Below, one piece after another: positions 1 to 64,000 of a DNA stretch of 64,000 nucleotides; the first letter of the stretch is position 1, and every line of letters begins with the position of its first letter. Source of the DNA: an uncultured delta proteobacterium (GTDB lineage Bacteria > Myxococcota_A > Polyangia > Fen-1088). Made by a program: the position numbers and the translations under genes. Where the stretch lies: NCBI GenBank assembly GCA_963767925.1, contig CAVYGB010000008.1:864001-928000 (forward strand), given 5' to 3'. Under the pieces are notes generated by a model. It was not told where the DNA came from and did not search any database. It worked only from the letters and a program-made list of their open reading frames with translations.

Positions 1-2
1 TC

Positions 3-650
3 GAGCGCCGGATCGGTCTGAGCGGCCTGCCCGAGCGCAAGACCCTGGAGGCATTCGAGTGGGCCTTCCAGCCCGAGCTCGACAAGTCCCTGGTGATGGA
101 ACTCGGCGACCTTGAATTCGTCCGCCGCCACGAGGACCTGGTCGTCACAGGCAACAGCGGCACCGGAAAGAGCCACATCATCCAAGCCCTCGGACTGCGC
201 GCCTGCCAGCAACAGCTGTCGGTGCGCTACGCCCGCTGCGTGGATCTGCTCGACGACCTCTACGCGGGGCTCGCTGATGCCACGTACCCGCAGCGCCTCA
301 AGCGCTGGGCCGCCCCGGATCTCCTGATCGTGGACGACGTAGGGCTCGGCCAGGTCCGCAAGCGCGAGGACGAGCCGACCGCCGCCCACACCCTCTTCAA
401 CCTGATCGATCGTCGACACGGCCGCGCCTCGACCGCCTTCACCTCCAACATCAAGCTCTCCGCCTGGGGCCGTTACCTCGGCGACGCCACGCTGGCGATG
501 TCCATCCTCGACCGCCTCGCGATGCACGCCATCCGCCTCGACATCACGGGGCCCAGCTACCGCCAGCACGTCGCTGACCAACGGGCCAAGAAGCGCGGCG
601 CCAAGCTCCCCGTCGACGAGCCCGAGTCCAGCGACGCCGTCGCCCCATAG
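3..650 (+). CDS. istB: IS21-family ATP-binding helper, 5' end outside window
   Basis: KTLEAFEWAFQP, Walker A GNSGTGKS, Walker B LLIVDDVG, TSN, ILDRL, GPSYR; frame is open back to the window edge. Confidence 0.92.
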   Translation, partial: ERRIGLSGLPERKTLEAFEWAFQPELDKSLVMELGDLEFVRRHEDLVVTGNSGTGKSHIIQALGLRACQQQLSVRYARCVDLLDDLYAGLADATYPQRLKRWAAPDLLIVDDVGLGQVRKREDEPTAAHTLFNLIDRRHGRASTAFTSNIKLSAWGRYLGDATLAMSILDRLAMHAIRLDITGPSYRQHVADQRAKKRGAKLPVDEPESSDAVAP

Positions 651-799
651 AGCGCCCCCCGCCCCGGGGCGCCCTCCCCACCTCGCAGATAGCAGCCCGA
701 TCCGCTCCCCGGCCGCGCATCCCCAGCGCGGCTGGGCGCCGCGCATTGGGCGTGCGCGAGCCGTGGGGCCCGCCACCGCCCCCGGGCGCCGCCGCCTCA

Positions 800-896
800 G
801 GTGGATCACGATCCCGCCGCCCTGGCGTCGCCCCCTGCAACCGCGGGTGGATCACCCTCGCTGCCCGGAGTGGATCACATCTAACCCGCCGCTGAA
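800..896. repeat. IS21 right end with three GTGGATCAC subterminal repeats
   Basis: GTGGATCAC at 801, 847 and 870 downstream of istB; ends ...CCGCCGCTGA. Confidence 0.65.
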
Positions 897-898
897 GC

Positions 899-1000
899 CC
901 CTGCCGAGTTCGGCGGCGAGACTGATCTGGCGATCTCCTCGCTCTTGCTCGTCCGCCTGCTGAACGCCGGCGTGTTGGAGCTCGATTGCGAGCCGACTTG
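899..1000 (+). pseudogene. 3' remnant of the glycosyltransferase gene that is intact at 23348-24987
   Basis: Near-identical to 24885-24986 (LLVRLLNAGVLELD); stop TGA changed to TGG; starts right at the IS21 end. Confidence 0.85.
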
Positions 1001-1293
1001 GGCCTCTTCGCCGTGCGCGCGCCCCTTTGCTTCCTGTGGTCAGCTAGATCAGGCTGTCCCAGCTAGCCCCAGACAGCCCGCCATGTGGCGGTTCCGGCTG
1101 CCGGTCGGTGCTCGATTCGCCGCCGGCGTCCGGCCTGGCCGGTGAACCGGCCTTCCGGTGCACCGTGAGGACTCTCGACCGAGCGCTGGCAGGGCAAGTC
1201 GGTGACGGTGCGGGACATCATCTGCCGTACGCTGGTCGTGGGCCCGAATGGGCCGTTGTTCTCGTCCGAGCCAACGTAGCGGTTCGACTCGAT

Positions 1294-1695
1294 TCACCAC
1301 CGCTCGAATGTGAGGCCGGGAATCCTTGGGAAGCTCCGCATGTCGCGAGTGGCGACCTGGAACCCAATGACCAAAGCCGTGACGGCGATCTGCAGGTCGT
1401 GAACAGCTATCGTCCTGCCCACGGGGAGCAGCATCGCCCGCATCCGAGCGTATTCGCGCGCGATGGCGGCATCGAAGTTCACGACCGGCAGCCGGGTCAG
1501 GTAATTCTCGAGAAAAGCGCGGCGCTTTTCCGCGCGGGTGGGGGTGTCGGCTCGCTCGACGCCCTCGTAGAGCTCGGCGACGGTTATGGCGGCTACGCGA
1601 AGCTGCTCCTCTCCGCGCACCGACAGGGCCGCCTCCAGGTCCAGCTGCCCGCGTTCCGCCGCGATGATGATGCTGGAATCGATCAGCGTTCCCAA
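1294..1695 (-). CDS. vapC: VapC-like PIN-domain toxin
   Basis: LIDSS, TVAELYEG, HDLQIA, ATRD acidic PIN residues; 133 aa. Confidence 0.88.
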   Translation of the reverse strand: MGTLIDSSIIIAAERGQLDLEAALSVRGEEQLRVAAITVAELYEGVERADTPTRAEKRRAFLENYLTRLPVVNFDAAIAREYARMRAMLLPVGRTIAVHDLQIAVTALVIGFQVATRDMRSFPRIPGLTFERW

Positions 1696-1919
1696 GGCGA
1701 GGATTCGTCGGCGATCGACGGTTGAGAACGGTAGGCTTTTTCGACGTCGTCAGCCCAGCCCGGGTCGGGGTGAGGCACGCTCTTCCACAGCGCGAGAAGG
1801 TCAGCCCCGGTGAACGAAGGCGCAGGTCTGGTAAGCTCGACGGCGAGTTCGTTCCTCTCCGCGGGCGTGAGGTCGGCGGCCTCCTCGAGGAGCTTTTGAA
1901 GGCGTGCGCTGCGGGGCAT
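1683..1919 (-). CDS. Putative antitoxin of the PIN toxin
   Basis: 78-aa ORF upstream of and overlapping vapC; acidic C-terminus (PDPGWADDVE). Confidence 0.7.
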   Translation of the reverse strand: MPRSARLQKLLEEAADLTPAERNELAVELTRPAPSFTGADLLALWKSVPHPDPGWADDVEKAYRSQPSIADESSPWER

Positions 1920-2027
1920 GCGTACCTAGGAGTGTACCGCCAATCCCAAGAAACGTCGCGTTGGACGTCACTCGGCCGGGACCGCAGGGAGTGGATAACT
2001 TGAAGATCGGCCAGGATCGAGACGGTC

Positions 2028-2483
2028 CGGTCGCTGCGACCGGAGGCCCCGGAGGTGACGAAGGAGCTGAGGCACTTCGGGAAACGCAGCCCGTATCACG
2101 GCGGGAGCTCGAGCGGGTAGGGTTTTGGGCCATGGCCGCCCGAAAGTCCGAGTACGACGCAAGGAGAACGTTGGACTCCGGGGCTTGCTGAGCCTCGCGC
2201 TGCTTGAGGTCATGCGCGCAGGCAGCGGGATCGTTTCAGCACCGGCGAGATAGGTGACGTTGCTTGATCAGCGAGCGCCGGATTGAACCTCGCGTCGCAC
2301 GTGCACAGAGCACTTGTCCCTGCCCAACCCCGCGAGATAGCAAGCGTTCTCGATGGCTGGGGACAAACTCTGTGACCGCCTCTCGCGCAACCTAAGGTAA
2401 CTACTAACGATTTCTCCACCCACGCCCAGATTCAGGTTCTGGTGATCGAAAGATTGTGGGAGTTCGATTCTCCCCGACCGCAC
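2028..2483 (+). repeat. Island right-end repeat, family B copy 1 (~455 bp)
   Basis: Collinear near-identity to 20849-21302, partial identity to 31154-31288; ends in tRNA fragment. Confidence 0.9.
2426..2483 (+). tRNA. 3' half of tRNA-Leu(CAG), att core; not a full tRNA
   Basis: Anticodon arm CCAGA-TTCAGGT-TCTGG, long variable arm, GTTCGATTC T-loop; no D-arm or 5' acceptor strand upstream. Confidence 0.88.
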
Positions 2484-2500
2484 AGAGTGAGATCAGCTAG

Positions 2501-2657
2501 TCCCCTGGAAAGGTGATTTCTTGCCTATCTCGCCGGTCCTCTTCGTCCCTGGCTGCGTTGCTCGTCGGTTAAATACGCCGGGTATTCGCCCTCCTCGCGC
2601 CTTGCCAGGAACGAAGATGCCTCGCCGACATATGCAAGCCTTCACCTTTCCAGGGGA
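2501..2657. mobile_element. 157-bp MITE, 16-bp perfect TIR, CTAG duplication
   Basis: CTAG|TCCCCTGGAAAGGTGA...TCACCTTTCCAGGGGA|CTAG; homologous locus at ~12932-12957 has a single CTAG and no insert. Confidence 0.85.
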
Positions 2658-2675
2658 CTAGTTGAGGCTGGTCTC

Positions 2676-3863
2676 TCAGCGCGCCGTGGGGGAAGGAGAG
2701 GGCGACCCCCCGCCTGATCCCCCACCAGATCCCCCACTTGGGGGTTCTGCCAGGGCCACGAGCTGCGCAATCCTCCCCACCGCCGCCAGCTTCTCCTCCC
2801 GCCCGACGTGGCTGTAGTGCTCGGTCATCGCCTCTGTCACGTGCCCGGTCATGCTGCGCGTGACGATCTCTCCGTTCAGCTGCCGGCTGAGGTTGTTGAA
2901 GGTCCTCCGGAGCCCGTGCGTGGTCACCCGCTTCCAGACCCTCGCCACCCGCAACGCCCTGGCCAGCGGAAACCGCAACACGTCCTTCGGAAGGATCCGC
3001 CCGGCCTCGTCCGTGAACACCCAGCCCGAAGCCAGCCCCGGGTGCTGGCAGGCCAGCATCCGGGCGCGGTGTTCCCGCATCACCCAGGCGAGCAGCGCCG
3101 CGAGCGGCACCGATCGCTTCGTGTCCGTCTTCGTGGTCGAGACGTTCCCCTCCCACTGCGCCCGCCTGACCCGGATGAGCCCGGCAGCCTCGTCGATGTC
3201 CTCCCACCTGAGCGCCGTCGCCTCGCCGTACCGCATGCCCGTGAAGGCAAGCGTCAGCACGAACGGGTAGAGATCCGGGATCTGATCCCGGAAGACGATC
3301 AGCACCCGCGCCAACTCCTCACCGGTGAGGAGGTTCGGCTCCTCGTCGGTGAACGCCCGCACCGGTAGCTTCTTCACCCGGGCCGCCGGGTTGTGGGGCA
3401 GCTCGTACTCGACCACCGCATCCGCCAGCACCATCCTCAGCATCACCACCGCGCCGTTCACGGTCGCCGCCTTGTGAGAAGCGGCCAGCCGGGTATGCCA
3501 CTCCCGGACCTCGGCGTGGGTGAGCTTGTCGAGGAAGAAGTCCCCGAGCACAGGGAGGACCTGCCCCCCGAGCACGTCAGCGTACGTTCTTGCCGTTGAC
3601 GGCTTGAGCCCCGCGGCCTTTGATCTCAGCCACGATTGCACGTAGTCCCGCAGCCTCGGAGCCTCCTTTGCGACCCTTTCGGCGAACCTGATCTCCTCGC
3701 GCCACTGCTCTCGCAGCTTGGCTGCTTCTTCGACGGTCGCTGTGACCGTCCGGTCTACCTCCTTCATCCGTCCTGTTCTTGGGTCGACGGCGCGGAGCCG
3801 GATCCTTTTCCGGCCGTCTGACATGGCTTCGATCCCCGGATAGCGCGTCTGCTTCCTTCTCAT
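2676..3863 (-). CDS. int: Tyrosine recombinase / phage-type integrase
   Basis: TGMRYGE, TTK, HGLRRT, TGH, HY catalytic residues; ATG 3863 preceded by GGAG. Confidence 0.95.
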   Translation of the reverse strand: MRRKQTRYPGIEAMSDGRKRIRLRAVDPRTGRMKEVDRTVTATVEEAAKLREQWREEIRFAERVAKEAPRLRDYVQSWLRSKAAGLKPSTARTYADVLGGQVLPVLGDFFLDKLTHAEVREWHTRLAASHKAATVNGAVVMLRMVLADAVVEYELPHNPAARVKKLPVRAFTDEEPNLLTGEELARVLIVFRDQIPDLYPFVLTLAFTGMRYGEATALRWEDIDEAAGLIRVRRAQWEGNVSTTKTDTKRSVPLAALLAWVMREHRARMLACQHPGLASGWVFTDEAGRILPKDVLRFPLARALRVARVWKRVTTHGLRRTFNNLSRQLNGEIVTRSMTGHVTEAMTEHYSHVGREEKLAAVGRIAQLVALAEPPSGGSGGGSGGGSPSPSPTAR

Positions 3864-4149
3864 CGTGCACTCCATCCGAGGCCATGGGAGCGCCATGGCC
3901 GCGTATCATAGCGTCCAGGTCCTCGGGCCTGAAGAGCATCGTGCGGCCCCGGCGACCGGCGGGGCGCAGGCGGCCGGCGGCGACGTGGTTGCGGATGGCG
4001 GAGGGGGCGCGGTAGTGGAGGTACGCGGCTGCCTGCGCGGTGGTGAGGTAGGGGGACCACGCGACGTGGGTCTGGTCAGCGGTTCGATTTCCGAGCGTGG
4101 ACACGGTGATCCACCGATCGGGGTCATGGGACGAAAAGTTTCCGCTCAC
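3577..4149 (-). CDS. Excisionase-like HTH protein; ORF tail overlaps int
   Basis: YLTTAQAAAYL...AGRL...GRTMLFRPEDLDA pattern directly upstream of int. Confidence 0.7.
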   Translation of the reverse strand: MSGNFSSHDPDRWITVSTLGNRTADQTHVAWSPYLTTAQAAAYLHYRAPSAIRNHVAAGRLRPAGRRGRTMLFRPEDLDAMIRGHGAPMASDGVHDEKEADALSGDRSHVRRPEKDPAPRRRPKNRTDEGGRPDGHSDRRRSSQAARAVARGDQVRRKGRKGGSEAAGLRAIVAEIKGRGAQAVNGKNVR

Positions 4150-4190
4150 GCGCTGGCGCTCCGGGCCGACGCGTTGACCTGAGTCCGGGC

Positions 4191-4664
4191 GTGGCGACGG
4201 AGTCGAGTCAGACTTTCGTCATGCCCAATCCGATGCTGGCCCTATCGATCTGGAACTCGCAGAAAGCGAATGACGAGGCCGAATCAAGAGTCCTGCACGT
4301 TGCCGTGCATGCCTGGTACGAAGGCCACATCCACGCGCACCTCGAGCTGGGCAAGAAGGTCGAGGTGCTGCCCTACCGTAGCGGCTTTCCTCCTCCGTTC
4401 CCGGCTCCCGACGATGAAGGTCTCTGGCAAATCGTGGACGCAACGAGAGCCAAGGCTTTCACATCACCGGACGCCGCGCTTGCTTTCGCCGCCGCCCTGG
4501 CCTGGGAAGCCGGATATCGACGGGGCTGCGACTGCGCTGGTTGCGAGGCTTTCGGCAGCCGCGATGCCGGGTACTGCGCAAGGCTCCGACAAGGCCGGGA
4601 GAGAATCACCATCGGAGCCGAGACGCTGCGTTCGAGGTTTGCGCGTGAGGGAATCAGGGGGTAA
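4191..4664 (+). CDS. Hypothetical protein with internal AWxxG repeat and CxCxxC
   Basis: HAWYEGH / LAWEAGY, CDCAGC; non-shadow composition. Confidence 0.55.
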   Translation: MATESSQTFVMPNPMLALSIWNSQKANDEAESRVLHVAVHAWYEGHIHAHLELGKKVEVLPYRSGFPPPFPAPDDEGLWQIVDATRAKAFTSPDAALAFAAALAWEAGYRRGCDCAGCEAFGSRDAGYCARLRQGRERITIGAETLRSRFAREGIRG

Positions 4665-4838
4665 GCGACGGCTCCAACTTGCGGCCTGTCCGCAGGGCTG
4701 GTCCGAGCGAGGAATCGCGCAGCTAGGTTGGGACCGATACCTCCGGCCTGTCACGCCGGAGGCCGCGGGTGGGCGGCGGCTGATCAGCGACAATCTTGCC
4801 CTTCCGGTACTTTTGGAGAAAGCCTCCAGGTAACCGTC

Positions 4839-5120
4839 CTAGCCTCGCGGGAGGGCCAGAAGATCGGCTCGCCTAAACCTGAGCCGGCGTCCCAGGCGTA
4901 GGCCTGGGAGGGTGCCGCGGTACGCAGCCTGCCGCACAGCGGGCGGTGTCATGTGCAGCAGGGCGGCCGCGCCGGCGACATCAAGGAGTTGCTCGCCGTC
5001 CTGACGATGCATGAGGCGAACGACGTTTTCCAGTGCGGCGACCCGCCCGCTCAGCTCACGTACGGCCGTCGGGAGATCAAGAAGTGCAATCAGTCTGTCG
5101 GCGAGTTCGTCTCTCATCAC
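4839..5120 (-). CDS. Second excisionase-like HTH DNA-binding protein
   Basis: LLDVAGAAALL...RGTLPGLRLGRRLRFRRADL. Confidence 0.78.
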   Translation of the reverse strand: MMRDELADRLIALLDLPTAVRELSGRVAALENVVRLMHRQDGEQLLDVAGAAALLHMTPPAVRQAAYRGTLPGLRLGRRLRFRRADLLALPRG

Positions 5121-5533
5121 GACATGCTATCGACTACTCGGTCCCGACCGGGTTCGTGTCACCAGTGTGCTGGCAGTCGACCAAGCGCCCCATGAGCTCT
5201 CGGAACTCGACCGGCGAACGATGGGGCGCGCCTCCGTGGCCTGGACCTCGCGCTCATCGACGCTCGCGTCACGACTGCTTAGACGACGGCCAGGCCGATG
5301 CGAAGGGGAACTTCGTTCGGGGTCGGCAGCGCCTCGGGCGCGCGCACAAGCCGCCCGGTGGGCACAGCGCTCGGTTCCAGCATCGGCACAACGTCGTACG
5401 CCCTATCGCCCCGGCCTTCCTGAGACCAGACAGCGCCGGCCAGCGTGAAGCGCAGCCGCTCCGTTTACTAGCGCGGTGATCTGCCTGGGGCATCTGGGAT
5501 CTGGGGACTTTTCGGGGCATACTTCAAGAAGCT

Positions 5534-5806
5534 ATGACGGTTACCGTCGACCTTCCCGAGTCCGCTATCAAGGCGCTTTCGGCGAACACTGAAAAAGACG
5601 CGGTGGCGAAGTTGCGCCTGGCGGCCGCCATGAAGCTGCACGAGCTGGGGCATCTCTCTTCAGGAGCGGCCGCGGAGCTGGCCGGCGTCACGAAGATCGA
5701 GTTCCTCGAGCGCATGTCGGAATACGGCGTGCTCGCCATTCCGCAGACGCCCGGGGAGGCTGAAGAAGACCTGCGGACGCTGCGGGACCCGCGCACCCGT
5801 GGCTGA
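5534..5806 (+). CDS. UPF0175-like antitoxin
   Basis: LRLAAAMKLHELGHLSSGAAAELAG...EFLE; overlaps the PIN gene. Confidence 0.85.
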   Translation: MTVTVDLPESAIKALSANTEKDAVAKLRLAAAMKLHELGHLSSGAAAELAGVTKIEFLERMSEYGVLAIPQTPGEAEEDLRTLRDPRTRG

Positions 5807-6278
5807 GTACGTCTCCAACACGTCACCACTGACGCATCTGCATCGCGCCGACGCTCTCGACGTCCTCCCGGCAGTCTGCGGCGTCATCCTCGTCCCGGAC
5901 GAAGTACGTAGCGAACTGCGCGCGGGAATCGCGGGCGGCAAGGACTGTCCTGACCCCGATGTCATCGCCTGGCTCCAGGTCGTGATTGCCGAGCAGCCAG
6001 CGGATATCGCGACCCTCCGCCTTGGAGCGGGCGAACGCGGGGTGCTCGCCCTCGGCCGGGCGCGCGATGCAATCGTGATCCTGGACGATGGGCCTGCGCG
6101 GGACGCCGCCAAGCGACTCGGGCTACGGGTCACTGGTACAGTCGGCGTGCTTGTTCAGGCACGCCACAAAGGACTCCTTCCGGCTCTTCGTCCGGTCTTG
6201 GACCGGCTGGAAGCTGGGAGGTTTCGTATGTCGCGTGAGCTGCGAACCTGGGCACTCGCCCAGTGCGGAGAGAGCTGA
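5799..6278 (+). CDS. DUF3368-like PIN-domain protein
   Basis: VSNTSPL, VPDEVRSEL, LGAGE, ILDD, GTVGVL. Confidence 0.85.
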   Translation: MAEYVSNTSPLTHLHRADALDVLPAVCGVILVPDEVRSELRAGIAGGKDCPDPDVIAWLQVVIAEQPADIATLRLGAGERGVLALGRARDAIVILDDGPARDAAKRLGLRVTGTVGVLVQARHKGLLPALRPVLDRLEAGRFRMSRELRTWALAQCGES

Positions 6279-6374
6279 CGGCCGCCGTCACGACGCGGTT
6301 TCGGTTCGCAGGGCGGAAAGCGAGCACCGCCACGTCGTTGTGTCTAGCCCATTTGTCGTCGCGCTCGAAGAAAC

Positions 6375-7169
6375 TTGGCTTCACCGAGGCTCCCCGTGAT
6401 TTGTCCGAGCTCTAGCCCAGCGCGAATCCGTCGGTTCCGGCCGCGGAGCGTGCGGCACGTGTCCATCGCCGGTGTGGTCCACGAGGGAGTGACGCTCTTT
6501 CACCTGTTAGGGCGACGGGCGCTTCTCGACGACAGCGCAGAAGTCGTCGCCGATCGCTTCATGCGCGGAATCACCCACCTGCTACGCAGCTTTCGTCCCG
6601 ACTTTTTCTACGTTGGCGGCGGCATGTCGGAGGCGGCTGCGGTCCGCGCCGCCATCGCTCGATGGGCCTCCTCGCCGATCGTCCTGTCCCGGGGGGGACG
6701 GTTCGTGGGAGAAGCGGGCGGCCTCAACATCGCGGGACCGTCAGCGGTGATCATCGACGTGGGCCAGACCGCCATCAAGGTCAGCCGCGGCGGTTTGCGC
6801 CGGGTTCACGATCGCCCGCCCGCGGATCGGGAGCCCGATGGCTACGACGCGGCGGGCGTATCCTTCATCAAAGAGGTCATCGCGTCCGAGCTGAGAGCCG
6901 CGGCGGCGGGATCGCCGGCCGTGCTGGCGGTGCCCGGCGACGTGGGCGACGGCCTCACGCCCGGAATCTCGAACTACCGCTGGCAGGGGCGCGCGGACGC
7001 GATCGTTGGGTTGCTTCCGCCCGATGACGGCGATCGCGAGGTCTTGGTGCTCAATGATGCCGAGCTCGCTGCAGAGTCGGCGCGGCTGGAGGTGAATCGC
7101 GTGCTCGGAAGGCGCTGCTTCGTCTTGACGCTTGGACACGCGCCCGGCGGAGCCTTGCTGTCGCTATGA
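6375..7169 (+). CDS. ROK/ASKHA-like kinase, apparently circularly permuted; start uncertain
   Basis: PDFFYVGGGMS precedes IDVGQT, LNDAELAA and LTLGHAPGGA. Confidence 0.6.
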   Translation: MASPRLPVICPSSSPARIRRFRPRSVRHVSIAGVVHEGVTLFHLLGRRALLDDSAEVVADRFMRGITHLLRSFRPDFFYVGGGMSEAAAVRAAIARWASSPIVLSRGGRFVGEAGGLNIAGPSAVIIDVGQTAIKVSRGGLRRVHDRPPADREPDGYDAAGVSFIKEVIASELRAAAAGSPAVLAVPGDVGDGLTPGISNYRWQGRADAIVGLLPPDDGDREVLVLNDAELAAESARLEVNRVLGRRCFVLTLGHAPGGALLSL

Positions 7170-8104
7170 GCGCCACCAGCACCCCGGCGGGAGGAGCCCT
7201 CGGCGGCTCCCGGCCCCTTGGCAGCGTGAGCGTCATAGCCTTGACCTGCAATCAACCGGAGGCGCTCACATTACTGCTCGCGGCGCTGGGCGAGCAGGTC
7301 GATCCGCCGCCATTCGAGGTGGTGGTCACCGACGATGGATCGAGCTGCGACAACGCGCGCATCGTGACCCTGGCAGCGGCGGAGCACGGTCTCGAAATCG
7401 GTTACGTGTGGCAGCCCGACCGTGGATTCCGAGCGGCCCGCGCCCGCAACAACGGCATCCGCCGGGCGCGCGGGGACCTGCTGATCTTCCTCGACGGTGA
7501 CATCGTGGTGCCCCCCACCTTGCTGCGATCGCACTTCGTCCGGCACGACGGCAGCAAGAAGGTCGTCTGTGGCCGTCGCCGGCACGTACCTTCAGGGGCC
7601 TGCCATCTCGGTCGATACGACCAGCACCTGCTGCGCGCCCTCGCGGAAAGGAGCCAGAGTGCCGATCCCGCGCAGGCCTACTGGAGCGAGGGGCCCCATC
7701 CCTGGATGGCGCTCATCAGCTTTGCCTTCAGCGCGCCCCGGGACAGCGACTTGCTGTTCGACGAGGAGATGGAGGGATGGGGAAGCGAGGATCGCGAGCT
7801 CGCCCTGCGCCTTCATCGACGGCACGGCTATGATTTCGTTCTGCCGGCCGACCTGGACCCCGTCTTTCACCTCCTCGCACCCGGCTTCACCGTCCACCAC
7901 GAGAGAATCGTGAGTGGAATCAAGAACAAGCTCTACCTCGTCGCGAGACACGGCCTCGAGGCCGTCGCCCCGGCCCTCGAGGTGATGCGCGCATGGAGGG
8001 TCGACCCGACCACAGACCGGTGGACGTCAATCAATCAGCGACGACCCGAGCCGCTCGACCAGCTCCTGGCCGAGGCCCGCGACTGGCTGGCCCGCCACGG
8101 GTGA
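7166..8104 (+). CDS. Family 2 glycosyltransferase
   Basis: VVVTDDGS, GFRAARARNNG, FLDGD, FDE..GWGSEDRE. Confidence 0.92.
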   Translation: MSATSTPAGGALGGSRPLGSVSVIALTCNQPEALTLLLAALGEQVDPPPFEVVVTDDGSSCDNARIVTLAAAEHGLEIGYVWQPDRGFRAARARNNGIRRARGDLLIFLDGDIVVPPTLLRSHFVRHDGSKKVVCGRRRHVPSGACHLGRYDQHLLRALAERSQSADPAQAYWSEGPHPWMALISFAFSAPRDSDLLFDEEMEGWGSEDRELALRLHRRHGYDFVLPADLDPVFHLLAPGFTVHHERIVSGIKNKLYLVARHGLEAVAPALEVMRAWRVDPTTDRWTSINQRRPEPLDQLLAEARDWLARHG

Positions 8105-8455
8105 CGCCGGCGACCCGCTCCCCGCTCACGCGCCGACAGCGCTTTGCACGCCGGCCGCGGCCGCCACCGATTGCCCGTGAGGGGCGTTCAGATGGCGCGC
8201 CCGTCACCGCACCAGCCAGACAGAGAGCGTCCGGGGTGGGCGTTCGGGCTGGGGCGCGAAGGGGCTCCGCGGGGCGGCATTCCACGCGCCTTTAGCGACC
8301 TCGCCTGCTGGCGATTGGGATCCGTTGCTACGGACGGACCGTTGCGCGTAATGGGACTACTGGTGCCCGCCCGCGGCCGGGAGGCCGAGCTCCGACGCCG
8401 CTACGCGAACTGACCCGGCTGGCAGGCCAGCGGCGCCGGGGTTATTGTCCCGGCC

Positions 8456-9223
8456 ATGCCATGGCTCACGCTGTCTCTTCGTCGCCGCCTGGTCACCGGG
8501 TTCGGACCTGGGCGCTTTCCCGCCTTGGTGTGTCTCGCGCTGCTGTGCCCGGTTCACGCGTGTGCAGGGCCGGCAGAGCTGGCGGCGCCGAAGGGGACGG
8601 AGACGTCGGCAAAGACGCCGGTGAGTCCGCCCACCACGAACCCGGAAAAGGCCCGACAGCTGGTAGAAGCGATCATCAAGGTCAGCCAGCTACCGCGGTT
8701 GGACCGGGCGAAAGCCGCCGAGATCCTCGGTACCCGGCTGGGTGCCCAGAGGAACGCCACCGAGTACCGCATGGAATGGTCCCTCGAGCCCACGCCGCTG
8801 ATCGCGGAGGGGACCGCCGTGGGAGGCCGCCGCACGGGCTGGACGCTCGTGGAGATCGTGCCTCACCCCTCTCTCGATCTGGCCTTCGAGGACCTCGTGC
8901 CCCACCTGCTCGACGCGAGCTACACGTTGGACGCGCGAAGAGTCCACCTCGTCCACGACTCGGTGGCCACGAGCATCACGCGCATCAGACACGTGTTCCG
9001 GATCGAAGGCGGCGAATTGACCATCGAAGTACCGACCACGGTGCCGCCCGAGACCCCCGACCAGGAATCGAAAGCCATGGGCGAAGGCTGGGATGCAGCG
9101 AAAGGCAAAAGCGCCAGCCGGAGTCAGGTGATGACCGTCTACTTCAACAACGAGCTCGGCAGAAGCTGGCGAAACCCGCGCGCGCTCCGGCAGTTTCGGG
9201 AGCCTCGGAAGGCACCCAACTGA
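8456..9223 (+). CDS. Exported/lipoprotein partner of the HExxH protein (putative immunity), copy 1
   Basis: Hydrophobic N-terminus with Cys; paralog of 21588-22337 (LAFEDL, GELTIE, AKGKSA). Confidence 0.7.
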   Translation: MPWLTLSLRRRLVTGFGPGRFPALVCLALLCPVHACAGPAELAAPKGTETSAKTPVSPPTTNPEKARQLVEAIIKVSQLPRLDRAKAAEILGTRLGAQRNATEYRMEWSLEPTPLIAEGTAVGGRRTGWTLVEIVPHPSLDLAFEDLVPHLLDASYTLDARRVHLVHDSVATSITRIRHVFRIEGGELTIEVPTTVPPETPDQESKAMGEGWDAAKGKSASRSQVMTVYFNNELGRSWRNPRALRQFREPRKAPN

Positions 9224-9227
9224 CCGG

Positions 9228-10130
9228 TTACGGGTTGGAGCCTGAGTTGGCCTGGCGGTCGTCCCACTCTTTGCTGAGCTGCTGAGCAGCGAACTGCTGC
9301 TTGGTGATGTAGGTGCCATCCGGGTTGATTCCGGCGGGCTCGCGCGACATGACCTCGGTCATCTCGGCTTTGGCCTGCGCTTCGGAGATCTCGCCACTCT
9401 TGTACCGCTCGTAGATGGCGATGTATTCGTCGTCGAATTTCCCCCGGATGCCGACGTCCGGCCCGTCCTCGGTCGCGCCGTCGGTGTACATGATCTCGTC
9501 GCGGGCGCGGGCGTTCTCGAAGGCGGCCGCACCCTCGTGCTCCATCAGCGGCTGCACGTTCTTCGAGACGTATTCGCTCTTGGTGTCGTAGTCCACCCGC
9601 TCAGGGAAGGGCGTGGCTGCATGACCGATCTCGTGGGCCAGCAGAGAGGCGAGGTCGTGGCCGCCCTTGGCCAGGTCCTGCTCGTCGATGTAGATCTTCT
9701 TCTCGTTCGGGTCGGCTTCCGATCCGCTGCCGTACGGGACGATCTTGATCTCCCAGTTGTTGGCTTTTGCCTCGGCCCACTGCTGTCGCAGGGTCGGGCT
9801 GCGGTTGATGACGTCATCAATCTTTGCGCCCAGACCTGTCTTGACCGGCGGCGGCTCCGCGCTGGCCGGGGGTGCTGGCGGCGGAGCTTCGACCTCCGGG
9901 GTGGTCGGCGTCTGGGACGTGGGGTTCGCCGGCTGTGGGTTTCCACCACCACCGCCGCCGCCCCCGAAGTAGGGGTGGTTCGTGGCGGGTGGGTCCACGC
10001 CGTCGACGTGCCAGATCGAGTCCGGGTCCGGCGCCTCGAGTGGCGCCTGCTCGATCACTTCTATGGAGACGAAGCTGCCATCTACCGGGAGTGGGGTGCC
10101 TTGACCAGTGACGGAGTTGATACCTGACAT
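9228..10130 (-). CDS. Putative zinc metallopeptidase effector, copy 1
   Basis: LLAHEIGHA plus downstream EG; low-complexity Pro/Gly N-terminus; no signal peptide. Confidence 0.72.
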   Translation of the reverse strand: MSGINSVTGQGTPLPVDGSFVSIEVIEQAPLEAPDPDSIWHVDGVDPPATNHPYFGGGGGGGGNPQPANPTSQTPTTPEVEAPPPAPPASAEPPPVKTGLGAKIDDVINRSPTLRQQWAEAKANNWEIKIVPYGSGSEADPNEKKIYIDEQDLAKGGHDLASLLAHEIGHAATPFPERVDYDTKSEYVSKNVQPLMEHEGAAAFENARARDEIMYTDGATEDGPDVGIRGKFDDEYIAIYERYKSGEISEAQAKAEMTEVMSREPAGINPDGTYITKQQFAAQQLSKEWDDRQANSGSNP

Positions 10131-10166
10131 GCGAAGTTCTCCTGGAAATTAACCACCTGTACAGAG

Positions 10167-10192
10167 TTGTCGGCGCGCGTTTGCAGTGTTGC
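10167..10192 (-). promoter_or_regulatory. GCAAC-N14-CCGACAA promoter-like motif
   Basis: Shared with 12628-12655 and 23285-23311 at the same distance from the ATG. Confidence 0.65.
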
Positions 10193-10429
10193 CAAAATTC
10201 GTCTCGGCTGCGTGAGCGTTCATGGTTGGATCGACGAAGGTGCGGGTTCGTCGACCGCAGCCGGGCGAGTTTCGGCGGGACGCGTCAGAGTCCGTGGGGC
10301 AACTTTCCTTCCTTCTAACGCGATGATGGCGGAACTGCACGGGTCGATGGCCGCGACGTCAGCACGCTGGGCCCCGGCGCTGTACTGGCTCCTGGCCGGC
10401 AAGCCCAGCGGCTCTCGGGCCCGCGACCC

Positions 10430-11308
10430 TCAGTTGTCGGCGCTGGCGGCGCAGCGGAAGCCGGCGTCGGACACCACGTAGGGCTTCGTGGGGTTGTTGC
10501 GGTTGTAGATGCGGGAAAAGAACTCGTCGTCGCGCCAACCGCCGCCCTTGATGACGTGGCCGCGGGCGCCGGGGCACCTCCTCTGGCCGGGGCAGGGGCC
10601 GCGTGGGTCGCGGCCAGCGCCGCCTTTCTTCGATTCCGCGGAGATATACCAGTCGCTGACCCACTCGGGGACATTGCCCGTGAGGTCGCAGAGCCCTTCG
10701 GCGGAGTTGCCCTTGGGGCGGCTGCAAACTGGGCGGGTGAAGGGCCTCGCGGCCGGCCGATCGGCGGCGCAGGGGTCGGGATTCTCATCCGTGATCGTGA
10801 CGGCCTGCTGGCAACCGGGAGTAGCGGGATTGAAGCCCCAGGGGAACACGCGGCCGTCGGCGATTGGACCAAGGGCCGCCCGCTCCCACTCTGCCTCGGT
10901 TGGAAGGCGCATCCCCACCCAGCGGCAATAGGCCTCGGCCTGCCCCCAGAGCACGCCGGTCACCGGGTGCTGGTCGCGTGCGGGGAGCCGCGAATTCACA
11001 TCGCCAGCCGGATTTGCTGCGATCTCCGTGCAGGCCCCCGCGGCCACGCATCGCTGGTAGGCCGCCACGGTAACCTCGGTGCGGTCGATGCGGAATGGAT
11101 CCAGACAGACCCGCCGGGCGGGCCCGGACAGGCCCTTCCGACAGCCGAGCTTCAACCCGCACCCCACCACGATACAGCCCCCCGGAATGGGCACCATCTC
11201 CGCCCCAGTGGGTTTCACTTCCGACGCTGGCTGCGCTGCTCGCGCGGGCGCGGTCGCGAGCTGTGCCGCAACGGCCACACCTGCCAGCCAGCCGCGGTTG
11301 CTCGGCAT
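10430..11308 (-). CDS. FGE-sulfatase (SUMF1-like) domain protein with signal peptide
   Basis: IDRTEVT, RLPTEAEWERAA, FPWG, DLTGNVPEW, KGGGW, GFRCA; TGATG coupling to upstream gene. Confidence 0.9.
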   Translation of the reverse strand: MPSNRGWLAGVAVAAQLATAPARAAQPASEVKPTGAEMVPIPGGCIVVGCGLKLGCRKGLSGPARRVCLDPFRIDRTEVTVAAYQRCVAAGACTEIAANPAGDVNSRLPARDQHPVTGVLWGQAEAYCRWVGMRLPTEAEWERAALGPIADGRVFPWGFNPATPGCQQAVTITDENPDPCAADRPAARPFTRPVCSRPKGNSAEGLCDLTGNVPEWVSDWYISAESKKGGAGRDPRGPCPGQRRCPGARGHVIKGGGWRDDEFFSRIYNRNNPTKPYVVSDAGFRCAASADN

Positions 11309-12591
11309 CAGCGATATAGCTCCGGGTGGCGCAGGCGAAGGACCTCGTCGCGGCGTTGTTCCAGAGCCGGGCGAGCGGCAGCAGGCAGGTCAGGGGAGGC
11401 GAGGGCGTTCTGCAGGTCCTGGTAGTAGCGATCCAGCTGGGGATCGCGTGCGCCCGCAGCCAGCGTGCGCCGGCCGTCCTGGTATTCGGCCCAGACCCCT
11501 TGGCTGGCCCGCAGCGCGTTCTCGGCGTCGACCCACGTGACGCTCGGGAACTTCTGTTCGCCGTCGGCGACGTTCCAGGATGCCGCGTTCTTCCCAACTG
11601 GGTCCACCGCGCTGGGGTCGTCGCCGTCGGTGCGGCTGGCCCAGGTGCGCAGGTGGGCAGGGGCGCCGGACTCGGCTAGCGGGCTTGTGTGGCTGTAGGC
11701 CCAGAAGCTCTTCAAGTTGGGGAAGTCCTGCCGGAACTGGTCGAGCTCGGTGGGCTTGGCGGAGTAGCAGGACGACATCGCCAGGTGCTCGATCTTGCCG
11801 GCTCCCTCAGGAAAGATCCTGGCGATGTCCCGGATCGTCTGGTGTTCGATCCAGCCCGAGCCGCCGTCGCCGCTGACCGAGCGGCCACTGCCGTGGCCGG
11901 AGATGACCAGTCGGTTGGCCGCGAGGTCGCCGGTGCCCACCCGATGCAGCGCCAACGCGAGCTGGGCGAGCTCGTCCCGCGTGTTCACTTCGGCCCGCCC
12001 GAGTTGGTCGACCAGGGCGTCGGCGCGCGAGGCCGGGACCTTGTCGGGGCCGGCGACCAGGGCGTCACGGAAAGCCTTGCGGCCGACGTCGGTGCCGAGG
12101 TCGAAGCGGCGGCCATCGTAGTCGACCCTGCCTTCCGAGGCGTAGGCCTTGATGGCGTGCACGCCGCCGGTTCCGGCCGGCGTCTCCGACCGCAGCGCCT
12201 GCACCTCCCGATCCGACGCCGGCCGCATCCCGAGGTGGACGATCCCCTGGGACTGCGCGGCCAGGCGCCGGCTGGCCACCTCTTCCTTGAGCTTTTCGTA
12301 GGCCGCGCCGGCCATGGTGGGGGCAGCTGCCGGGGCCTCACTCTGCCTGTGAGCGAACGACTGCGACGATCCGTTCGAGTCGACCTGGTCCAGCAGGTCG
12401 AACAGGGCGCCCATCTCTCGGGCTCCTCGGATCTGCGCGTCCGGGCCGGCGACCTTCTGCAGGTCGGCCGGGTCCAGCCCGGCATCCAACAGCTTCTTTT
12501 GCAGGTCCGGCGGCAGATCGTTGATGTTGAGAGAGCCGCCGTCGGCCCCGAGCTCCCGGATGAACTGCCCGCGGTTGATGGTGTTCGACAT
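11308..12591 (-). CDS. Putative caspase-like (clan CD) cysteine peptidase effector
   Basis: LVISGHG and HLAMSSC motifs ~40 aa apart; no signal peptide. Confidence 0.55.
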   Translation of the reverse strand: MSNTINRGQFIRELGADGGSLNINDLPPDLQKKLLDAGLDPADLQKVAGPDAQIRGAREMGALFDLLDQVDSNGSSQSFAHRQSEAPAAAPTMAGAAYEKLKEEVASRRLAAQSQGIVHLGMRPASDREVQALRSETPAGTGGVHAIKAYASEGRVDYDGRRFDLGTDVGRKAFRDALVAGPDKVPASRADALVDQLGRAEVNTRDELAQLALALHRVGTGDLAANRLVISGHGSGRSVSGDGGSGWIEHQTIRDIARIFPEGAGKIEHLAMSSCYSAKPTELDQFRQDFPNLKSFWAYSHTSPLAESGAPAHLRTWASRTDGDDPSAVDPVGKNAASWNVADGEQKFPSVTWVDAENALRASQGVWAEYQDGRRTLAAGARDPQLDRYYQDLQNALASPDLPAAARPALEQRRDEVLRLRHPELYR

Positions 12592-12627
12592 GCCCCTAAT
12601 CCTTCCGCGATTGCCACCGCTGGTCCT

Positions 12628-12655
12628 TTGTCGGACCCGGACCCGCGCCGGTTGC
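12628..12655 (-). promoter_or_regulatory. GCAAC-N16-CCGACAA promoter-like motif
   Basis: CCGA begins 43 nt before ATG 12591. Confidence 0.6.
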
Positions 12656-12756
12656 TTGTCAGCCTATCACGCGGTGCAGGGTCCCCAGCACCCGTTCGGT
12701 TTGCGGACACGAGCGCTCCGAGGCGAGACCCCCAGTCGCGGGCGGCATGAGCGTTC

Positions 12757-12778
12757 GATCCCCCACTTGATCCCCCAC
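12757..12778 (+). repeat. Paired GATCCCCCAC repeats, putative integrase arm sites
   Basis: Same 10-mer with the same 12-bp period at 2716-2737; single copy at 12998. Confidence 0.7.
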
Positions 12779-12871
12779 TCGTGCGTGACGGAGCGTGACG
12801 CTCCCTGACCTCTTGTGACGGTAAGTCCCCGTCACGACACGAGTTCCTGCTGGATTTCAGGGGGCTACAAT

Positions 12872-12929
12872 AGATTCAGGTTCTGGTGATCGAAAGATTG
12901 TGGGAGTTCGATTCTCCCCGACCGCACCA
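12872..12929 (+). tRNA. 3' half of tRNA-Leu(CAG) with CCA, att core
   Basis: Identical to 2428-2483 then CA; 5' half absent. Confidence 0.88.
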
Positions 12930-12957
12930 CAGAGATCAGCTAGTTAGAGCTGGTCTC

Positions 12958-13122
12958 TCAGCGCGCCGTGGGGGAAGGAGAGGGTGCCCCCCCGCCTGAT
13001 CCCCCACTTGGGGGGTCTGCCAGGGCCACGAGCTGCGCGATCCTCCCCACCGCCGCCAGCTTCTCCTCCCGCCCGACGTGGCTGTAGTGCTCGGTCATCG
13101 CCTCGGTCACGTGCCCGGTCAT
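12958..13122 (-). pseudogene. 3' remnant of a second copy of the integrase
   Basis: Near-identical to 2676-2852 (MTGHVTEAMTEHYSH...). Confidence 0.9.
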
Positions 13123-13459
13123 GAGATCGAAGAGGAAGGCTCTCATCGCGAGCTACGTGGCCATTTGGGGTCCGACGGAGTTCGGCGGTGGTCTCGCCCA
13201 GTGGCGTGTACCACAGGCAGCTGGACGTCTCCCAGCAGATCGCCGTACGCGAAGCGGTCAAGCAGGCGCCCATGCTCGCCAGCCGACGTCGGTGTCCGCG
13301 AAGACGGGAGTGCGGTCGGACCCGACGTCGGGCTTGCGACCCGTAAAGCCAGGCGCACCGCGGGCGGCGCACCGTTTCCGCCTCAAATTGACCGGGCCGG
13401 CGGGCTCCGTGTACCGTCCTCGGCCTGATCCAGCGCGCGTGTGCGCCCCAGGGAGAGCC

Positions 13460-14125
13460 GTGAACAGCCTGATCGCCGACGTGTTGCCCGCTGGCTGTGT
13501 GCTGGCGGTCTGCGAGCCTTCGGTCGCCGGCCTCGTGTCGGAGCTGCCGCCGGAGGAAAAGTCCTACATCGCCGGGGCGGCGTTGAAGCGCCAGAGGGAA
13601 TTTGCCGCCGGACGATTTGCTGCCCGTCGCTGCCTGGTCCAGCTGGGGCTGCCGCCGGTCTCCTTGCCGGTCGGCAAGGGCCGTGAGCCCTGCTGGCCTC
13701 CCCACGTCACAGGGAGCATTTTCCACACGACCGGATATTGCGTGGCAGTCGCCGCCCGGCTCTCGTCCATCGCGAGCATCGGAGTAGACGCCGAAGCTGA
13801 GGTCCACCTGGAGACCGCCCTCTGGGACCTGGTTCTGACGGAAAGAGAGCGGGCATGGGTCGAGTCGCTGTCGCCAGAGATCCGCGGGGTAGGGGCCAAG
13901 GTCGTCTTCTCTGCCAAGGAGAGCGTCTACAAGTGCCAGTACCCGATCACGCGGACCTTCCTCGAGTTTCGCGAAGTGGAGGTCGAATGTGAGCCGACTG
14001 CGGCCCGACTCGTCTCGGGACGCTTTGTCGCGCACCTCCCGATCGTGCCGTGCCCGCCGCTGCGCGGATTCTGGAGATCCAGCGAGCAACGGGTAGACAC
14101 CGTGACCTGGTTGCCACTTGCTTGA
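13460..14125 (+). CDS. 4'-phosphopantetheinyl transferase (EntD-like)
   Basis: KRQREFAAGR, PCWP..VTGSIFH, IGVDAE, FSAKESVYK. Confidence 0.9.
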   Translation: MNSLIADVLPAGCVLAVCEPSVAGLVSELPPEEKSYIAGAALKRQREFAAGRFAARRCLVQLGLPPVSLPVGKGREPCWPPHVTGSIFHTTGYCVAVAARLSSIASIGVDAEAEVHLETALWDLVLTERERAWVESLSPEIRGVGAKVVFSAKESVYKCQYPITRTFLEFREVEVECEPTAARLVSGRFVAHLPIVPCPPLRGFWRSSEQRVDTVTWLPLA

Positions 14126-14619
14126 CGGGTCCGAGGTCCGCGGACGGACGGGCGGCCGCGACGGCCTGGACCCTGGGATCCCCGTTCGAACGTTCCCGGC
14201 GAGCTGCCCGGGATCAAGACCCGGAACCCCTGCATGACCGCCGTCGGCCGCCCGCCTACCGCTTAAGCTGGAGCGGGGCTCAAGACCTGCAACACGCCGC
14301 CCACGCTGATGGTCTTCAAGAAGCCGGTGCGCCTGGCTTCGTAGAGCGAGCGCCTGTCGGCAACCCGACCACCGCCGGCAGGGACAGCGCCAGCACACCC
14401 GCACGAACAGCAAGGTCTGCAGCAACCGCCGCGGGGACCGCGACCGGATCATCACCGCAGCGCGAGCAGGATGGCGGCGCCGGTCGCCACGCCCATCGCC
14501 GCCATGGCATCCAGTTTCGCGCACCCGGCGACGTTCAGCAGGGTCGGCGACCCACATGCCCTGAGGAAGGAGCCCGAAGGATGACGACGACCTTTTCGCG
14601 CGCGATCATCGTGGCAGCG

Positions 14620-15352
14620 GCCGGGTGCCTGCTGGGCCCGGCCTGCGGAGACGGCGGCGACCCGCCCTTGGCCACTGGCAACCAGCCGCGGTCGAGGGTG
14701 CCGGACCTGGTCACCCGCCTGGGGCCGAGGTCGATCCGGCGCAGCGGGGAGGAGGTGGCCATCTTCCAGCGCCCGGGACGGCCGCTGGTGCTGTTCTTCC
14801 ACACCCACGGCGCCGACGCCGACCGCAGGGTCGTCGACCGGGGGGGTGCGCTTCGAGGTCGATCCGGTCCGCCAGATCGTGCTGCAGCGACGGGAGGGGA
14901 CCGACGACGAGGTGTTCGCCCCCAACCCCACCGAGGCGCTGGGACGTTTCCTCGTCGATCTGCACGTGCAGCTGCTGATCCCCGAGCCGGTGGGCCTGTA
15001 CGCGACGGGGGTGGTGGGCGTCGGGCTGCTGGTCTTGCTGGTGACCGAGGTGGTGGGTGCACCGGCGGTTCTTCCGGGAGGCTTTTCAGGTCCGCTGGCC
15101 AGCTGGCGCCGTCGGCTGCTGCGCGACCTGCACACCGTGACCGGGGTGGCTGTGCCTTACGGGGCCGTGCTGGCCTTCACCGGCGCCTTCTTCAGCTTCG
15201 GAGACGCCGTCGTGCTGCCCGCGCTGGCCTCGCTCAGGCTCACGTCCACCCGGGCCCCCGTCTCGCCCAAGTGGGCCACACCCAGAAAGCCCACCTCGGC
15301 CTCCGGCGCCCGCCGGGAAGCCGTGCGGCCAGGCAGTCTGGCAACAGGCTGA
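14620..15352 (+). pseudogene. Fragmented PepSY-associated TM-helix protein
   Basis: FLVDLHVQLL and DLHTVTGV..P...LAFTGAF segments in broken frames. Confidence 0.55.
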
Positions 15353-15666
15353 ACGTCGGCTGCGCCGCCGCACAGTAGTACCGCGCCACGCGCATCCCCA
15401 CCGGCTCCACCGGCCCGTAGGTCAATGACGGCGGAGCCCGCAATCCGCCGTCCCGTGCACCGGGCATCGGTCGAGCCTTGCTGCTGCCAGTTCCTCCCGC
15501 TTAACGCGGACTCGAAGCGAACGTGTTCGCATGGTCACCTGCGCGGGTTGCGCGTCGGTATTTGGCAAGAATCCATGGCGTCAACAACCGGGTCAGGTAA
15601 AATTGACTCGCCGTTGAGACCCGCTGGATTCGCAACTTTCCGGGATCTCGTCGCGCCTGAGGCCGC

Positions 15667-16764
15667 ATGAACATCATCTTCGACGGTTGCTTCTGGGGCG
15701 GTCGGGAACGTGGGGTCGCGACCTCGACCCGCCGGCTGTTCGAGTCGCTGGTCGACCTCGGCTCGAGCCACCTGGTGAGAGCCCTGGTTCCACAGCGCTC
15801 CGTTGTGTCCGCCTCGGCTCACCAGGTCCTGACCATCGGCCCCGAACCTCTGGCGGGATTGAAGCGGATGTTCTGGCAGCAGCTCGTGCTCCCCGGCCTG
15901 CTCGCGCGCGAACGGGCGGATCTGCTGGTCGCGACCTGCTACACGGCCCCCGCCATCCCGGCGGTCCCCTATGTGCTTGTCGTTCACGACCTGCTGGCCC
16001 GCAACCGTCCGACGTTGTGCCGGCCACTCGCGCGTCTGAATGCGCGCGTGCTGCTCCGATGGAGCGTTCGCCGGGCGACCCTGGTGTTCGTCCCCTCGGA
16101 GGTCATCAAGGCCGAGCTGCTCGACTACACCGGCGCGCCGTCCGAAAGGGTGCAGGTTCTGCCCTGGGCGGTTGACCGCGACCTGCGGCCAGTGCCGGGC
16201 GAGGCGGCGCGGGCGCAGGTTCGCCAGCGGTTCGCGCTGGCCAACGACTTCGTCCTCTTCGTGGGCGCCATCGAGCCCAAGAAGAATCTGGAACCCCTCA
16301 TCCGGGCCTGCAATCGGATCGCGGTCCAGCTCGTGCTCGTCGGACCCACCACGCCAGAGGGACGCCACCTTGAGCCGCTGATCCGCCGCTGCCCGGTGGC
16401 GCGCCACCTCGGCTACGTGTCGGCGGACCAACTCAGCGCCCTTTATGCCAGTGCCGCCGCGGTGGTTCTGCCGTCCACGGCGGAGGGGTATGGGATGCCC
16501 GCGGTCGAGGCCATGTTTTGCGGTGCACCCGTCGTGGCCTCGGACATCCCGACGCTCAAGGAGGTCTGCGCCGGGGCAGCGCTGCATTTTGCCAGCCAGG
16601 ACGACGACGGCCTGACGAGGGCGCTCGAGCGCATCCTCGGAGATCGCCCGCTGCGCACCAGTCTGATCGCTGCCGGTCGCGCGCGAGCCCGGGCGCTGAC
16701 CTGGCCAGGGGTTGCCCGGACGTTCATGCAACACATCGAATCGGTTTCGCGACCCACGGAATGA
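15667..16764 (+). CDS. Family 4 glycosyltransferase
   Basis: VVHDL, FVGAIEPKKN, EGYGMPAVEAM, VVASDIP. Confidence 0.93.
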   Translation: MNIIFDGCFWGGRERGVATSTRRLFESLVDLGSSHLVRALVPQRSVVSASAHQVLTIGPEPLAGLKRMFWQQLVLPGLLARERADLLVATCYTAPAIPAVPYVLVVHDLLARNRPTLCRPLARLNARVLLRWSVRRATLVFVPSEVIKAELLDYTGAPSERVQVLPWAVDRDLRPVPGEAARAQVRQRFALANDFVLFVGAIEPKKNLEPLIRACNRIAVQLVLVGPTTPEGRHLEPLIRRCPVARHLGYVSADQLSALYASAAAVVLPSTAEGYGMPAVEAMFCGAPVVASDIPTLKEVCAGAALHFASQDDDGLTRALERILGDRPLRTSLIAAGRARARALTWPGVARTFMQHIESVSRPTE

Positions 16765-16788
16765 GGCGGTCGGGGGACGCCCGGGGCG

Positions 16789-17345
16789 TCAACGGAAGGC
16801 ATAGCCGGTCGTGACGATCAGGCGGGTGAGCGAACGCGATCCCGCTGCCGTCGCCTCCGCCCGGATTCCAGCGTCCCACCTGCCGAGTGGCACATCCAGG
16901 CCGGTCGTCAGAATGGCTCGCGCCGAGCCGCCCGCCATGGGCACCGCGCCCGATGCGCCAGCCGTGAATCGCAGCGGGCCCACCGGCGGAAACGTGCTGC
17001 TGATGCCCCCGGTGATCTCGGATGAGGTCATCAGATTCACGACGGCACCCGGCGCGGATCCGTGACCTGCGTGGTGGCTCGACGGCCCGAGGGCGCGTCC
17101 ATTCCCGAGCTCGCGTCCATATCCCAGCTTCGCAGCCACACCGAGATGGCGCCAGGACATGCTGGTCCAGATACCTGCCATCAGCATGGGGTGTCCCATC
17201 CCGAGCCGCTTGCCGGCATCGCCGAGTGGCACGGACCCCGAGAGCACGATACCGCCGGATGGCGCCCCGCTTCGTCGCCCGAACGCCACGATCGCGACCG
17301 ACACGGCGGGATCACCGGGTCCGCACACTGTCGCACGCTCCGACT
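16789..17345 (-). pseudogene. C-terminal fragment of a probable outer-membrane beta-barrel protein
   Basis: Alternating beta-strand pattern ending GYAFR; no signal peptide; abuts a truncated gene. Confidence 0.35.
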
Positions 17346-17353
17346 GCAGGTGA

Positions 17354-18709
17354 TACGCCGGCTTCCAGCCGAATCGATTCGGAAACCGGGTCACCATTCG
17401 CGGTGTGACGCTGCCCTGTCTGGTGAATCCAGAGCACCATCAGCTGCACGCCGCTGCCACGTATTATACGTCTCCCTTCGAATCGGCGATGATCATGGCC
17501 CTCGATCCAGGCGGGGGGCGCTTTTACCGGGGCCGAGGCCACATGATTCATCCCGTCCATGTGCCCGGTGTGCGGCTCACCGCCAACGTGGCTTACGCGT
17601 CCGTGGCTACCCGATTGTTCGGGTCCGGCATCGTCGGGGCGGGGAAGGTCATGGGACTGGCTCCTTTCGGGGGCGTTTCCCCCGGGGAGCCGGTGGACTA
17701 CAACCGGATGACCACCATCGAGGAGCTCTATGCCCTGGCGGCCCGCGAGCCGGTCATCCTGTACGAGAAGAGTCGGCCCCTGAATGCGACCTTGGCCTTC
17801 CACGTGCAGCGCGGACTGGAGATCCAGCTTACCGAGTCGTTGCAGGCTCTCTTCCGGATGTCGGCCCGCCTGGGCACCGAGCCCAGCCTGTGCTTGAGCG
17901 GCGGCACGGCCTTGAACTCCGCCGCGAACCAGGTCGCCTTCGCCGCTTCGGGATTCGAACGGCTGCACCTCTACCCAGCTTGCGGCGACGACGGAACGGC
18001 AGTGGGAGCGGCGCTCTGGTACTGGCATCACGTCACGGGGCGACCGCGCCGTGCGTTCTGCAACCGCGAGCTCATGTATTCGGTGAGGACGTATGAGGAC
18101 AGGATCGACCAGAGCCTGGCGGCGCAGGGCGACCGCCTCAACGTGGAGCGTGTGGACGACTACCTTGACAGGGCCGCGGAGTTGATCGCGCAAGGGAAGA
18201 TCATCGGCTGGTTTCAAGGTGCGAGCGAGGTTGGTCCACGGGCCCTGGGAAACCGAAGCATTCTGGCTGACCCTCGCCGGAGCGAGATGAAGGACGCCTT
18301 GAATTCCCGGGTGAAGTTCCGGGAGGGGTTCAGGCCATTCGCCCCTTCCGTGCTCAAGGAGCGTGGCCAGGAGTGGTTCGGCCTGGAGGACAGCCCCTTC
18401 ATGCTGCGGGTCGCTCCGGTGCTGAAGAGGGGAATCCCTGCCGTGACCCACGTGGACGGGACAGCCCGCGTTCAGACGGTGGACCAGCGAGACAACCCCG
18501 CCTTTTACGATTTGATAGAGAGGTTCGAAGCCAAGACCGGGGTCCCGTTGATCCTCAACACCTCTTTCAACATCCGTGGCGAGCCGATCGTCGAGACGCC
18601 CGAACACGCGATCAACGCGCTCTTGGAGAGCGACCTCGACCATCTGGTCTTCCAGCGGCGAATCGTGAGAAGGGCCGATTCGGTCTGGCCGAGTGTCGCC
18701 GCCGCATGA
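17354..18709 (+). CDS. Carbamoyltransferase (NodU/CmcH family), N-terminally truncated
   Basis: EHHQLH very near the start, GKVMGLAP, SGGTALN, GPRALGNRS, FREGFRPFAP, HVDGTARVQTV, LNTSFN. Confidence 0.88.
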   Translation, partial: YAGFQPNRFGNRVTIRGVTLPCLVNPEHHQLHAAATYYTSPFESAMIMALDPGGGRFYRGRGHMIHPVHVPGVRLTANVAYASVATRLFGSGIVGAGKVMGLAPFGGVSPGEPVDYNRMTTIEELYALAAREPVILYEKSRPLNATLAFHVQRGLEIQLTESLQALFRMSARLGTEPSLCLSGGTALNSAANQVAFAASGFERLHLYPACGDDGTAVGAALWYWHHVTGRPRRAFCNRELMYSVRTYEDRIDQSLAAQGDRLNVERVDDYLDRAAELIAQGKIIGWFQGASEVGPRALGNRSILADPRRSEMKDALNSRVKFREGFRPFAPSVLKERGQEWFGLEDSPFMLRVAPVLKRGIPAVTHVDGTARVQTVDQRDNPAFYDLIERFEAKTGVPLILNTSFNIRGEPIVETPEHAINALLESDLDHLVFQRRIVRRADSVWPSVAAA

Positions 18710-18889
18710 GGAGGAGGGCTCTATCGCTCGAGGCTGGCACCGAGGTGTCGCGTCGACGCATGAAACGGCAGGAGCCGGCGTGGTGCCGAAGATCTGTCTC
18801 TTCCTGAGGCTCGGCGACCCGGCCATACCCGAGCTGCCGGGTCTGGGGGATCTGATCAGTCGGAACTTCGGCATGCGCCTCATCCGCCG

Positions 18890-19313
18890 ACGCTGGCCAG
18901 ATCTCCAGAACCGCCGCCAGCATCGACTCGTCGAATCCAGCCGGCACAACGATCCGCGCACCACCAACCTCGACCTGCAGCGGCGCTGGCGTCAGCGTCG
19001 TCCGGCTGCCTGCGCCAGAGGAAGCCCGCTTCGGGACTCGTACTACGCGCAGAAGGCGCATCCGGGTTGCCGCCACCTTCTTCGGCGCACGGCTAGCCGG
19101 ACGCCGACGTGTCTTGCCAAGCCGCCACCCCCAGTGCCGAAGAAGTCCTGCAGAAAATCCCTTCCCTGCGCAGAAGTCTTCGGACTTCTGGCCGCTCGCC
19201 CGCGATGCCTCTATCCGCGCTGCCCATTCGGTTGCTGTCGCCATGGCATCCAGGATGCCGGGCACCGCTCAACTTGAGTAGAACGGGGTCCGTGCACCGG
19301 GTACCCCGCTCAC
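18890..19313 (-). mobile_element. IS66-like remnant: left end plus TnpA-like ORF (ATG 19244)
   Basis: W..RIEA.RASGQ....FC...G...W and IVVPAGFD..L..VL; GTGAGCG end at 19313. Confidence 0.65.
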
Positions 19314-19460
19314 GTGGCTGACTTCCTCAAGGGCGCGGGATCTTTCCAGCGGAGCCTGGCCGCGTACGAGCGATTGGCCCGCGATCGTGCGAGCCATCCA
19401 TCCACCGAGCCCCCGCCGCCCAAGCGGCGCGGGGATCCCGACGACGAAGACGGAGGAGCG

Positions 19461-20304
19461 CATGGCTAGCGAAGAAATGGATCGCCTGTACGAGCACCTG
19501 CGCAGGATCGGGCTGCGCCACGCCGCCCAGAATCTGGACGAGCACATTCGACAGGCCGCCGCGCTCAAGCTCGGGCACCTCGCGTTCATTGCACGCATCG
19601 CCGAGGCGGAGGTGTTGGCACGCAAGGAGACGGGCACACAAAAACGGATCAGCCAGGCCGACTTCCCCGAGATTTGTCGGCTGGAAGACTACGATTTCAA
19701 GAAGCAGCCGAGCCTCGACCGCAAGCAGGTGCTCGACCTCGCCGAGCTGGGCTTTGTCGACCGCCGTCAGGCCGTTCTGTGGATCGGCCCGAGCGGCGTG
19801 GGCAAGACCCATCTGGCGGTGAGCCTCGGTGTGCGCGCGTGTCAGGCTGGCTACCGCGTGCGCTTCTGCCGCGCCTACGAGCTGTTGACCCGCCTCTACG
19901 CCTCGCTCGCCGACGACACGCTCGACCAGATCCTCGACGAGATGTGCAAGCCGGATCTATTGATTGTGGACGAGCTAGGAAACAGTCCCCGCAAGCGCGA
20001 GCACGACTTCGCCGGCGTCTTCTTCGAGCTCGTCGCCCGCCGATACCGTCGCGGATCGATCATCCTCGCCACCAACCTCGGCTTCGAGGAGTGGCCACAG
20101 GCGCTCGGCAGTCCCTCCCAGGTCACACCCGCCCTCGACCGCCTCATCGAGGGCGCGCACATCTTCACCTTCCCCAAAGACGCCAAGAGCTTCCGCGTCG
20201 ATCGAGACTCGTCCCCCGGCCCACTGCCGCCGAAGCGAGGTCGACGTCCCTCCGGCCATCGCGGCCACCGAGACGCCGACCGGAAGCGCCCGGAGCAATG
20301 GTGA
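19461..20304 (+). CDS. istB: IS21 ATP-binding helper
   Basis: LEDYDFKKQP, GPSGVGKT, LLIVDELG, ATN, LDRL. Confidence 0.92.
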
Positions 20305-20531
20305 GCAGTCGTCCAGCCGCGCCTCCACCACGCATCGTCACCCTCGTGCTGCCCGCGCTCGGCCCGCGCGAGGCCGGGGCGCTCATCGACTGCCTCGAGC
20401 AGCTCCAGGGTGAGCTGTGGCAGGTCTACCGCGAGGCGATCCTCCAGCCCGAGCCCGATCCCGACGTCGCTGAGGATCCCGCCTCGAACAGCGATCCCCC
20501 GTCGTACGATCCGGACGACTCGCTCTTCTGA
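20298..20531 (+). CDS. Small acidic hypothetical protein inside the IS
   Basis: Overlaps istB stop; GALIDCLEQLQGELWQVY...DDSLF. Confidence 0.45.
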   Translation: MVSSRPAAPPPRIVTLVLPALGPREAGALIDCLEQLQGELWQVYREAILQPEPDPDVAEDPASNSDPPSYDPDDSLF

Positions 20532-20848
20532 TCGACCGCCGAGCGGGCGCCGTCTGTCTCGGGATCCGCCTCGAGCCGCGCCCCGGGAGGGGGGGCACGC
20601 CTCCCCGGCCGACCCTCCGCCATCCGCGTGCCCCCCTTGAGATCGCCCTGGCGCCCTCGCGGCCCCACTACAGGCTTTCGCCTCGCCACGGACCTACCAG
20701 GCAACTTCCGGCCCAATCAGGTCGCGCCGGGCACCCAAAGCGATTCCCTGTCGGGCCCGAAATCGGCGTCACCGCGCGATCCGCCTCTCCGTCACCCGAG
20801 GCGATTTCGGCCGCCGTGCCGGGGGAGGATTTCACTGCCACCAGCAGT

Positions 20849-21302
20849 CGGTCGCTGCGACCGGAGGCCCGGGAGGTGACGAAGGAGCCGAGGCACTTCG
20901 GGAAACGCAGCCCGTATGACGGCGGGAACTCGGGCGGGTGGGGTTTTGGCGCGATGGCCGCACGAAAGTTTGAGTACGGCGCAAAGGAGAACGTTGGCCT
21001 CCGGGGCTTGCTGAGCCTCGCGCTGCTTGAAGTCATGCGCAGGCAGCGGGATCGTTTCAGCACCGCCGAGATAGGTGACGTTGCTTGATCAGCGAGCGCC
21101 GGATTGAACCTCGCGTCGCACGTGCACAGAGCACTTGTCCCCGCCCAACCCCGCGAGACAGCAAGCGTTCTCGATGGCTGGGGACAAACTCTGTAACAGC
21201 CTCTCTCACAACCTAGGTAACTACTCACGATTCGCCTCACCCGCCCAGATTCAGGTGCTGGTGATCGAAAGATTGTGGGAGTTCGATTCTCCCCGACCGC
21301 AC
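20849..21302 (+). repeat. Island right-end repeat, family B copy 2
   Basis: Near-identical to 2028-2483. Confidence 0.9.
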
Positions 21303-21303
21303 C
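21245..21303 (+). tRNA. 3' half of tRNA-Leu(CAG), att core with one mismatch
   Basis: CCAGATTCAGGTGCTGG...CCCGACCGCACC; 5' half absent. Confidence 0.85.
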
Positions 21304-21587
21304 CAGATACCCCTGAAATTCCCAGCTCTTCTTGCGCTTCCGACGTTCTGGATCTCGTAGGGGTTCTTGGCGGGGACAAGCGGGGACAAACCGGCGCCCG
21401 CCTTTTCGGCGTTTTCCCCGGTATTTCCGCGCACGCGCCAGAATGGTGTTCTGGTGCGTTTTCTGACGCGAACTATGGGTTGGTCGCCCACGGCAGCGCC
21501 CCGACTTCCATAGTTTGTGTGGCCGTTCCGACGAGCGGGTTTCGATCTTCCCTCCGGTCGCCAGGCTTTACTTCGGCCGCACGAGGG

Positions 21588-22337
21588 TCATTTCGACCGA
21601 CGCTGGTGACGCTCCCGGTACTCTCGGAGGGTCGGTGTTTTCTGCCAATCCTGACTGAGCTCGGTGCCGACGTAGATCTTGCTGATGAGGCCGCGCGGGG
21701 CGCTCTTTCCCTTCGCCACCTCGTATGCAATCTCCGTGGCCTTGCGGTCGCGGTCCGGGGTGTCCTTCGCAAGGGTCACCGGGATCTCGATGGTTAGCTC
21801 TCCGGCGGAAACCCTGAACCGATATAGAGACCTGTGCATCTGCTTGGCCAGGCTGTCCTCGTGGACATGGACCCAGACGTTCTCCAGCGCGAACGGGAGA
21901 TCGAGCAGCTGGGGCGCCAGGTCTTCGAATGCGAGATAGAGCGAAGGCTGGGGGTCGAACCAAAGGGTTTGCCATACCTGGTCCTTGCCGGCCCGTATGG
22001 TAGCTCCCTCGGAAATGGCTTCCGTCGGCGCCAGCGGCCATTCGACGCGGTATTCGTGCACCTGGTCCTTCGGACCCAGGCCGGAACCGAGCAATGCGGC
22101 TGCCTTTTCGAAATCCAGCGGCGACAGACGCGAAACCTTCATTAGCTGTTGGATCAGCTTCTCGACCTTCGCTTCGGGCCTCGGGACGAGCGCTCCGTTC
22201 GGCTCCTTCGCCGGGGATGCTCCAGCGGCCGACGCCGCAAGGCCTGCGCAGCAACAGACGAGCAGCCCAAGCCGCTCCGCCTGGGATCGTCGGAAAGACG
22301 ATGCTCGGGATGTGGCGCCAAACACTTGGAGACTCAC
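21588..22337 (-). CDS. Exported partner (putative immunity), copy 2
   Basis: Signal-like N-terminus; paralog of 8456-9223; GTGA overlap with upstream gene. Confidence 0.72.
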   Translation of the reverse strand: MSLQVFGATSRASSFRRSQAERLGLLVCCCAGLAASAAGASPAKEPNGALVPRPEAKVEKLIQQLMKVSRLSPLDFEKAAALLGSGLGPKDQVHEYRVEWPLAPTEAISEGATIRAGKDQVWQTLWFDPQPSLYLAFEDLAPQLLDLPFALENVWVHVHEDSLAKQMHRSLYRFRVSAGELTIEIPVTLAKDTPDRDRKATEIAYEVAKGKSAPRGLISKIYVGTELSQDWQKTPTLREYRERHQRRSK

Positions 22338-23248
22338 TGCTTGTGCCTTTCGTCGAAGTCCTCGCGGTGCTTCTCCAGAAAGACCTCCTCGGTGGTCTTG
22401 TAGCTCCCATCGGCATTGCGGCCTCTCGGCTCCTGACCAGCCCAGAAGGCCATCTCTGCAATGGCCTCGTCGACGGTAAGAATGTCACCGCTTTTCCATC
22501 GCTCGTAGATCTTGATGTATTCGTCGTCGAACCCTCCGCGAATCCCGATGTCCGGGCCCATGCCAGGACTTGGGGAATTCCTGATCTCGTCTCTTGCCCT
22601 GGCGTTGGTGAAGGCAGCCCCGGCTTCTCCCCAAATCTCCGTTCGGGTGGCGTTCGTTGCGTAGCCTTCGCGATCACCGATGTCTACGGGCGCGCGACCT
22701 GGCCCTCTGACGGCGTGGTCTATCTCGTGGCTGGCGAGCGAGGAGAGCTCGGCCGGAGTCAGGACATGCCCATCGACCAAGGACTTCGGATTGATATAGA
22801 TGACTTTGTCTGGCGGCCCGTGATGGGTCTCATTCGGTCCGTTCCGAAACTCGATGTGATAGCCCTTTTCCTTGGCCTTCGCCCACAGCTCGCGCATGGT
22901 GGGACTCTTGTTCAGGATCTCGTCGACCTCCTTGCCCAGGCCGGACACGATGGGGGGCGCGAGGCGCGGTTTCTCGGGCTTCGCCGGTGCGGCAACCGGA
23001 ACGGGCGGCCGTTCCGGTTGCGGACCGGACGGCCCACCTCCACCAACTATCACGGTCTCTCCGCCCAAGGGCGCCACCGCCAACCGTTGCGGGGGAGGCG
23101 GCTCCTCGATGATATCGATGCTCTGGGGTGTGCCCGGGCCGAGGGGATCAGTTGGGGCGTCGGGGTCCACGTCCGGGCCGCCGGCGGTTCCGACATCGGC
23201 TGAAGGAGTGCTCACGCCTCGACCGGTGATGCTGTTGAAGCTCGTCAT
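22334..23248 (-). CDS. Putative zinc metallopeptidase effector, copy 2
   Basis: SHEIDHA, NARARDEI, GPDIGIRG; ATG 23248 after AGGAG. Confidence 0.72.
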   Translation of the reverse strand: MTSFNSITGRGVSTPSADVGTAGGPDVDPDAPTDPLGPGTPQSIDIIEEPPPPQRLAVAPLGGETVIVGGGGPSGPQPERPPVPVAAPAKPEKPRLAPPIVSGLGKEVDEILNKSPTMRELWAKAKEKGYHIEFRNGPNETHHGPPDKVIYINPKSLVDGHVLTPAELSSLASHEIDHAVRGPGRAPVDIGDREGYATNATRTEIWGEAGAAFTNARARDEIRNSPSPGMGPDIGIRGGFDDEYIKIYERWKSGDILTVDEAIAEMAFWAGQEPRGRNADGSYKTTEEVFLEKHREDFDERHKQ

Positions 23249-23284
23249 CAGGCTCTCCTGCTCAGGTCTGGTGGGACGTACGCT

Positions 23285-23311
23285 GTTTCGGTTGGAGCTT
23301 GCGTGAGTTGC
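23285..23311 (-). promoter_or_regulatory. GCAAC-N15-CCGAAAC promoter-like motif
   Basis: CCGA begins 43 nt before ATG 23248. Confidence 0.6.
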
Positions 23312-23347
23312 GCGGTAGTTTTGCGGCGCAACCAGCCACAGATACCA

Positions 23348-24987
23348 TGGTCGGCATGCCCATGGTGAAGAGAGACGCGCTCGCCTTCGTGGGAGGTTTT
23401 CACAAGCCCACACCCGGCCGCGCGCAGGGCACCCATCGGTCGGCCTACCTGGTGTGTCAGGCCCTGGCGAGGGTGGGGCGGTACGGTACCTTCGACCTCT
23501 ACCGGGACCAACAGCGAAGCCACGGCGCCCTCGTGTTGCCGTCGAGCCCACCCACCCGGGTTTTCGAGAAGACGCGGTTGCACAGCACGCGTGACCGCTA
23601 CGCTGCCATCCATGTCGCCAACGGCGAGCAGATCTTCACCGCGCCACACCAGCTGCGCCCGGCGGGCGATTGGGCACCGGTGATCTGCAGCATCGGCACC
23701 GCCCACGCCAACAGCCAGTGGGCGAACCTCTTCCTGTCGCTGGCGTCGGGCACGATCCGTTCCACCGACGCGTTCATCTTCAAGTCCGAAGCGGCCCGGT
23801 CGCTGTTCCGGGGGGTCTGGGGACGGTGGTCGCAGCGGTTCGGGTTCCAGTCGCCGTTTCCGGCCATCGCGACCGTCATCCCCAACGGGGTGGATGTGCA
23901 TCAAAACTGTCGTTCCGAGACTCTGCGTTCGCAGACGCGCGATCGACTGGGCGTCCATCAGCAGGAAATCGTATATCTCTCGTTCAACCGGCTGGACCCG
24001 GGCATGAAAGGCGACCTCGAGGCGCTGGTCCTCCATTGGACACGGGTCCTGGCAAACGTGCCACGCGCGCTACTGGTCCTGGCCGGTGTGACCGCCGATC
24101 GCGACTACGTTGGACATTTGCGACAGCTCGCCCGCGCGGTTGGCGCCGCCAACCGGATCCTGGTCATCGACAACCCCCACGAGCTGTTCCCGGACGCGCG
24201 CGGCAGCTTGATGTCCGCGGCCGACGTCTTCGTTCATCCGAGCACCGGCATCGAGGAGGCCTCGCCGCTGGCCGTGCACGAGGCGCAGGCGCACGCCCTC
24301 CCGATCATCGCCGCCCGCTGGGCTGGCATCCCGGAGGTGGTCACCCACGGCGAGACCGGCTTCCTCATCGACACGCGCGTCGCTCCGCTGCGACCTCATG
24401 TGGCGACCACGATGTTTGGCGAGACCGACCGAACCCATCTGGTCCACGCGGGCCGCACCGTCTGGTGCGACTGGCGAGCCTTCGTCGACGCGGCGACCGC
24501 GCTCGCTGATGAGGACCGCCGCGCAGCCATGGGCGCCGCCGCCCGCCGCCGGGAACAATCCCGCGACATCGAGGCAGTGGCGCGCGAATACGTGACCTTC
24601 TTCGATGCGGCCAGCGCCGCCGCCGAGAAGGCCTGGGCCGGCCCGGCACCCTCTCAACCGCTGGTCCACCTCGACGACGTGCTCGCGGCTCAGGCCGCCG
24701 GGACGCTGGAGCCAGGACACCGCTTGCGCCTGGCTGACCAGCAGCCTCTGCCGCTGCTGACCCGAGGGTCCTATTCCGAATCCTCGGCTCAGCTCTCTTG
24801 TGTGCTCGAGCTCTTCAAGAGCGAGGAGGTCGTATCCGTTGCGGACGCGGCTGCCGCGGCGGCTGCCTTCGCGCGCGCCGCCGACCCTGCCGAGTTCGGC
24901 GACGAGACTGATCTGGCGATCTCCTCGCGCTTGCTCGTCCGCCTGCTGAACGCCGGCGTGCTGGAACTCGATCGCGAGCCGACTTGA
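23348..24987 (+). CDS. Large family 4 glycosyltransferase with C-terminal extension; start uncertain
   Basis: VIPNGVD, ADVFVHPS, EASPLAVHEA (E-x7-E), GIPEVVTHGETGFL. Confidence 0.88.
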
Positions 24988-25098
24988 GCCTGCCCGCCGT
25001 GAGCGGGCCGCTTTTCGGCTCTCCTGACATCTTCGTGGGCGCACGGCTCAGAGGCGGTAGGCTGCTGGACGTCAACTACAAACACCCGCGGGCGCCAA

Positions 25099-25938
25099 TT
25101 ACATCTCCCCAGTCGCCTCCGGGGTAATTGTCGTCGCATGATCGGTAGTTGTCGTAGTTGTCGCTGGGCCTGAGTCACCTCTCTTGCGCGCGGCTTCGTC
25201 GCGGTGGCTGAAGCCGGTCATCTCGATGATGACGGCGTGGTGGATGAGACGGTCGATGGCCGCGGCAGTGGTCATGGGATCCTTGAAAATTCGGATCCAG
25301 TCGCTGAAGACCAGATTGCTGGTGATGATGACGCTCTTGCGCTCGTACCGTTCGGCCAGGAAGGTGAAGAGCACCTCCATCTCGTCCCGGCTCTGCTGGA
25401 CGTAGCCGATGTCGTCCAGGATGACTGCGTGATAGATGTCCAGCGTCCCCAGCTCACGCTCGAGGCGCAGGTCGCGCTTGGCCGCGAGCAGCCTCTGGAC
25501 GAGCGCAAAGGTCGGCGTGAACAGGACGCGATACCCGCGGCGGATGAGCTCGTGTCCGATAGCCGCGACGACGTGGGTCTTGCCCCGGCCCGGCAGCCCG
25601 AAAGCCAGGAGGTTTTCTCCCCGCTCCACGAAGCCGCCTTCGCAGAGATCCGGCAGCTGCTTCGCCACTTTCTGCGGCAGTCGGCCTCGGTTCAGGGTCG
25701 CCAGCGTCTTCTCCGACGGCAGGTCCGAGTCGCGGAGAGCGCGGTCGACGCGTCGGACTCTGCGCTCCTCGACCTCGAGTTCGGCCAGGTGGTGCAGGTA
25801 TTGGCCGAAGGTCCACCCCTCTCGCGTTGCCTTCGCGGCCACCTCCTCGGCGTACCGACCGAAGGCCGGTAACTTCAGGGCGCGCATGAGCACGAGGAGC
25901 GCATCGAGGGCGCATACCTTGCCGTCAGGCGCGGTCAT
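25099..25938 (-). CDS. istB: IS21 ATP-binding helper
   Basis: GLPGRGKT, ILDDIGY, ITSNL, AAIDRL. Confidence 0.92.
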   Translation of the reverse strand: MTAPDGKVCALDALLVLMRALKLPAFGRYAEEVAAKATREGWTFGQYLHHLAELEVEERRVRRVDRALRDSDLPSEKTLATLNRGRLPQKVAKQLPDLCEGGFVERGENLLAFGLPGRGKTHVVAAIGHELIRRGYRVLFTPTFALVQRLLAAKRDLRLERELGTLDIYHAVILDDIGYVQQSRDEMEVLFTFLAERYERKSVIITSNLVFSDWIRIFKDPMTTAAAIDRLIHHAVIIEMTGFSHRDEAARKRGDSGPATTTTTTDHATTITPEATGEM

Positions 25939-26211
25939 GACGCCACCTCCGCAAGGAGCGTGTCGTAGGCGGCGAGATCCACGGTCGGCCTGTCGAGCAC
26001 CGGCACCACGCACGCGGCGGTGCTTGCCGCCTGCGCGCATCTTCCCTTCACAGTATCCGCCGTCACGGCCGCCCCTTCAGACAGCAGCGACGCGATCGCT
26101 TGCTCCACGTCGGCCTCCATGGTGCTCGCGGCCAGGTGGAGGATGCGCAGGTACTCGACGTCTCCTTTGGTCCCCGACTTTGCGGCTTGGATCGCGTCGT
26201 AAGCCTGCCGG
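25935..26211 (-). pseudogene. istA: IstA C-terminal fragment
   Basis: EYLRILHLAA, VDLAAYDTLL; ATGA overlap with istB; cut at 26212. Confidence 0.75.
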
Positions 26212-27479
26212 TGCACATTTCGGCGAACGTGATCACCGAGATCGGTCCATCGTGATCATGTCGGAGCGAAGCGACGCTGTCTGGTCGCGTTAGTACCTAT
26301 TTCGATAGGCCGGCCGCGCGCCACGCGATGATTCCGCAGACAAAATGAAGCATGGCGAAGTACGTGTCCTCGCGAATTTCCCACCGGATGAGAATGCGTC
26401 GGAATCTGTTCATCCAGCCGTGGGTCCTCTCGACGACCCATCGTCGTGCCTTGACGCCGGGCTTGCGCTCGAGTTCCTTCTTCTCTTCGCCCCGGCTGCG
26501 CACGTGAAGTGTGAACCCGTGGGCAGCTCCGATAGCCCGCGGCTCCTTGTAGTCGAATGCCTTGTCCAGGCAGAGGCCTTGGGGAGAAGTCTTCGTCGGC
26601 CGCGGGCGAGTCACTGGGATGCTGTCGATCGTTTCCGGCATCAATTTGTGGTCGTTCCGATTCGCCCCGTCAACCGCCAGACCGAGGGGCACGCCCGCGC
26701 CATCGACCAGGAGGCTGCGTTTGGTACCGTCCTTGGCGCGATCGGTTGGGTTTGGTCCGGTTTTTTTCCCCCCCGAGGGGCGCCTTCGTCATGGCCCCAT
26801 CCATCGACATCCAACTCCAGTCGATGCCCTTCGCCTCATCGTAGGCCAGAAGCCCCTGGCGCCAGAACTCGTGAAACACTCCCGCGTCCAGCCACTCCCG
26901 GAATCGTCGGTACGCCGACGCGCAGGAGCAGATGCCCGTCGCGTCCAGAGCGTTCCACCGGCAACCGGTTCGGAGCACGAAAAGAATCGCGGCCATGGCA
27001 TTTCGATCTGGCACCCGAGGCCGGTGGCATCCGAGCGGGTGCACGGGGCGCGGGGGAAGCAGCGGCTCCAGCTTGGCCCAGAGGTCGTCGGACAGCTTCC
27101 AACTGGGCGCCTTGGCGGTGCGTTTCATGCCCCTACAAGCGGGCCAGATCGTTGATCGCGCAATTTTTTGACCGTTTCGACAGGGCGGTCTACGTTGCCT
27201 TCACGTCCTAACGAAATAGGTTCTTAGTGGTTATTCGGTCTCGGTCTCCTTCTCGTTCTTTCGCCTCGAAGGCCCCTTTAGCACGAGCCGGTGGGCGTTG
27301 TGCAGGATGCGGTCGAGGATGGCGTCTGCGAGGGTCTGATCGGCCAGGTGGGCGTGCCAGGTTTTCGGCGGGAGTTGGCTGGTCATGATCGTGGAGCGAT
27401 TGCCGTACCGGTCTTCGAGGATTTCGAAGAAGTCACGCCTCTCCTGCTCGCCGGGCGGGGTGAGGCCCCAGTCGTCGAT
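26212..27479 (-). mobile_element. Remnant of another IS21-family element: terminal repeat plus istB 3' part at 27231-27479
   Basis: TGCACATTTCGG end with CGTGATCA repeats; IDDWGL...EDRY..STIMTSQLP...DAILDR read on the minus strand. Confidence 0.78.
26293..27223 (-). mobile_element. Complete 931-bp IS5-family element with a two-ORF transposase (26670-27128, 26297-~26765)
   Basis: 17-bp IR G(T/A)ACCTATTTCG(A/T)TAGG, TTA duplication, LSDDLW, RTGCRW, DKAFD, RWVVERT. Confidence 0.93.
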
Positions 27480-27622
27480 TTATGTGGAGCTCCACATAAA
27501 TCGACTCATGTTGAGCCCCTGCTTATGTGGAGCTGCGGTTGAGTTCTCCTCGGCGGTAGGCGCCCACGACTTCACATAAATCGATCGGTACGCTCCTGGC
27601 GGTCCATCCAAGGAGGCCGCCC

Positions 27623-28846
27623 ATGCTGACCGAGTTGTATCCACGATTTCATGCTCGTTTCTCGTCGCTGCCGCTACTGGGACCCCATGTAGAGAGGTTC
27701 GTCAGTTGGCTTCACGCGGAAGGGTATCCTCCTCGGCAGATTGTGCTACGCGTTCGACGGATGCCGCGGGTCGATGCCCGCCTACGACGGCGAGGTGTTG
27801 TCCGGTTCGACGAGCTCTCTCGAGGTCAGCTCTTGGAGCTGGCACCACGGAAAGCACAGGACGATACCTATCTCTCGGCACTTGTAAGATCCCCCGGGCA
27901 TTACGTCGAGGAGCAACGCTCGGTCGAGCGTCCCGCGCTGACACGAGGCCAACGGCTCGTCGAGAAGTACCGGATCTACCTGGGCAGCGTGCGTGGCCTT
28001 GCCGACGCCACGATTACTGGCCATGCGTCGACGGCATCCGAGGTGTTGGCCTTCGTGGACTACGAGAGACGTCCGGCCAGCCTGCACCGGCTTGATTCCC
28101 GCAGGATCGAGTCCTTCATCAAAGCAGTCGCAGCCCGTCTCAGCCGCGAGACCCTTCAACACATCATCGCCCGTGTCCGTTCTTTTCTTCGCTTTCTCGT
28201 CGGTCAAGGCCAGATCGCTGAGGACCTCGATACGACGATCGATACGCCTCGCGTGTACCGAGGCGAGCGCCTGCCGCGGTCGATCCCGTGGAAGGTCGTC
28301 CAGTCGTTTCTCGCCGCGATCGATCGGTCCACGCCGAAGGGTCGACGCGACTACGCCATGTTTCTGCTGATCACCACGTATGGTCTGCGCACAAGCGAGG
28401 TCGCGGCGCTGCGACTGGACGACATCGAGTGGCGCGCAGGCCGGCTCCGCGTCCCCCGACCGAAGATGCAGGCCCCAATCATGTTGCCCCTGACCAAGGA
28501 AGTGGGCGCCGCCCTTGCCGCCTACCTGCGCCGGGGGCGACCCGAGCTTTCGTGCCGACAGGTCTTCGTGCGGGTCCGATCTCCCGCTGGCCCACTCGAA
28601 CGCACGGGCGTGAGCAACGCATTTCAGTGGTGGTGCCGGCGTGCTGGCCTCCCGATTCCGCACCAGGGTCCCCATTGTCTGCGCCACTCACTCGCCGTTC
28701 ATCTGCTTCGCCAAGGCACCTCGCTCAAGGCGATCGGAGACCTGCTTGGTCATCGCAGCAGCGAGAGCACCTGCGTCTATCTCCGGCTGCATGTCGAGGA
28801 TCTCCGCGACGTCGCGCTGGATATTCCGTCGGAGGCGCGCACATGA
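27623..28846 (+). CDS. Tyrosine recombinase, RitA-like (RIT element)
   Basis: GRRDYA, YGLRTSEV, HCLRHS, LLGH, Y; TTATGTG..CACATAA repeats upstream; coupled second recombinase. Confidence 0.88.
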   Translation: MLTELYPRFHARFSSLPLLGPHVERFVSWLHAEGYPPRQIVLRVRRMPRVDARLRRRGVVRFDELSRGQLLELAPRKAQDDTYLSALVRSPGHYVEEQRSVERPALTRGQRLVEKYRIYLGSVRGLADATITGHASTASEVLAFVDYERRPASLHRLDSRRIESFIKAVAARLSRETLQHIIARVRSFLRFLVGQGQIAEDLDTTIDTPRVYRGERLPRSIPWKVVQSFLAAIDRSTPKGRRDYAMFLLITTYGLRTSEVAALRLDDIEWRAGRLRVPRPKMQAPIMLPLTKEVGAALAAYLRRGRPELSCRQVFVRVRSPAGPLERTGVSNAFQWWCRRAGLPIPHQGPHCLRHSLAVHLLRQGTSLKAIGDLLGHRSSESTCVYLRLHVEDLRDVALDIPSEART

Positions 28847-29020
28847 GCTCGGTCCTCCGCTCCGCACTTGGCGCAAAGATCAACTCTTACCTCGAATTCA
28901 AGAAAGCTCTCGGGCGCCGCTTCGCCAACGAGACTAGGGTGCTCGTGCATCTCGATGGTTACCTCGCACAGCAGCGGCCTTCCAAGTTGAGCCCCGATTC
29001 GTTTGCTGGGTGGAGTTCGG
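28843..29020 (+). pseudogene. N-terminal fragment of a RitB-like recombinase
   Basis: INSYLEFKKALGRRF...L..LD.YL; ATGA overlap; broken at TGTTGCGGCGG. Confidence 0.7.
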
Positions 29021-29189
29021 TGTTGCGGCGGCCGAAGGTTCAGCTCCGCTCCGCGCCGGTGTGGAATCTGCGCCCTCGCCGATGGTCAAATGCGGCGCGG
29101 TTGCAGTCTGCTCATCATGGCCGCAGACGGCCACGACGAGCAGACCGCCCGCTTGAGACTGCTCGTCCGGTTGATCCGTGGAGGGGGTA

Positions 29190-29753
29190 GCCTTGGCCTT
29201 GCTGGTCGCCTGGGAAGCCAAGGCGGCCCGGCGCCTGTAGAAGGTCGCCGTCGACAGCCCCAGGGCGCCGCATATGGAGCCGACGCTGACGCCGGGGACA
29301 GGTTCCGCCTTCACGGTCTCGTCCATCAGGACTTTTCGCCGTCGGGCTTGGGCAGTTCCAACCCCAGCAGCGAAGCCATTTTTTTTTGGATATCCACCAG
29401 CATCTCCGCGCGCTCCGCGCGAGCAGTGAGGGCGGTGACCTCGCGGCGCAGTCGACGATTCTCAATCTCTTCCGGCGTCGGTGGCGTGACCTTGGGTCCG
29501 CGCTTTCTCGGAGCGAGACCAGCCATTCCCCGCTGCTCCATCTCGCGGCGCCAGGTCGAAAGGTGCGACGAATACAGCCCCGCCCGGCGCAGCAGTGCTC
29601 CCAACTCGCCGGGCTTCGTGCACGCCGCCGCCTGACGGAGAACCCCTCGCTTGTACTCGGCGGTGAACCTCCGCCGGGTTGCCTTCGACACGACCTCGGT
29701 ATCATGTGCTAACACGCTGCTCATCTCTACCCGTTCCTGACTCGCCCTCGACA
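29190..29753 (-). mobile_element. Truncated IS3-family element (orfA 29326-29724, start of orfB)
   Basis: RRRFTAEYK, GALLRR.GLYSSHL..WR; orfB C.ALGLS.ATFYR; TGTC left end. Confidence 0.8.
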
Positions 29754-29825
29754 TTAAATTCGGCTTCGGCGTCGTCTCAGGTCACGTTGGCAGATAGGGG
29801 CCGGGGACTCCGTCGAGCGGCTCGG

Positions 29826-30150
29826 TCAGGCGCCGGGGCGCACGGACAGGGCGTGGTGGAAGACGCTGGCCGGGTCGCAGCGCCCCTTCACCGCCCGCAG
29901 GCGAGCGCAGTTGCCCTGGTAGTAGAACTGGTGCCAGGGCACGCCGGAGCTGTTCCAGGCCGGGTCGGTGAGATCTCCATCAGGGTGGTTGATCTCGGCG
30001 CCGTCGTAGGCCGGCCCGGGGACGGGCGCGCCGCCGGTGCTGGCGAAGACGTCCCGGTAGGTGGTGCAGGCCCAGTCGATGTATTCGCGTCCTCGGCGGG
30101 GTCGATCCAGCCATCGACGATGCGGGGATTCTTCTCGTCGCGGGTAGCGA
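29826..30150 (-). pseudogene. BBE-like C-terminal fragment of an FAD oxidoreductase
   Basis: INHPD.DL.DP.WN.SGVPW...YY.GN..RL..VK...DP..VF. Confidence 0.75.
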
Positions 30151-30169
30151 CTGAATGGCCGAGCACCGC

Positions 30170-30685
30170 TCATTTGCGCCTCGTGGCCGCGCGCAGCCCG
30201 GCTGCGGCAGTGTCTGCAAGCAGAAAGAGCCGGTTCGGCGTCGCCGGGAACTGCACGAATCCGAACGTTCGATAGAACGCTATCGCCGCTTCGTCCTTCG
30301 CGTCGACGACAATCGCGAGAGCGGCGACGGACTCGGCCGCAGCGAGGACGCGGGTGATGGCATCGGCGATCATTAATTCGCCCAGGCCCTGGCCGCGGCC
30401 ACGCACGTGACGGGCGAGGCGGCCGATGAGCGCCGCCGGGAGGTCCTTGTACTTGGGGAGCTTGCGCGTGAGGTTGGGCGGAAGGTCGTCGAGCGCCAGA
30501 GTGAACATGCTCAGGCTGTAGAAACCGACGATCCCCTGCTCGTCCAGAGCGACGAAGACGCGGGCGATGTTGCGGCGCTCGTCCTGGCCGGCTCGGGCAC
30601 GGAACCATGTGTCCAGGGCCGGCGCGCCGCACTCGAAGGTGCTCCGGTCGTGCCTGCTGCGCAGCGGCTCGAAGCGGATATTCAC
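30170..30685 (-). CDS. GNAT acetyltransferase toxin (TacT/AtaT-like)
   Basis: HDRSTFECG..ALD, PAALIGRLA, GQGLG, VDAKDEAAIAFY..FGF. Confidence 0.9.
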   Translation of the reverse strand: MNIRFEPLRSRHDRSTFECGAPALDTWFRARAGQDERRNIARVFVALDEQGIVGFYSLSMFTLALDDLPPNLTRKLPKYKDLPAALIGRLARHVRGRGQGLGELMIADAITRVLAAAESVAALAIVVDAKDEAAIAFYRTFGFVQFPATPNRLFLLADTAAAGLRAATRRK

Positions 30686-30697
30686 AGGACCGGCAGT

Positions 30698-30976
30698 CTA
30701 ATCGGAGAACGCGCGGTGGCGGCGCAAGGCGCGGACGAGCCGGTCGGTGGGGGGAGGGGGGTTCGCCACGGCGGCCAGGAATGTGTCGCGGTCTGCGCCA
30801 CGCAGGACCATGCGCTCGTGCTCTTCGAGGATCCGGCGGGCGCCCTCGTAAGCGAGGTCGCCCGCGCCGAGGCCCGAGATAGCGCTCGCCCGCTGGATGA
30901 CCTTCCGCACTGACGGAGCCACCCGCAGCTCCATCCGCTCCGTCTTTTGCTCGCGAGTTCGCCGTGCCGTGGCCAT
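30698..30976 (-). CDS. DUF1778 (TacA-like) antitoxin
   Basis: KTERMELRV...IQRA...FLAAVANPPPP...L; upstream of the GNAT toxin. Confidence 0.88.
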   Translation of the reverse strand: MATARRTREQKTERMELRVAPSVRKVIQRASAISGLGAGDLAYEGARRILEEHERMVLRGADRDTFLAAVANPPPPTDRLVRALRRHRAFSD

Positions 30977-31153
30977 GAAATAGTCCCACGCACAGTGTAC
31001 GGTGATTCTCCGTACAAGTCCAACTGCTGGCGCGCTCGACGACGTCGACAACATTACAAATTTCGTCGACACCGTCGCCTCGCTCCACTTCCACGCGGCC
31101 TCGACTCCTTTCGAAGGCCGGTGGGTTCATTAGGAACGCATGCCAGCCCGACG

Positions 31154-31288
31154 CAGAACACTTGTCCCCGCCCAACCCCGCGACATAGCAAGCGTTCTCG
31201 ATGGCTGGGGACGAACTCTGTAAGAGCCTCTCTTGCAACATAAGGTAACTACTCACGATTTCGCCACCCCGCCCAGGTTAAGGTCCTG
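31154..31288 (+). repeat. Island right-end repeat, family B copy 3, with degenerate att core
   Basis: Matches ~2305-2442; ends CCCAGGTTAAGGTCCTG versus CCCAGATTCAGGTTCTG. Confidence 0.8.
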
Positions 31289-31710
31289 TGGCTCACGCAG
31301 ACGAGCACGGACAAGATCGGCAGGATCACGCCCGCGGGGGACGTGACCGAGTTCGCGCTTCCGTGCACCGGCTGCGGGGCTGGTGGCCATCGCGAAAGGT
31401 CCAGACGGCAACATCTGGTTCTCGGAGCGATTCGCGAAGAAGGTCCGCCGGATCACAGTCGGCGGCACTATCCAGGAGTTCCCCCTGGCGACGGGCCGGT
31501 CCCGGTGATCTGGTCGCCGGGCCGGACGGCAAGCTCTGGCTCGCGGAGTTCAAGGCCAGCAAGATCGGTCGCATCACGCTGAGCGGCAGCATCACCGAGT
31601 ACCCGGTCCCCACGCCGGATAGCAGCCCGCTGAAAATGGTTGTGGCCCCGACAGGAGACTGTGGTTCACGCAGACCACCGCGAGGAGGATCGGCCGTTTC
31701 GCGCCATGAG
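31286..31710 (+). pseudogene. Vgb-lyase-like beta-propeller fragment
   Basis: KIGRIT..G.(V/I)TE(F/Y) and GPDG.(I/L)W repeats spread over several frames. Confidence 0.7.
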
Positions 31711-31770
31711 GGGCGCACTACCGCGGGGGCCCTTCTCACAGAATCACGGGCGCCCGCCCGACCCGGTCGT

Positions 31771-32274
31771 TCATTTCAGCCACTGCCGGATGGCCTCGTG
31801 GGCTTTCTCCTTGTGACGGTCGGGGGCCCCGTCCAGCAGATAGAACCGCCGTCCGCGGCATTCGATGGACAGCCTCACGAAAACTCTCTGCCACTGATGC
31901 CACTGCGGCAGCAGGCCTACCTCCCAGGCGCGCCCGCGCTGCAGCGCCAAGCGCACGTCCCGTAGGGAGGATTCGGCGAGAGTCGTTCCGCCGGCGCCTC
32001 CGGATGCGATCCGGGCGGTCGTGCGGCTCAGCTCGATCCGATGATGCCGAAGGGCGAGCCGGATGCCGATCCGAGCGACCCAAGCCCCCAGTGCGAGCGC
32101 CGGAACAGCGATGGCCAGCGACTGCCCGCTACCCCGGGTCGAGGCCGACACGAGGGACAGCCCGCCCAGCGCGACCAGCAGTCCGCCGAGCAGCAGCGGA
32201 AATCCCGATACCTCGTTGAAACCGCCGCGCGCCGTTTCGATGACCAAGCTGTCTGCAGACCGCGCGATCTTCAA
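31771..32274 (-). CDS. Hypothetical two-TM membrane protein
   Basis: Two hydrophobic segments; AGGA upstream of TTG. Confidence 0.5.
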   Translation of the reverse strand: MKIARSADSLVIETARGGFNEVSGFPLLLGGLLVALGGLSLVSASTRGSGQSLAIAVPALALGAWVARIGIRLALRHHRIELSRTTARIASGGAGGTTLAESSLRDVRLALQRGRAWEVGLLPQWHQWQRVFVRLSIECRGRRFYLLDGAPDRHKEKAHEAIRQWLK

Positions 32275-32337
32275 TTCCTACTTCCTAGGCCGCTTTCGAC
32301 TCGTTTCTGCAAGATCCGAGGGCCGTCCGCCCGAGGA

Positions 32338-32935
32338 TCAACGCCCCGGCACCAGAAGCTCGCCATTCACGAACACCAGCCTCGGCTCGACGATGGGGAT
32401 GACTGTCTGGGTGTTCGCCTGCGCCCAGGCGCCGACTCCAATTCCGATCCCGATCCCAAGGCCGCTTTCCATGGCCGGGCTGGTACTCGAACCCAACAGG
32501 CCCGGCCGCGACACTGAAACCGCCGGAATCCTGCCAGGTCTCGTGGTTGCCATGGATGGTCCCGCTGTTCGAGACGGAGGTATTCACGCCGACGCCAACG
32601 TTTACGCCCCATCCCGCAAGAGCCGAGCCGCCCAGCGAGATTCCCAGTCCACCGAAGCTATCCCACACCAGCCCCACCGAGCCGGTGGCGCCACCACCGA
32701 GGCCGAACGGGCTCAGGGGCACGGCCACGCTGCCTTCGATCGCGATCCCGGCAACCGGTTGACCGTTGGCCTGACGGAAGCCCTCCGACGGAGAAGTCAA
32801 CAGCTTCGGGGGTTGCAAGTGGGCAGGGATGCTCGCGTCCAGTGAAAGGGTCGGTTCGGAGGGCGGGTCGAAGCCATCAGTGCCGGCAGCGGGTGTCGAG
32901 TCGACGCCACTCCTTTCGAGGTGGCCGTCCGGGGA
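32338..32935 (-). pseudogene. Glycine-rich RHS-tip-like fragment, frameshifted
   Basis: SPDGH (DPxG-like) followed by a Gly/Val/Ser-rich domain that continues in another frame. Confidence 0.35.
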
Positions 32936-33275
32936 GAGCCAGCCGCCGCGCTGCTCGATGGCGTTGAGCTGTGTCGAATATCTTTCCGGGGAACCAACCC
33001 CGCGCGCCCCGAGAAATACAGCCCGGAGCGCGCCGAGAAGGTACGGAACCAGTTCCTGCATTTGCCCGGGCGAGCGGACGGATGATGCTGCCCGGACCGT
33101 GCCGCCGATGAATTGCGCAGTTCCCCCGGCCGAATGGCCAGGGGCCGACGCTCGGGATGGTGGTCCCGCGATGTAGCGCACAGTGTCTGTCGGCCGGGCC
33201 GGCTTTGACCGATGCCCACGTCTTCTTCTGGCGCATCCTGTTTGCGTGGGGAGGGCCGCGACTTGGCGCGCGCGG

Positions 33276-35046
33276 ATGGAACCTGCTGATAACCTTGCCG
33301 CGCCAATGACCGCCGGTCAGGTAGTTCCCCTCGCGAACGAGCGGCGCGATGGTCCGCAGATACTCGTCGTCGACGACAGTCCGGCGAACCTGGTGGCGGT
33401 CGAGGTGGCGCTGGCCGATGTGGGCGGGCGCTGGTGCAGGCCTCCTCCGGGGACGAGGCGCTGCGCGTCCTGCTGGACCACGACTTCGCGCTGATCCTCC
33501 TCGACGTGAAGATGCCCGACCTGAACGGGTTCGAGACCGCGCGGCTGATCCGCGAGCGCAAGCGCTCCCGGCACACGCCCATCATCTTCATCACCGCCTA
33601 CTCCCGCGACGATCAGGACGTGCTGGCGGCCTACAAGGTGGGCGCAGCAGGCGGCTGTTGCGGGAACAATGGACGACGCGGTGGCTATCGCCCGGGCAAT
33701 CCCGCCCGAGCTGTTGCCGCGCCTGTTCGACACGTACACCCAGGAGCGATCCGGCGACGGCGGTCTGGGCCTGGGCTTGGCGGTGGCCCGGAGGCTGGTC
33801 GAGCTGCACGGCGGCTCGATCCAGGTCCGCAGCGACGGACCCGGTCGGGGCAGCGAGTTCGTCGTGCGCCTGCTCCGCTCCGAGGAGGCGGAGGAGCCCG
33901 CCGCCGATGCGGGGGGCGCCACCGGAGCGGTGGAGGGCGGCCCGCCCCTGGTCGTGGCCGTCGTGGACGACAACGAGGACCTCCGCGAAGGGATGGCTGA
34001 GTTGCTCGCCCTCGTCGGCCACACCGTCGACGCGGCGAACGACGGCCAGAGCGGGATGACCTCGTGCTGCGGCTGCGACCGGACGTGGCGCTCATCGACA
34101 TCTCGATGCCGGACATCGATGGCTACGCGGTCGCCCGCCGCCTGCGGGAGGAGCTGGGCGAGGCCTGCCCCCGCCTGGTCGCCATGAGCGGCCACGGGCT
34201 CGAGGCCCACCGCCGCCGGGCCCGGGAGGCCGGCTTCGACGCCTACCTCATCAAGCCCTGTCCGCTCGAGGAGCTCGAGAAGACGCTGCGGCGCTGAGAC
34301 CACGGCGCCCGCATCCAGGAGCACGCGGGGGAACGCCCCGACCGCCTGATAAGGAAGACCCATAAAGAACGCATCACCCAGCAAGAAGGCGTCCGGACCA
34401 GACGGGCTCGACAATCGGCAGCTCCTCGCGGCGCTCCGTGGTTTGCGCCGCGACGAGTTCACCGTGCGCCTCCCCGACGAGCTGAGCGGCGTCGACGGCC
34501 AGATCTGCGAGACGTTCAACCAGGTCCGGAACATCGCCGAGGTGGCGCGGGCGGTCGCCAGCGGCGACTTGTCGAAGAAGATCACGGTGAGCGCGCGCGG
34601 CGAGGTGCTGGAGCTCAAGACCGTGCTCAACGCCATGGTCGACCAGCTCAACGCCTTCTCCGCCGAGGTGACCCGCGTCTCGCGCGAGGTCGGCGTCGAG
34701 GGACGCCTCGGCGGGCAGGCGGTAGTCACCGGCGTGCGTGGCGTGTGGAAGGAGCTGACCGACAACGTAAACCTGATGGGCAGCAACCTCACCGATCAGG
34801 TGCGGGACATCGCCACCGTGACGACGGCGGTGGCCAAGGGGGACCTCACCCGCAAGATCATGGTCGACGCCAAGGGGGAGATCCTCGAGCTCAAGAACAC
34901 CATCAACACGATGGTTGACCAGTTGAGCGCCTTCGCCGACCAGGTCACGCGGCTGGCCACCGAGGTCGGCACCGAGGGCAAGCTGGGCGGGCAGGCCGAC
35001 GTGCGTGGCGTGTCCGGCACCTGGCGCCACCTCACCCAAGCGGGAC
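33276..35046 (+). pseudogene. Fragments of hybrid histidine kinase genes (REC, HATPase, REC, poly-HAMP)
   Basis: [31 protein letters not shown] repeats in different frames with internal deletions. Confidence 0.8.
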
Positions 35047-35478
35047 ATGCTCCGCCGCCTCACCGAGACCGATCCTGCCCTCGTGGGCAACAAGGTGCTG
35101 CTGGTCGACGACGACGGACGCAATCTATTCGCCATCACGACCATCCTCGAGCAGCACGACATGAAGGTCGTCTACGCCGAGAACGGCCAGGAGGCACTCG
35201 ACCGGCTCGCGGAGGACGACGGCATCGAGATCGTCCTGATGGACATCATGATGCCCGAGATGGATGGCTACGAGGCGGCCCGGCGGATCCGGGCCCAGCC
35301 CAAATACGCCAAGCTGTCGATCATCGCCCTGACGGCCAAGGCCATGAAGGGCGACCGGGAGAAATGTATCAACGCCGGCGCCTCGGACTACATCACCAAG
35401 CCCATCGACGCCGACCAGCTCGTCTCGTTGCTCCGGGTGTGGCTCTATGACCTGACGCCGTTTCGCCGGCTCGCATAG
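35047..35478 (+). CDS. Receiver domain, probably the C-terminus of the broken kinase
   Basis: LLVDDD, MDIMMP, ALTAKA, YITKP. Confidence 0.75.
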
Positions 35479-35518
35479 CAATGGCTGACCGACCGCCAGG
35501 CCGAAGCGCTCGAGGTGC

Positions 35519-37762
35519 TCACAGCTCGCGAAGGAGATTGAACCGGACCTGGCGGGTGTCGCCGAGGGTCACGAGGTCGTTGCTGAACGAGCCGCCGTAG
35601 ATCGTCCGGTCGGCGAGGTTGCGCACGTTGAGGGTCGCGCGCCAGCCTTTGCCCTCGTACTGCAGGGCCGCGTCGAAGACGGTGTAGCCGGGGATGGAGA
35701 AATTGTAGGAGTACCCCGTCCTCTCGCTGACACTGCGCAGGCCTAGCCCGACGCCCCAGCCCGTCAGGACACCGCTGTCCCGACGGTACATGAGCCAGGC
35801 GTTGGCCCCGTGTTTGGGCACGTTGTTGACGGTCCTGCCGACCTGGCCGGGCGTGTTGCTCCTGGTCACCACGGCATCGCTGAAGGCATAGGCCGCGTTC
35901 AGGTTTAAGCCGAAGCGCAGATCGGCGGCCATCTCGAGCTCGAGCCCCCTCACGCCCTGTTCGCCGGTTTGCACGTTGAACGCGGCGTTCGCAGGGTTGG
36001 GGGTCAGGACGTTCGTGCGTCGCAAGTCATACCCCGCCAAGGTGGCCACCTGACGTCCGCCTTCGCGTTCGAGCTTCACGCCGACCTCGATCTGTCTGCC
36101 GGTTTCCGGCTTGAATACCGCACCACCGCTGTCCAGCCCGGACACGGGCAGGAAGGAGTTGGCGAAGCTCGCGTAGGGGCCGACCCCGTCCAAGACCTCG
36201 ACGACCGCGCCGACCATGCCGGTGGTGGCGGCGTCCCTGGGCTGGTCGACGCCGCCGCTGACGTTGTTCGTTGTCTTCGTGATGAGGCGATCGTGCCGCA
36301 CGCCGTACGTGACGTGCAGCCGTTTGCCCACGTGAAGCCGGTCCCGGAGATACACGCCCAGCCCGCGGATGTCCTGCGAGCTGTCGTTGGAGGCGCCAGT
36401 ACACGGGGTGGACTCACGGAGCAGCCCGTAGACCGGCGCATAGAGGTCCACCGTGCCCAGGTCGGACGTTGCGCAGGTGAGCGCGGTCAGGCGGCCACGT
36501 TTGTAGCTCAGATCCACGCCGAAGGTCGGCTCGTGGGTACCCAGGGGTGAGTCGATCAGGCCATTGAGGTACGTGTCCAGCGCAAGCCCCTGGAAATCGT
36601 CGCGCTGGATGTTGCCGGTGCGTGCCTGGGTCCGCTCATCCGGCGCAACCATGCCGTGGAAGGAGGTGTTCCGCTGGTTCATCTGGTAGTTCTCCCAGCG
36701 GAAATTCTGGGTGACCTGCCAGCCGCCGCCGAAGCGGTGCTCAAGCGCGTAGCCCAGGCGCAGGCGCCTGGCGTCGTTGTGACCGAAGGAGGGGTCGCCG
36801 ATGAACAGACTGCGATCGACCGGCCCGTTCAGGTTCGGCAGCACCGTGCCCCTGGACGCCAGACCCTGGTTGCGCAGCCACTCCCGGTCCAGGTAACTGG
36901 CGAGGATGGTGAGGTTGGTCCGCTCGCCGAGCGCGGCGTTGAGCGAGGGCGCGATGTACCTGTTCTTGAAGAAGACATGGTCAGTGGCATCGTCGCTGTC
37001 GCTGAGCAGGCTCGCCACGCGGAACGCCGAGCGGCTGCCGGTCCAGAGCGGTCGGCCCAGGTCGGCGGTCACTTCCTTGAAGCCGAGGTTGCCCGCCGAG
37101 ACGCCCAGCGCCCCGAAGGCCTCGGCCTTGGGCCGCTTGCTGACCAGGTTGATGAGACCGCCTGGGCGAACGCGTCCGAACAGCACGGACGCGGAGCCCT
37201 TCAGAACTTCGATGCGCTCGGCGCCGAAGATCTCCTCGGCAGGGAGGTAGCCGGAGCGCATCGTGTCGAGGCCGTCGAGGTACTTCTCCTGGTTGCCTCC
37301 CACCTCGGCACCGCGGATGCCGAAGTCGTCGAAGCCGCGGTTTCCCCTCTCGCCCGACACCACCCCGGCCACGCCGGACAGGGCCTCGACCAGAGTCTTG
37401 ACCTGAGTCTGGTCGAGCCTCTCCCGGGTCAACACGGTGATGGACTGGGGGTACTCCAGGAGTCTGCTGCCGCCCTTGGTGGTGCTGATGACCGTCCCGG
37501 GCGTGACGCCCGGGACGACGCTGCCCTCGACCTTGACTGTGGGCAGCCGGGTGGCCGCGCTGGCCGCCTGGTCGGAGACCGCCCCGGCCGGGGCCGGGGT
37601 GGGCCCTGTCTCCATCGCGGGTGCGGGCGGACTCGCTTCCCTCTCGAAGCCCGCCTCGGCGGGGGCGGGCTGGGTCGGTTGCGCCCATGCGGCCTGGCAA
37701 ACCAGGGTTAGCGCGGCGGCAAGCAGGGGCGTTCGGAGCGGGATCTTTGTGTTTGTCGACAT
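35519..37762 (-). CDS. TonB-dependent siderophore receptor
   Basis: Signal peptide, PQSITV, GIRG, ERIEVLKG, GGLINLVSKRP, NVRNL.DR. Confidence 0.93.
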   Translation of the reverse strand: MSTNTKIPLRTPLLAAALTLVCQAAWAQPTQPAPAEAGFEREASPPAPAMETGPTPAPAGAVSDQAASAATRLPTVKVEGSVVPGVTPGTVISTTKGGSRLLEYPQSITVLTRERLDQTQVKTLVEALSGVAGVVSGERGNRGFDDFGIRGAEVGGNQEKYLDGLDTMRSGYLPAEEIFGAERIEVLKGSASVLFGRVRPGGLINLVSKRPKAEAFGALGVSAGNLGFKEVTADLGRPLWTGSRSAFRVASLLSDSDDATDHVFFKNRYIAPSLNAALGERTNLTILASYLDREWLRNQGLASRGTVLPNLNGPVDRSLFIGDPSFGHNDARRLRLGYALEHRFGGGWQVTQNFRWENYQMNQRNTSFHGMVAPDERTQARTGNIQRDDFQGLALDTYLNGLIDSPLGTHEPTFGVDLSYKRGRLTALTCATSDLGTVDLYAPVYGLLRESTPCTGASNDSSQDIRGLGVYLRDRLHVGKRLHVTYGVRHDRLITKTTNNVSGGVDQPRDAATTGMVGAVVEVLDGVGPYASFANSFLPVSGLDSGGAVFKPETGRQIEVGVKLEREGGRQVATLAGYDLRRTNVLTPNPANAAFNVQTGEQGVRGLELEMAADLRFGLNLNAAYAFSDAVVTRSNTPGQVGRTVNNVPKHGANAWLMYRRDSGVLTGWGVGLGLRSVSERTGYSYNFSIPGYTVFDAALQYEGKGWRATLNVRNLADRTIYGGSFSNDLVTLGDTRQVRFNLLREL

Positions 37763-37796
37763 GGTCAGTCCTCGAGCGTGTCGACTGGACCAATAC

Positions 37797-37818
37797 TGCA
37801 AGTGACTCTCATTTTCAA
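37797..37818. promoter_or_regulatory. Fur-box-like site
   Basis: Minus strand GAAAATGAGAGTCACTTGC, ~35 nt upstream of the receptor. Confidence 0.6.
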
Positions 37819-37941
37819 CTCACCGATGAAGGTTCGTAGCGATCGCACTCCGGGACCCTGGAAAGACCCCGGGGTCATCGCTCGGGATGCCTCCCGGGCG
37901 TTGCCTCGACGGCGGGACGAGGTGGCACTCGTCGGTCGAGG

Positions 37942-38619
37942 TCAGGCGCCGGTCGCCCGCAGGATGTACCCCTGGCCGCGGCGGGTCTCGATCAGGGACG
38001 GCTCGCCGGGTTCATCGATGCGACGTCGCAGTGTACAGACGGTCGAGTCGACCGCGTTGCTGGCGAGCTCCGTGTGGCCGTCGTAGACGTGCTCCTCGAT
38101 CTCGGCCCGGCTCACCACCTGTCCCCGCCGTGCCACCAGGTACTCCAGCACCGCGTATTCGCGGGGGGTCAGTGTGATCCCTCGGCCATCGCGGAGCACC
38201 TGGCGGGCGACCGTATCGATCTCCAGGCGCCCTATGACAACGCGGGGGCTCCGCTGGCCATGGCGCCGGCGCAGCAGCGCTTGAATGCGCGCCAGCAGCT
38301 CCTCGAAGGCAAACGGCTTGACCAGAAAGTCGTCGGCGCCGGCGCGCAGGCCGCGCACGCGGTCTTCGACCGTGTCGCGCGCGGTGAGGATGAGCACCAG
38401 CGCGTCCCCGTCACCGTCGCGCAGCCTTCGTAGCACACTCAGGCCGTCCAGGCCGGGCAACATGAGGTCCAGAACGATGACGTCGTAGGCATTGGTCTCG
38501 GCCAGGGCCAGTGCGCTAGTCCCTTCGATGGCGACGTCGAGCGCGAATCCCGCGCGCCTGAGGCCGGCGCCCACGTAACGTTGCAACAGAGGGGAGTCCT
38601 CTACCAGTAACAGTCGCAT
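37942..38619 (-). CDS. OmpR-family response regulator (orphan)
   Basis: LVED, LDLMLP, LTAR, KPF, TRRGQGY. Confidence 0.93.
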   Translation of the reverse strand: MRLLLVEDSPLLQRYVGAGLRRAGFALDVAIEGTSALALAETNAYDVIVLDLMLPGLDGLSVLRRLRDGDGDALVLILTARDTVEDRVRGLRAGADDFLVKPFAFEELLARIQALLRRRHGQRSPRVVIGRLEIDTVARQVLRDGRGITLTPREYAVLEYLVARRGQVVSRAEIEEHVYDGHTELASNAVDSTVCTLRRRIDEPGEPSLIETRRGQGYILRATGA

Positions 38620-38784
38620 GTCCTGCCCAGCGAAGCGTATGCGCCGAAGGTGACCGGACCCTGACGGCTGCCAGAGTCCCTGAAGCTCCGCGCATCGAGT
38701 CGTGAGCCCGGCCGTCTTCGACTGCCCGCACCCGCAGGAGGGGTTCCCGGCGACGTCCCGGGGCCGGGGGAGGGCGCCGGCCGC

Positions 38785-39789
38785 TCAGGGGGTCCGGTAG
38801 ATTCGAACCTCGGCCGGCCTGTCGTCCTGGGCAGGCACCGCCACCGCAAAGAGCCGCAGCTCGGGCGAATAGGTCGAGGTCTTGGCGCCCTTGGCCGTGG
38901 GCGTGTTGCCCAGGAGCTCGTAGTCGTTGGGCCCCCTCTGGCGAATCATCGTGGCGAACCCCTCGCCCAGTGAGAGGAAGATCAGCTTGCGCCGCGGGTC
39001 GAATTGCATGTCGTCGGCGCCCTTGGGGACGGGGACCGAGGCGACAACCTTCCCCGACTCGGTGTCGAGCACCAGCAGAGCTCCCTCACGCGAGGCAACG
39101 AACAGGCGGTGGTTGGACTCATCGAGCGCCAGGGCATGGTTGTCGGACCGACCCTCGAGGGTGAAGGTCCCCAGTACCGTGGTGGCCTTCTTGTCGACCA
39201 CCGCCACCTTGCCCACCTTGGGCATGTTCACGAAGATGCGGTTACCCTTGCTCTCGATCTCGAAGGCGCAGGCCGGGCTCTCCAGGGCTACCTCCGTCAG
39301 CTTCGTCCCCTTGACCGGGTCGGTGACGGCCAGGTGGGCCTTTCCGTGGCCGACGTAGACGCGCTTGCTCCTTGGTTCGTAGCGGAGATTGTCCGTCGTC
39401 TCGTCGAGCTGGATCTCCTTTACCAGGGACAACGTCTTGAGGTCGAAGAACGAGCATTTGGCGTCACCCGACGTGCAGGTCGCGACCTGCTCGAGCTCGC
39501 GGATCACCTTCACGCCCTGGGGTGCCTTCAGCCCGGGGATGCTCCTCTCGACCGTGCCCGAGGCCAGGTCGATCACCTCGAGCGAGCCGTTCGACTTGGC
39601 GGCCACGAACAGGCGCTTGCTTGGCGCATCGAAGGCCAGGTGGTCGAAGCCGCCCTTGACGCCCGGGAGGGGGACCGTCTTGTCGAGCTGAAAGACCTCC
39701 TTGCCCTTCCTGGCGTCAGCCGCCGCGCTCGACCCAGGGCCGGTCAAGATTCCAAGGACGAGGCTGGCCACGACCGCTGAGAGCTTCAT
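38785..39789 (-). CDS. Exported YncE/YVTN-like beta-propeller
   Basis: Signal peptide, GGFDH, repeated blades (RLFVA, RVYVG, RIFVN). Confidence 0.8.
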   Translation of the reverse strand: MKLSAVVASLVLGILTGPGSSAAADARKGKEVFQLDKTVPLPGVKGGFDHLAFDAPSKRLFVAAKSNGSLEVIDLASGTVERSIPGLKAPQGVKVIRELEQVATCTSGDAKCSFFDLKTLSLVKEIQLDETTDNLRYEPRSKRVYVGHGKAHLAVTDPVKGTKLTEVALESPACAFEIESKGNRIFVNMPKVGKVAVVDKKATTVLGTFTLEGRSDNHALALDESNHRLFVASREGALLVLDTESGKVVASVPVPKGADDMQFDPRRKLIFLSLGEGFATMIRQRGPNDYELLGNTPTAKGAKTSTYSPELRLFAVAVPAQDDRPAEVRIYRTP

Positions 39790-40012
39790 GGGATGTTTCT
39801 CCTCCGCGAGAGATACCCCGAGCCCAGGAAGATCGCCGAGCCAAAAAGCCAACGGTGCAAGACGGCCGTGTCTCCGGGCGCGTTAAGCATAACGAAGCGG
39901 TAATGTTCGCTGATTTCGTACATCTATTTCACTCGCCGCGCTCAACACTCGCCGGTCAGCCCAGGTAGATTCTGAGGCATCGCACCCCGCCCCGGTCGCG
40001 AGCAGTTGTTCA

Positions 40013-41071
40013 ATGCGCTGGCGTTTGGCTGTTGCAGGTATTAGCGGCCTTCTGCTCCTGGAGGTCGCCGCGCTTTGGGATCACCACGTGAACGTGGGGC
40101 AGGCCCTCGCGCGGCTGGACCACCTGCAGAACCGGTCCGAGGCCTTCTCCGGAGCGTGCGGCCTGACCGGTCTCGGCGGTGAGCTTCGCTCGGTTGGGTC
40201 GTCCCCGCTGCTCGCGAGCTGGCAAGACGTGGCTGGCTGCGGGGCCAGCTCCGCCACAGGTGGCGGTGCCGGTATCAAGTGGATCGGGCGAAGCGTGACC
40301 GGCGGCCTGTTCGGCGTGCAGTGCCAGGCGACCTATAGTCCGCTTCTTGCCGATCCCGCCAAGAGTGAACACCACTTTGTGGTCAACACACTCATCTCGC
40401 GGGAGCTGGGCGACCGCTGGAGTTTTGGCGTGAACGTCCCCTACGTCTACAAGTACCTGCGCGACCCCTACCAGCTCGACATCGACCTCTCGAACGGAGG
40501 GCTGGGCGATACATCTCTCCAGGTCACCCGCGAGATGGGACCGATCGCGGCGAGCGCGCTAACCGCCACCGTCGGTCTTCCCACTGGAAAGTCGGACACC
40601 CGCTTCCGCAACACGCTCCTGCGGCAGCACCAGCAACTGGGCTTCGGGAGGTTGACGGGCTCCCTGGCCCTCGACCACACGCTGGAAAAGACCTGGGGGC
40701 TGGTCGCGCTGGGCGGTCTGGCCGCCTATCGCGGCGGGGAGAACGAGCTCGGCAACTACCGGACCGCGAGCGGCAGCAGCTACGCCTTCGCCGGTGTCTA
40801 CCTGGGACCGTTCGTTCCGAGTTTCGGCCTGGCGACCACCTTCTTCGGGGGCTACGACCGCGATCGCACCGAGGAAGAGAACAGCGCCCTCTTCGTCGTG
40901 GCGGCCAACGCCAGCATCGAATGGTCCACCGACTGGATCGCGGTCCTGGTGGGCGCCTCGCTTCCCTACCAGTACGACGCGGTTTTCAAGAACAGCGAAG
41001 GATTGCCGAAGAGCCCCTGGCGCTGGGGGCAGTGGGTTCTCGGATTTGGAGTGACGGTTGCACCCTTTTGA
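40013..41071 (+). CDS. Probable outer-membrane beta-barrel protein
   Basis: GLGD, VGLPTG, QLGFG, C-terminal Phe. Confidence 0.6.
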   Translation: MRWRLAVAGISGLLLLEVAALWDHHVNVGQALARLDHLQNRSEAFSGACGLTGLGGELRSVGSSPLLASWQDVAGCGASSATGGGAGIKWIGRSVTGGLFGVQCQATYSPLLADPAKSEHHFVVNTLISRELGDRWSFGVNVPYVYKYLRDPYQLDIDLSNGGLGDTSLQVTREMGPIAASALTATVGLPTGKSDTRFRNTLLRQHQQLGFGRLTGSLALDHTLEKTWGLVALGGLAAYRGGENELGNYRTASGSSYAFAGVYLGPFVPSFGLATTFFGGYDRDRTEEENSALFVVAANASIEWSTDWIAVLVGASLPYQYDAVFKNSEGLPKSPWRWGQWVLGFGVTVAPF

Positions 41072-41083
41072 TGGAGAACACCG

Positions 41084-42211
41084 ATGAGACGCAGCCACCA
41101 ACCGTCTATCCTGTTTGGTTTCCTGCTGGGCCTGGTCCCGGCCACGCTTTCGTGCGGCCTGGACGAGCATCCGCAGGGCGGCGGCGAGCCACCTCCGGGT
41201 GATCCGGACCCTGGCGCTCCCGGACCGACTACCGTTCCACCGCCTTCAATCACGCCGACGCCCGGCCCCGCTCAACCCACCCCGGGCCCTCCGCCTCCCA
41301 GCGGGTCGCCGACTGCGACCCCCATGCCGAGCACGCCCGCGCCTCCGACCCCCGGCCCTGGCATGAACCCGGATCCGCCACCCCGACCACCCGGGCCGGT
41401 GCCACCGACCGAGCCGGCGGTGCCGGGCGTCACGATCAACGGCGTCTTCGTCCCGAAGGACAGAGCGATCGCGGTCATCCACTGGGGCCACTCCAACATG
41501 TACGGACAGGCGCGCAGTCCCGCCGACTTGCGCCCGTTCTTCTTCGACAGCGTTCCCGACGTCTGGTCCTATCGGGGCGGCGGCCGCTATGTGCCCGCCA
41601 AGGAGAAGACCGCTCTCTCCCCCGACGGTGACAGCAATAGCAATGCAGGGCCGGGCATGGCCATCTTGCGCACGCTTGTCGCGGCGGCGCCTCCCGGCGC
41701 GGGCTACCACTTCATCTCGATCGGTCGGGGCCAAGGCAGCGCCACCACCGCCCAGTACCTGAAGGGCGGGCTCTACTACTCGACCTTCATGAACCTGGCG
41801 CTGCAACTGAAGGGCAAGGTCACCTTCGCCGGCATGTTCGTCATGATGGGGATCACCGATCGGCACATGCCGACGGGGGAGCAGGCCGGATTCGCCGACC
41901 GCATGAAGCGGATCGTGGACGACATCCGCGCCGACCTGGGGGAGCCCAACTTGCCCGTGCTGCACACCGACTACGAGGTGACCTCCACCGGATCGCTCTC
42001 CATTACCACGGATTTTGCCCGCCGGGTCCGTCCGCTCATGTTGTCCCTGCCCGAGCGGATTTCCAACCTGGCGATCATCCCCTGCGAGGAGATTCCGCTC
42101 GAGGACGACCACCACTTCACGCTCGAAGGCCACAAGTTGTGGGCCGAGAGAGGCGTGGAGATCATGCGCAACCGCGGCTGGTTCCCCTGGCTCCAGCCCC
42201 CTCGACCGTAG
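41084..42211 (+). CDS. Lipoprotein with Pro-rich linker and SASA/CE6-like acetylesterase domain
   Basis: TLSC lipobox, GHSNM.G, D..HF. Confidence 0.7.
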   Translation: MRRSHQPSILFGFLLGLVPATLSCGLDEHPQGGGEPPPGDPDPGAPGPTTVPPPSITPTPGPAQPTPGPPPPSGSPTATPMPSTPAPPTPGPGMNPDPPPRPPGPVPPTEPAVPGVTINGVFVPKDRAIAVIHWGHSNMYGQARSPADLRPFFFDSVPDVWSYRGGGRYVPAKEKTALSPDGDSNSNAGPGMAILRTLVAAAPPGAGYHFISIGRGQGSATTAQYLKGGLYYSTFMNLALQLKGKVTFAGMFVMMGITDRHMPTGEQAGFADRMKRIVDDIRADLGEPNLPVLHTDYEVTSTGSLSITTDFARRVRPLMLSLPERISNLAIIPCEEIPLEDDHHFTLEGHKLWAERGVEIMRNRGWFPWLQPPRP

Positions 42212-42326
42212 CGCATCGGCAACGCGGTTCAGCATCGAAGTGCACGCGGACCTGGCCGACCAGAGGCGAGGTCGAACTCTCCGTAATGTAGCCGCGATAA
42301 GGTCCAGCCCTCCAGGGAGGTCGAAG

Positions 42327-42839
42327 ATGAAACGAATTGTTACCTCGTTCCTCGCGATCAGTGTCGCGCTGCTTGCGCCCGGCTGGCAAACGAGGGCAGC
42401 GGACAAGAAGGTCCAGAGGGCGGACGTGCCCAAGGCCGTGCTCGACGCCGTGTTTAGGAAATATCGGGGCGCCAGGCTCACGGGGTTCGAGCAGGGCGGT
42501 GAAGGAGGCAAGGTTCGCTACGAGGTCTCCGTGGACACCGGGGCGCTCAAGATGGACATCGAGCTCTCGGGCGAGGGAGTGATCATCGTCGAGGAGACCA
42601 GGATGAGGCCTGGCGAGCTGCCGAAGCCGGTCAAGGCCGGCCTGGCCGCCTCTCGGTACAAGGACTGGAAGATCTCCAGCGCCGGGAGGCTCGTGAAGGA
42701 CGAGCGAGCCGATCTCCCGTTCTACGAGCTGCTCTTGCAGAGCAAGGCGGCGAACAAGAGCACGGAGATGGAGGTGGTGTTCGACCGGGATGGACAGAGC
42801 GCGGAGGAGACGGATAAGTTTTCGAAAGGCGAGGACTGA
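42327..42839 (+). CDS. Exported PepSY/BLIP-like protein
   Basis: Signal peptide, two (V/L)PK.V...Y...YE repeats. Confidence 0.65.
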   Translation: MKRIVTSFLAISVALLAPGWQTRAADKKVQRADVPKAVLDAVFRKYRGARLTGFEQGGEGGKVRYEVSVDTGALKMDIELSGEGVIIVEETRMRPGELPKPVKAGLAASRYKDWKISSAGRLVKDERADLPFYELLLQSKAANKSTEMEVVFDRDGQSAEETDKFSKGED

Positions 42840-42875
42840 GGGCCGGGTCCTCCCGTTCCGCCTCAAGGAGTACGT

Positions 42876-43730
42876 GTGATGATGACCAAGCACCTCCAAG
42901 ATCGCGCGGTTCCCGTCGAAGTAGGATGGCGGGTCCTGTTCGGTGTCCTGCTGGTCTCGAGCTGCACCGGGCCCGTGGTTCGCGGCCAGTCTGGCGAGTC
43001 TTCCGGCGGCCCGGGCGAGGTCCCTCGCGCCGACGCCGGTTTCACCCTGCCGTCCCCTCCCGCGGCGTCCGGGTCCGATCCGCCTTCGGGGGCGGCGGTC
43101 TGTGGCAGGTTGGTGGCCAGGGCCCGTGACTTTCAGAGCAGCCACCCCGATTTCGAGAAGGATGAGCTGCGCACGGGAGGCGTGCTCCGCGGCCTGGTCA
43201 ACGTCGATCTGGACTCCGACGGCAAGCCGGTCCACGCCACACCTGGCCCGACGCCCTCCACCACCGGCGCGGGGAACTTCGCTCAGTGGTACCGGGACAT
43301 CCCGGGGGTGAACCTCCGCTTCGAAGTTCCGCTCACCTTGATCGAGCAGCGCCCGGGGTCCTTCGTCTACGACAACCCGGCCTTCTTCCCGCTCGATGGC
43401 CGCGGCTGGCCGGGTGACGAGCGAGCCGGCCACAACTTCAGCTTCACGACCGAGATCAATACCACCTTCAAGTACCGGGGCGGCGAGCGCTTCACGTTCA
43501 CCGGTGACGACGACGTCTTCGTGTTCGTCAACCGCAAGCTGGCTGTGGACCTCGGGGGCGTACATGGCAAGCAGGCCGGTTCCGTGGATCTCGACCAGCA
43601 GCGTGCTGCCCTGGGAATCACGGTCGGTCAGAGCTACGCCCTCGACATCTTCCACGCGGAGAGGCACACCACCCAGTCCAACTTTCGCATCGAGACGTCG
43701 ATCGACTGCCTGGTCGTCTCGGTAGACTGA
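42876..43730 (+). CDS. Fibro-slime/PA14 domain lipoprotein
   Basis: HPDFE, FAQWYRD, HNFSFTTE, FTGDDDVFVF, DLGGVH, FHAERH. Confidence 0.9.
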   Translation: MMMTKHLQDRAVPVEVGWRVLFGVLLVSSCTGPVVRGQSGESSGGPGEVPRADAGFTLPSPPAASGSDPPSGAAVCGRLVARARDFQSSHPDFEKDELRTGGVLRGLVNVDLDSDGKPVHATPGPTPSTTGAGNFAQWYRDIPGVNLRFEVPLTLIEQRPGSFVYDNPAFFPLDGRGWPGDERAGHNFSFTTEINTTFKYRGGERFTFTGDDDVFVFVNRKLAVDLGGVHGKQAGSVDLDQQRAALGITVGQSYALDIFHAERHTTQSNFRIETSIDCLVVSVD

Positions 43731-44138
43731 GCCGTTCGATCGAGCTCGACGGCGATGGCCGGCCGTCATCGCGGTGCTCAGCAGGGCTAGGGTAAGTCCT
43801 CGCGGAGCCGCCTCCTGACGTGGCGATCCTGGCGTGGGACCTTCGTGAAAACGAGGAGGTACCCGTGGACGCAGAGACCGCAGAATTTCGAGCTGAGGTG
43901 CAAGGGACGGCGCGGGACGCGGAGCAAGGGCGCGGCACCCTACGCGGAGGAGATGATCGGTAACCGCTGCACGGCCGGCACATGATGTGCCGGTACATTT
44001 CGGGGGCGCGATCTGCCGGTGCCCTGTTGGGCTGCAGGGCCGGATCCGGAGTCGCGCCATCTATGGGGCCACCTTTTACCGGGTCAACGGGGCCAGCGAT
44101 CCGACGGCCTGGCTCTCTCGTCCGCCAGGGTTTCTCGG

Positions 44139-46400
44139 CTAGTTGAGGTGAGCCGCGTCCGGGTCGAGCGCCTTCCAGCCCACGGTCGCCTTGACGAAGG
44201 CGGCCCGCCCCGGCTTCTGCACGCCCAGCACGTCGTAGACGGCCTGGTTCGTCAGGTTCGAGACGTCGAGGGCCAGGTCGAGGGTGTAGGCCGCCCGGCG
44301 GAAGGAATACACCGCTCCCGCGGAGTGGGTGAGCTGGGCCGGCACGCGGCGGGCATCGCCGGGTGCGCTGGTCTCCTCCCAGCCCGGCAAGAAGCCGTGC
44401 ACGTAGCGCGAGATCCAGGAGACGGACAGCCCGCTGCCGTCCGCCCGCGCCGCCCCGAGGTGCAGCACCGCCGAGGCGTTCGCGAACAGCCAGGGCCGGT
44501 TGGGGACCCGCTGGCCGGAGAACGGCGCAAAAGGGCCGCTGCCCGAGTCGTTCCGCTGCTCCTGCCAGGTGGCGTTGGCTTGCAGGGCGACGCGCCCCTC
44601 GGGCGAGAGCCAGCGCAACATGCCGTCCGCCCCGAGGGTACGGACGTTGAAGACGTTCTGGTTGAGCGAATGGATCCGGTCCTGCGCCAGCAGGAGCACG
44701 ACCATGTCGCGCGTCCAGCGCAGGAAGGCCGTCGCCTCGGCGGCAAGCGTCCCGCCGCCCGGGCCCAGGCGCCGCTCGATCAGGCTGCCGAGGTTGGCGT
44801 TGTGGCTGCTTTCGGGCATGAGCAGCAGGTTGGGCAGCACGAGGGAGCCGTCGCCGAACACCTCGTCCGGACGGGGGAGCCGGGTGGCGTATTCGTACGA
44901 CAGCTTGGCGAACAGGCCGCGCACGAGTCGGGCCCGGAGCACGTCGCCGAAGCCCAGGCGATGGATCTGGTCCTCGATGTGGCGGATCGAGTTGTCGAAG
45001 GTCCGCACCTGATCGCTCGACGGCCGGTAGAGGTACAGCTTGGCGAAGGTGCCGTTCTCGAGGCGATCGGCGTCGTCTCGTAGCTCGAGCTCGGCGCCGC
45101 TCACGAGCTGGAAGATCTCGCGGCGGGTGGTCAGCGGATCGATGCGGGCGGGATTGACCCGCAGCCGCTCGGCCCCGGTCCGCCACACCAGATCGGGCGC
45201 CACCATGAGGCGGGCCACCCGTCCGGGCGCCGGCTGCCAGGTGAGACTGGCCCGTCCGAGCACCCGGTGCTCGCCCTGGGTCAGATCGCTGGCGAAGGCG
45301 CTGAGCTCGCCCGAGCCGGCCGCCCGCTCGAAGATCTGGTTGCCGGACCAGTCGTGGACCCAGCGCGAGACGTCCCGGAAGTGGAGCCAGCGGCGGCTGT
45401 AGCCGGCGTGGGCGGCCACCGTGAGGGAGCGGCTGGCCAGGCGCGGCTGCTCGTAGCGCAGCAACCCGCCCAGCGCGCGCTGGCCGTACTCCGCCCCCCC
45501 GTAGGGCACGGTCATGTCGATGTTGTGCTGCAGGTCCTTGGCGAAGTCGGTGGCATGCACGCGCAGCAGCAACCGCCGGGCCCACCAGCGATCGGCGAAT
45601 CCGGTCTCGAACATCCCGCCCGCCGCCCGGAAGCCGTCGTGGAACCGGCGCACGCGCGCGGGCCGGAGGCGCCCGACCTCGTCGGGGACCCGCACGTCCA
45701 CCTGGTAGTCGTTGCGGGCGGTGTCGTAGAAGGCTGCGCCGCGCGCCACCAGCCCGCTGCTGTGCGGGCGGGTGCGGGCGTCCAGGGAGATCTGATGGGT
45801 GCCGAAGGCCCCGCCCGCGTAGGAGGCGGTCGCGGCCGTGACCGGTCGCGGCTGCTCGGTGATGAGGTCGACCGCGCCGCCGAGGGCGTCGGAGCCCAGC
45901 CGCAGGGGCACCACTCCCCGGTAGATGTCGATGCGCTCGATCCAGCCGAGCGGCACGGTCGAGATGCCGAGGCCGAAGCCGGAGGCCTCGAGCGGGACCC
46001 CGTCGACGTAGGTGCGGATCTGATCGTCGGTCAGCCCGTGCAGGGACAGGCGGGTGCTCGAGCCGAGCCCGCCGGTCCGCTGGACCGCTACCCCTTCCGT
46101 GCGGCCGAGGATCTCGCCGGTGTCCGCGGTCTGCCGGCGGGCCTCCCGGACATCGACGACCTTCACCGCCTGGGCGGACTCGCGCAGCCGCTGCGCCGAC
46201 GACCGGCCGCGAACCATCACCTCGTTCACCCGCCCGACGGGCTCGAGGGGGAGGGTGGGGCCCTCTGTGCCGGGCCGGGGTGGCTGGCTCTCCGGTGCCC
46301 TGGGCGGCGAGGGCTTTGCCACCACCTCGGCCGGGGGCGTCTCCGGCGTCTCTGCCGGGCGTCTGGCCCCGGGCCAGCGGTGCTCCGCCTGCGACCAACG
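44139..46400 (-). CDS. TonB-dependent receptor; N-terminus possibly frameshifted
   Basis: GGLGS, YVDGVP, IERIDIYRG, DALGGAV, L.PE.S.N.N, NLTN..VYD..QKPGR. Confidence 0.85.
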   Translation of the reverse strand, partial: RWSQAEHRWPGARRPAETPETPPAEVVAKPSPPRAPESQPPRPGTEGPTLPLEPVGRVNEVMVRGRSSAQRLRESAQAVKVVDVREARRQTADTGEILGRTEGVAVQRTGGLGSSTRLSLHGLTDDQIRTYVDGVPLEASGFGLGISTVPLGWIERIDIYRGVVPLRLGSDALGGAVDLITEQPRPVTAATASYAGGAFGTHQISLDARTRPHSSGLVARGAAFYDTARNDYQVDVRVPDEVGRLRPARVRRFHDGFRAAGGMFETGFADRWWARRLLLRVHATDFAKDLQHNIDMTVPYGGAEYGQRALGGLLRYEQPRLASRSLTVAAHAGYSRRWLHFRDVSRWVHDWSGNQIFERAAGSGELSAFASDLTQGEHRVLGRASLTWQPAPGRVARLMVAPDLVWRTGAERLRVNPARIDPLTTRREIFQLVSGAELELRDDADRLENGTFAKLYLYRPSSDQVRTFDNSIRHIEDQIHRLGFGDVLRARLVRGLFAKLSYEYATRLPRPDEVFGDGSLVLPNLLLMPESSHNANLGSLIERRLGPGGGTLAAEATAFLRWTRDMVVLLLAQDRIHSLNQNVFNVRTLGADGMLRWLSPEGRVALQANATWQEQRNDSGSGPFAPFSGQRVPNRPWLFANASAVLHLGAARADGSGLSVSWISRYVHGFLPGWEETSAPGDARRVPAQLTHSAGAVYSFRRAAYTLDLALDVSNLTNQAVYDVLGVQKPGRAAFVKATVGWKALDPDAAHLN

Positions 46401-46573
46401 GCCAGGCCAGCCCGACCAGGATGGCGCGGGCCCGCGAGCGAGGCCGACGCCAGGCACGCCCGGCGGGAGGCGGGCCCTTCCTCGGGAGCGTACCTGCTGG
46501 TTTGTCTTTTCGGCAGAGCGCAGGTTGTCACTTTCGCCGCGATCGCCGGGCCCCATGGTCGTGATGCGGAGAT

Positions 46574-46592
46574 GATTATGACAATCAGTTTC
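46574..46592. promoter_or_regulatory. Fur box
   Basis: GATTATGACAATCAGTTTC, 15/19 match to GATAATGATAATCATTATC. Confidence 0.7.
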
Positions 46593-46808
46593 GGCCGTCA
46601 ACGGCCCGGGCTCCCTGGCCGCGACGAAGAGGTTCGCCGCCGTCGACTCGTCGCGGGAGGTAGAGGTCCTGCGCCACGAATTTCCGCCCGGCGCTCAGGT
46701 TTCCATCATGAGCAGGCTGCAAGGATGGTCAGGTCGGCAGAGCGCCGATGGAGGCGCCAGATCTGGCCCGCGCTGGACGGGCCGGTCTTTGCGCTAGATT
46801 CGACGCCG

Positions 46809-47495
46809 ATGCGCTTGCTTCTGGTGGAGGACTCGCGCCGGCTACAGCGCTGGCTGGGGGCCGGGCTGCGTCGGGCTGGCCACGCGGTGGACGTCGCCGG
46901 CGACGGGGAGGAAGGGCTGCAGCTCGCGCTCAGCAACAACTACGATGTGATGGTGCTCGATCTGATGCTGCCGGGGTTGGACGGCTACAAGCTGCTCGAG
47001 AGGTTACGCGCCGAAGGGGACGAGGAGAACGCGGCGCACGTGCTGATCTTGACCGCCCGGGACACGGTAGAGGACAAGCTGCGCGGCTTCGAGCTGGGGG
47101 CCGACGACTACCTGGTCAAGCCCTTCGACCTGCAGGAGCTGCTGGCCCGGATCCAGGCGCTGGTCCGCCGGCGGCACGGGCGCACCAGCCCGCGCGTCAC
47201 TCTGGGAGCGCTCACCATCGACACCGCCGCCCGTCGGGTGTTCCGGGAGGGGGTCCCTCTGGCGCTGACCGCCCGGGAGTACGTGCTGCTGGAGTTTCTG
47301 GCGTTGCGGCGCGGTCAGGTGGTGTCCCGAGGGGACATCGAGGCGTGTCTGTTCGACGGGCGCAGCGAGCCAACCAGCAACGCGGTGGACGCGGCCATCG
47401 CGGCCCTGCGCCGGCGCATCGACGTTGCAGGCGAGTCCTCCGCCATCCAGACCTACCGGGGCCAGGGGTATTTGCTGCGGGGATCGGGGGAATGA
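46809..47495 (+). CDS. OmpR-family response regulator
   Basis: Paralog of 37942-38619; ATGA coupling to the kinase. Confidence 0.93.
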   Translation: MRLLLVEDSRRLQRWLGAGLRRAGHAVDVAGDGEEGLQLALSNNYDVMVLDLMLPGLDGYKLLERLRAEGDEENAAHVLILTARDTVEDKLRGFELGADDYLVKPFDLQELLARIQALVRRRHGRTSPRVTLGALTIDTAARRVFREGVPLALTAREYVLLEFLALRRGQVVSRGDIEACLFDGRSEPTSNAVDAAIAALRRRIDVAGESSAIQTYRGQGYLLRGSGE

Positions 47496-48916
47496 GATCG
47501 ATCCGGCGCACGCTGCAGGCGAGCCTGGCGGTTGCGCTGGGGCTTCTGCTCGCGATGGCAGGGATTGCGCTGTCGTTGCATCTGCGCAGCCTGTTCGTCG
47601 CCCAGTTCGACTCGGGACTGGAGGCGAGCGCCCGGCTGCTCGCGGCGCTGGTCCACCTGCACCAGGGCGGTCAAGTGGACACCGAGTTCGAGGAGGCCTG
47701 GCTCCCCGAATACGAGCCGGGCCCGGACGCCGAGTACTTCGACCTGCGGGGGCCCGATGGCGATCGCATCGAAGCTTCGGCGTCACTGAAGCGGTCGTCG
47801 ATCGGCGACCTGCCGCCGGGCGACGCCCGCTTGCGGTCCTGGAACCTGCGGCTGCCCGACGGGCGGCCGGGACGTGCCCTGGCGTTCTCCTTCCGGGCGC
47901 GCATCGACGAACATCAGGACGAACCGGGATCGCCGATCCGGCTGTCCGATATGGTGTTGACGCTGGTGGCGGCGCGGGGGCGCGCCTCCCTGGACGCCGG
48001 CTTGCGCGGGGTGACGGCGGCGCTGGTGGCGCTGGGGGTCGCGCTGCTCATCGGGGTGCCGCTTGTCGTCGCGGCGGTGGTCCGACGCGGGTTGCGCCCG
48101 CTGGACGGCCTCGCCGATCGCATGAAGGACGTCGACGCCCGGCGGCTGGAGCTGGGCATCGCGGTGGAGACCATGCCCCACGAGCTGCGCCCGATCGTCG
48201 GGCGGCTGCAGGACCTGCTGGCCCGCCTGCAGGCCAGCTTCGAGCGCGAGCGGAGGTTCTCGGCGGACGTCGCCCACGAGCTTCGCACGCCCCTGGCGGA
48301 GATGCGCACCATCGCCGAGGTTAGCCTGGCCGAGGTCGATGGCGGCACTGAGGCGGGAGCCGCGCTGAGGGACCTGCGGGCGGCCACCTTGCAGATGGAG
48401 CGCATCGTTGTCACGCTGCTGGCCCTGGCCCGCTGTGAACAGGGGCGGCAACTGGTACAGCCCCGCGAGGTCGAGCTGGGGCAGGCGCTGAACGAGGCCT
48501 GGGCGCCGCTGGAAGACCCGGCGCGCGGAAAGAGGCTGCATCTGCGGCTGGACATGGCTGGGCCCCAGGGGGTGCGCACCGATCCCGCTCTGCTGGCGTC
48601 GATCTTCGGCAACCTGCTGTCGAACGCGGTCGCCTATACGCCCGAAGGGGGAGACATCGTGGCCACCGCCGCCCGCGTCCCGGGTGGGGTCAGGCTCCAG
48701 CTCGTCAACACGCAGCGGGACCTGGAACTCGAGGATCTCGACCCGATGTTCGAGCCGTTCTGGCGCAAGGAGCAGGCCCGCAGCAGCGGCAGCCACACCG
48801 GGCTCGGGCTGGCGCTGGTCGGCGCCCTGGCCAGGCTCATGCGCATCGAGATCGAGGCGACCCTGCCGCGCCCGGACCGCTTCTGCGTCACGCTCACGAT
48901 TCCGAGCACCCTCTGA
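47492..48916 (+). CDS. Sensor histidine kinase (CusS/CzcS/QseC-like architecture)
   Basis: Two TMs, HAMP, AHELRTPL, NLLSNA, GLGL. Confidence 0.93.
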   Translation: MRSIRRTLQASLAVALGLLLAMAGIALSLHLRSLFVAQFDSGLEASARLLAALVHLHQGGQVDTEFEEAWLPEYEPGPDAEYFDLRGPDGDRIEASASLKRSSIGDLPPGDARLRSWNLRLPDGRPGRALAFSFRARIDEHQDEPGSPIRLSDMVLTLVAARGRASLDAGLRGVTAALVALGVALLIGVPLVVAAVVRRGLRPLDGLADRMKDVDARRLELGIAVETMPHELRPIVGRLQDLLARLQASFERERRFSADVAHELRTPLAEMRTIAEVSLAEVDGGTEAGAALRDLRAATLQMERIVVTLLALARCEQGRQLVQPREVELGQALNEAWAPLEDPARGKRLHLRLDMAGPQGVRTDPALLASIFGNLLSNAVAYTPEGGDIVATAARVPGGVRLQLVNTQRDLELEDLDPMFEPFWRKEQARSSGSHTGLGLALVGALARLMRIEIEATLPRPDRFCVTLTIPSTL

Positions 48917-48965
48917 CACCCTACCGGCGGGCCGCACGGGAGTCCGCTCGTGCGCGACGGGCGGG

Positions 48966-49670
48966 TCAGGGCAGGGGGAGCGGGTAGGTCTCTTCCGTAT
49001 CGAGCTGGACGTCGGCCTCGAACCAGCGGCCGAGGTAGGCGTCGAGGTGCTCGCGCGGGTCGGTCGCGAGGAGGTGGCCCCGGTAGGCGCCGCTCGCGTC
49101 CCGGAGGAGCTCCGTCAGGGTGGGGGCGTCACGGGCGCGCAGGCGGGCACGGCACACCGCCTGCGTCGGGTCGCGCGACGGGACGGCGAGGGGATCGGGC
49201 GTCTCGCCGGCGACGTCGCCCGAAGGGTCTGGTTCCCGGGTCCAGCCGCCGGCATCGAGGCAGCGAACGAAGGGCATCTCGGAGCTGGGCCGGCGGGCGA
49301 GCAGCGGCTCGAGGACGCGGCGGGCTGCCACCTCCTCCGCCCGGGGCGGGGGCTGCCTCGGCGGCGGCGGCGCGGGTGCGGTCTGCCCGCCCGTCGAGAA
49401 GATCGGTAGGCTCGGCGGCATGTCCTGGGGTGGTCCGACTGGCCGGCCCGCCGGGCGGCGCGTCTGGACGGCCGCCCCCCGGTACCTCGGCGCGGGCCGT
49501 GTTCTCTCCTCCGGATCGGCCGCGCGTCTCTCATCCGGCGCGACCGCCACGGGAGAGGAGGCGGGCTGACCGCCGTCACGCAAGCTGGTCACCGCCCAGG
49601 TGATCGCCATGGCCGCGCCCAGCACGCAGGTGGCCATGGCGATCTTGAGGGCCCGTTCTCCCAAATCCAC
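48966..49670 (-). CDS. Hypothetical membrane-anchored protein
   Basis: N-terminal TM, Pro-rich linker, follows the di-heme gene. Confidence 0.55.
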   Translation of the reverse strand: MDLGERALKIAMATCVLGAAMAITWAVTSLRDGGQPASSPVAVAPDERRAADPEERTRPAPRYRGAAVQTRRPAGRPVGPPQDMPPSLPIFSTGGQTAPAPPPPRQPPPRAEEVAARRVLEPLLARRPSSEMPFVRCLDAGGWTREPDPSGDVAGETPDPLAVPSRDPTQAVCRARLRARDAPTLTELLRDASGAYRGHLLATDPREHLDAYLGRWFEADVQLDTEETYPLPLP

Positions 49671-49702
49671 TCCTGTCGGTCAGCGCTCCGGCCGGGGCGG
49701 TC

Positions 49703-51406
49703 TCACTCCTCCTCGGCCCCTTCCGGCTCCTCCGGCAGGAAGAGCACGAGGTTGTTGAGGAAGGCGATCACCGCCTTCTTGTCGAGGGTTGGAAGCTGCA
49801 GGAAGGCGGTGCGAGAGGTCTCCCCTTCACCGCGGTGCCAGAGGATCGCCTCGGTGAGGGTGACCGCCCGGCCGTCGTGCAGGTACGGCGCGCTCGAGCC
49901 GACGCCCCACAGGGCGGTGGTCAGGAAGACCGACTTGCCCGTCCCCACCTCGTCGACCGGCTCGGCGAGCCCGTCCCCCAGATCGTGCCGCCGCAGGTCG
50001 GTGTAAGGCTCGATGACCGCGAATTGACCCTGGCGCTTGAAGCTGCCGAGGGGGGTTCGATCTTGACCCTGACCGACGTCGAACTTGTTGTCGGGCTGGT
50101 CGTTGGTGATGTCGAAGGTCACCGGCACCCGGACGTCGAGGCCGAGCTCGAAGGGGAGCCGGCCGCCCGGGAACAGGCGGTCGCGGTAGTCCGGCGAGGC
50201 CGACGGCTCCCGGAAGACCCGGTCGGCCACGACGAACGACGGGCGGTGGCACTGGTTGCACTGGATCTGATCGAAGAGCATCCGGCCACGCTGGATCACG
50301 GTGGCCTCCGCCGCCGGCAGGATGGGCACCAGCGCCGCCAGCTCCCGGTTGGCGCTCCGGATGGCCTGCAGCTCCAGCTTGCTCGTCGGCCGAGGCTGAC
50401 CGGCGATGTAGAGGGTCAAGGCGGTCACGTCACCGACCGACAGCTCCTCGCCCACGCCGTCCCGGTCGCCGTCGACGTTGGGGCGGTCGAAGAACTCGAC
50501 CGCTTGCATGCCGAGCTCGTTGTGCATGGCCCCCCGGTTGAAGTCCCGGAGGAAGGCCACCGAACCTTTCCACTGGAAGGGCCGCACCACCAGGTCGTCC
50601 GAGACGGCCTTCGTGGTGAAGCCCTGGGGCGGCAGGACCTGGATGGTGCAGCTCGTGGCCCCCGGCTTGCGCGAGACGACCGCCGATCCGAAGTCGACGC
50701 CCTTGATGTCGTTGAGGAACACCCGGCGGGCGGCGCAGGGCGGGCTCGAACGGGTGGGGTTGCGGCACTCGCAGTCGGCCGCGGCCTGGTCCCGGCGCTG
50801 CTGCAGCAGGGCGGTCATCTCCTCGGCGAGCTTCTGCTTGCCGGCCGCGCCGTGCACGTGGGGCGTGTTTCGCTGGATGTAGTTCTCGGTCAGGCCCGTG
50901 CGGAAGGGATCGCGGTGGACGTTGGCGCTCGCCGGGCCGGGGCCATCGGCGACGTTCTGGTTGTGGCATTCGATGCAGGCGGCGCCGTTGGGACCGGTGG
51001 CGCGCCCGGGGGCGTGCGAGAACCAGCCGTTGTCCTTCAGGTCGGGCCGCGGGAACCGGGTGTAGCGCTGCTGGGGGTTGACGTAGGCGCCGCCGCCGTC
51101 CAGCGCGTTGAACTGCAGCTCGAACAGCTCGTCGCCGTGATCGAAGGCCTTGGTGAATAGATCGATCCGCCGGGCGGCGACGTTGCCGACGGCCTGGGCC
51201 GTCTGGTTGAGGACGAGCTGGTCCTGGTGCTGGATCTCGGCGAAGGCCGGCTCGTCGACCTCGCGGAGGACGGTGAGATCTTCGGGCGCGATCGAATACG
51301 CGGTCATGCCGCCTCCGGCCGCGACGATCGCGACCAGGGCCAGTCGCACCGGGAGCGGCGCCGAGCCCATTCCACGCGACCGTCGGAGCGGTGTGAAGTC
51401 TTCCAT
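49703..51406 (-). CDS. Di-heme oxidoreductase (DHOR-like) protein
   Basis: CIECH and CNQCH, FQWK, YTDLRRHDLG, PYLHDGRA..L.EAI..H.GE. Confidence 0.88.
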   Translation of the reverse strand: MEDFTPLRRSRGMGSAPLPVRLALVAIVAAGGGMTAYSIAPEDLTVLREVDEPAFAEIQHQDQLVLNQTAQAVGNVAARRIDLFTKAFDHGDELFELQFNALDGGGAYVNPQQRYTRFPRPDLKDNGWFSHAPGRATGPNGAACIECHNQNVADGPGPASANVHRDPFRTGLTENYIQRNTPHVHGAAGKQKLAEEMTALLQQRRDQAAADCECRNPTRSSPPCAARRVFLNDIKGVDFGSAVVSRKPGATSCTIQVLPPQGFTTKAVSDDLVVRPFQWKGSVAFLRDFNRGAMHNELGMQAVEFFDRPNVDGDRDGVGEELSVGDVTALTLYIAGQPRPTSKLELQAIRSANRELAALVPILPAAEATVIQRGRMLFDQIQCNQCHRPSFVVADRVFREPSASPDYRDRLFPGGRLPFELGLDVRVPVTFDITNDQPDNKFDVGQGQDRTPLGSFKRQGQFAVIEPYTDLRRHDLGDGLAEPVDEVGTGKSVFLTTALWGVGSSAPYLHDGRAVTLTEAILWHRGEGETSRTAFLQLPTLDKKAVIAFLNNLVLFLPEEPEGAEEE

Positions 51407-51619
51407 GGTGTCCTCCGCTTGTTTCACCCGATCGCTGGCGACGCGGGTCAGGGCGAGCCCTCGTCGAGGGACGCGCGGGAATCCGCCGGGCGAGTCAGGG
51501 CTTCGGACGTTTGGGGCCGACTCTAAGAAAATTCTTCAAAAAGAATCGCGCGCGGTTCGAACCTCGGATCTCGTCGAGGCGGAATCCACAGCGCGCCGGG
51601 ATGCGTGTGGATACGAGAA

Positions 51620-52636
51620 TCAGTTGCAAAATCCCGTGTCGGTGCCGCGAGGAATATCGCAAATGCCACTGATGCATTCGGCGGGAGCCAGGCAGCTCTG
51701 CCCATTCGCGCACGATTGGCCATCCATTGCCACGCTCGAGCAGGTGCCGACGGCGCCCTGACCCAGCACGCAGTCGGCGCTCGCCTCGCAAAGCAGGACC
51801 CCCGGACCGCCGCAGGCCTGGCCGGCCCTCGCGAAGCCGATCGCCGCACAGCGATTCCCGGCGCAGACCAGGCCCTTGTGGGCGGCGCACGAGTCGCGGC
51901 CCTGGCAGGCGCCATCCACGGCCTCGATCTGCGCTGCGCAGGCCTGACCCGCGCAAAACGAGCCGAATTTGCACGGCTGATCCGCGCTGCAGGCCATCCC
52001 GGGCGCGGAGGGGGCCGCGCAGGCGCCATTGACACTGCACTCGAGCCCGGGTCCACATTCGGCCGATTCGGCACAGGGGGCGCTCACCGGACCGAGTGGC
52101 GTGCAGCTCCCGCAGTTGATGCCCCTCGTGCGCTTGCAGAAGCCGCTGCCACACTGAAAGTCGCTGGCGCAGCCGTCCCCGTTGCCGCGGCGGCCCTTGA
52201 GGAGGCAGGAGGCGACCCCGCGGGAGGAGAAGGAATCGCAAGCCGCGCCGCCGAGCTCACCAGCGCAGGCCATCAGGAGAGGCGAGGTGATCTGCGAGCC
52301 GGGCGCGCCGGCGCCCGCGCTGCAGGCAACCGCCCTGCGAGCGGCGCAGGTGGCCATGTCGCCGAACGCATCCCGGAGCTCCGCCGGGGAGCATGCGCCC
52401 AGCTTCGCGCAGACGGCGCGTCCGTAAGCCGCGCACGCTGCCACCACGTCGGGGGGCACCGCCACCGATCCAACGCCACCCCGGGGCGGCTGGCCGCCGT
52501 TTGCGGGCGACACGAGGGCTCCGTCGTCACCCCCGCAACCCACCTGCGGAAAGCCGATCGAAGCTACGAAGACGGCGGCGAAGGCCCGGCAGGCGAACGG
52601 GCTCGCAGCGACACCACGCTTGAAGCACCAATACAT
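51620..52636 (-). CDS. Cysteine-rich repeat lipoprotein
   Basis: VGC lipobox-like; many G..C....C..G..C repeats. Confidence 0.7.
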   Translation of the reverse strand: MYWCFKRGVAASPFACRAFAAVFVASIGFPQVGCGGDDGALVSPANGGQPPRGGVGSVAVPPDVVAACAAYGRAVCAKLGACSPAELRDAFGDMATCAARRAVACSAGAGAPGSQITSPLLMACAGELGGAACDSFSSRGVASCLLKGRRGNGDGCASDFQCGSGFCKRTRGINCGSCTPLGPVSAPCAESAECGPGLECSVNGACAAPSAPGMACSADQPCKFGSFCAGQACAAQIEAVDGACQGRDSCAAHKGLVCAGNRCAAIGFARAGQACGGPGVLLCEASADCVLGQGAVGTCSSVAMDGQSCANGQSCLAPAECISGICDIPRGTDTGFCN

Positions 52637-53013
52637 CGGTACCCTCCCAGGAAACGAGAGTTGCGGGGCTAGCGGGACACTAGGAGCGTCTCCGGAAGCA
52701 GTCAAGGTAGCGCGGGGATCCTTCCCGGCCGCGACTGCCCTCCCCGGGTCTTCCAAGCTCGCCCGACGCAGACGGCAGACCCCCGGAAGAGCCCGGCATG
52801 TGGGGCTTTTGGGGTGACATCCCGCCCTGTCCGCCCAGGCGCCGCGGCCTCGAAAATAGGGCGGCTGCGCTCAGGTTCCTGTCATGTTCCCGGCCAAAGC
52901 TGTGCCGCCTCGAGCAAGAACGGGTGACGCCGCAACCGTGTTTGGTCATTGGCAACGTCGTGTTCGACGTTTCTCTTCCTGGACAGGTAAATGGAACGAA
53001 CGCTGCAAACGAC

Positions 53014-54345
53014 ATGGACCGATTTCTCTGGCTGGTATTTGTCTCGTTCGCGACTGCTTCGATGGCTGCCTGTGCGCCGCACTCGGCCCACGACCGGCAG
53101 AGCGTGTCGCGCGAGCTCTCGGCCTTCTCGGGCAACGGGCTGAGGACGGATCCTGCCGCCCAGCCGAAGCTGCCCCCCGGCGTGGTCCTCGAGGACGGGC
53201 TGACGGAGGACGAGGCGGTCGCGGTGGCCCTGTGGAACAACGCTGGCTTTCAAGCGGAGCTAGCCACCTTGGGGATCGCCCGCGCCGACCTCGTCGACGC
53301 GGGCATGATCCAGAACCCGCTGTTGTCGCTGTTTCTGCCCTGGGGTCCCCGCCAGGCGGAGCTGACCGTGAGCTTGCCGCTGCAGGCGCTGTGGCAACGA
53401 GGGCGGCGGGTCGAGGCGGCGCAGCTGGACGTCGAGCGGGTGGCCAGCGGGCTGGTTGCCGCCGGGCTCGATCTGGTTCGCGACACGAAGATCACCTACG
53501 CCACGCTCGGGCTGGCGCAGGAGCGCGAGCGGCTGGGGCGCGAGGCGGTCGGCCTGCGGGGACGGGTTGCCGCGATCTCCGAGGCCCGGCTGCGCGCGGG
53601 GGACGTCAGCGTCCTCGAGGCGGGCGTGGTCCGGCTGGATGCGCGGCAGGCCGACGAGGAGCTGCTGCGGGCGCTGCTGGCGGTGGCCAGCGCCCGGGCG
53701 GCGCTGATCCGTCAGCTCGGGCTCGAGGGGACGCAGTCGGGCCTGAGGATCGGCGCGCTGGCGGTCGAGGCGCGCACCATCGGGAGCCTGGAGGCAGCGG
53801 TGCAAGTGGCCATGGCGGCGCGCCCCGACCTCCGGGCGGCCGAGCTGGCCATCGAGGCGGCGGGCGCGCGCCTGGGCTGGGAGAAGACGCGCATCGTGAG
53901 CAACCTCGACGCGGCCGCCAAGGCGACCGGCGGCAACGGGGAGTGGGTGGTCGGTCCAGGGATCTCGCTCGAGATCCCGCTGTTCAACCTGAACCAGGGG
54001 CCGCGGGCGCGGGCCCACGCCGAGATCGAGCGGGCCATCTGGCACTACGCCGCCACCCGGCACCGCCTGCTGCAGGAGGTGCACGACGCCCACCAGCGGT
54101 ACGCCCACACGGCCCAGGCCGAGGCGCTGTTGCGCAAGGAGATCCTGCCGGGGCTGGACGAGAACCTCGCGCGCGCGGAGAAGGCCTACGCCGCCGGCGA
54201 GGTGTCGTACCTGTTCGTGCTCGAGACGATGCGCCAGCGGCTGGAAGCCGGTTTACGCGCCGCTGACGCCACCGCCGAGCTAGCGCGGGCAGCGGCCCAG
54301 CTCGATCGCAGCATCGGGAGGAAACGTGTCGCAAAGAATCCCTGA
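53014..54345 (+). CDS. TolC/CzcC-family outer membrane efflux protein
   Basis: AAC lipobox, RPDL, PLFNLNQG, AYAAGE. Confidence 0.9.
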   Translation: MDRFLWLVFVSFATASMAACAPHSAHDRQSVSRELSAFSGNGLRTDPAAQPKLPPGVVLEDGLTEDEAVAVALWNNAGFQAELATLGIARADLVDAGMIQNPLLSLFLPWGPRQAELTVSLPLQALWQRGRRVEAAQLDVERVASGLVAAGLDLVRDTKITYATLGLAQERERLGREAVGLRGRVAAISEARLRAGDVSVLEAGVVRLDARQADEELLRALLAVASARAALIRQLGLEGTQSGLRIGALAVEARTIGSLEAAVQVAMAARPDLRAAELAIEAAGARLGWEKTRIVSNLDAAAKATGGNGEWVVGPGISLEIPLFNLNQGPRARAHAEIERAIWHYAATRHRLLQEVHDAHQRYAHTAQAEALLRKEILPGLDENLARAEKAYAAGEVSYLFVLETMRQRLEAGLRAADATAELARAAAQLDRSIGRKRVAKNP

Positions 54346-55510
54346 AGATCTCCGCCGTGGTTTCGAGCACCGGTCGTTCCGCTGGCTCGCCCTGGCCCTG
54401 GTTGGGCTGGCGGCCTGTGGCAAGGTGGCGCCCAGCAAGGCGGCGCCCCCCGCCACGGTGTCCAATCCGCCCAAGGAGACCGATCTCACCACCGTCACGC
54501 TGACCGAGAAGGCCGACCAGCGCCTCGGGATCCGGACGGTGGCGGTGGCCCGGCGGAGCATCCCCCGCACGCGCGCCATGGGGGGCGAGATCCTGGTGCC
54601 GCCGGGTCAGGCGCTCACCGTCTCGGCTCCGGTGGCAGGGACGGTCCTGGCGGTGGCCGCGACTTTGCCCGCCGCGGGCAGCGAGGTCCGCCGCGGGCAG
54701 GTGGTCATGCGCCTGTATCCGCTGCCCGCCTCCTCGGATCTGACCTCCGCGGCGGTCCGGCTGGACACGGCCCGCAAGCGAGCGGTCCGGGCCGAGCAGC
54801 TCCTCAAGGATGAGGCCGGCAGCCAGCGTTCGGTGGAAGAGGCGCAGGCCGAGCTGGCGATGGCAGAAGCGCAGTCGGCGGCAGTCCGCCCCCGCCCGAG
54901 CAGCGGAGCCCGCAAGGGGGCGCTGGGGGTCGAGTCGCCGCAGGCCGGCGTGCTGCGGGACGTGTTCGTGGGCCCCGGGCAGTCGGTGGCCGCGGGCGCC
55001 CCCCTGTTCCAGGTGGAGGCGAGCAGCGTCCTCTGGGTGCGGGTGCCGGTCTACGTGGGGGATCTGGGGGGCGTGCAGGTGGGCAAGGCGGTGGAGGTGC
55101 AGCCGCTGGGCGCGGCCGCCGCGGCCGGTGTGCACACGGCCGTGCCCGCGGCGGCGCCGCCCTCGGCCAACCCGGAGGCCGCGAGCAGCGACCTCATCTT
55201 CCAGCTCGACAACAGCGCGGGCCTGTTCCGGCCGGGGCAGCGGGTCCGGGTGGCGCTCCCCCTGGTGGGCAGCGAGGAGGGGCTGGTGGTCCCCTGGTCA
55301 GCGGTGATCCACGACATTCACGGCGGCACCTGGGTGTACGAGCTGATCGCCCCCCGCGTCTACCGGCGGGTACGGGTGGAGGTGAAACACCTGGCCGGCA
55401 GTGACGCCGAGGCGCTGGCCGTGCTGGGCCGTGGTCCGGCGCCAGGCCGGAACGTCGTCGCGGTGGGCGCGGCCGAGCTGTTCGGGACCGAGTTCGGGAA
55501 CGGCAAATGA
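54326..55510 (+). CDS. RND periplasmic adaptor
   Basis: APVAG, SPQAG, G..V..G.PLF, RPGQ. Confidence 0.9.
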
Positions 55511-58500
55511 TGGCCTGGCTCGTCGAGCGGGCGCTGCGCCTGCGTCTGCTCGTGCTCTGCCTGACGGCGCTGCTGCTGGCGGGCGGCTGGCAGCTCGTGC
55601 GCTCTACCCCCCTCGACGTGTTCCCCGAGTTCGCCGCGCCCATCGTCGAGATCCAGACCGAGGCGCCCGGGCTCTCGACAACCGAGGTCGAGAGCCTGAT
55701 CACCGTGCCGCTCGAGAGCGCGTTGAGTGGGACCTCCTGGCTGCAGACGCTGCGCTCCAAGTCCGTGCTCGGCCTCTCCTCGGTGCTGCTCATCTTCGAG
55801 CCGGGGACCGATCTGATGCGCGCCCGCCAGCTCGTGGGTGAGCGGCTGAGCACGGCCTCGCAGCAGCTTCCGGCGGTCTCCCGGCCCCCGGTCATCCTCT
55901 CGCCGCTCTCCTCGATGAGCCGGGCCCTCAAGATCGGCATCTCCTCGAAGACGCTCGATCAGGTCGGCATGACCACCCTCGCGCGCTGGACCATCCGGCC
56001 TCGCCTGATGGCCATCCCCGGGGTGGCCAACGTGGCCATCTGGGGCCAGCGCGATCGCCAGGTGCAGGTGCTTGTCGATCCGGACCGGCTGGCGGCGCAC
56101 AAGGTGACGCTGGCCGAGGTGGTGGCGGTGACCCGGGAGGCCACCCAGCCGGCCGCCGGCGGCTTCATCGATACGCCCAACCAGCGCCTGTCGGTGAGCC
56201 ACCTGCAGGCGATCTCGGGGGCCGAGGACCTGGCCCGGGTGCCGGTCGCCTTCCGGAAGGGGTCGCCGCTGCGCCTGGGCGACGTCGCCGAGGTGGTGGA
56301 GGGGCACCAGGCACCCATCGGCGACGCCATCATCAACGACGGCCCGGGCCTCCTGCTCATCGTCGAGAAGCAGCCCTGGGGGAACACCCTCGAGGTCACC
56401 CGCAAGGTCGAGGAGGCCCTGGCGGCGATGCGGCCTGGACTCACGGACCTGGAGATCGACTCGACCATCTTCCGCCCTGCCACCTACATCGAGACCTCGC
56501 TGCGCAACTTGCGCACGGCTATCTTGATCGGCTGCTTGCTGGTGGTGGCCATCCTGGTGCTTTTTCTCTGGGACTGGCGCACGGCCTTCATCAGCGTGCT
56601 GGCCATCCCCCTGTCGCTGCTGGCGGCCGGGCTGGTCCTGTATCTGCGGGGGGGCACCATCAACACCATGGTGCTGGCGGGCCTGGTCATCGCGCTCGGC
56701 GAGGTGGTCGACGACGCCATCATCGACGTCGAGAACATCGTGCGCCGCTTGCGGGCCAACGTCGTCGCCGGCGCGCCGGCCAGCCCGTTCACGGTGATCC
56801 TCAAGGCCTCGCTGGAGGTGCGCAGCGCGGTCGTGTACGCGACCCTGATCGTCGCGCTGGTCTTCATACCCGTCTTCTTGCTCGACGGTCTGGCGGGGGC
56901 TTTCTTCCGACCACTGGCGGTCTCCTACCTGCTGGCCGTGCTGGCCTCGCTGGGAGTGGCCGTCGTGGTCACGCCGGCGCTGGCCTACCTGCTGCTGCCG
57001 GGGGCCATCCGGGCCGGCGAGGAGGTCGGCCGCCGGGGGTCCCCGCTCTTGCCGCTGCTTCGGCGTCGCTACCGGGCGCTGCTCCCCAAGCTCGTGGCGC
57101 GGCCCAAGATGGCGCTGGGGATCATCGGGGGCCTGCTCGGGCTCAGCTTCCTGACCGTGCCGTTCCTGGGCGAGGACTTCCTGCCGCACTTCAAGGAGCT
57201 GGACTTCCTCATGCACTGGGTGGAAAAGCCGGGCACCTCGCTGGAGGCGGGCCAGCGCATCACCCTGGCTGCCAGCCGCGAGCTGCGGGCGGTGCCGGGC
57301 GTTCGCAACTTCGGCTCACACATCGGGCGGGCCGAGGTGGCCGATGAGGTGGTGGGGCCCAACTTCACCGAGCTGTGGATCAGCCTCGATCCCGAGGTGG
57401 ACTACGACAGCACGGTGGCCAAGGTGCAGGAGATCGTCGACGGCTACCCCGGGCTGTATCGAGATCTCCTGACCTACCTCAAAGAGCGGATCAAGGAGGT
57501 CCTCACCGGCGCGGGCGGCTCGCTCGTCGTGCGGATCTTTGGTCCCAACCTGGATGGCCTGCGGGAGCAGGCGGCGGCCGTGGCGAAGGCCATCACGGGC
57601 GTCCCCGGGCTCGTCGACCTCAAGGTCGAGCCCCAGGTGCTGGTGCCGCAGATCGAGGTGGCCTATCGCGCCGAGGCGGCCGAGCCCTTCGGCCTGCACC
57701 CGGGCGACGTGCGGCGCGCCGCGACCACCATCGTGCAGGGGACCAAGGTGGGCGAGATCTACGAAGATCAGAAGATCTTCGACGTCGTCGTGTGGGGCGC
57801 GCCGGCGCACCGCCGCTCGCCCGAGTCGCTGCGCGAGCTGCCCATCGACACGCGCACCGGCGGGCAGGTGCCGCTGGGTGAGCTGGCCGACGTGCGGGTG
57901 GCCCCGGCCCCCAACGTGATCCAGCGAGAGAACGCCTCTCGCCGGATCGACGTCACCGCCAACGTGCGCGGCCGGGACCTCGGCAGCGTGGCCCGGGAGA
58001 TCGAGCGCCGGGTGCAGACGCTGTCGTTCCCCGCCGGTTACCACCCGGAGATGCTCGGGGAATACGCCGCCCGTCAGGCCTCCAGCCGGCGGCTGCTGGT
58101 CGCCGGGCTGCTGGCGCTGCTCGGAATCTTCCTGGTCTTGCACCTGGACTTCGGTTCGACCCGGACGGCCTTGCTGGTCTTCGCCAGTCTTCCGTTCGCC
58201 CTGGTGGGAGGGGTGGTCGGCGTGTTGCTGACCGGCGGAACCCTCTCGCTGGGCTCGCTGGTCGGCTTCATCACCGTGCTCGGCATCGCCGCGCGCAACG
58301 GCATCATGCTGGTGAGCCACTTCCGCCACCTCGAGCGCGAGGAGGGGATGCCCTTCGGTCAGGAGCTGGTGCTGCGCGGCGCCGAGGAGCGCCTGGCGCC
58401 CATCCTGATGACCGCGCTCGCCACCGGCCTGGCCCTGCTCCCGATCGCCGTGGGCGGTCTGCGCCCGGGTCAGGAGATCGAACACCCCCTGGCGGTGGTC

Positions 58501-58584
58501 ATCCTCGGCGGGCTGGCCACCTCGACGGTGCTCAACCTGTTTTTCATGCCCGCGCTGTACCTGCGCTACGGCCGGGGCCGATAG
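55507..58584 (+). CDS. CusA/CzcA-family RND efflux permease
   Basis: [34 protein letters not shown]; 1025 aa. Confidence 0.95.
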
Positions 58585-58649
58585 GACGGGCTAGTGCACC
58601 AGGGACTGCTTTCGAAGTAGTCGGGTTCCCTCGCTTCGCTCGGGCCCGA

Positions 58650-59636
58650 CTAGGCGAAGCAGTCGTCGTGGGCGTGCATCTGGCGATCGAGGGCCAGCTT
58701 GTGTTTCACCGACAGCTCGCCGGACAGCGAGCGCATCTCGGCCCGGGGCAGCGCCTTGAAGGCCCGGGCTATCTGGACGTTCTCCTCGAGGTGCTCGAGC
58801 TTCGGCATGCCGACCACCGCGGTGGCCACCGGCAGCGACAGCGAGTAGCGAAGCAGCTTGTTCGGGGGGGCGGCGCCGACCAGGGCGTCCTGCCCGAAGA
58901 TCTTCATGGCGATGATGCCCATCTTCTTCGCCCGGGCCACCGGCAAGGCCACGGTCTCGAAGCTGATCGGCAGGTCGCTGTTCGGAGCCTTGCCGGCGGG
59001 GCTGGGCTTCATCCCCTGGAGCGCGGCATTGAGGGCCATCTGCGTGCAGTCGAAGTCGTGACGCTCGAGCGCGGTCTTGAGCACGAGGGGGTTGGTGTGG
59101 CAGCTGATGCCGATGAAGCGGGCGACCTTCTGATCGCGCATCTTGCGCAGGACCGCCAGCACGCCGTCCTTGGCCTCGATGGCCGCCAGATCGTCCTCCC
59201 CCTTGAGGTCGTGGATGTGGAGCAGATCGACGTGGTCAGTCTGAAGACGTTTCAGGCTGCCCTCGATGATGGCCATGGCCTCATCGCCCTTGCGCTTGCT
59301 CACCTTGGTCGCCAGGAAGACGTCCTTGCGTCGGTCCTTCATCACCTTGCCCACCCGCTCCTCGCTCAGCCCGTTGCCGTAGACGAAGGCCGTGTCCATG
59401 TAGGTGATGCCGAGATCGAACGCGCGATGGAGGGCGGCGAGCGCCTTGTCCTCGTCCTTGTACATGAGGAAGCGGCTGCCTCCACCCATCGCCAGGATCG
59501 AGACCCGCACGCCGGTCTTGCCCAGCACCCGCGTCGGCAGTCGCCCCTCCGAGGCTCTTGCTTGCCCGCGCCAGGTCGCCCCGGCCGCCACGCTGACTCC
59601 GGTACCCTTCAGAAAGCGTCGTCTCGAGAGCGTCAT
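58650..59636 (-). CDS. Aldo/keto reductase with Tat signal
   Basis: SRRRFLK, DTA..Y, ATK, SLKRLQTDHVDL..IH. Confidence 0.9.
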   Translation of the reverse strand: MTLSRRRFLKGTGVSVAAGATWRGQARASEGRLPTRVLGKTGVRVSILAMGGGSRFLMYKDEDKALAALHRAFDLGITYMDTAFVYGNGLSEERVGKVMKDRRKDVFLATKVSKRKGDEAMAIIEGSLKRLQTDHVDLLHIHDLKGEDDLAAIEAKDGVLAVLRKMRDQKVARFIGISCHTNPLVLKTALERHDFDCTQMALNAALQGMKPSPAGKAPNSDLPISFETVALPVARAKKMGIIAMKIFGQDALVGAAPPNKLLRYSLSLPVATAVVGMPKLEHLEENVQIARAFKALPRAEMRSLSGELSVKHKLALDRQMHAHDDCFA

Positions 59637-59779
59637 GCGGGCCTCCTCGCAGGAATAGTCCAGACCATATTACATCGGCCCTCTCCGCACGCCGGCAATC
59701 GGCGCGGGCGGAACGGCAGGGGGGCGGAAGCGCCGGGGGGCGAAAGCCGGCTCGCATCCGCGGCCCCCCCCGCGGCCCG

Positions 59780-60145
59780 TCATTCGTATTTGATGGTCGA
59801 GGCCGTCAGGAGCTTCTTGCCTTTGCTCTCGTGGACCTTTCCCGTGACCGTGGCGGCCTTCGGGGTCCCGCTGCAGACCATCTCGTGATTGTCCTTGGCG
59901 GTCTTGTTGTCGGCCAGGTAGTACCGCGTCTCCTTGCCCCCCTCGGCGACCTTGAGGACGTTCTGGCACTTTTCGCTCTCGTGCAGGGCGCATTTGGCGC
60001 AGACCATCTCACCTTTGAGGGTCAGCTCGGCGGCGGCCTTGGCCTCGCTCTTGTGAGTCTTGTCCTTGGCGTCGCCGGCATACGCGGGCGGGCCTGCCAG
60101 AACGGCAGACAACAGCAGCATCGAGACAGACAGGGCAGTCTTCAT
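59780..60145 (-). CDS. Small exported CxxC protein (DUF6370-like)
   Basis: Signal peptide, CAKC.L....C, H...C. Confidence 0.65.
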   Translation of the reverse strand: MKTALSVSMLLLSAVLAGPPAYAGDAKDKTHKSEAKAAAELTLKGEMVCAKCALHESEKCQNVLKVAEGGKETRYYLADNKTAKDNHEMVCSGTPKAATVTGKVHESKGKKLLTASTIKYE

Positions 60146-60302
60146 TTCTTTCCTCCCGGGCCGCGCGGGGCGCGGTCCGTCAACAACGTCGGTTTGTGGA
60201 TCGAGAACACCCGGACCGGCCAGCCCCTGGGGTCACCACCAGCAGTAGTGACCCATCTCGGGTCTCGCTGCCGCTTTCCTCACACACCCGCCCGCCCATT
60301 CC

Positions 60303-60890
60303 TCAGCGGTGGAGCAGCTTGAGGCCGATCTGGGGGCCCATGCCCAGGGTGTGGCCGAGCTGGATGTTCAGGTAGCCCAGGGGCTCGAGCAGGCGGGCGT
60401 TCCGGAGCGGGCCGGCGTCGACCGGGTCGAAGCCGATCTCCCGGGCCAGCTCCAGGATGGCCGCGCGGGAGGCGGCGTCGTCGCCGGCGGCGAAGGCGGT
60501 CAGGGGGTCGCTGCCGAGACGGCCCGTCTCCATGTGCTGGGCGAAGACGGTGTTGAAGGCCTTGACCACGTGGGCCCGCGGCACGCGCCGCTGCAGCTCC
60601 TCGGCCCCGCTGGTCGTGAACCCGAGCGCCAGATTCATGTCGGCGTCGAGGGCGTTGGTCACGTCGACCACCGGCTTGCCGTCGAGGAAACGGCCGGTGG
60701 TCTCGACCACGTCGGCCAGGGCTGCGAAGGGGACGGCGAGGATCACGATCTGCGCCCAGTCCGCGGCCTCGGCCAGGGCGTTCTTGTCTTTGCCCACCGC
60801 CTTGACCTCGTGACCCGCCCGCCGCAAGCCGCGGCTCAGGGCGCTGCCCACCTTGCCAATGCCGACGATTCCGATGCGATCGAGCGCCAT
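60303..60890 (-). CDS. NADPH-dependent F420 reductase-like oxidoreductase
   Basis: GIGKVG, LAVP, VDVTN, SGAE, VKAFNT, DAGPL. Confidence 0.88.
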   Translation of the reverse strand: MALDRIGIVGIGKVGSALSRGLRRAGHEVKAVGKDKNALAEAADWAQIVILAVPFAALADVVETTGRFLDGKPVVDVTNALDADMNLALGFTTSGAEELQRRVPRAHVVKAFNTVFAQHMETGRLGSDPLTAFAAGDDAASRAAILELAREIGFDPVDAGPLRNARLLEPLGYLNIQLGHTLGMGPQIGLKLLHR

Positions 60891-61119
60891 GTTGCCTCCG
60901 GCGGGTTGTCCGTGGCCACCGGCACCGTCGCCGCCGTCCACGCCGATCAGTGTCGTCCCTGCCAGCGCCGGCGCCATCCGGCCGCACCCCCATTCCCGTG
61001 TCGCGTTCCGGATGTCCTGCCAGGCGCCCGTGACGCCGGTCAAGCCGCGACGGACTGCCCCGTCAACGGATGACTCGCACCGCTGGCTTTCCGCGCCTCC
61101 CTGCGCGAAGCTCGGCGCG

Positions 61120-62027
61120 ATGGTCAGCCCCTGGCGCTACCTCGAGCCCGCGCCCCCGCCCCCGCCCGGGCGACATCTCGATCACCTGTTTTAGGGTTTG
61201 ATGCAGCCGGTGCTGGCTGGCCGGCTGCTCGTTCGCGAGCGGTCGCTGCTGCGGGCGGCGCTGGTTCCGGTGGGATGGCTCGCCGCCTTCTGCGCGGGCT
61301 GGGGGCTCCTCCACTTCGACGGTGGGCCGGCCGCGATGGTTCGCCACTTCTATCAGAGCTTCGCCTTCCTGGCGCCCGTCCCGTCGGTGCTGCTGGCGGC
61401 GCACTACGCGCGCATGGTGGTGCGAGCCCGGACCTGCCTGGGCTTGCCGCCGCCGCGCCGAGGCTGGAGACCTTGTGGCGGCGTCTTCGCCACGCGCTCG
61501 CCCAGGCGGTGCTGATCGGGGTGGCCATCGCGCCGGCGACTTTGCTGCTCGACCAGGTGCCCCTGCTCGGTGCGACGCTGGTCCGGGTGGCGGCGGGCGG
61601 GTGAGCGCTGCACTGGATCGTTGTCGAGGCCTTCGACGCCAGCCGGGTGGCCGAGGCGGAGCGGGCAGGGCAGGCGCCCGGAGAGGTGAGCGCTCCGGGC
61701 GACCGTGCACCCTGGTTCGTGCGGGCGCTCTCGCGGGCGGCCGCCCGGTTGCCGGTGGGGGGCTGGCCGGCCCGGCGGTTTGCCCGGTTCTGCGACAGGC
61801 TGGCCCGTCCCTGGCGTGAGGACATCGCGGTGGTCGAGGGGCACCCCTTGCTGGTGCTGGGCTTCGGGGTGGCAACCGCCGCGCTGCTGGCGACGCCCGT
61901 GCTCAACCTGTTCTTCCGCCCCATCGTGCTGGTGGGCGCGGTCCACGTGCTCGGGCACTTTGCGCTCGAAGGCCCCGCTCAGGACGTCGCCGGCGTGGGC
62001 GACGGGTTGGTGCTGCCCCCGGGCTGA
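61120..62027 (+). pseudogene. Disrupted membrane protein (EI24/CysZ-like)
   Basis: In-frame stops at ~61192 and ~61602 plus a frameshift; LLATPVLNLFFRP. Confidence 0.5.
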
Positions 62028-62108
62028 GCACCTCCAGCATTTGCGACGTGCTCCAGACGAGCGTGGGCTTTCACGCCACGGTGGCACCGTCTGGATCGTT
62101 GTGGTCGA

Positions 62109-64000
62109 TCACATCGCTCCGACGTAGCCGAGCGCCTCGAGCTGGCGCTTCAGCTCGGGGTCGAATTTCACGCGGGAGGCCTCGAAACGGCGCTGGGGGG
62201 GGTGGGCGTCGCGGAAGCGAGCGGCCTTGTCGGGGGTGGCCAGCGCCTCGGCCAGATGTTGCTCGCAGAGCCGACGGGCGACAGGCGCCTGGGCGGCGAT
62301 GTCGACGCGCTCGGCGGGGTCGGCGACCAGGTCGAACAGCCTGCGGCCGCCGGAGGCGCTGGCCAGCAGCTTCCACGACCCCACCATCACGGCCCGCTGG
62401 ACTTCGAGGAACTCGCTGAGCGCGTAGCTGGGGATACTCGGGGGTCGCCCGGCCAGGGTAGGGAGCAGCGAGACGCCGTCCAGCCCTGGCCGGGGTGACA
62501 GACTCAAGGTCTCGAGGATGGTTGGCAGCAGGTCGACCAGCTCCACGACGGCGTGCACGCGGCTGGCCTCGAAGCGGGAAGGGTAACGGAGCAGCAGCGG
62601 CGAGCGGATGAGCTCCTGGTAGAGCGTGTGCCCGTGTCCGTGGCGGCCGTGGTCGGCGATCTCTTCACCATGGTCGTTCGTCACGACCACCAGGGTCTGA
62701 TCCAGGAGCTTCGAGGCGGTCAGGGCGTCCAGGAACGTGCCGAGGTGCAGGTCGTGGTAGCTGATCTCGCCGTGGTAGAGGGCCCGCATCCAGCGGACGT
62801 CGGCGGCCGTGGCGGGCTTCTTGCCCTGGGAGATGGCCGCCTGCTCGAAGCCGTCGACCGTGGGGCCGAGAGGACCTCGGTAGGGTTCCGGGTGGTACAT
62901 CCGGACCTGCTCGGGTGGGGGGCCGTAGGTCACGTGGGGATCGATGGTCTGGAGGTATAGGAAGAAGCGGCGTCCCTGGTTGGCCTCGAGCCAGGTGAGG
63001 GCGTCGGAGAAGACGTGTTCGGCCTCGGAGGGGCGGTTCTCGCGGATGTAGTTGCGATAGGTGTCCCATCCCCGCCGGAAGCCGAACTTCTCGCTGCAAT
63101 ATCCATTGGCGATGAAGGCGGCGGTGGCGAAGCCCTGCGCCTTGAGGATCTCCGGCAGGATCGCCACGTCTTCGCTGAGGACGTCCGGCTCGCGCTTCGC
63201 GCCATGGGTCGAAGGATAAAGTCCCGACAGGATGGTCGCGACCGATGGCTTGGTCCAGTTCTCGTTGGCGTACGCGTTCAGGAACACCGCGGAGGTGCGG
63301 GCGAGCCGGTCGAAGGAGGGTGTCTTCACCCGTGAGCGCGGATTGAAGGGGGTGAAGACGTCGGCCCGGGCCGTGTCCATCACGAGGACGATGACCCCTC
63401 GGGGCCGTGGCGCGGGCGGCGGGGCGGGCGTGGGAGGCGCCGACCTCGGGACCATGATCTCGGGGTCGCCCCAACCTGAGGCCGTGTCACCTTCGGTCTC
63501 GAGCTCCAGCCGGACGGCCTTCTGGTCGAAAGCGCTCAGATCCACGACGGCCTCCCGCCACCGTCCCGGCGTCGCCCGATCCTGGAAGAGCTGCTGGCGC
63601 CGCCGGCCATCCACCAGGACCTTGATCGTAAAGAGCGTGTCGCCCGCGCTGCCATAGTCGAAGACCAGGGCCGCTCCGGGCGGAGGCTGCAGGTGAAAGG
63701 CGTAAGTTCGCGAGGTGGGCGCCCGCAGGGCCCGCAGGGTGCGACCGCCGATGGCGAGCGGAGCCACCCGGGTGAAGGCCTCGGCAGGAGAGGTGGCCCC
63801 CGCGCTGCGGGGCAACCACAGCCAGTCGATCTCGACCCGACGTTTGCCGGGCTGGCGAGCGAGCTCAAGCTTGAGGTCATGCCAGCCGGGGGCCGGTCGC
63901 GGGCGGCCGACCGGCAAGCGGAGTTCGGTCCAGCCCGAACCAAGAGAGGCGCTTCCGATCGGTCTGTCATCCAGCCGCACGGTGACATCGAGGGGCCTAC
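62109..64000 (-). CDS. Sulfatase-like hydrolase, 5' end outside window
   Basis: DTARAD, WTKPSVATILSG, DPH, DHGE, LFDL..DP.E, L.ALGY. Confidence 0.88.
   Translation of the reverse strand, partial: RPLDVTVRLDDRPIGSASLGSGWTELRLPVGRPRPAPGWHDLKLELARQPGKRRVEIDWLWLPRSAGATSPAEAFTRVAPLAIGGRTLRALRAPTSRTYAFHLQPPPGAALVFDYGSAGDTLFTIKVLVDGRRRQQLFQDRATPGRWREAVVDLSAFDQKAVRLELETEGDTASGWGDPEIMVPRSAPPTPAPPPAPRPRGVIVLVMDTARADVFTPFNPRSRVKTPSFDRLARTSAVFLNAYANENWTKPSVATILSGLYPSTHGAKREPDVLSEDVAILPEILKAQGFATAAFIANGYCSEKFGFRRGWDTYRNYIRENRPSEAEHVFSDALTWLEANQGRRFFLYLQTIDPHVTYGPPPEQVRMYHPEPYRGPLGPTVDGFEQAAISQGKKPATAADVRWMRALYHGEISYHDLHLGTFLDALTASKLLDQTLVVVTNDHGEEIADHGRHGHGHTLYQELIRSPLLLRYPSRFEASRVHAVVELVDLLPTILETLSLSPRPGLDGVSLLPTLAGRPPSIPSYALSEFLEVQRAVMVGSWKLLASASGGRRLFDLVADPAERVDIAAQAPVARRLCEQHLAEALATPDKAARFRDAHPPQRRFEASRVKFDPELKRQLEALGYVGAM

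Follow-up and report, generated by a model that had tools for sequence, protein, structure and literature searches.

Metallopeptidase effectors that act in the periplasm and are paired with an immunity protein bearing a signal peptide have precedents in VgrG2b C-ter/PA0261 of P. aeruginosa and Tpe1/Tpi1 of A. baylyi (PMC6899460). As described there, the HExxH toxin of Tpe-Tpi pairs is delivered without a Sec signal, either as an extension of VgrG or as a separate cargo protein, and shows toxicity in no compartment but the periplasm; the cognate immunity protein binds the toxin and requires its signal peptide, and the structure of VgrG2b C-ter has been solved (PMC6899460). Xanthomonadales possess T4SS effector-immunity pairs (X-Tfe/X-Tfi) such as XAC0096/XAC0097, described as a 'putative HExxH metallopeptidase' (PMC6759196, PMC8740702), and where the effector acts on the envelope, its X-Tfi is a lipoprotein of the periplasm (PMC10933484). 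Zincin domains of polymorphic toxins include Tox-MPTase1-5, HopH1-like and ALF-MPTase, and the Tox-MPTase rows of the 2012 table give no immunity family (PMC3482391).

The stretch of 64,000 nucleotides analysed here (the window) contains two gene pairs, each consisting of an HExxH peptidase gene and a neighbouring gene for a predicted exported protein, which we call the partner. Each pair likely encodes an antibacterial effector and its cognate immunity protein. The original prediction had described the pairs as diverged paralogs, and pairwise comparison bears this out for both genes. The peptidases (9228-10130 and 22334-23248, both on the minus strand) are 35% identical (107/303, E 1e-43) and share the motifs SPT, HE.(G/D)HA, NARARDEI and GPD.GIRG.FDDEYI.IYER.KSG; the partners (8456-9223 on the plus strand and 21588-22337 on the minus strand) are 42% identical (83/199, E 2e-50) and share KVS.L, EYR.EW, LAFEDL, GELTIE.P and AKGKSA. 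A tblastn search of the whole window found exactly two copies of each gene (E 1e-37 to 1e-47), the remaining matches being noise (E 0.046-0.93). All four ORFs are present at the positions originally given and have a composition of the coding type, with GC3 values of 0.81 for partner 1, 0.83 for peptidase 1, and 0.75 and 0.74 for the copy-2 ORFs.

The two pairs differ in gene geometry, also as predicted. In copy 1, the TGA of the partner (9221-9223) and the TAA of the peptidase (9228-9230, TTA on the plus strand) flank a CCGG gap (9224-9227), so the genes are convergent with their stop codons 4 bp apart; this junction (9221-9230, TGA-CCGG-TTA) is a near-palindrome without a terminator-like site. 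In copy 2, the stop codon of the peptidase overlaps the GTG start of the partner in a GTGA on the minus strand (22334-22337), and the two co-directional genes are translationally coupled. Each peptidase ATG is preceded by an AGGAGA Shine-Dalgarno sequence on the minus strand, 7 nt upstream in copy 1 (10138-10143) and 5 nt upstream in copy 2 (23254-23259). The reading frame of peptidase 2 stays open upstream as far as a GTG at 23551. Support for a start at the ATG (23248) comes from the AGGAGA 5 nt before it and from the resemblance of the N-terminus encoded from there to copy 1 and its relatives. Promoter and terminator scans gave nothing beyond shuffle expectation. Partner 1 is not co-transcribed with peptidase 1, which counts against the effector-immunity reading.

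An inversion, which the original prediction had proposed, can reasonably be inferred from gene order, because copy 2 and two distant loci that we inspected all have the toxin gene followed by an ORF for an exported protein on one strand. No repeats mark such an event: the inverted repeats around copy 1 are short pairs with 71-92% complementarity, and none of them brackets the partner gene alone. If the linkage of the two genes meant nothing, two unrelated genes would have become neighbours twice by chance. This is very improbable: two copies as far diverged as these (about 40% identity), in different local contexts, still have the genes overlapping or separated by just 4 bp. Both families are also very rare, the peptidase search giving 20 clusters and that for the tiny partner family 11, among 5.8 billion.

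The 300-aa product of the copy-1 peptidase gene is 100% identical to cluster P0001 and is predicted to combine a disordered N-terminal region with a C-terminal zincin domain of the toxin type (AF2 mean pLDDT 77.7). Residues 1-94 (9849-10130, minus strand) are acidic, rich in Pro and Gly, and predicted to be disordered, with block-mean pLDDT values of 37-53 over residues 1-90. They contain no Sec-type hydrophobic stretch (top 12-residue hydropathy 1.15 in the first 50 aa), carry NS[IV]TGxG and DG[VI]D motifs that are common to relatives, and form a candidate delivery or recognition region. From residue 91 most 10-residue block means exceed 90, and the model is confident from residue 95. Residues 95-300 (9231-9848, minus strand) form the metallopeptidase domain, which is modelled as three strands, an HExxH helix (157-172), a Glu helix (184-215) and a C-terminal helical part.

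The claim that this domain is a zincin with an HExxH motif and a distal Glu fits the alignment and the model. The HEIGH motif (H166-E167-x-x-H170; 9621-9635, minus strand), predicted to bind zinc and to be catalytic, is conserved in 20/20 aligned sequences, and H166, E167 and H170 lie inside the modelled helix 157-172. The candidate third zinc ligand, E199 (9534-9536, minus strand), is likewise conserved in 20/20 and lies 29 residues past H170 in the next helix (184-215). The invariant columns of this alignment are S111, H166, E167, H170, E199, A202, N206, R210, E212, G230 and D233, so that E212 is as invariant as E199. Peptidase 2 (304 aa) has an intact HEIDH and distal Glu, and HExxH was found in 147 of the 150 best cluster representatives of the peptidase family.

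Structure comparison gave weak matches to known metallopeptidases. The 13 best-ranked Foldseek rows for the peptidase 1 model, whose query included the disordered 94-residue N-terminus, were all metallopeptidase folds and all weak (M48, ArdC, selecase, lethal factor, abylysin, M1 and ZMPSTE24); there were 0 matches at E<=0.001, the best E being 0.011 and the TM at most 0.30. The best structural matches are minimal gluzincins and M48-like proteins (PDB 3c37, selecase 4qhf to 4qhj and ArdC 6i89), which appear to have in common with the modelled window peptidase a core of a strand, then the HExxH helix, then the Glu helix. The 3c37 alignment spans the 'I.I..(18)..LLAHEIGHA' stretch, and these matches are weak throughout (E 0.011-0.4, TM 0.19-0.30 on the query, identity 13-22%). 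A profile search of PDB chains with the peptidase gave nothing below E 0.28, and only 3c37, 1v3y and 9cca at E<=10. Pfam and NCBIfam had no match for any of the four proteins.

The peptidase family is large when searched by profile, with 876 cluster representatives at E<=1e-3, 631 at E<=1e-10 and 156 at E<=1e-30. Domain scans covered 142 (29 + 113) of the 150 best representatives, and 44 of these 142 carry a delivery module: VgrG (7 full fusions and 4 C-terminal fragments), Rhs repeats (5), PAAR (11), Tox-PAAR-like (3), WXG100 (12) or XVIPCD (2). The same peptidase domain is therefore found on different carriers, and these fusions argue that the HExxH domain is cargo of polymorphic toxins. P0020, a direct match to copy 1, bears XVIPCD (E 5e-29), and three relatives (P0020, P0095 and P0108) have this module C-terminal to the same peptidase domain. 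The toxin cargo appears to border Pfam PF20573 (DUF6782, 'putative metallopeptidase family'), whose matches cover the same HExxH region in relatives of the peptidase; 31/142 relatives match at E<=1e-3 and 6/142 reach the gathering cut-off (27 bits). The window peptidases do not match DUF6782 even at E<=1, and are thus below the gathering cut-off, which places them on a branch outside the curated model. Our literature search found no mention of DUF6782.

Genomic context in distant relatives illustrates these arrangements. In a Burkholderia stagnalis replicon, the peptidase domain terminates a 953-aa VgrG; next come an ORF whose product has a lipobox-like LAGC, a gene of the DcrB family and one for a prePAAR-Rhs protein. 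In Comamonas, the gene for a 196-aa peptidase overlaps the ORF that follows it, which bears a signal peptide. Pfam and NCBIfam scans recognised no delivery domain in either window peptidase, the disordered N-terminus showing conserved short motifs only; XVIPCD (PF20410) is absent from both in the Pfam scan, and no T6SS, T4SS, T7SS or Tad components were found among the 49 window ORFs scanned. Longer relatives of the peptidase have a helical N-terminal domain ('SSAAxW...AAExY...DGVD...DPNRP'). A tblastn search of plasmids with the peptidase gave 4 weak matches, and the one from Nocardia, which has a degenerate motif (HWISH), was set aside. Profile matches in genome contigs were not accepted as family either (255 stretches, of which 7 were confirmed, all in Flavobacteriia, over residues 126-185 at 35-37% identity). 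The phage collection contained no peptidase match.

The carriers also bear on what the peptidase would attack. Its targets might not be bacterial at all, but eukaryotic hosts, prey or proteins of a matrix, or it might serve the cell's own envelope remodelling, with the partner as an exported substrate or regulator. Annexin domains on 2/142 relatives are in line with this, as is the existence of zincin effectors against eukaryotes, for example HopH1/NleD and lethal-factor-like toxins (PMC3482391). However, the observed fusions (PAAR, Rhs, WXG100, XVIPCD) belong for the most part to contexts of antibacterial delivery (PMC8740702). A dedicated exported neighbour that diverges together with the peptidase moreover marks self-protection, and we consider a non-bacterial target or a remodelling role improbable. 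Anti-eukaryotic effectors usually lack a dedicated exported neighbour.

Partner 1 (255 aa) begins with a predicted Sec signal peptide (residues 1-37; 8456-8566, plus strand), which has an RRR n-region, a hydrophobic core FPALVCLALLCPV and an A-C-A site before G38, the hydropathy maximum being 2.42 at residue 22. The cleavage site was assigned by eye, without a signal-peptide predictor; relatives at 91%, 89% and 77% identity begin at the same residues. Partner 2 (249 aa) is predicted to be exported as well (hydropathy maximum 2.48). Across the family, every partner whose N-terminus is complete begins with a hydrophobic stretch (11/11, hydropathy >=2.24), and all 20 peptidases remain at or below 1.34. 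These values support export of the partner and the lack of a Sec signal in the peptidase. In both copies, the peptidase thus adjoins a protein with a signal-peptide-like N-terminus (11/11 partners, 0/20 peptidases).

An adjacent exported protein could also assist the peptidase rather than inhibit it, as an adaptor, chaperone or co-secreted accessory that loads or activates the effector. The tight linkage of the pair in two diverged copies would suit such a helper, and adaptor genes do adjoin T6SS effectors, as the DcrB-family gene at the Burkholderia stagnalis locus exemplifies. The known effector adaptors (DUF1795/Eag, DUF4123, DUF2169) are cytoplasmic, though, and the Sec-type signal peptide in 11/11 complete partners weighs against a helper of this kind. 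One relative, P0171, is the partner domain in tandem double, which suits an inhibitor better than an adaptor; tandem doubling of a domain is common among immunity proteins. A helper role is therefore quite improbable, and an exported inhibitor remains our preferred reading of the partner.

As an inhibitor, the partner would belong to a family that appears to be new. Its model is of moderate quality only (partner 1, pLDDT 60.6), and a Foldseek search of the PDB with it found no known immunity fold, the best match (E 0.11, probability 0.08) being meaningless. In the Atlas, the partner is nearest to unnamed Pseudomonadota clusters (0.93), which serves as a lead only. The ORFs for exported proteins that follow the peptidase genes in Burkholderia and Comamonas resemble each other weakly (E 6e-8), and hhalign detected no relation between them and the partner profile (probability 0.11 and 0.14), so a role of the partner in immunity is argued from position and localisation rather than homology. 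A tblastn search of plasmids gave no match to the partner. A predicted complex of residues 95-300 of peptidase 1 and residues 60-255 of partner 1 scored 0.01 (mark 0.32) in a run without controls, and weighs neither way.

Both gene families fall into the same two lineages, and each member is nearer to relatives from outside the window than to its paralog inside it. Peptidase 1 is nearest to P0002 (75%) and peptidase 2 to P0042 (61%); partner 1 is nearest to P0021 (91%) and partner 2 to P0170/P0025 (52%). Between the paralogs in the window, identity is only about 40%. The two pairs appear to represent old lineages, and they probably differ in specificity.

The stretch in which the pairs lie allows for another role. 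They are located inside 34 kb rich in IS elements, integrase and toxin-antitoxin genes, where defence genes often cluster, and could in principle serve in anti-phage defence or another conflict inside the cell, with one gene supplying a protease and the other a sensor. However, PADLOC gave 0 matches at E<=0.1 for the 6 proteins searched. PHROGs gave weak matches only: both peptidases matched phrog_87 (metallo-protease, E 0.02), and partner 1 matched phrog_26464 ('DNA repair protein', E 0.0006), which is unrelated. As the partner is exported, it would be unable to sense cytoplasmic events, and a defence role is highly improbable.

A periplasm-acting toxin with its cognate immunity protein is the best reading of each pair because the zincin motif, the family of mobile toxin cargo, the export of the partner only and the parallel old lineages would all fit it. 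The original prediction of a toxin-immunity pair is largely borne out in these four features, while toxicity, site of action, binding, polymorphic specificity and delivery route are what we infer. A peptidase without Sec signal next to an exported partner would correspond, by analogy to Tpe-Tpi and X-Tfe/X-Tfi, to the usual layout of a periplasm-acting effector and a periplasmic immunity protein. The peptidase of about 300 aa, which has no Sec signal, would be made in the cytoplasm, with about 200 residues at its C-terminus forming the predicted zincin (HExxH + Glu) of a family attached to modules of T6SS (VgrG, PAAR, Rhs), T7SS (WXG100) and Xanthomonas-type T4SS (XVIPCD). Inside a rival diderm cell, the delivered peptidase may cleave a peptide bond within the cell envelope, with peptidoglycan peptides or envelope (lipo)proteins as candidate targets. 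The partner of about 250 aa would be exported to the periplasm of the producer, where it may bind and block the cognate peptidase, either coming from sister cells or leaked from its own cytoplasm.

A bolder reading joins several of these observations into a delivery route not yet linked to toxins, a new N-terminal signal, a new immunity fold, uncoupling of copy 1 by inversion and a zincin domain spread across carriers; taken together, we regard it as doubtful. The conserved disordered N-terminus of about 95 residues (M-x-x-x-NS[IV]TGxG, acidic stretch, DG[VI]D, Gly/Pro linker) would then be a new signal for secretion or loading, in a bacterium that is possibly Myxococcota-like. The copy-1 immunity gene would have been separated from its toxin by the inversion and would thus be expressible on its own, in an 'immunity first' or orphan-immunity-like state. 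One unnamed zincin toxin domain would be common to T6SS, T7SS, X-T4SS and even Flp/Tad-pilin-like carriers.

If confirmed, the toxin-immunity reading would name a widespread zincin toxin domain (876 cluster representatives), which Pfam has largely missed and at least three secretion systems carry, and would assign it a function. It would also add a new family to the periplasmic immunity proteins and draw attention to the conserved N-terminal region, which may point to a delivery route so far unrecognised. What metallopeptidase effectors cleave in the periplasm is still unclear, even for VgrG2b (PMC6899460), so comparison with a second family that is unrelated and comes in two natural specificity variants would be useful. 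The general picture of effector-immunity biology is unchanged by this finding.

No relation in sequence can be detected between the window pairs and Tpe-Tpi: among PDB chains, the peptidase profile matches no VgrG even at E<=10, and no VgrG entry is among the listed Foldseek rows for the window peptidase. The partner family is a different one, the window peptidases are not VgrG fusions and the window is without T6SS genes. Unlike X-Tfes, the window proteins lack XVIPCD, yet P0020, P0095 and P0108 join a peptidase domain of the window type to this C-terminal module. Pfam includes models of Tox-MPTase families, and no Pfam model of the polymorphic zincin toxins matches the window proteins at E<=1. 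The peptidase family nevertheless resembles these toxins, which are small domains that end Rhs, PAAR, VgrG or WXG proteins, are swapped between delivery systems and have an adjacent immunity gene (PMC3482391). The window pairs share with Tpe-Tpi the combination of an HExxH peptidase without Sec signal and a partner with a predicted signal peptide.

The original prediction described an HExxH peptidase with an exported partner, present twice in different gene geometry, and all four ORFs lie where it had placed them: peptidase 1 (9228-10130, minus strand, 300 aa) with partner 1 (8456-9223, plus strand, 255 aa), and peptidase 2 (22334-23248, minus strand, 304 aa) with partner 2 (21588-22337, minus strand, 249 aa). 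The peptidases align from end to end (35% identity, E 1e-43) and the partners across 199 residues (42% identity, E 2e-50), and the motifs quoted in the prediction are all seen in the respective alignments. Searching with each protein (tblastn) showed exactly two copies per protein in the window, and no other match below E 0.046. Third-position GC is 0.74-0.83 in all four genes (0.81-0.83 in copy 1 and somewhat lower, 0.74-0.75, in copy 2), so they look like real genes. AGGAGA precedes the ATG of both peptidases, which fixes the start of peptidase 2 at 23248 and not at an upstream GTG (23551).

The predicted geometry also held. In copy 1 the genes are convergent, their facing stop codons separated by CCGG (9224-9227); in copy 2 they are coupled, the stop of peptidase 2 overlapping the start of partner 2 in the sequence GTGA. 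The coupled order of copy 2, toxin then immunity, recurs at two distant loci in Burkholderia and Comamonas, whereas the partner in copy 1 is reversed. The simplest account, drawn from comparison with copy 2 and these two distant loci, would be an inversion of the immunity gene in copy 1. An inverted-repeat search found no repeats or recombinase sites marking breakpoints around copy 1, and no terminator-like site lies between its convergent genes. Partner 1 is co-oriented with upstream glycosyltransferase genes, and peptidase 1 with its two upstream neighbours on the minus strand. Expression of the copy 1 immunity gene would then no longer be tied to the toxin promoter. A 20-nt inverted repeat (8129-8148 / 10158-10177, 80% complementary) brackets the entire copy 1 module and is probably due to chance, given 68% GC.

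A second coupled gene pair (10430-12591, minus strand) sits directly upstream of peptidase 1 and shares its strand. The product of its first gene is a protein of 427 aa in which a His/Cys pattern seen by eye ('ISGHG ... SSCYS') recalls caspase-like peptidases; it had no match in Pfam, PDB, PADLOC or PHROGs, and its nearest Atlas clusters are Myxococcota hypotheticals (0.92), which hints at the affiliation of the organism but does not count as evidence for it. The stop of this first gene overlaps the start of the gene for a 292-aa FGE-sulfatase-domain protein (E 8e-45) with a signal-peptide-like N-terminus. Here too, an effector-like gene may be paired with one for an exported partner.

The closest relative of peptidase 1 is the cluster representative P0002 (75%), and those of peptidase 2 are P0042 (61%) and then P0038 (52%). 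Partner 1 is closest to P0021 (91%) and partner 2 to P0170 and P0025 (52%). The paralogs within the window share only about 40%, less than each copy shares with relatives elsewhere, so that the two families divide into the same pair of lineages. Such sequence relationships fit joint divergence of the pairs, or their separate acquisition, rather than recent duplication in situ. IS21 remnants flank copy 2, and the window's first 34 kb (1-34000) is crowded with IS elements, toxin-antitoxin genes and an integrase. It contains three IstB (IS21) genes or fragments (3-650, 19387-20304 and 25099-26040), IS4/5 transposase pieces (26297-27128), a tyrosine integrase (2676-3896), a PIN gene (1294-1695), a UPF0175/DUF3368 pair (5534-6278) and a TacA-GNAT pair (30170-31072). 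The same region contains a tRNA-Asp call of 90 nt, which is unusually long (4716-4805), and a carbamoyltransferase gene (17405-18709, plus strand) whose match to the N-terminal Pfam model is confined to positions 125-346. An IS21 IstB gene lies ~680 bp downstream of the 3' end of the latter, which may have been truncated by insertion.

Neither peptidase had a Pfam or NCBIfam match at E<=1 beyond noise, and a word-based search found only 20 clusters of relatives among 5.8 billion. In the alignment of these 20 sequences (A1), S111, H166, E167, H170, E199, A202, N206, R210, E212, G230 and D233 (peptidase 1 numbering) are invariant. AlphaFold2, run on A1, modelled a confident domain from ~residue 95 to 297 (171 residues at pLDDT of at least 90) with three strands and several helices, among them the HExxH helix (157-172) and a long one that carries E199 (184-215); disorder is predicted for residues 1-94. 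Foldseek gave zero matches to the PDB at E<=0.001, and the 13 rows it ranked best all show metallopeptidase folds (including M48-like 3c37, ArdC, selecase, lethal factor, abylysin, M1 aminopeptidase and ZMPSTE24). A profile search of PDB sequences found only the HExxH stretch of 3c37 (E 0.28). These results point to a zincin without a close solved relative, probably a gluzincin.

Searched against 1.84 billion cluster representatives, the A1 profile found 876 proteins at E<=1e-3, 631 at E<=1e-10 and 156 at E<=1e-30. HExxH is retained in 147 of the 150 best representatives, the exceptions being two fragments and P0038. The latter, of the copy 2 lineage, has YEIDH (YExxH) instead, and a Nocardia plasmid homolog (L010, 5746-6657) has HWISH; both may be inactivated or repurposed copies. 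A Pfam scan covered 142 of the 150; the remaining eight were seven close relatives known beforehand and the window protein itself. Among these 142 were seven full VgrG spikes with the peptidase domain at the C-terminus, four VgrG C-terminal fragments, 11 PAAR proteins, five Rhs-repeat proteins, three Tox-PAAR-like proteins, 12 proteins with an N-terminal WXG100 domain and two with a C-terminal XVIPCD. In P0020, a direct match to copy 1, XVIPCD (E 5e-29) comes after the peptidase domain. Judged by these architectures, the peptidase domain behaves as polymorphic-toxin cargo on VgrG, PAAR, Rhs, WXG100 and XVIPCD carriers; movement of cargo among different carriers is described as the defining behaviour of such toxins (PMC3482391). 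Five of the 150 (P0049, P0052, P0057, P0069 and P0071) have an N-terminal Flp/TadE-like 'GLSTVEY' prepilin-type leader and a transmembrane segment, and the toxin domain may thus also ride on Tad-pilus-like carriers. Annexin repeats accompany the peptidase domain in two of the 142 (P0127 and P0138), an unusual mix for a bacterial toxin. PF20573 (DUF6782, 'putative metallopeptidase') was matched by 31 of the 142 at E<=1e-3, six of which reached the gathering score, so the window branch is a divergent relative of the DUF6782 family, of which no mention was found in the literature searched.

The partners had no Pfam or NCBIfam match either, and their relatives numbered five in a single-sequence search and 11 in a profile search. 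All 11 N-terminally complete partners have a basic n-region, a hydrophobic core and an AxA-like site (cleavage sites assigned by eye), with a 12-residue hydropathy of at least 2.24, as against at most 1.34 in all 20 peptidases. One relative, P0171 (414 aa), has the partner domain duplicated in tandem within one polypeptide. The AlphaFold2 model of the partner was moderate (pLDDT 60.6) and had no meaningful fold match; the Atlas neighbours are unnamed Pseudomonadota clusters.

Usable contexts of distant relatives came from only two loci, both found by plasmid tblastn. On a Burkholderia stagnalis replicon (L008; NZ_CP156686.1, 2265980-2278345), a 953-aa VgrG carries the peptidase domain at its end; behind it come an ORF whose product has a lipobox-like LAGC, a DcrB-family gene and a prePAAR-PAAR-Rhs gene. 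Such a gene set is typical of T6SS auxiliary clusters, but it is unannotated in the record, where just 3 features are marked across 3.17 Mb. In Comamonas, the gene for a 196-aa peptidase overlaps the next ORF downstream, whose 166-aa product has a signal peptide. The downstream ORFs of the two loci show weak mutual likeness (E 6e-8) and no detectable relation to the window partner; the layout of a toxin followed by a small exported protein therefore recurs with different partner families.

The best-supported reading is that the peptidase would be an antibacterial effector acting in the periplasm of the target, and the partner a periplasmic immunity protein that blocks it. The paired paralogs behind the original prediction are confirmed as observed, and its toxin-immunity reading is largely right but unproven. 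What is new here is a branch, still without a name and invisible to Pfam, of a widespread zincin toxin domain, and with it a new putative immunity family. No secretion-machine component is encoded by any of the 49 window ORFs scanned, and the sole candidate delivery signal is the conserved, disordered N-terminus of the peptidase. Its NS[IV]TGxG motif recurs in five of the 150 best representatives, and DG[VIML][DE] within the first 120 residues of 18.

The closest experimentally studied analogues are the Tpe-Tpi and X-Tfe/X-Tfi pairs. In the Tpe-Tpi pairs (VgrG2b C-ter/PA0261 and Tpe1/Tpi1), toxicity is reported to need periplasmic targeting and the HExxH glutamate, and immunity to require a signal peptide and to act by binding (PMC6899460). 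Among the Xanthomonas X-Tfe/X-Tfi pairs, XAC0096 has been called a putative HExxH metallopeptidase (PMC6759196, PMC8740702). Unlike the former, the window peptidases have no sequence match to a VgrG chain in the PDB, nor a fold match among the Foldseek rows listed; unlike the latter, they have no XVIPCD. With neither feature, the window pair would, by analogy, work like the Tpe-Tpi and X-Tfe/X-Tfi pairs while standing outside both groups.

What the first reader, a model, noticed from the sequence alone, without database searches (positions are those of the whole stretch)
8456..23311. Three effector-partner modules share a promoter motif at identical spacing: candidate undescribed secreted-protease regulon
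Seen: genes starting at 10130, 12591 and 23248 (all minus strand, in two islands, two unrelated protein families) each have GCAAC-N14/16/15-CCGA(C/A)A upstream. The first C of CCGA lies exactly 43 nt before the ATG in all three. All three proteins lack a Sec signal, begin with short Ser/Thr/Asn-rich leaders (MSGINSVTG, MSNTINRG, MTSFNSITG), carry a protease-like motif, and sit beside a gene for an exported protein. Known: CCGA(T/C)AA resembles the sigma-28/FliA -10 box, and type III substrates often have unstructured polar N-termini. Inference: a FliA-like-sigma-controlled set of toxins/effectors with periplasmic immunity proteins, spread on tRNA-Leu islands. No secretion apparatus or sigma gene is in the window.
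Basis: partly seen in the sequence, partly recalled or inferred. Interest (0 to 1): 0.85.

Follow-up and report, generated by a model that had tools for sequence, protein, structure and literature searches.

The report
Shared alternative-sigma promoter before toxin genes
Three signal-less peptidase-toxin genes in a myxobacterium-like genome carry a promoter-like sequence that also sits in front of their relatives in many other genomes, which points to an undescribed regulon of antibacterial effectors run by a flagellar-type or similar alternative sigma factor.

Summary
GCAAC-N14/16/15-CCGA(C/A)A occurs three times in the window against 0.19 expected. Each site has the first C of CCGA 43 nt before the ATG.

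It is not a post-hoc artefact. The same box, cGCAAC(t)-N15/16-(g)CCGA(TAA), precedes 16 homologues of the middle gene in other genomes of 44-72% GC. That makes 17 of 40 family genes against 11 of 512 other genes, and two of those 11 are the window's other two genes. In the best-kept copies the -10 is GCCGATAA, the sigma-28 consensus. The -35 is not TAAA.

In 14 of the 16 outside sites the ATG follows after 13-15 nt, which implies leaderless mRNA. The 43-nt spacing is therefore local to this genome.

- P0001 and P0003 are zincin-like toxin domains. The same domain is elsewhere fused to VgrG, PAAR, Rhs, WXG100 and XVIPCD. Each is paired with a homologous lipoprotein-like partner.
- P0002 has a caspase-like Cys/His fold with a folded N-terminus. 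An exported FGE-domain protein follows it.
- All lie beside tRNA-Leu att repeats.

The sigma factor and the export route remain unknown. A type III link is untested.

The parts
10168..10192 (-). Promoter-like box 1: GCAAC-N14-CCGACA, 43 nt before the ATG of P0001. This is the weakest of the three.
   Evidence: A weight matrix trained only on sites from other genomes ranks it 13th over both strands of the window.
9228..10130 (-). P0001, 300 aa: a zincin-like metallopeptidase toxin domain (residues 95-296, HEIGH 166-170, Glu199) behind a disordered N-terminal part that starts MSGINSVTGQG.
8456..9223 (+). P0005, 255 aa: lipoprotein-like exported protein, convergent with P0001 (the stop codons lie 4 nt apart). 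Candidate immunity protein.
12629..12655 (-). Promoter-like box 2: GCAAC-N16-CCGACA, 43 nt before the ATG of P0002.
   Evidence: Rank 3 in the window with the outside-trained matrix.
11308..12591 (-). P0002, 427 aa: a folded EF-hand-like N-terminal domain plus an alpha/beta domain with invariant His233 and Cys275 (caspase-like, clan CD-type order).
10430..11308 (-). P0004, 292 aa: exported FGE-sulfatase-domain protein. Its start overlaps the stop of P0002. Candidate partner or immunity protein.
   Evidence: The same arrangement is seen in L004 and L005.
23286..23311 (-). Promoter-like box 3: cGCAACt-N15-CCGAAA, 43 nt before the ATG of P0003.
   Evidence: Rank 1 in the window with the outside-trained matrix.
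22334..23248 (-). P0003, 304 aa: paralogue of P0001 (35% identity), with HEIDH and N-terminus MTSFNSITGRG.
21588..22337 (-). P0075, 249 aa: homologue of P0005 (42% identity). Its start overlaps the stop of P0003. Candidate immunity protein.
2412..2483 (+). Copy 1 of a direct repeat that is the 3' part of a tRNA-Leu(CAG) gene (att-like). An integrase gene lies next to it at 2676-3896 (-).
12856..12927 (+). Copy 2 of the tRNA-Leu 3' repeat, 200 nt upstream of box 2. A repeated remnant of the integrase end lies at 12940-13123.
21231..21302 (+). Copy 3 of the tRNA-Leu 3' repeat, just left of the P0075/P0003 pair.

Best explanation
The three boxes are promoters of one alternative-sigma class, and they drive toxin genes.

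Shown:
- A bipartite element, (gAAAt..)cGCAAC(t)-N15/16-(g)CCGA(TAA), lies directly before genes of the P0002 family in many Myxococcota-type genomes and before all three window genes.
- Its best copies have the sigma-28-type -10, GCCGATAA.
- In most genomes the ATG follows so closely (13-15 nt) that the mRNA would be leaderless. In this genome a 5' leader of about 30 nt with a Shine-Dalgarno sequence follows instead.
- The controlled genes encode peptidase-type domains without Sec signals. One kind is a zincin-like toxin domain used elsewhere as the warhead of T6SS, T7SS and T4SS effectors. The other is a caspase-like Cys/His domain that is often fused to peptidoglycan-binding domains.
- Each gene sits beside a gene for an exported protein.

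Inferred:
- A dedicated sigma factor switches on a scattered set of periplasm-acting antibacterial effectors. It is either a FliA/WhiG-like factor with a changed -35 preference or an ECF factor.
- The producer is protected by exported immunity proteins.
- The modules travel on islands integrated at tRNA-Leu.

The export route is not known.
For: Chance excluded within the window: 3 matches against 0.19 expected, and 0 of 100 shuffles reach 3.

Conservation outside the window: the search for related loci with the P0002 alignment returned 37 loci. GCAAC-N15/16-(C/T)CGA followed by the in-frame start is present at 16 of them, in loci of 44-72% GC.

Enrichment: the script found the box at 16 of 40 family genes. 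It found the box at 11 of 512 other called genes, Fisher p = 1.8e-13. Two of those 11 are P0001 and P0003.

Independent scan: a weight matrix built only from the 16 outside sites ranks the P0003, P0002 and P0001 sites 1st, 3rd and 13th over both strands of the 64-kb window.

The upstream regions of the three genes do not otherwise align. No sigma-70-like promoter is found in 8000-24000.

-10 element: it reads GCCGATAA in L001, L002, L003 and L006, and TCCGATAA in L005. The flagellar consensus of -35 TAAA and -10 GCCGATAA is quoted from passages of PMC8325347.

Toxin nature of P0001/P0003:
- 864 representatives match the family profile.
- I scanned 50 of the 150 listed, picked for having an N-terminal extension. 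They comprise 7 full VgrG plus 4 VgrG fragments, 5 Rhs, 6 PAAR or Tox-PAAR-like, 11 WXG100, 1 XVIPCD, and 16 others (2 annexin, 1 HATPase_c, 13 with no such domain). P0025 also carries XVIPCD.
- H166, E167, H170 and E199 are invariant.

Partners: P0005 and P0075 are 42% identical. FGE-domain genes overlap the stop of the P0002 homologue in the window, L004 and L005. Unrelated lipoprotein-like genes do so in L023, L027, L031, L033 and L034 (with a homologue in L035).

P0002: the model has pLDDT 92.5. The best PDB fold matches are C11, CHAT, legumain and caspase chains. Fusions to PG_binding_1 and eCIS_core occur in relatives.
Against: - No transcription data exist, and no sigma gene was seen in the window or recurring near the 37 loci.
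- The -35 GCAAC is not the sigma-28 TAAA. In high-GC genomes, this window included, the TAA of the -10 is lost (CCGACAA, CCGAAAC).
- The P0001 site is weak: its spacer of 14 was not seen among the 16 outside sites, and it ranks 13th.
- 23 of 40 family genes lack the box, including all loci labelled Planctomycetota, Sericytochromatia, Saprospiraceae, Chloroflexia, Cyanobacteria and Bradymonadales.
Conservation for that family therefore rests on the two paralogues in this window.
- Fold matches are weak: E = 5e-3 for P0002 and E > 0.1 for P0001.
- Toxicity and immunity are inferred from architecture and synteny only.
Confidence: 0.65

Rival explanations
1. The element is the promoter of an ECF sigma factor, not of a sigma-28/FliA-WhiG relative.
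For: The -35 contains AAC, the hallmark of ECF promoters (recalled). The distance from AAC to CGA is 16-17 nt in all 16 outside sites, which have spacers of 15 or 16. That distance is the usual ECF geometry (recalled). In high-GC genomes only CCGA of the -10 is kept. Myxobacteria carry dozens of ECF sigma factors and no flagella (recalled).
Against: Five loci of very different GC content keep the whole 7-8 nt (G)CCGATAA. That is longer than usual ECF -10 elements and identical to the sigma-28 -10 (PMC8325347). ECF genes commonly sit beside their targets and auto-regulate (recalled), yet no sigma gene recurs near the loci.
Confidence: 0.3
2. The genes are ordinary T6SS (or Rhs/outer-membrane-exchange-type) kin-discrimination toxin-immunity cassettes on mobile elements. 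The box would then be simply their promoter, with no dedicated new export route.
For: The P0001 domain is most often fused to VgrG, PAAR and Rhs. Passages of the review PMC10433427 state that myxobacterial T6SS effector-immunity loci are scattered and sit on mobile elements. The modules here sit on integrase- and IS-rich islands bounded by tRNA-Leu repeats.
Against: No VgrG, Hcp, PAAR or adaptor gene lies beside any of the three genes, and none was seen among the neighbours scanned in the 37 loci; the remaining singleton neighbours were not scanned. No known T6SS marker was found in P0001-P0003 by Pfam or NCBIfam. The conserved extreme N-terminal peptide M-x-x-x-N-[ST]-[IV]-[TS]-G-x-G matches no family in those scans.
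Confidence: 0.3
3. The three matches are chance plus post-hoc pattern choice, and the 43-nt spacing is coincidence.
For: The pattern was designed after looking at the three regions. The 43-nt spacing is not kept in homologues, which have 13-15, 28 or 39 nt. The P0001 site scores only about the 99th percentile of control upstream regions.
Against. A matrix built without any window sequence recovers the sites, and the box is 30-fold enriched before family genes.
Confidence: 0.04
4. The proteins act on the producer's own cell wall, for example in spore formation or envelope remodelling, and are not weapons. The neighbours would be co-factors rather than immunity proteins.
For: PG_binding_1 fusions occur in the P0002 family. 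The P0002 family is conserved at 42-46% identity over full length across distant lineages, which is unlike fast-evolving polymorphic toxins. FGE-domain proteins are not a recognised immunity family (recalled).
Against: The proteins have no Sec or Tat signal although their presumed substrate is outside the cytoplasm. The P0001 domain is a warhead in four kinds of effector architecture. The P0002 domain is fused to eCIS_core. The downstream exported genes change when the effector diverges and stay when it is close, as in L034 and L035.
Confidence: 0.1

Closest known systems
Sigma-28 (FliA/WhiG) promoters: -35 TAAA, -10 GCCGATAA (consensus quoted in PMC8325347, passages read)
   Same: The -10 is identical (GCCGATAA) in L001, L002, L003 and L006 and one base off in L005. 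The overall geometry is similar: GCAACTTT-N11/12-GCCGATAA against TAAAGTTT-N11-GCCGATAA, the latter recalled. The regulon is scattered over the genome.
   Different: The -35 core is GCAAC, not TAAA. The hosts are mostly Myxococcota, which have no flagella (recalled). The targets are toxin-like peptidases rather than motility, pilus or sporulation genes. In high-GC genomes the TAA is lost.
HrpL regulon of Pseudomonas syringae and Erwinia: an ECF sigma factor and the hrp box before scattered type III effector genes (recalled, not tested here)
   Same: One alternative sigma box marks dispersed, horizontally mobile effector genes that lack Sec signals. The -35 contains AAC, and the -10 begins with CC.
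   Different: The -10 here is CCGA(TAA), not CCAC. No type III apparatus or chaperone genes are in view. Many of the mRNAs here would be leaderless.
Polymorphic toxin-immunity systems: evolved VgrG, PAAR and Rhs (T6SS), LXG/WXG100 (T7SS), and XVIPCD effectors of Xanthomonadales T4SS
   Same: The P0001/P0003 catalytic domain is the same domain found at the C-terminus of such proteins. The adjacent exported partner is like a periplasmic immunity lipoprotein.
   Different: Here the domain has none of those delivery modules. It carries only an N-terminal part of about 90 residues, modelled as disordered, with a conserved 10-residue tip.
Pfam DUF6782 (PF20573, putative metallopeptidase family)
   Same: There are weak matches over the HExxH region in many relatives. 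Three reach the cut-off of 27 bits: P0161, P0173 and P0107. An Atlas cluster with 31% DUF6782 members scores 0.86.
   Different: P0001 and P0003 themselves give no Pfam or NCBIfam match at E <= 0.1.
Clan CD cysteine peptidases (C11 clostripain-like, CHAT, legumain, caspases)
   Same: P0002 has His after one beta strand (LVISGHG) and Cys after the next (LAMSSC). Both are invariant in 44 sequences. The top PDB fold matches are 6nag, 8tl0, 6n9j and 7fql.
   Different: E-values are only 5e-3 to 5e-2 and TM-scores 0.22-0.34. There is no sequence match to any Pfam, NCBIfam or PDB entry. The protein has an extra N-terminal EF-hand-like domain.

Membership tests
Sigma-28 (FliA/WhiG)-dependent promoter | -10 element GCCGATAA | tested here: inconclusive
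   A perfect 8 of 8 in L001, L002, L003 and L006, and 7 of 8 in L005. In the window the three sites read GCCGACAA, TCCGACAA and ACCGAAAC, which is 7, 6 and 5 of 8.
Sigma-28 (FliA/WhiG)-dependent promoter | -35 element TAAA about 15 nt upstream of the -10 | tested here: not met
   GCAAC stands at that place in all 19 sites. Only L003 has CAAA.
Sigma-28 (FliA/WhiG)-dependent promoter | A FliA/WhiG-type sigma gene in the genome, and transcription starts that depend on it | not testable with these tools
   Only a 64-kb window and flanks of 10 kb or less are held. No sigma domain was found in the window.
ECF-sigma promoter | AAC in the -35 and CGT-like -10 with a distance of 16-17 nt | tested here: inconclusive
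   AAC is met, and the distance from AAC to CGA is 16-17 nt in the 16 outside sites. The -10 reads CGA, not CGT, and is conserved over 7-8 nt in five loci.
ECF-sigma promoter | Cognate sigma/anti-sigma genes next to the targets | tested here: not met
   No gene family other than four unrelated ones recurs in 3 or more of the 38 neighbourhoods. Singleton neighbours were not all scanned.
Polymorphic toxin-immunity module | The same toxin domain joined to different delivery domains in different proteins | tested here: met
   P0001 domain: VgrG, Rhs, PAAR, WXG100 and XVIPCD. P0002 domain: eCIS_core and PG_binding_1.
Polymorphic toxin-immunity module | An adjacent gene that co-varies with the toxin | tested here: met
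   P0005 with P0001 and P0075 with P0003. FGE genes in the window, L004 and L005, and the L034/L035 pair.
Polymorphic toxin-immunity module | Toxicity, and neutralisation by binding of the partner | not testable with these tools
   The complex-prediction job (P0001 residues 95-300 with P0005 residues 60-255) was never accepted.
Type III secretion substrate | Disordered polar N-terminus without a Sec signal | tested here: inconclusive
   P0001 residues 1-75 have pLDDT below 50. The N-terminus of P0002 is folded with pLDDT 86-94.
Type III secretion substrate | A type III apparatus, chaperone or co-regulated sct genes | not testable with these tools
   None is present in the window, and the rest of the genome is not held.
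Zincin metallopeptidase | HExxH plus a third zinc ligand, on a zincin fold | tested here: inconclusive
   H166, E167, H170 and E199 are invariant in 21 sequences. The fold matches are all metallopeptidases but weak: ArdC, selecase, M48 and aureolysin at E = 0.12-0.4.
tRNA-integrated genomic island | Direct repeats of a tRNA 3' end flanking the island, with an integrase next to one of them | tested here: met
   Three repeats at 83-93% identity, and an integrase at 2676-3896. No intact tRNA gene is in the window.

The most novel reading that the evidence does not exclude
The box marks the cargo regulon of a so far uncharacterised export route of Myxococcota. One candidate is the needle-less type III-like system that works with the Tad-like Kil pilus in prey lysis. 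Its effectors were still unknown in 2023-2025 reviews and papers (PMC10433427, PMC12428579, PMC12075869; passages read).

On this reading, a sigma-28-descended factor, kept from the flagellar ancestry of type III systems, would transcribe leaderless or short-leader mRNAs for signal-less lytic peptidases. Their conserved extreme N-termini would be the export signal.

Two weak leads fit this. Five relatives of the P0001 domain begin with a Flp/TadE-like prepilin N-terminus, judged by eye; Pfam Flp_Fap gives only E = 0.011. The language-model search places P0001 near a HopF2 type III effector cluster at 0.86, which is below the 0.9 level.
Probability: 0.12. Interest if true: 0.9.

Novelty: new variant of a known kind. 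Interest (0 to 1): 0.66.

Why it matters
A short DNA box that reliably marks signal-less lytic or toxic enzymes across Myxococcota would give a genome-wide handle for finding effectors of predatory and competitive bacteria. It could find those with no recognisable delivery domain. It could also identify the sigma factor, and through it the conditions and the machine, that deploy them. The effectors of the myxobacterial contact-dependent killing and lysis apparatus are an open question in the papers read. The widespread leaderless geometry is also unusual for an effector regulon.

Tried and rejected
- Sigma-54 reading of box 1 (TGGCAA...GCA): the GG-to-GC spacing is wrong, judged by inspection.
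- Riboswitch or structured leader: the three 51-nt leaders fold worse than their shuffles, z = +0.8 to +1.4, and there are no Rfam hits.
- Homology of the upstream regions: MAFFT finds nothing beyond chance.
- The tRNA-Asp called by ARAGORN at 4716-4805 is not confirmed by Rfam and looks spurious.
- Sequence searches of P0001 and P0002 and their profiles against the PDB found nothing below E = 0.3.
- A conserved sigma or secretion gene near homologues was looked for and none found. The recurring neighbours are generic: kinase or FGE-domain proteins, response regulators or GGDEF proteins, and large Kelch/RCC1 proteins.
- Literature searches:
  - GCCGATAA with Myxococcus gave 3 papers, none on a myxobacterial promoter.
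  - M. xanthus with FliA and T3SS gave 8 papers, none relevant by title or abstract.
  - Myxococcota with sigma-28 gave 0.
  - M. xanthus with transcription start sites, leaderless and sigma gave 4, none relevant.
  - GCAAC with CCGATAA anywhere in the text gave 926 papers, and the 15 listed were unrelated.
  - Only the held library was searched; subscription papers and bioRxiv supplements were not.
- Complex prediction for P0001 with P0005 gave no verdict. The queue was full and the tool was then withdrawn.
Most P0001 and P0005 relatives come from metagenomes, so their upstream DNA stayed unchecked.

Full report
**1. The observation**

The pattern GCAACN{14,16}CCGAMA matches three times in the window: 10168-10192, 12629-12655 and 23286-23311, all on the minus strand. 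Shuffles give a mean of 0.19 matches, and none of 100 reaches three. Reading the sequence shows the first C of CCGA 43 nt before the ATG of each of three open frames:
- 9228-10130 (P0001)
- 11308-12591 (P0002)
- 22334-23248 (P0003)

All three have coding-type base composition, with GC3 of 0.74-0.88. The window is 68% G+C. It carries a close relative of the myxochelin receptor MxcH, so the source is probably a myxobacterium.

**2. Is the motif more than a post-hoc pattern?**

It returned 37 loci, all from MAGs. Six hold full-length homologues at 35-46% identity. The rest share only the C-terminal domain.

The same two boxes stand directly before the start codon in 16 of these loci. These are L001, L002, L005, L006, L011, L022, L023, L025, L027, L028, L030, L031, L032, L033, L034 and L037.
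- The consensus is (gAAAt..)cGCAAC(t)-N15 or 16-(g)CCGA.
- The -10 reads GCCGATAA in L001, L002 and L006 and TCCGATAA in L005. L003 has GCCGATAA behind CAAA.
- These loci range from 44% to 72% G+C.
- Their labels are Myxococcota, Myxococcales, Polyangiaceae, Labilithrix, 'Deltaproteobacteria', 'Proteobacteria' or unclassified.

In a uniform test over all 552 called genes of the loci and the first 30 kb of the window, the box followed by an in-frame start was found as follows:
- At 16 of 40 family genes.
- At 11 of 512 other genes, Fisher p = 1.8e-13.
- Two of those 11 are P0001 and P0003.

A weight matrix built only from the 16 outside sites ranks the P0003 site first, the P0002 site third and the P0001 site thirteenth over both strands of the whole window. 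The second-ranked hit, at +52554, lies 150-250 nt before an RND efflux operon and has an atypical spacer. The three upstream regions do not otherwise align.

The box is therefore a conserved cis-element. P0002 and P0003 carry good copies and P0001 a weaker one.

**3. Geometry**

In 14 of the 16 outside sites the ATG lies 13-15 nt after the first C of CCGA. This puts the expected transcription start at or next to the A of the ATG, so the mRNAs would be leaderless. L005 has 39 nt and L006 has 28 nt.

The 43 nt seen three times in the window is thus not a property of the element. It corresponds to a leader of about 30 nt with a Shine-Dalgarno sequence. These leaders are less structured than their shuffles, and no Rfam family matches.

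**4. Which sigma factor?**

The flagellar/WhiG consensus is -35 TAAA and -10 GCCGATAA (PMC8325347, passages read). The -10 here is identical in its best copies. The -35 is GCAAC, or GCAACTTT in L001 and L006.

The AAC-N16/17-CGA geometry also fits ECF-type promoters; that geometry is recalled, not tested. Two facts argue against the ECF reading:
- The long conserved -10.
- The absence of a linked sigma gene, in the window and recurring near the loci.

The loss of TAA in high-GC genomes argues for caution. I cannot decide between the two. My searches of the held library found no description of such a promoter in Myxococcota.

**5. The proteins**

P0001 and P0003:
- They are 35% identical and have no Pfam, NCBIfam or PDB sequence match.
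- The alignment of 21 relatives keeps H166, E167, H170 and E199.
- AlphaFold2 gives a confident domain at residues 95-296 and a disordered part at 1-90.
- Fold matches are weak but are all zinc metallopeptidases.
- A profile search of 1.84 billion representatives finds 864 relatives.
- I scanned 50 of the 150 listed, picked because they are longer on the N-terminal side. They comprise 7 whole VgrG proteins and 4 VgrG fragments, 5 Rhs proteins, 6 with PAAR or Tox-PAAR-like domains, 11 with WXG100, 1 with XVIPCD, 2 with annexin repeats and 1 with HATPase_c. The remaining 13 have no such domain.
- Among 16 further ones, 3 have PAAR and 1 has WXG100. P0025 also carries XVIPCD.
- Weak DUF6782 matches are frequent.

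This is the signature of a polymorphic-toxin warhead.

In the window's subfamily the delivery module is replaced by a proline/glycine-rich linker. Before it stands a conserved extreme N-terminus, M-x-x-x-N-[ST]-[IV]-[TS]-G-x-G.

P0002:
- It has 49 relatives with invariant His233 and Cys275.
- The model is of high confidence, pLDDT 92.5.
- Its best PDB matches are clan CD peptidases: C11, CHAT, legumain and caspase-4. E-values are 5e-3 or worse.
- Its first 110 residues form a folded helical domain with EF-hand-like loops; the EF-hand reading is by inspection.
- Relatives join the catalytic domain to PG_binding_1 or to eCIS_core. This suggests a cell-wall target.
- In the Labilithrix-type subfamily the domain follows 60-100 polar, probably disordered residues.

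**6. Partners**

- P0005 (8456-9223, +) and P0075 (21588-22337, -) are 42% identical. Both have lipoprotein-like N-termini, by inspection, and belong to a very small family of 5 other members.
- P0075 overlaps the stop of P0003. P0005 is convergent with P0001.
- P0004 overlaps the stop of P0002 and is an exported FGE-sulfatase-domain protein. The same pairing occurs in L004 and L005.
- In L023, L027, L031, L033 and L034 other genes with lipoprotein- or signal-like starts overlap the stop. The L034 gene has a homologue in the same place in L035.

This fits exported immunity proteins against periplasm-acting toxins.

**7. Setting**

Three direct repeats are the 3' part of a tRNA-Leu(CAG) gene, running from the anticodon stem to the acceptor end. 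They lie at 2412-2483, 12856-12927 and 21231-21302 and are 83-93% identical. The anticodon was read by inspection.

An integrase lies next to the first repeat, and a remnant of its end lies next to the second. The region up to about 30 kb is full of IS21 IstB fragments, transposases, a second integrase and toxin-antitoxin genes. No intact tRNA is found.

The P0005-P0001-P0004-P0002 block ends 200 nt from the second repeat. The P0075-P0003 pair begins 290 nt after the third.

**8. Export route**

Nothing in the window or the loci names it. The P0001 domain's usual carriers suggest T6SS, but no T6SS gene or marker is linked.

A type III-like route remains an attractive reading without evidence. 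The papers read say that the effectors of the myxobacterial needle-less T3SS* and Kil system are unknown (PMC12075869, PMC12428579, PMC10433427; passages read). One of them says that co-occurrence of Kil and T3SS* is restricted to Cystobacterineae. The box, in contrast, is common in Labilithrix and Polyangiaceae.

**9. Verdict**

The regulon idea is supported by cross-genome conservation. The toxin-immunity reading is supported by architecture and synteny. The FliA label is half right: the -10 fits and the -35 does not. The identical spacing and the type III inference are not supported.

I rate this a new variant of known kinds, namely alternative-sigma effector regulons and polymorphic toxins. 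It offers a concrete handle for discovering effectors in Myxococcota.

Noticed in passing
Relatives P0105, P0106, P0114, P0125 and P0126: Five relatives of the P0001 metallopeptidase domain begin with ...G-LST(V/I)EY followed by a hydrophobic stretch. By eye this looks like a Flp/TadE-type prepilin N-terminus, so they may be Tad pilin-toxin fusions. Pfam Flp_Fap and DUF4244 match only below their cut-offs (E = 0.011 and 0.0014).
   Followed up: partly
L028:229-642 (-), L014:7890-9197 (+) and L022:16938-18161 (+): Other genes carry the same box in leaderless geometry. One is a PD-(D/E)XK (PDDEXK_3) protein with the highest control score (21.9 bits). One is a protein with two PG_binding_1 domains, just upstream of the family gene in L014. 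One is a TreT-like glycosyltransferase with a TCGA variant of the box. They may be further regulon members.
   Followed up: partly
window 52527-52560 (+): The second-best match of the outside-trained matrix in the window is CCGCAACCC-N14-GCCGATCG. It lies 150-250 nt before the outer-membrane, HlyD and RND efflux operon at 52798-58584. The spacer is atypical, so it may be chance.
   Followed up: no
window 1-30000: The region is a mosaic of mobile DNA:
- IstB/IS21 genes or fragments at 3-650, 19387-20304, 25099-26040 and 27231-27479.
- Transposase genes at 26297-26788 and 29326-29781.
- Integrases at 2676-3896 and 27623-28846.
- Duplicated segments, 2028-2483 and 20849-21302.
- A PIN-domain gene (1294-1749), a UPF0175 gene (5480-5806) and a TacA-like/GNAT pair (30170-31126).
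   Followed up: partly
window 4716-4805 (+): ARAGORN calls a 90-nt tRNA-Asp here. Rfam finds no tRNA at its gathering score and the sequence looks atypical, so it is probably a false call.
   Followed up: partly
window 13121-20304: Between the two toxin islands lie a 4'-phosphopantetheinyl transferase, a PepSY-TM protein, a GT4 glycosyltransferase and a carbamoyltransferase that lacks part of its N-terminal domain (17405-18709). This looks like a small sugar-modification or biosynthetic cargo of the second island.
   Followed up: no
L016:1650-1736 and L008:9640-9680: Degenerate versions of the box occur before family genes in a Sericytochromatia MAG (GCAAG-N15-CATGATAA) and in a Myxococcales MAG (GAAAC-N15-GCGATAA). 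The element may therefore reach further than the strict pattern shows.
   Followed up: no
window 35519-37801 (-) and 44139-46601 (-): There are two TonB-dependent siderophore receptors, one FhuA/FoxA-like and one MxcH-like. The MxcH-like one scores 813 bits, under the 925 cut-off. A two-component system lies nearby. This is an ordinary iron-uptake neighbourhood.
   Followed up: no
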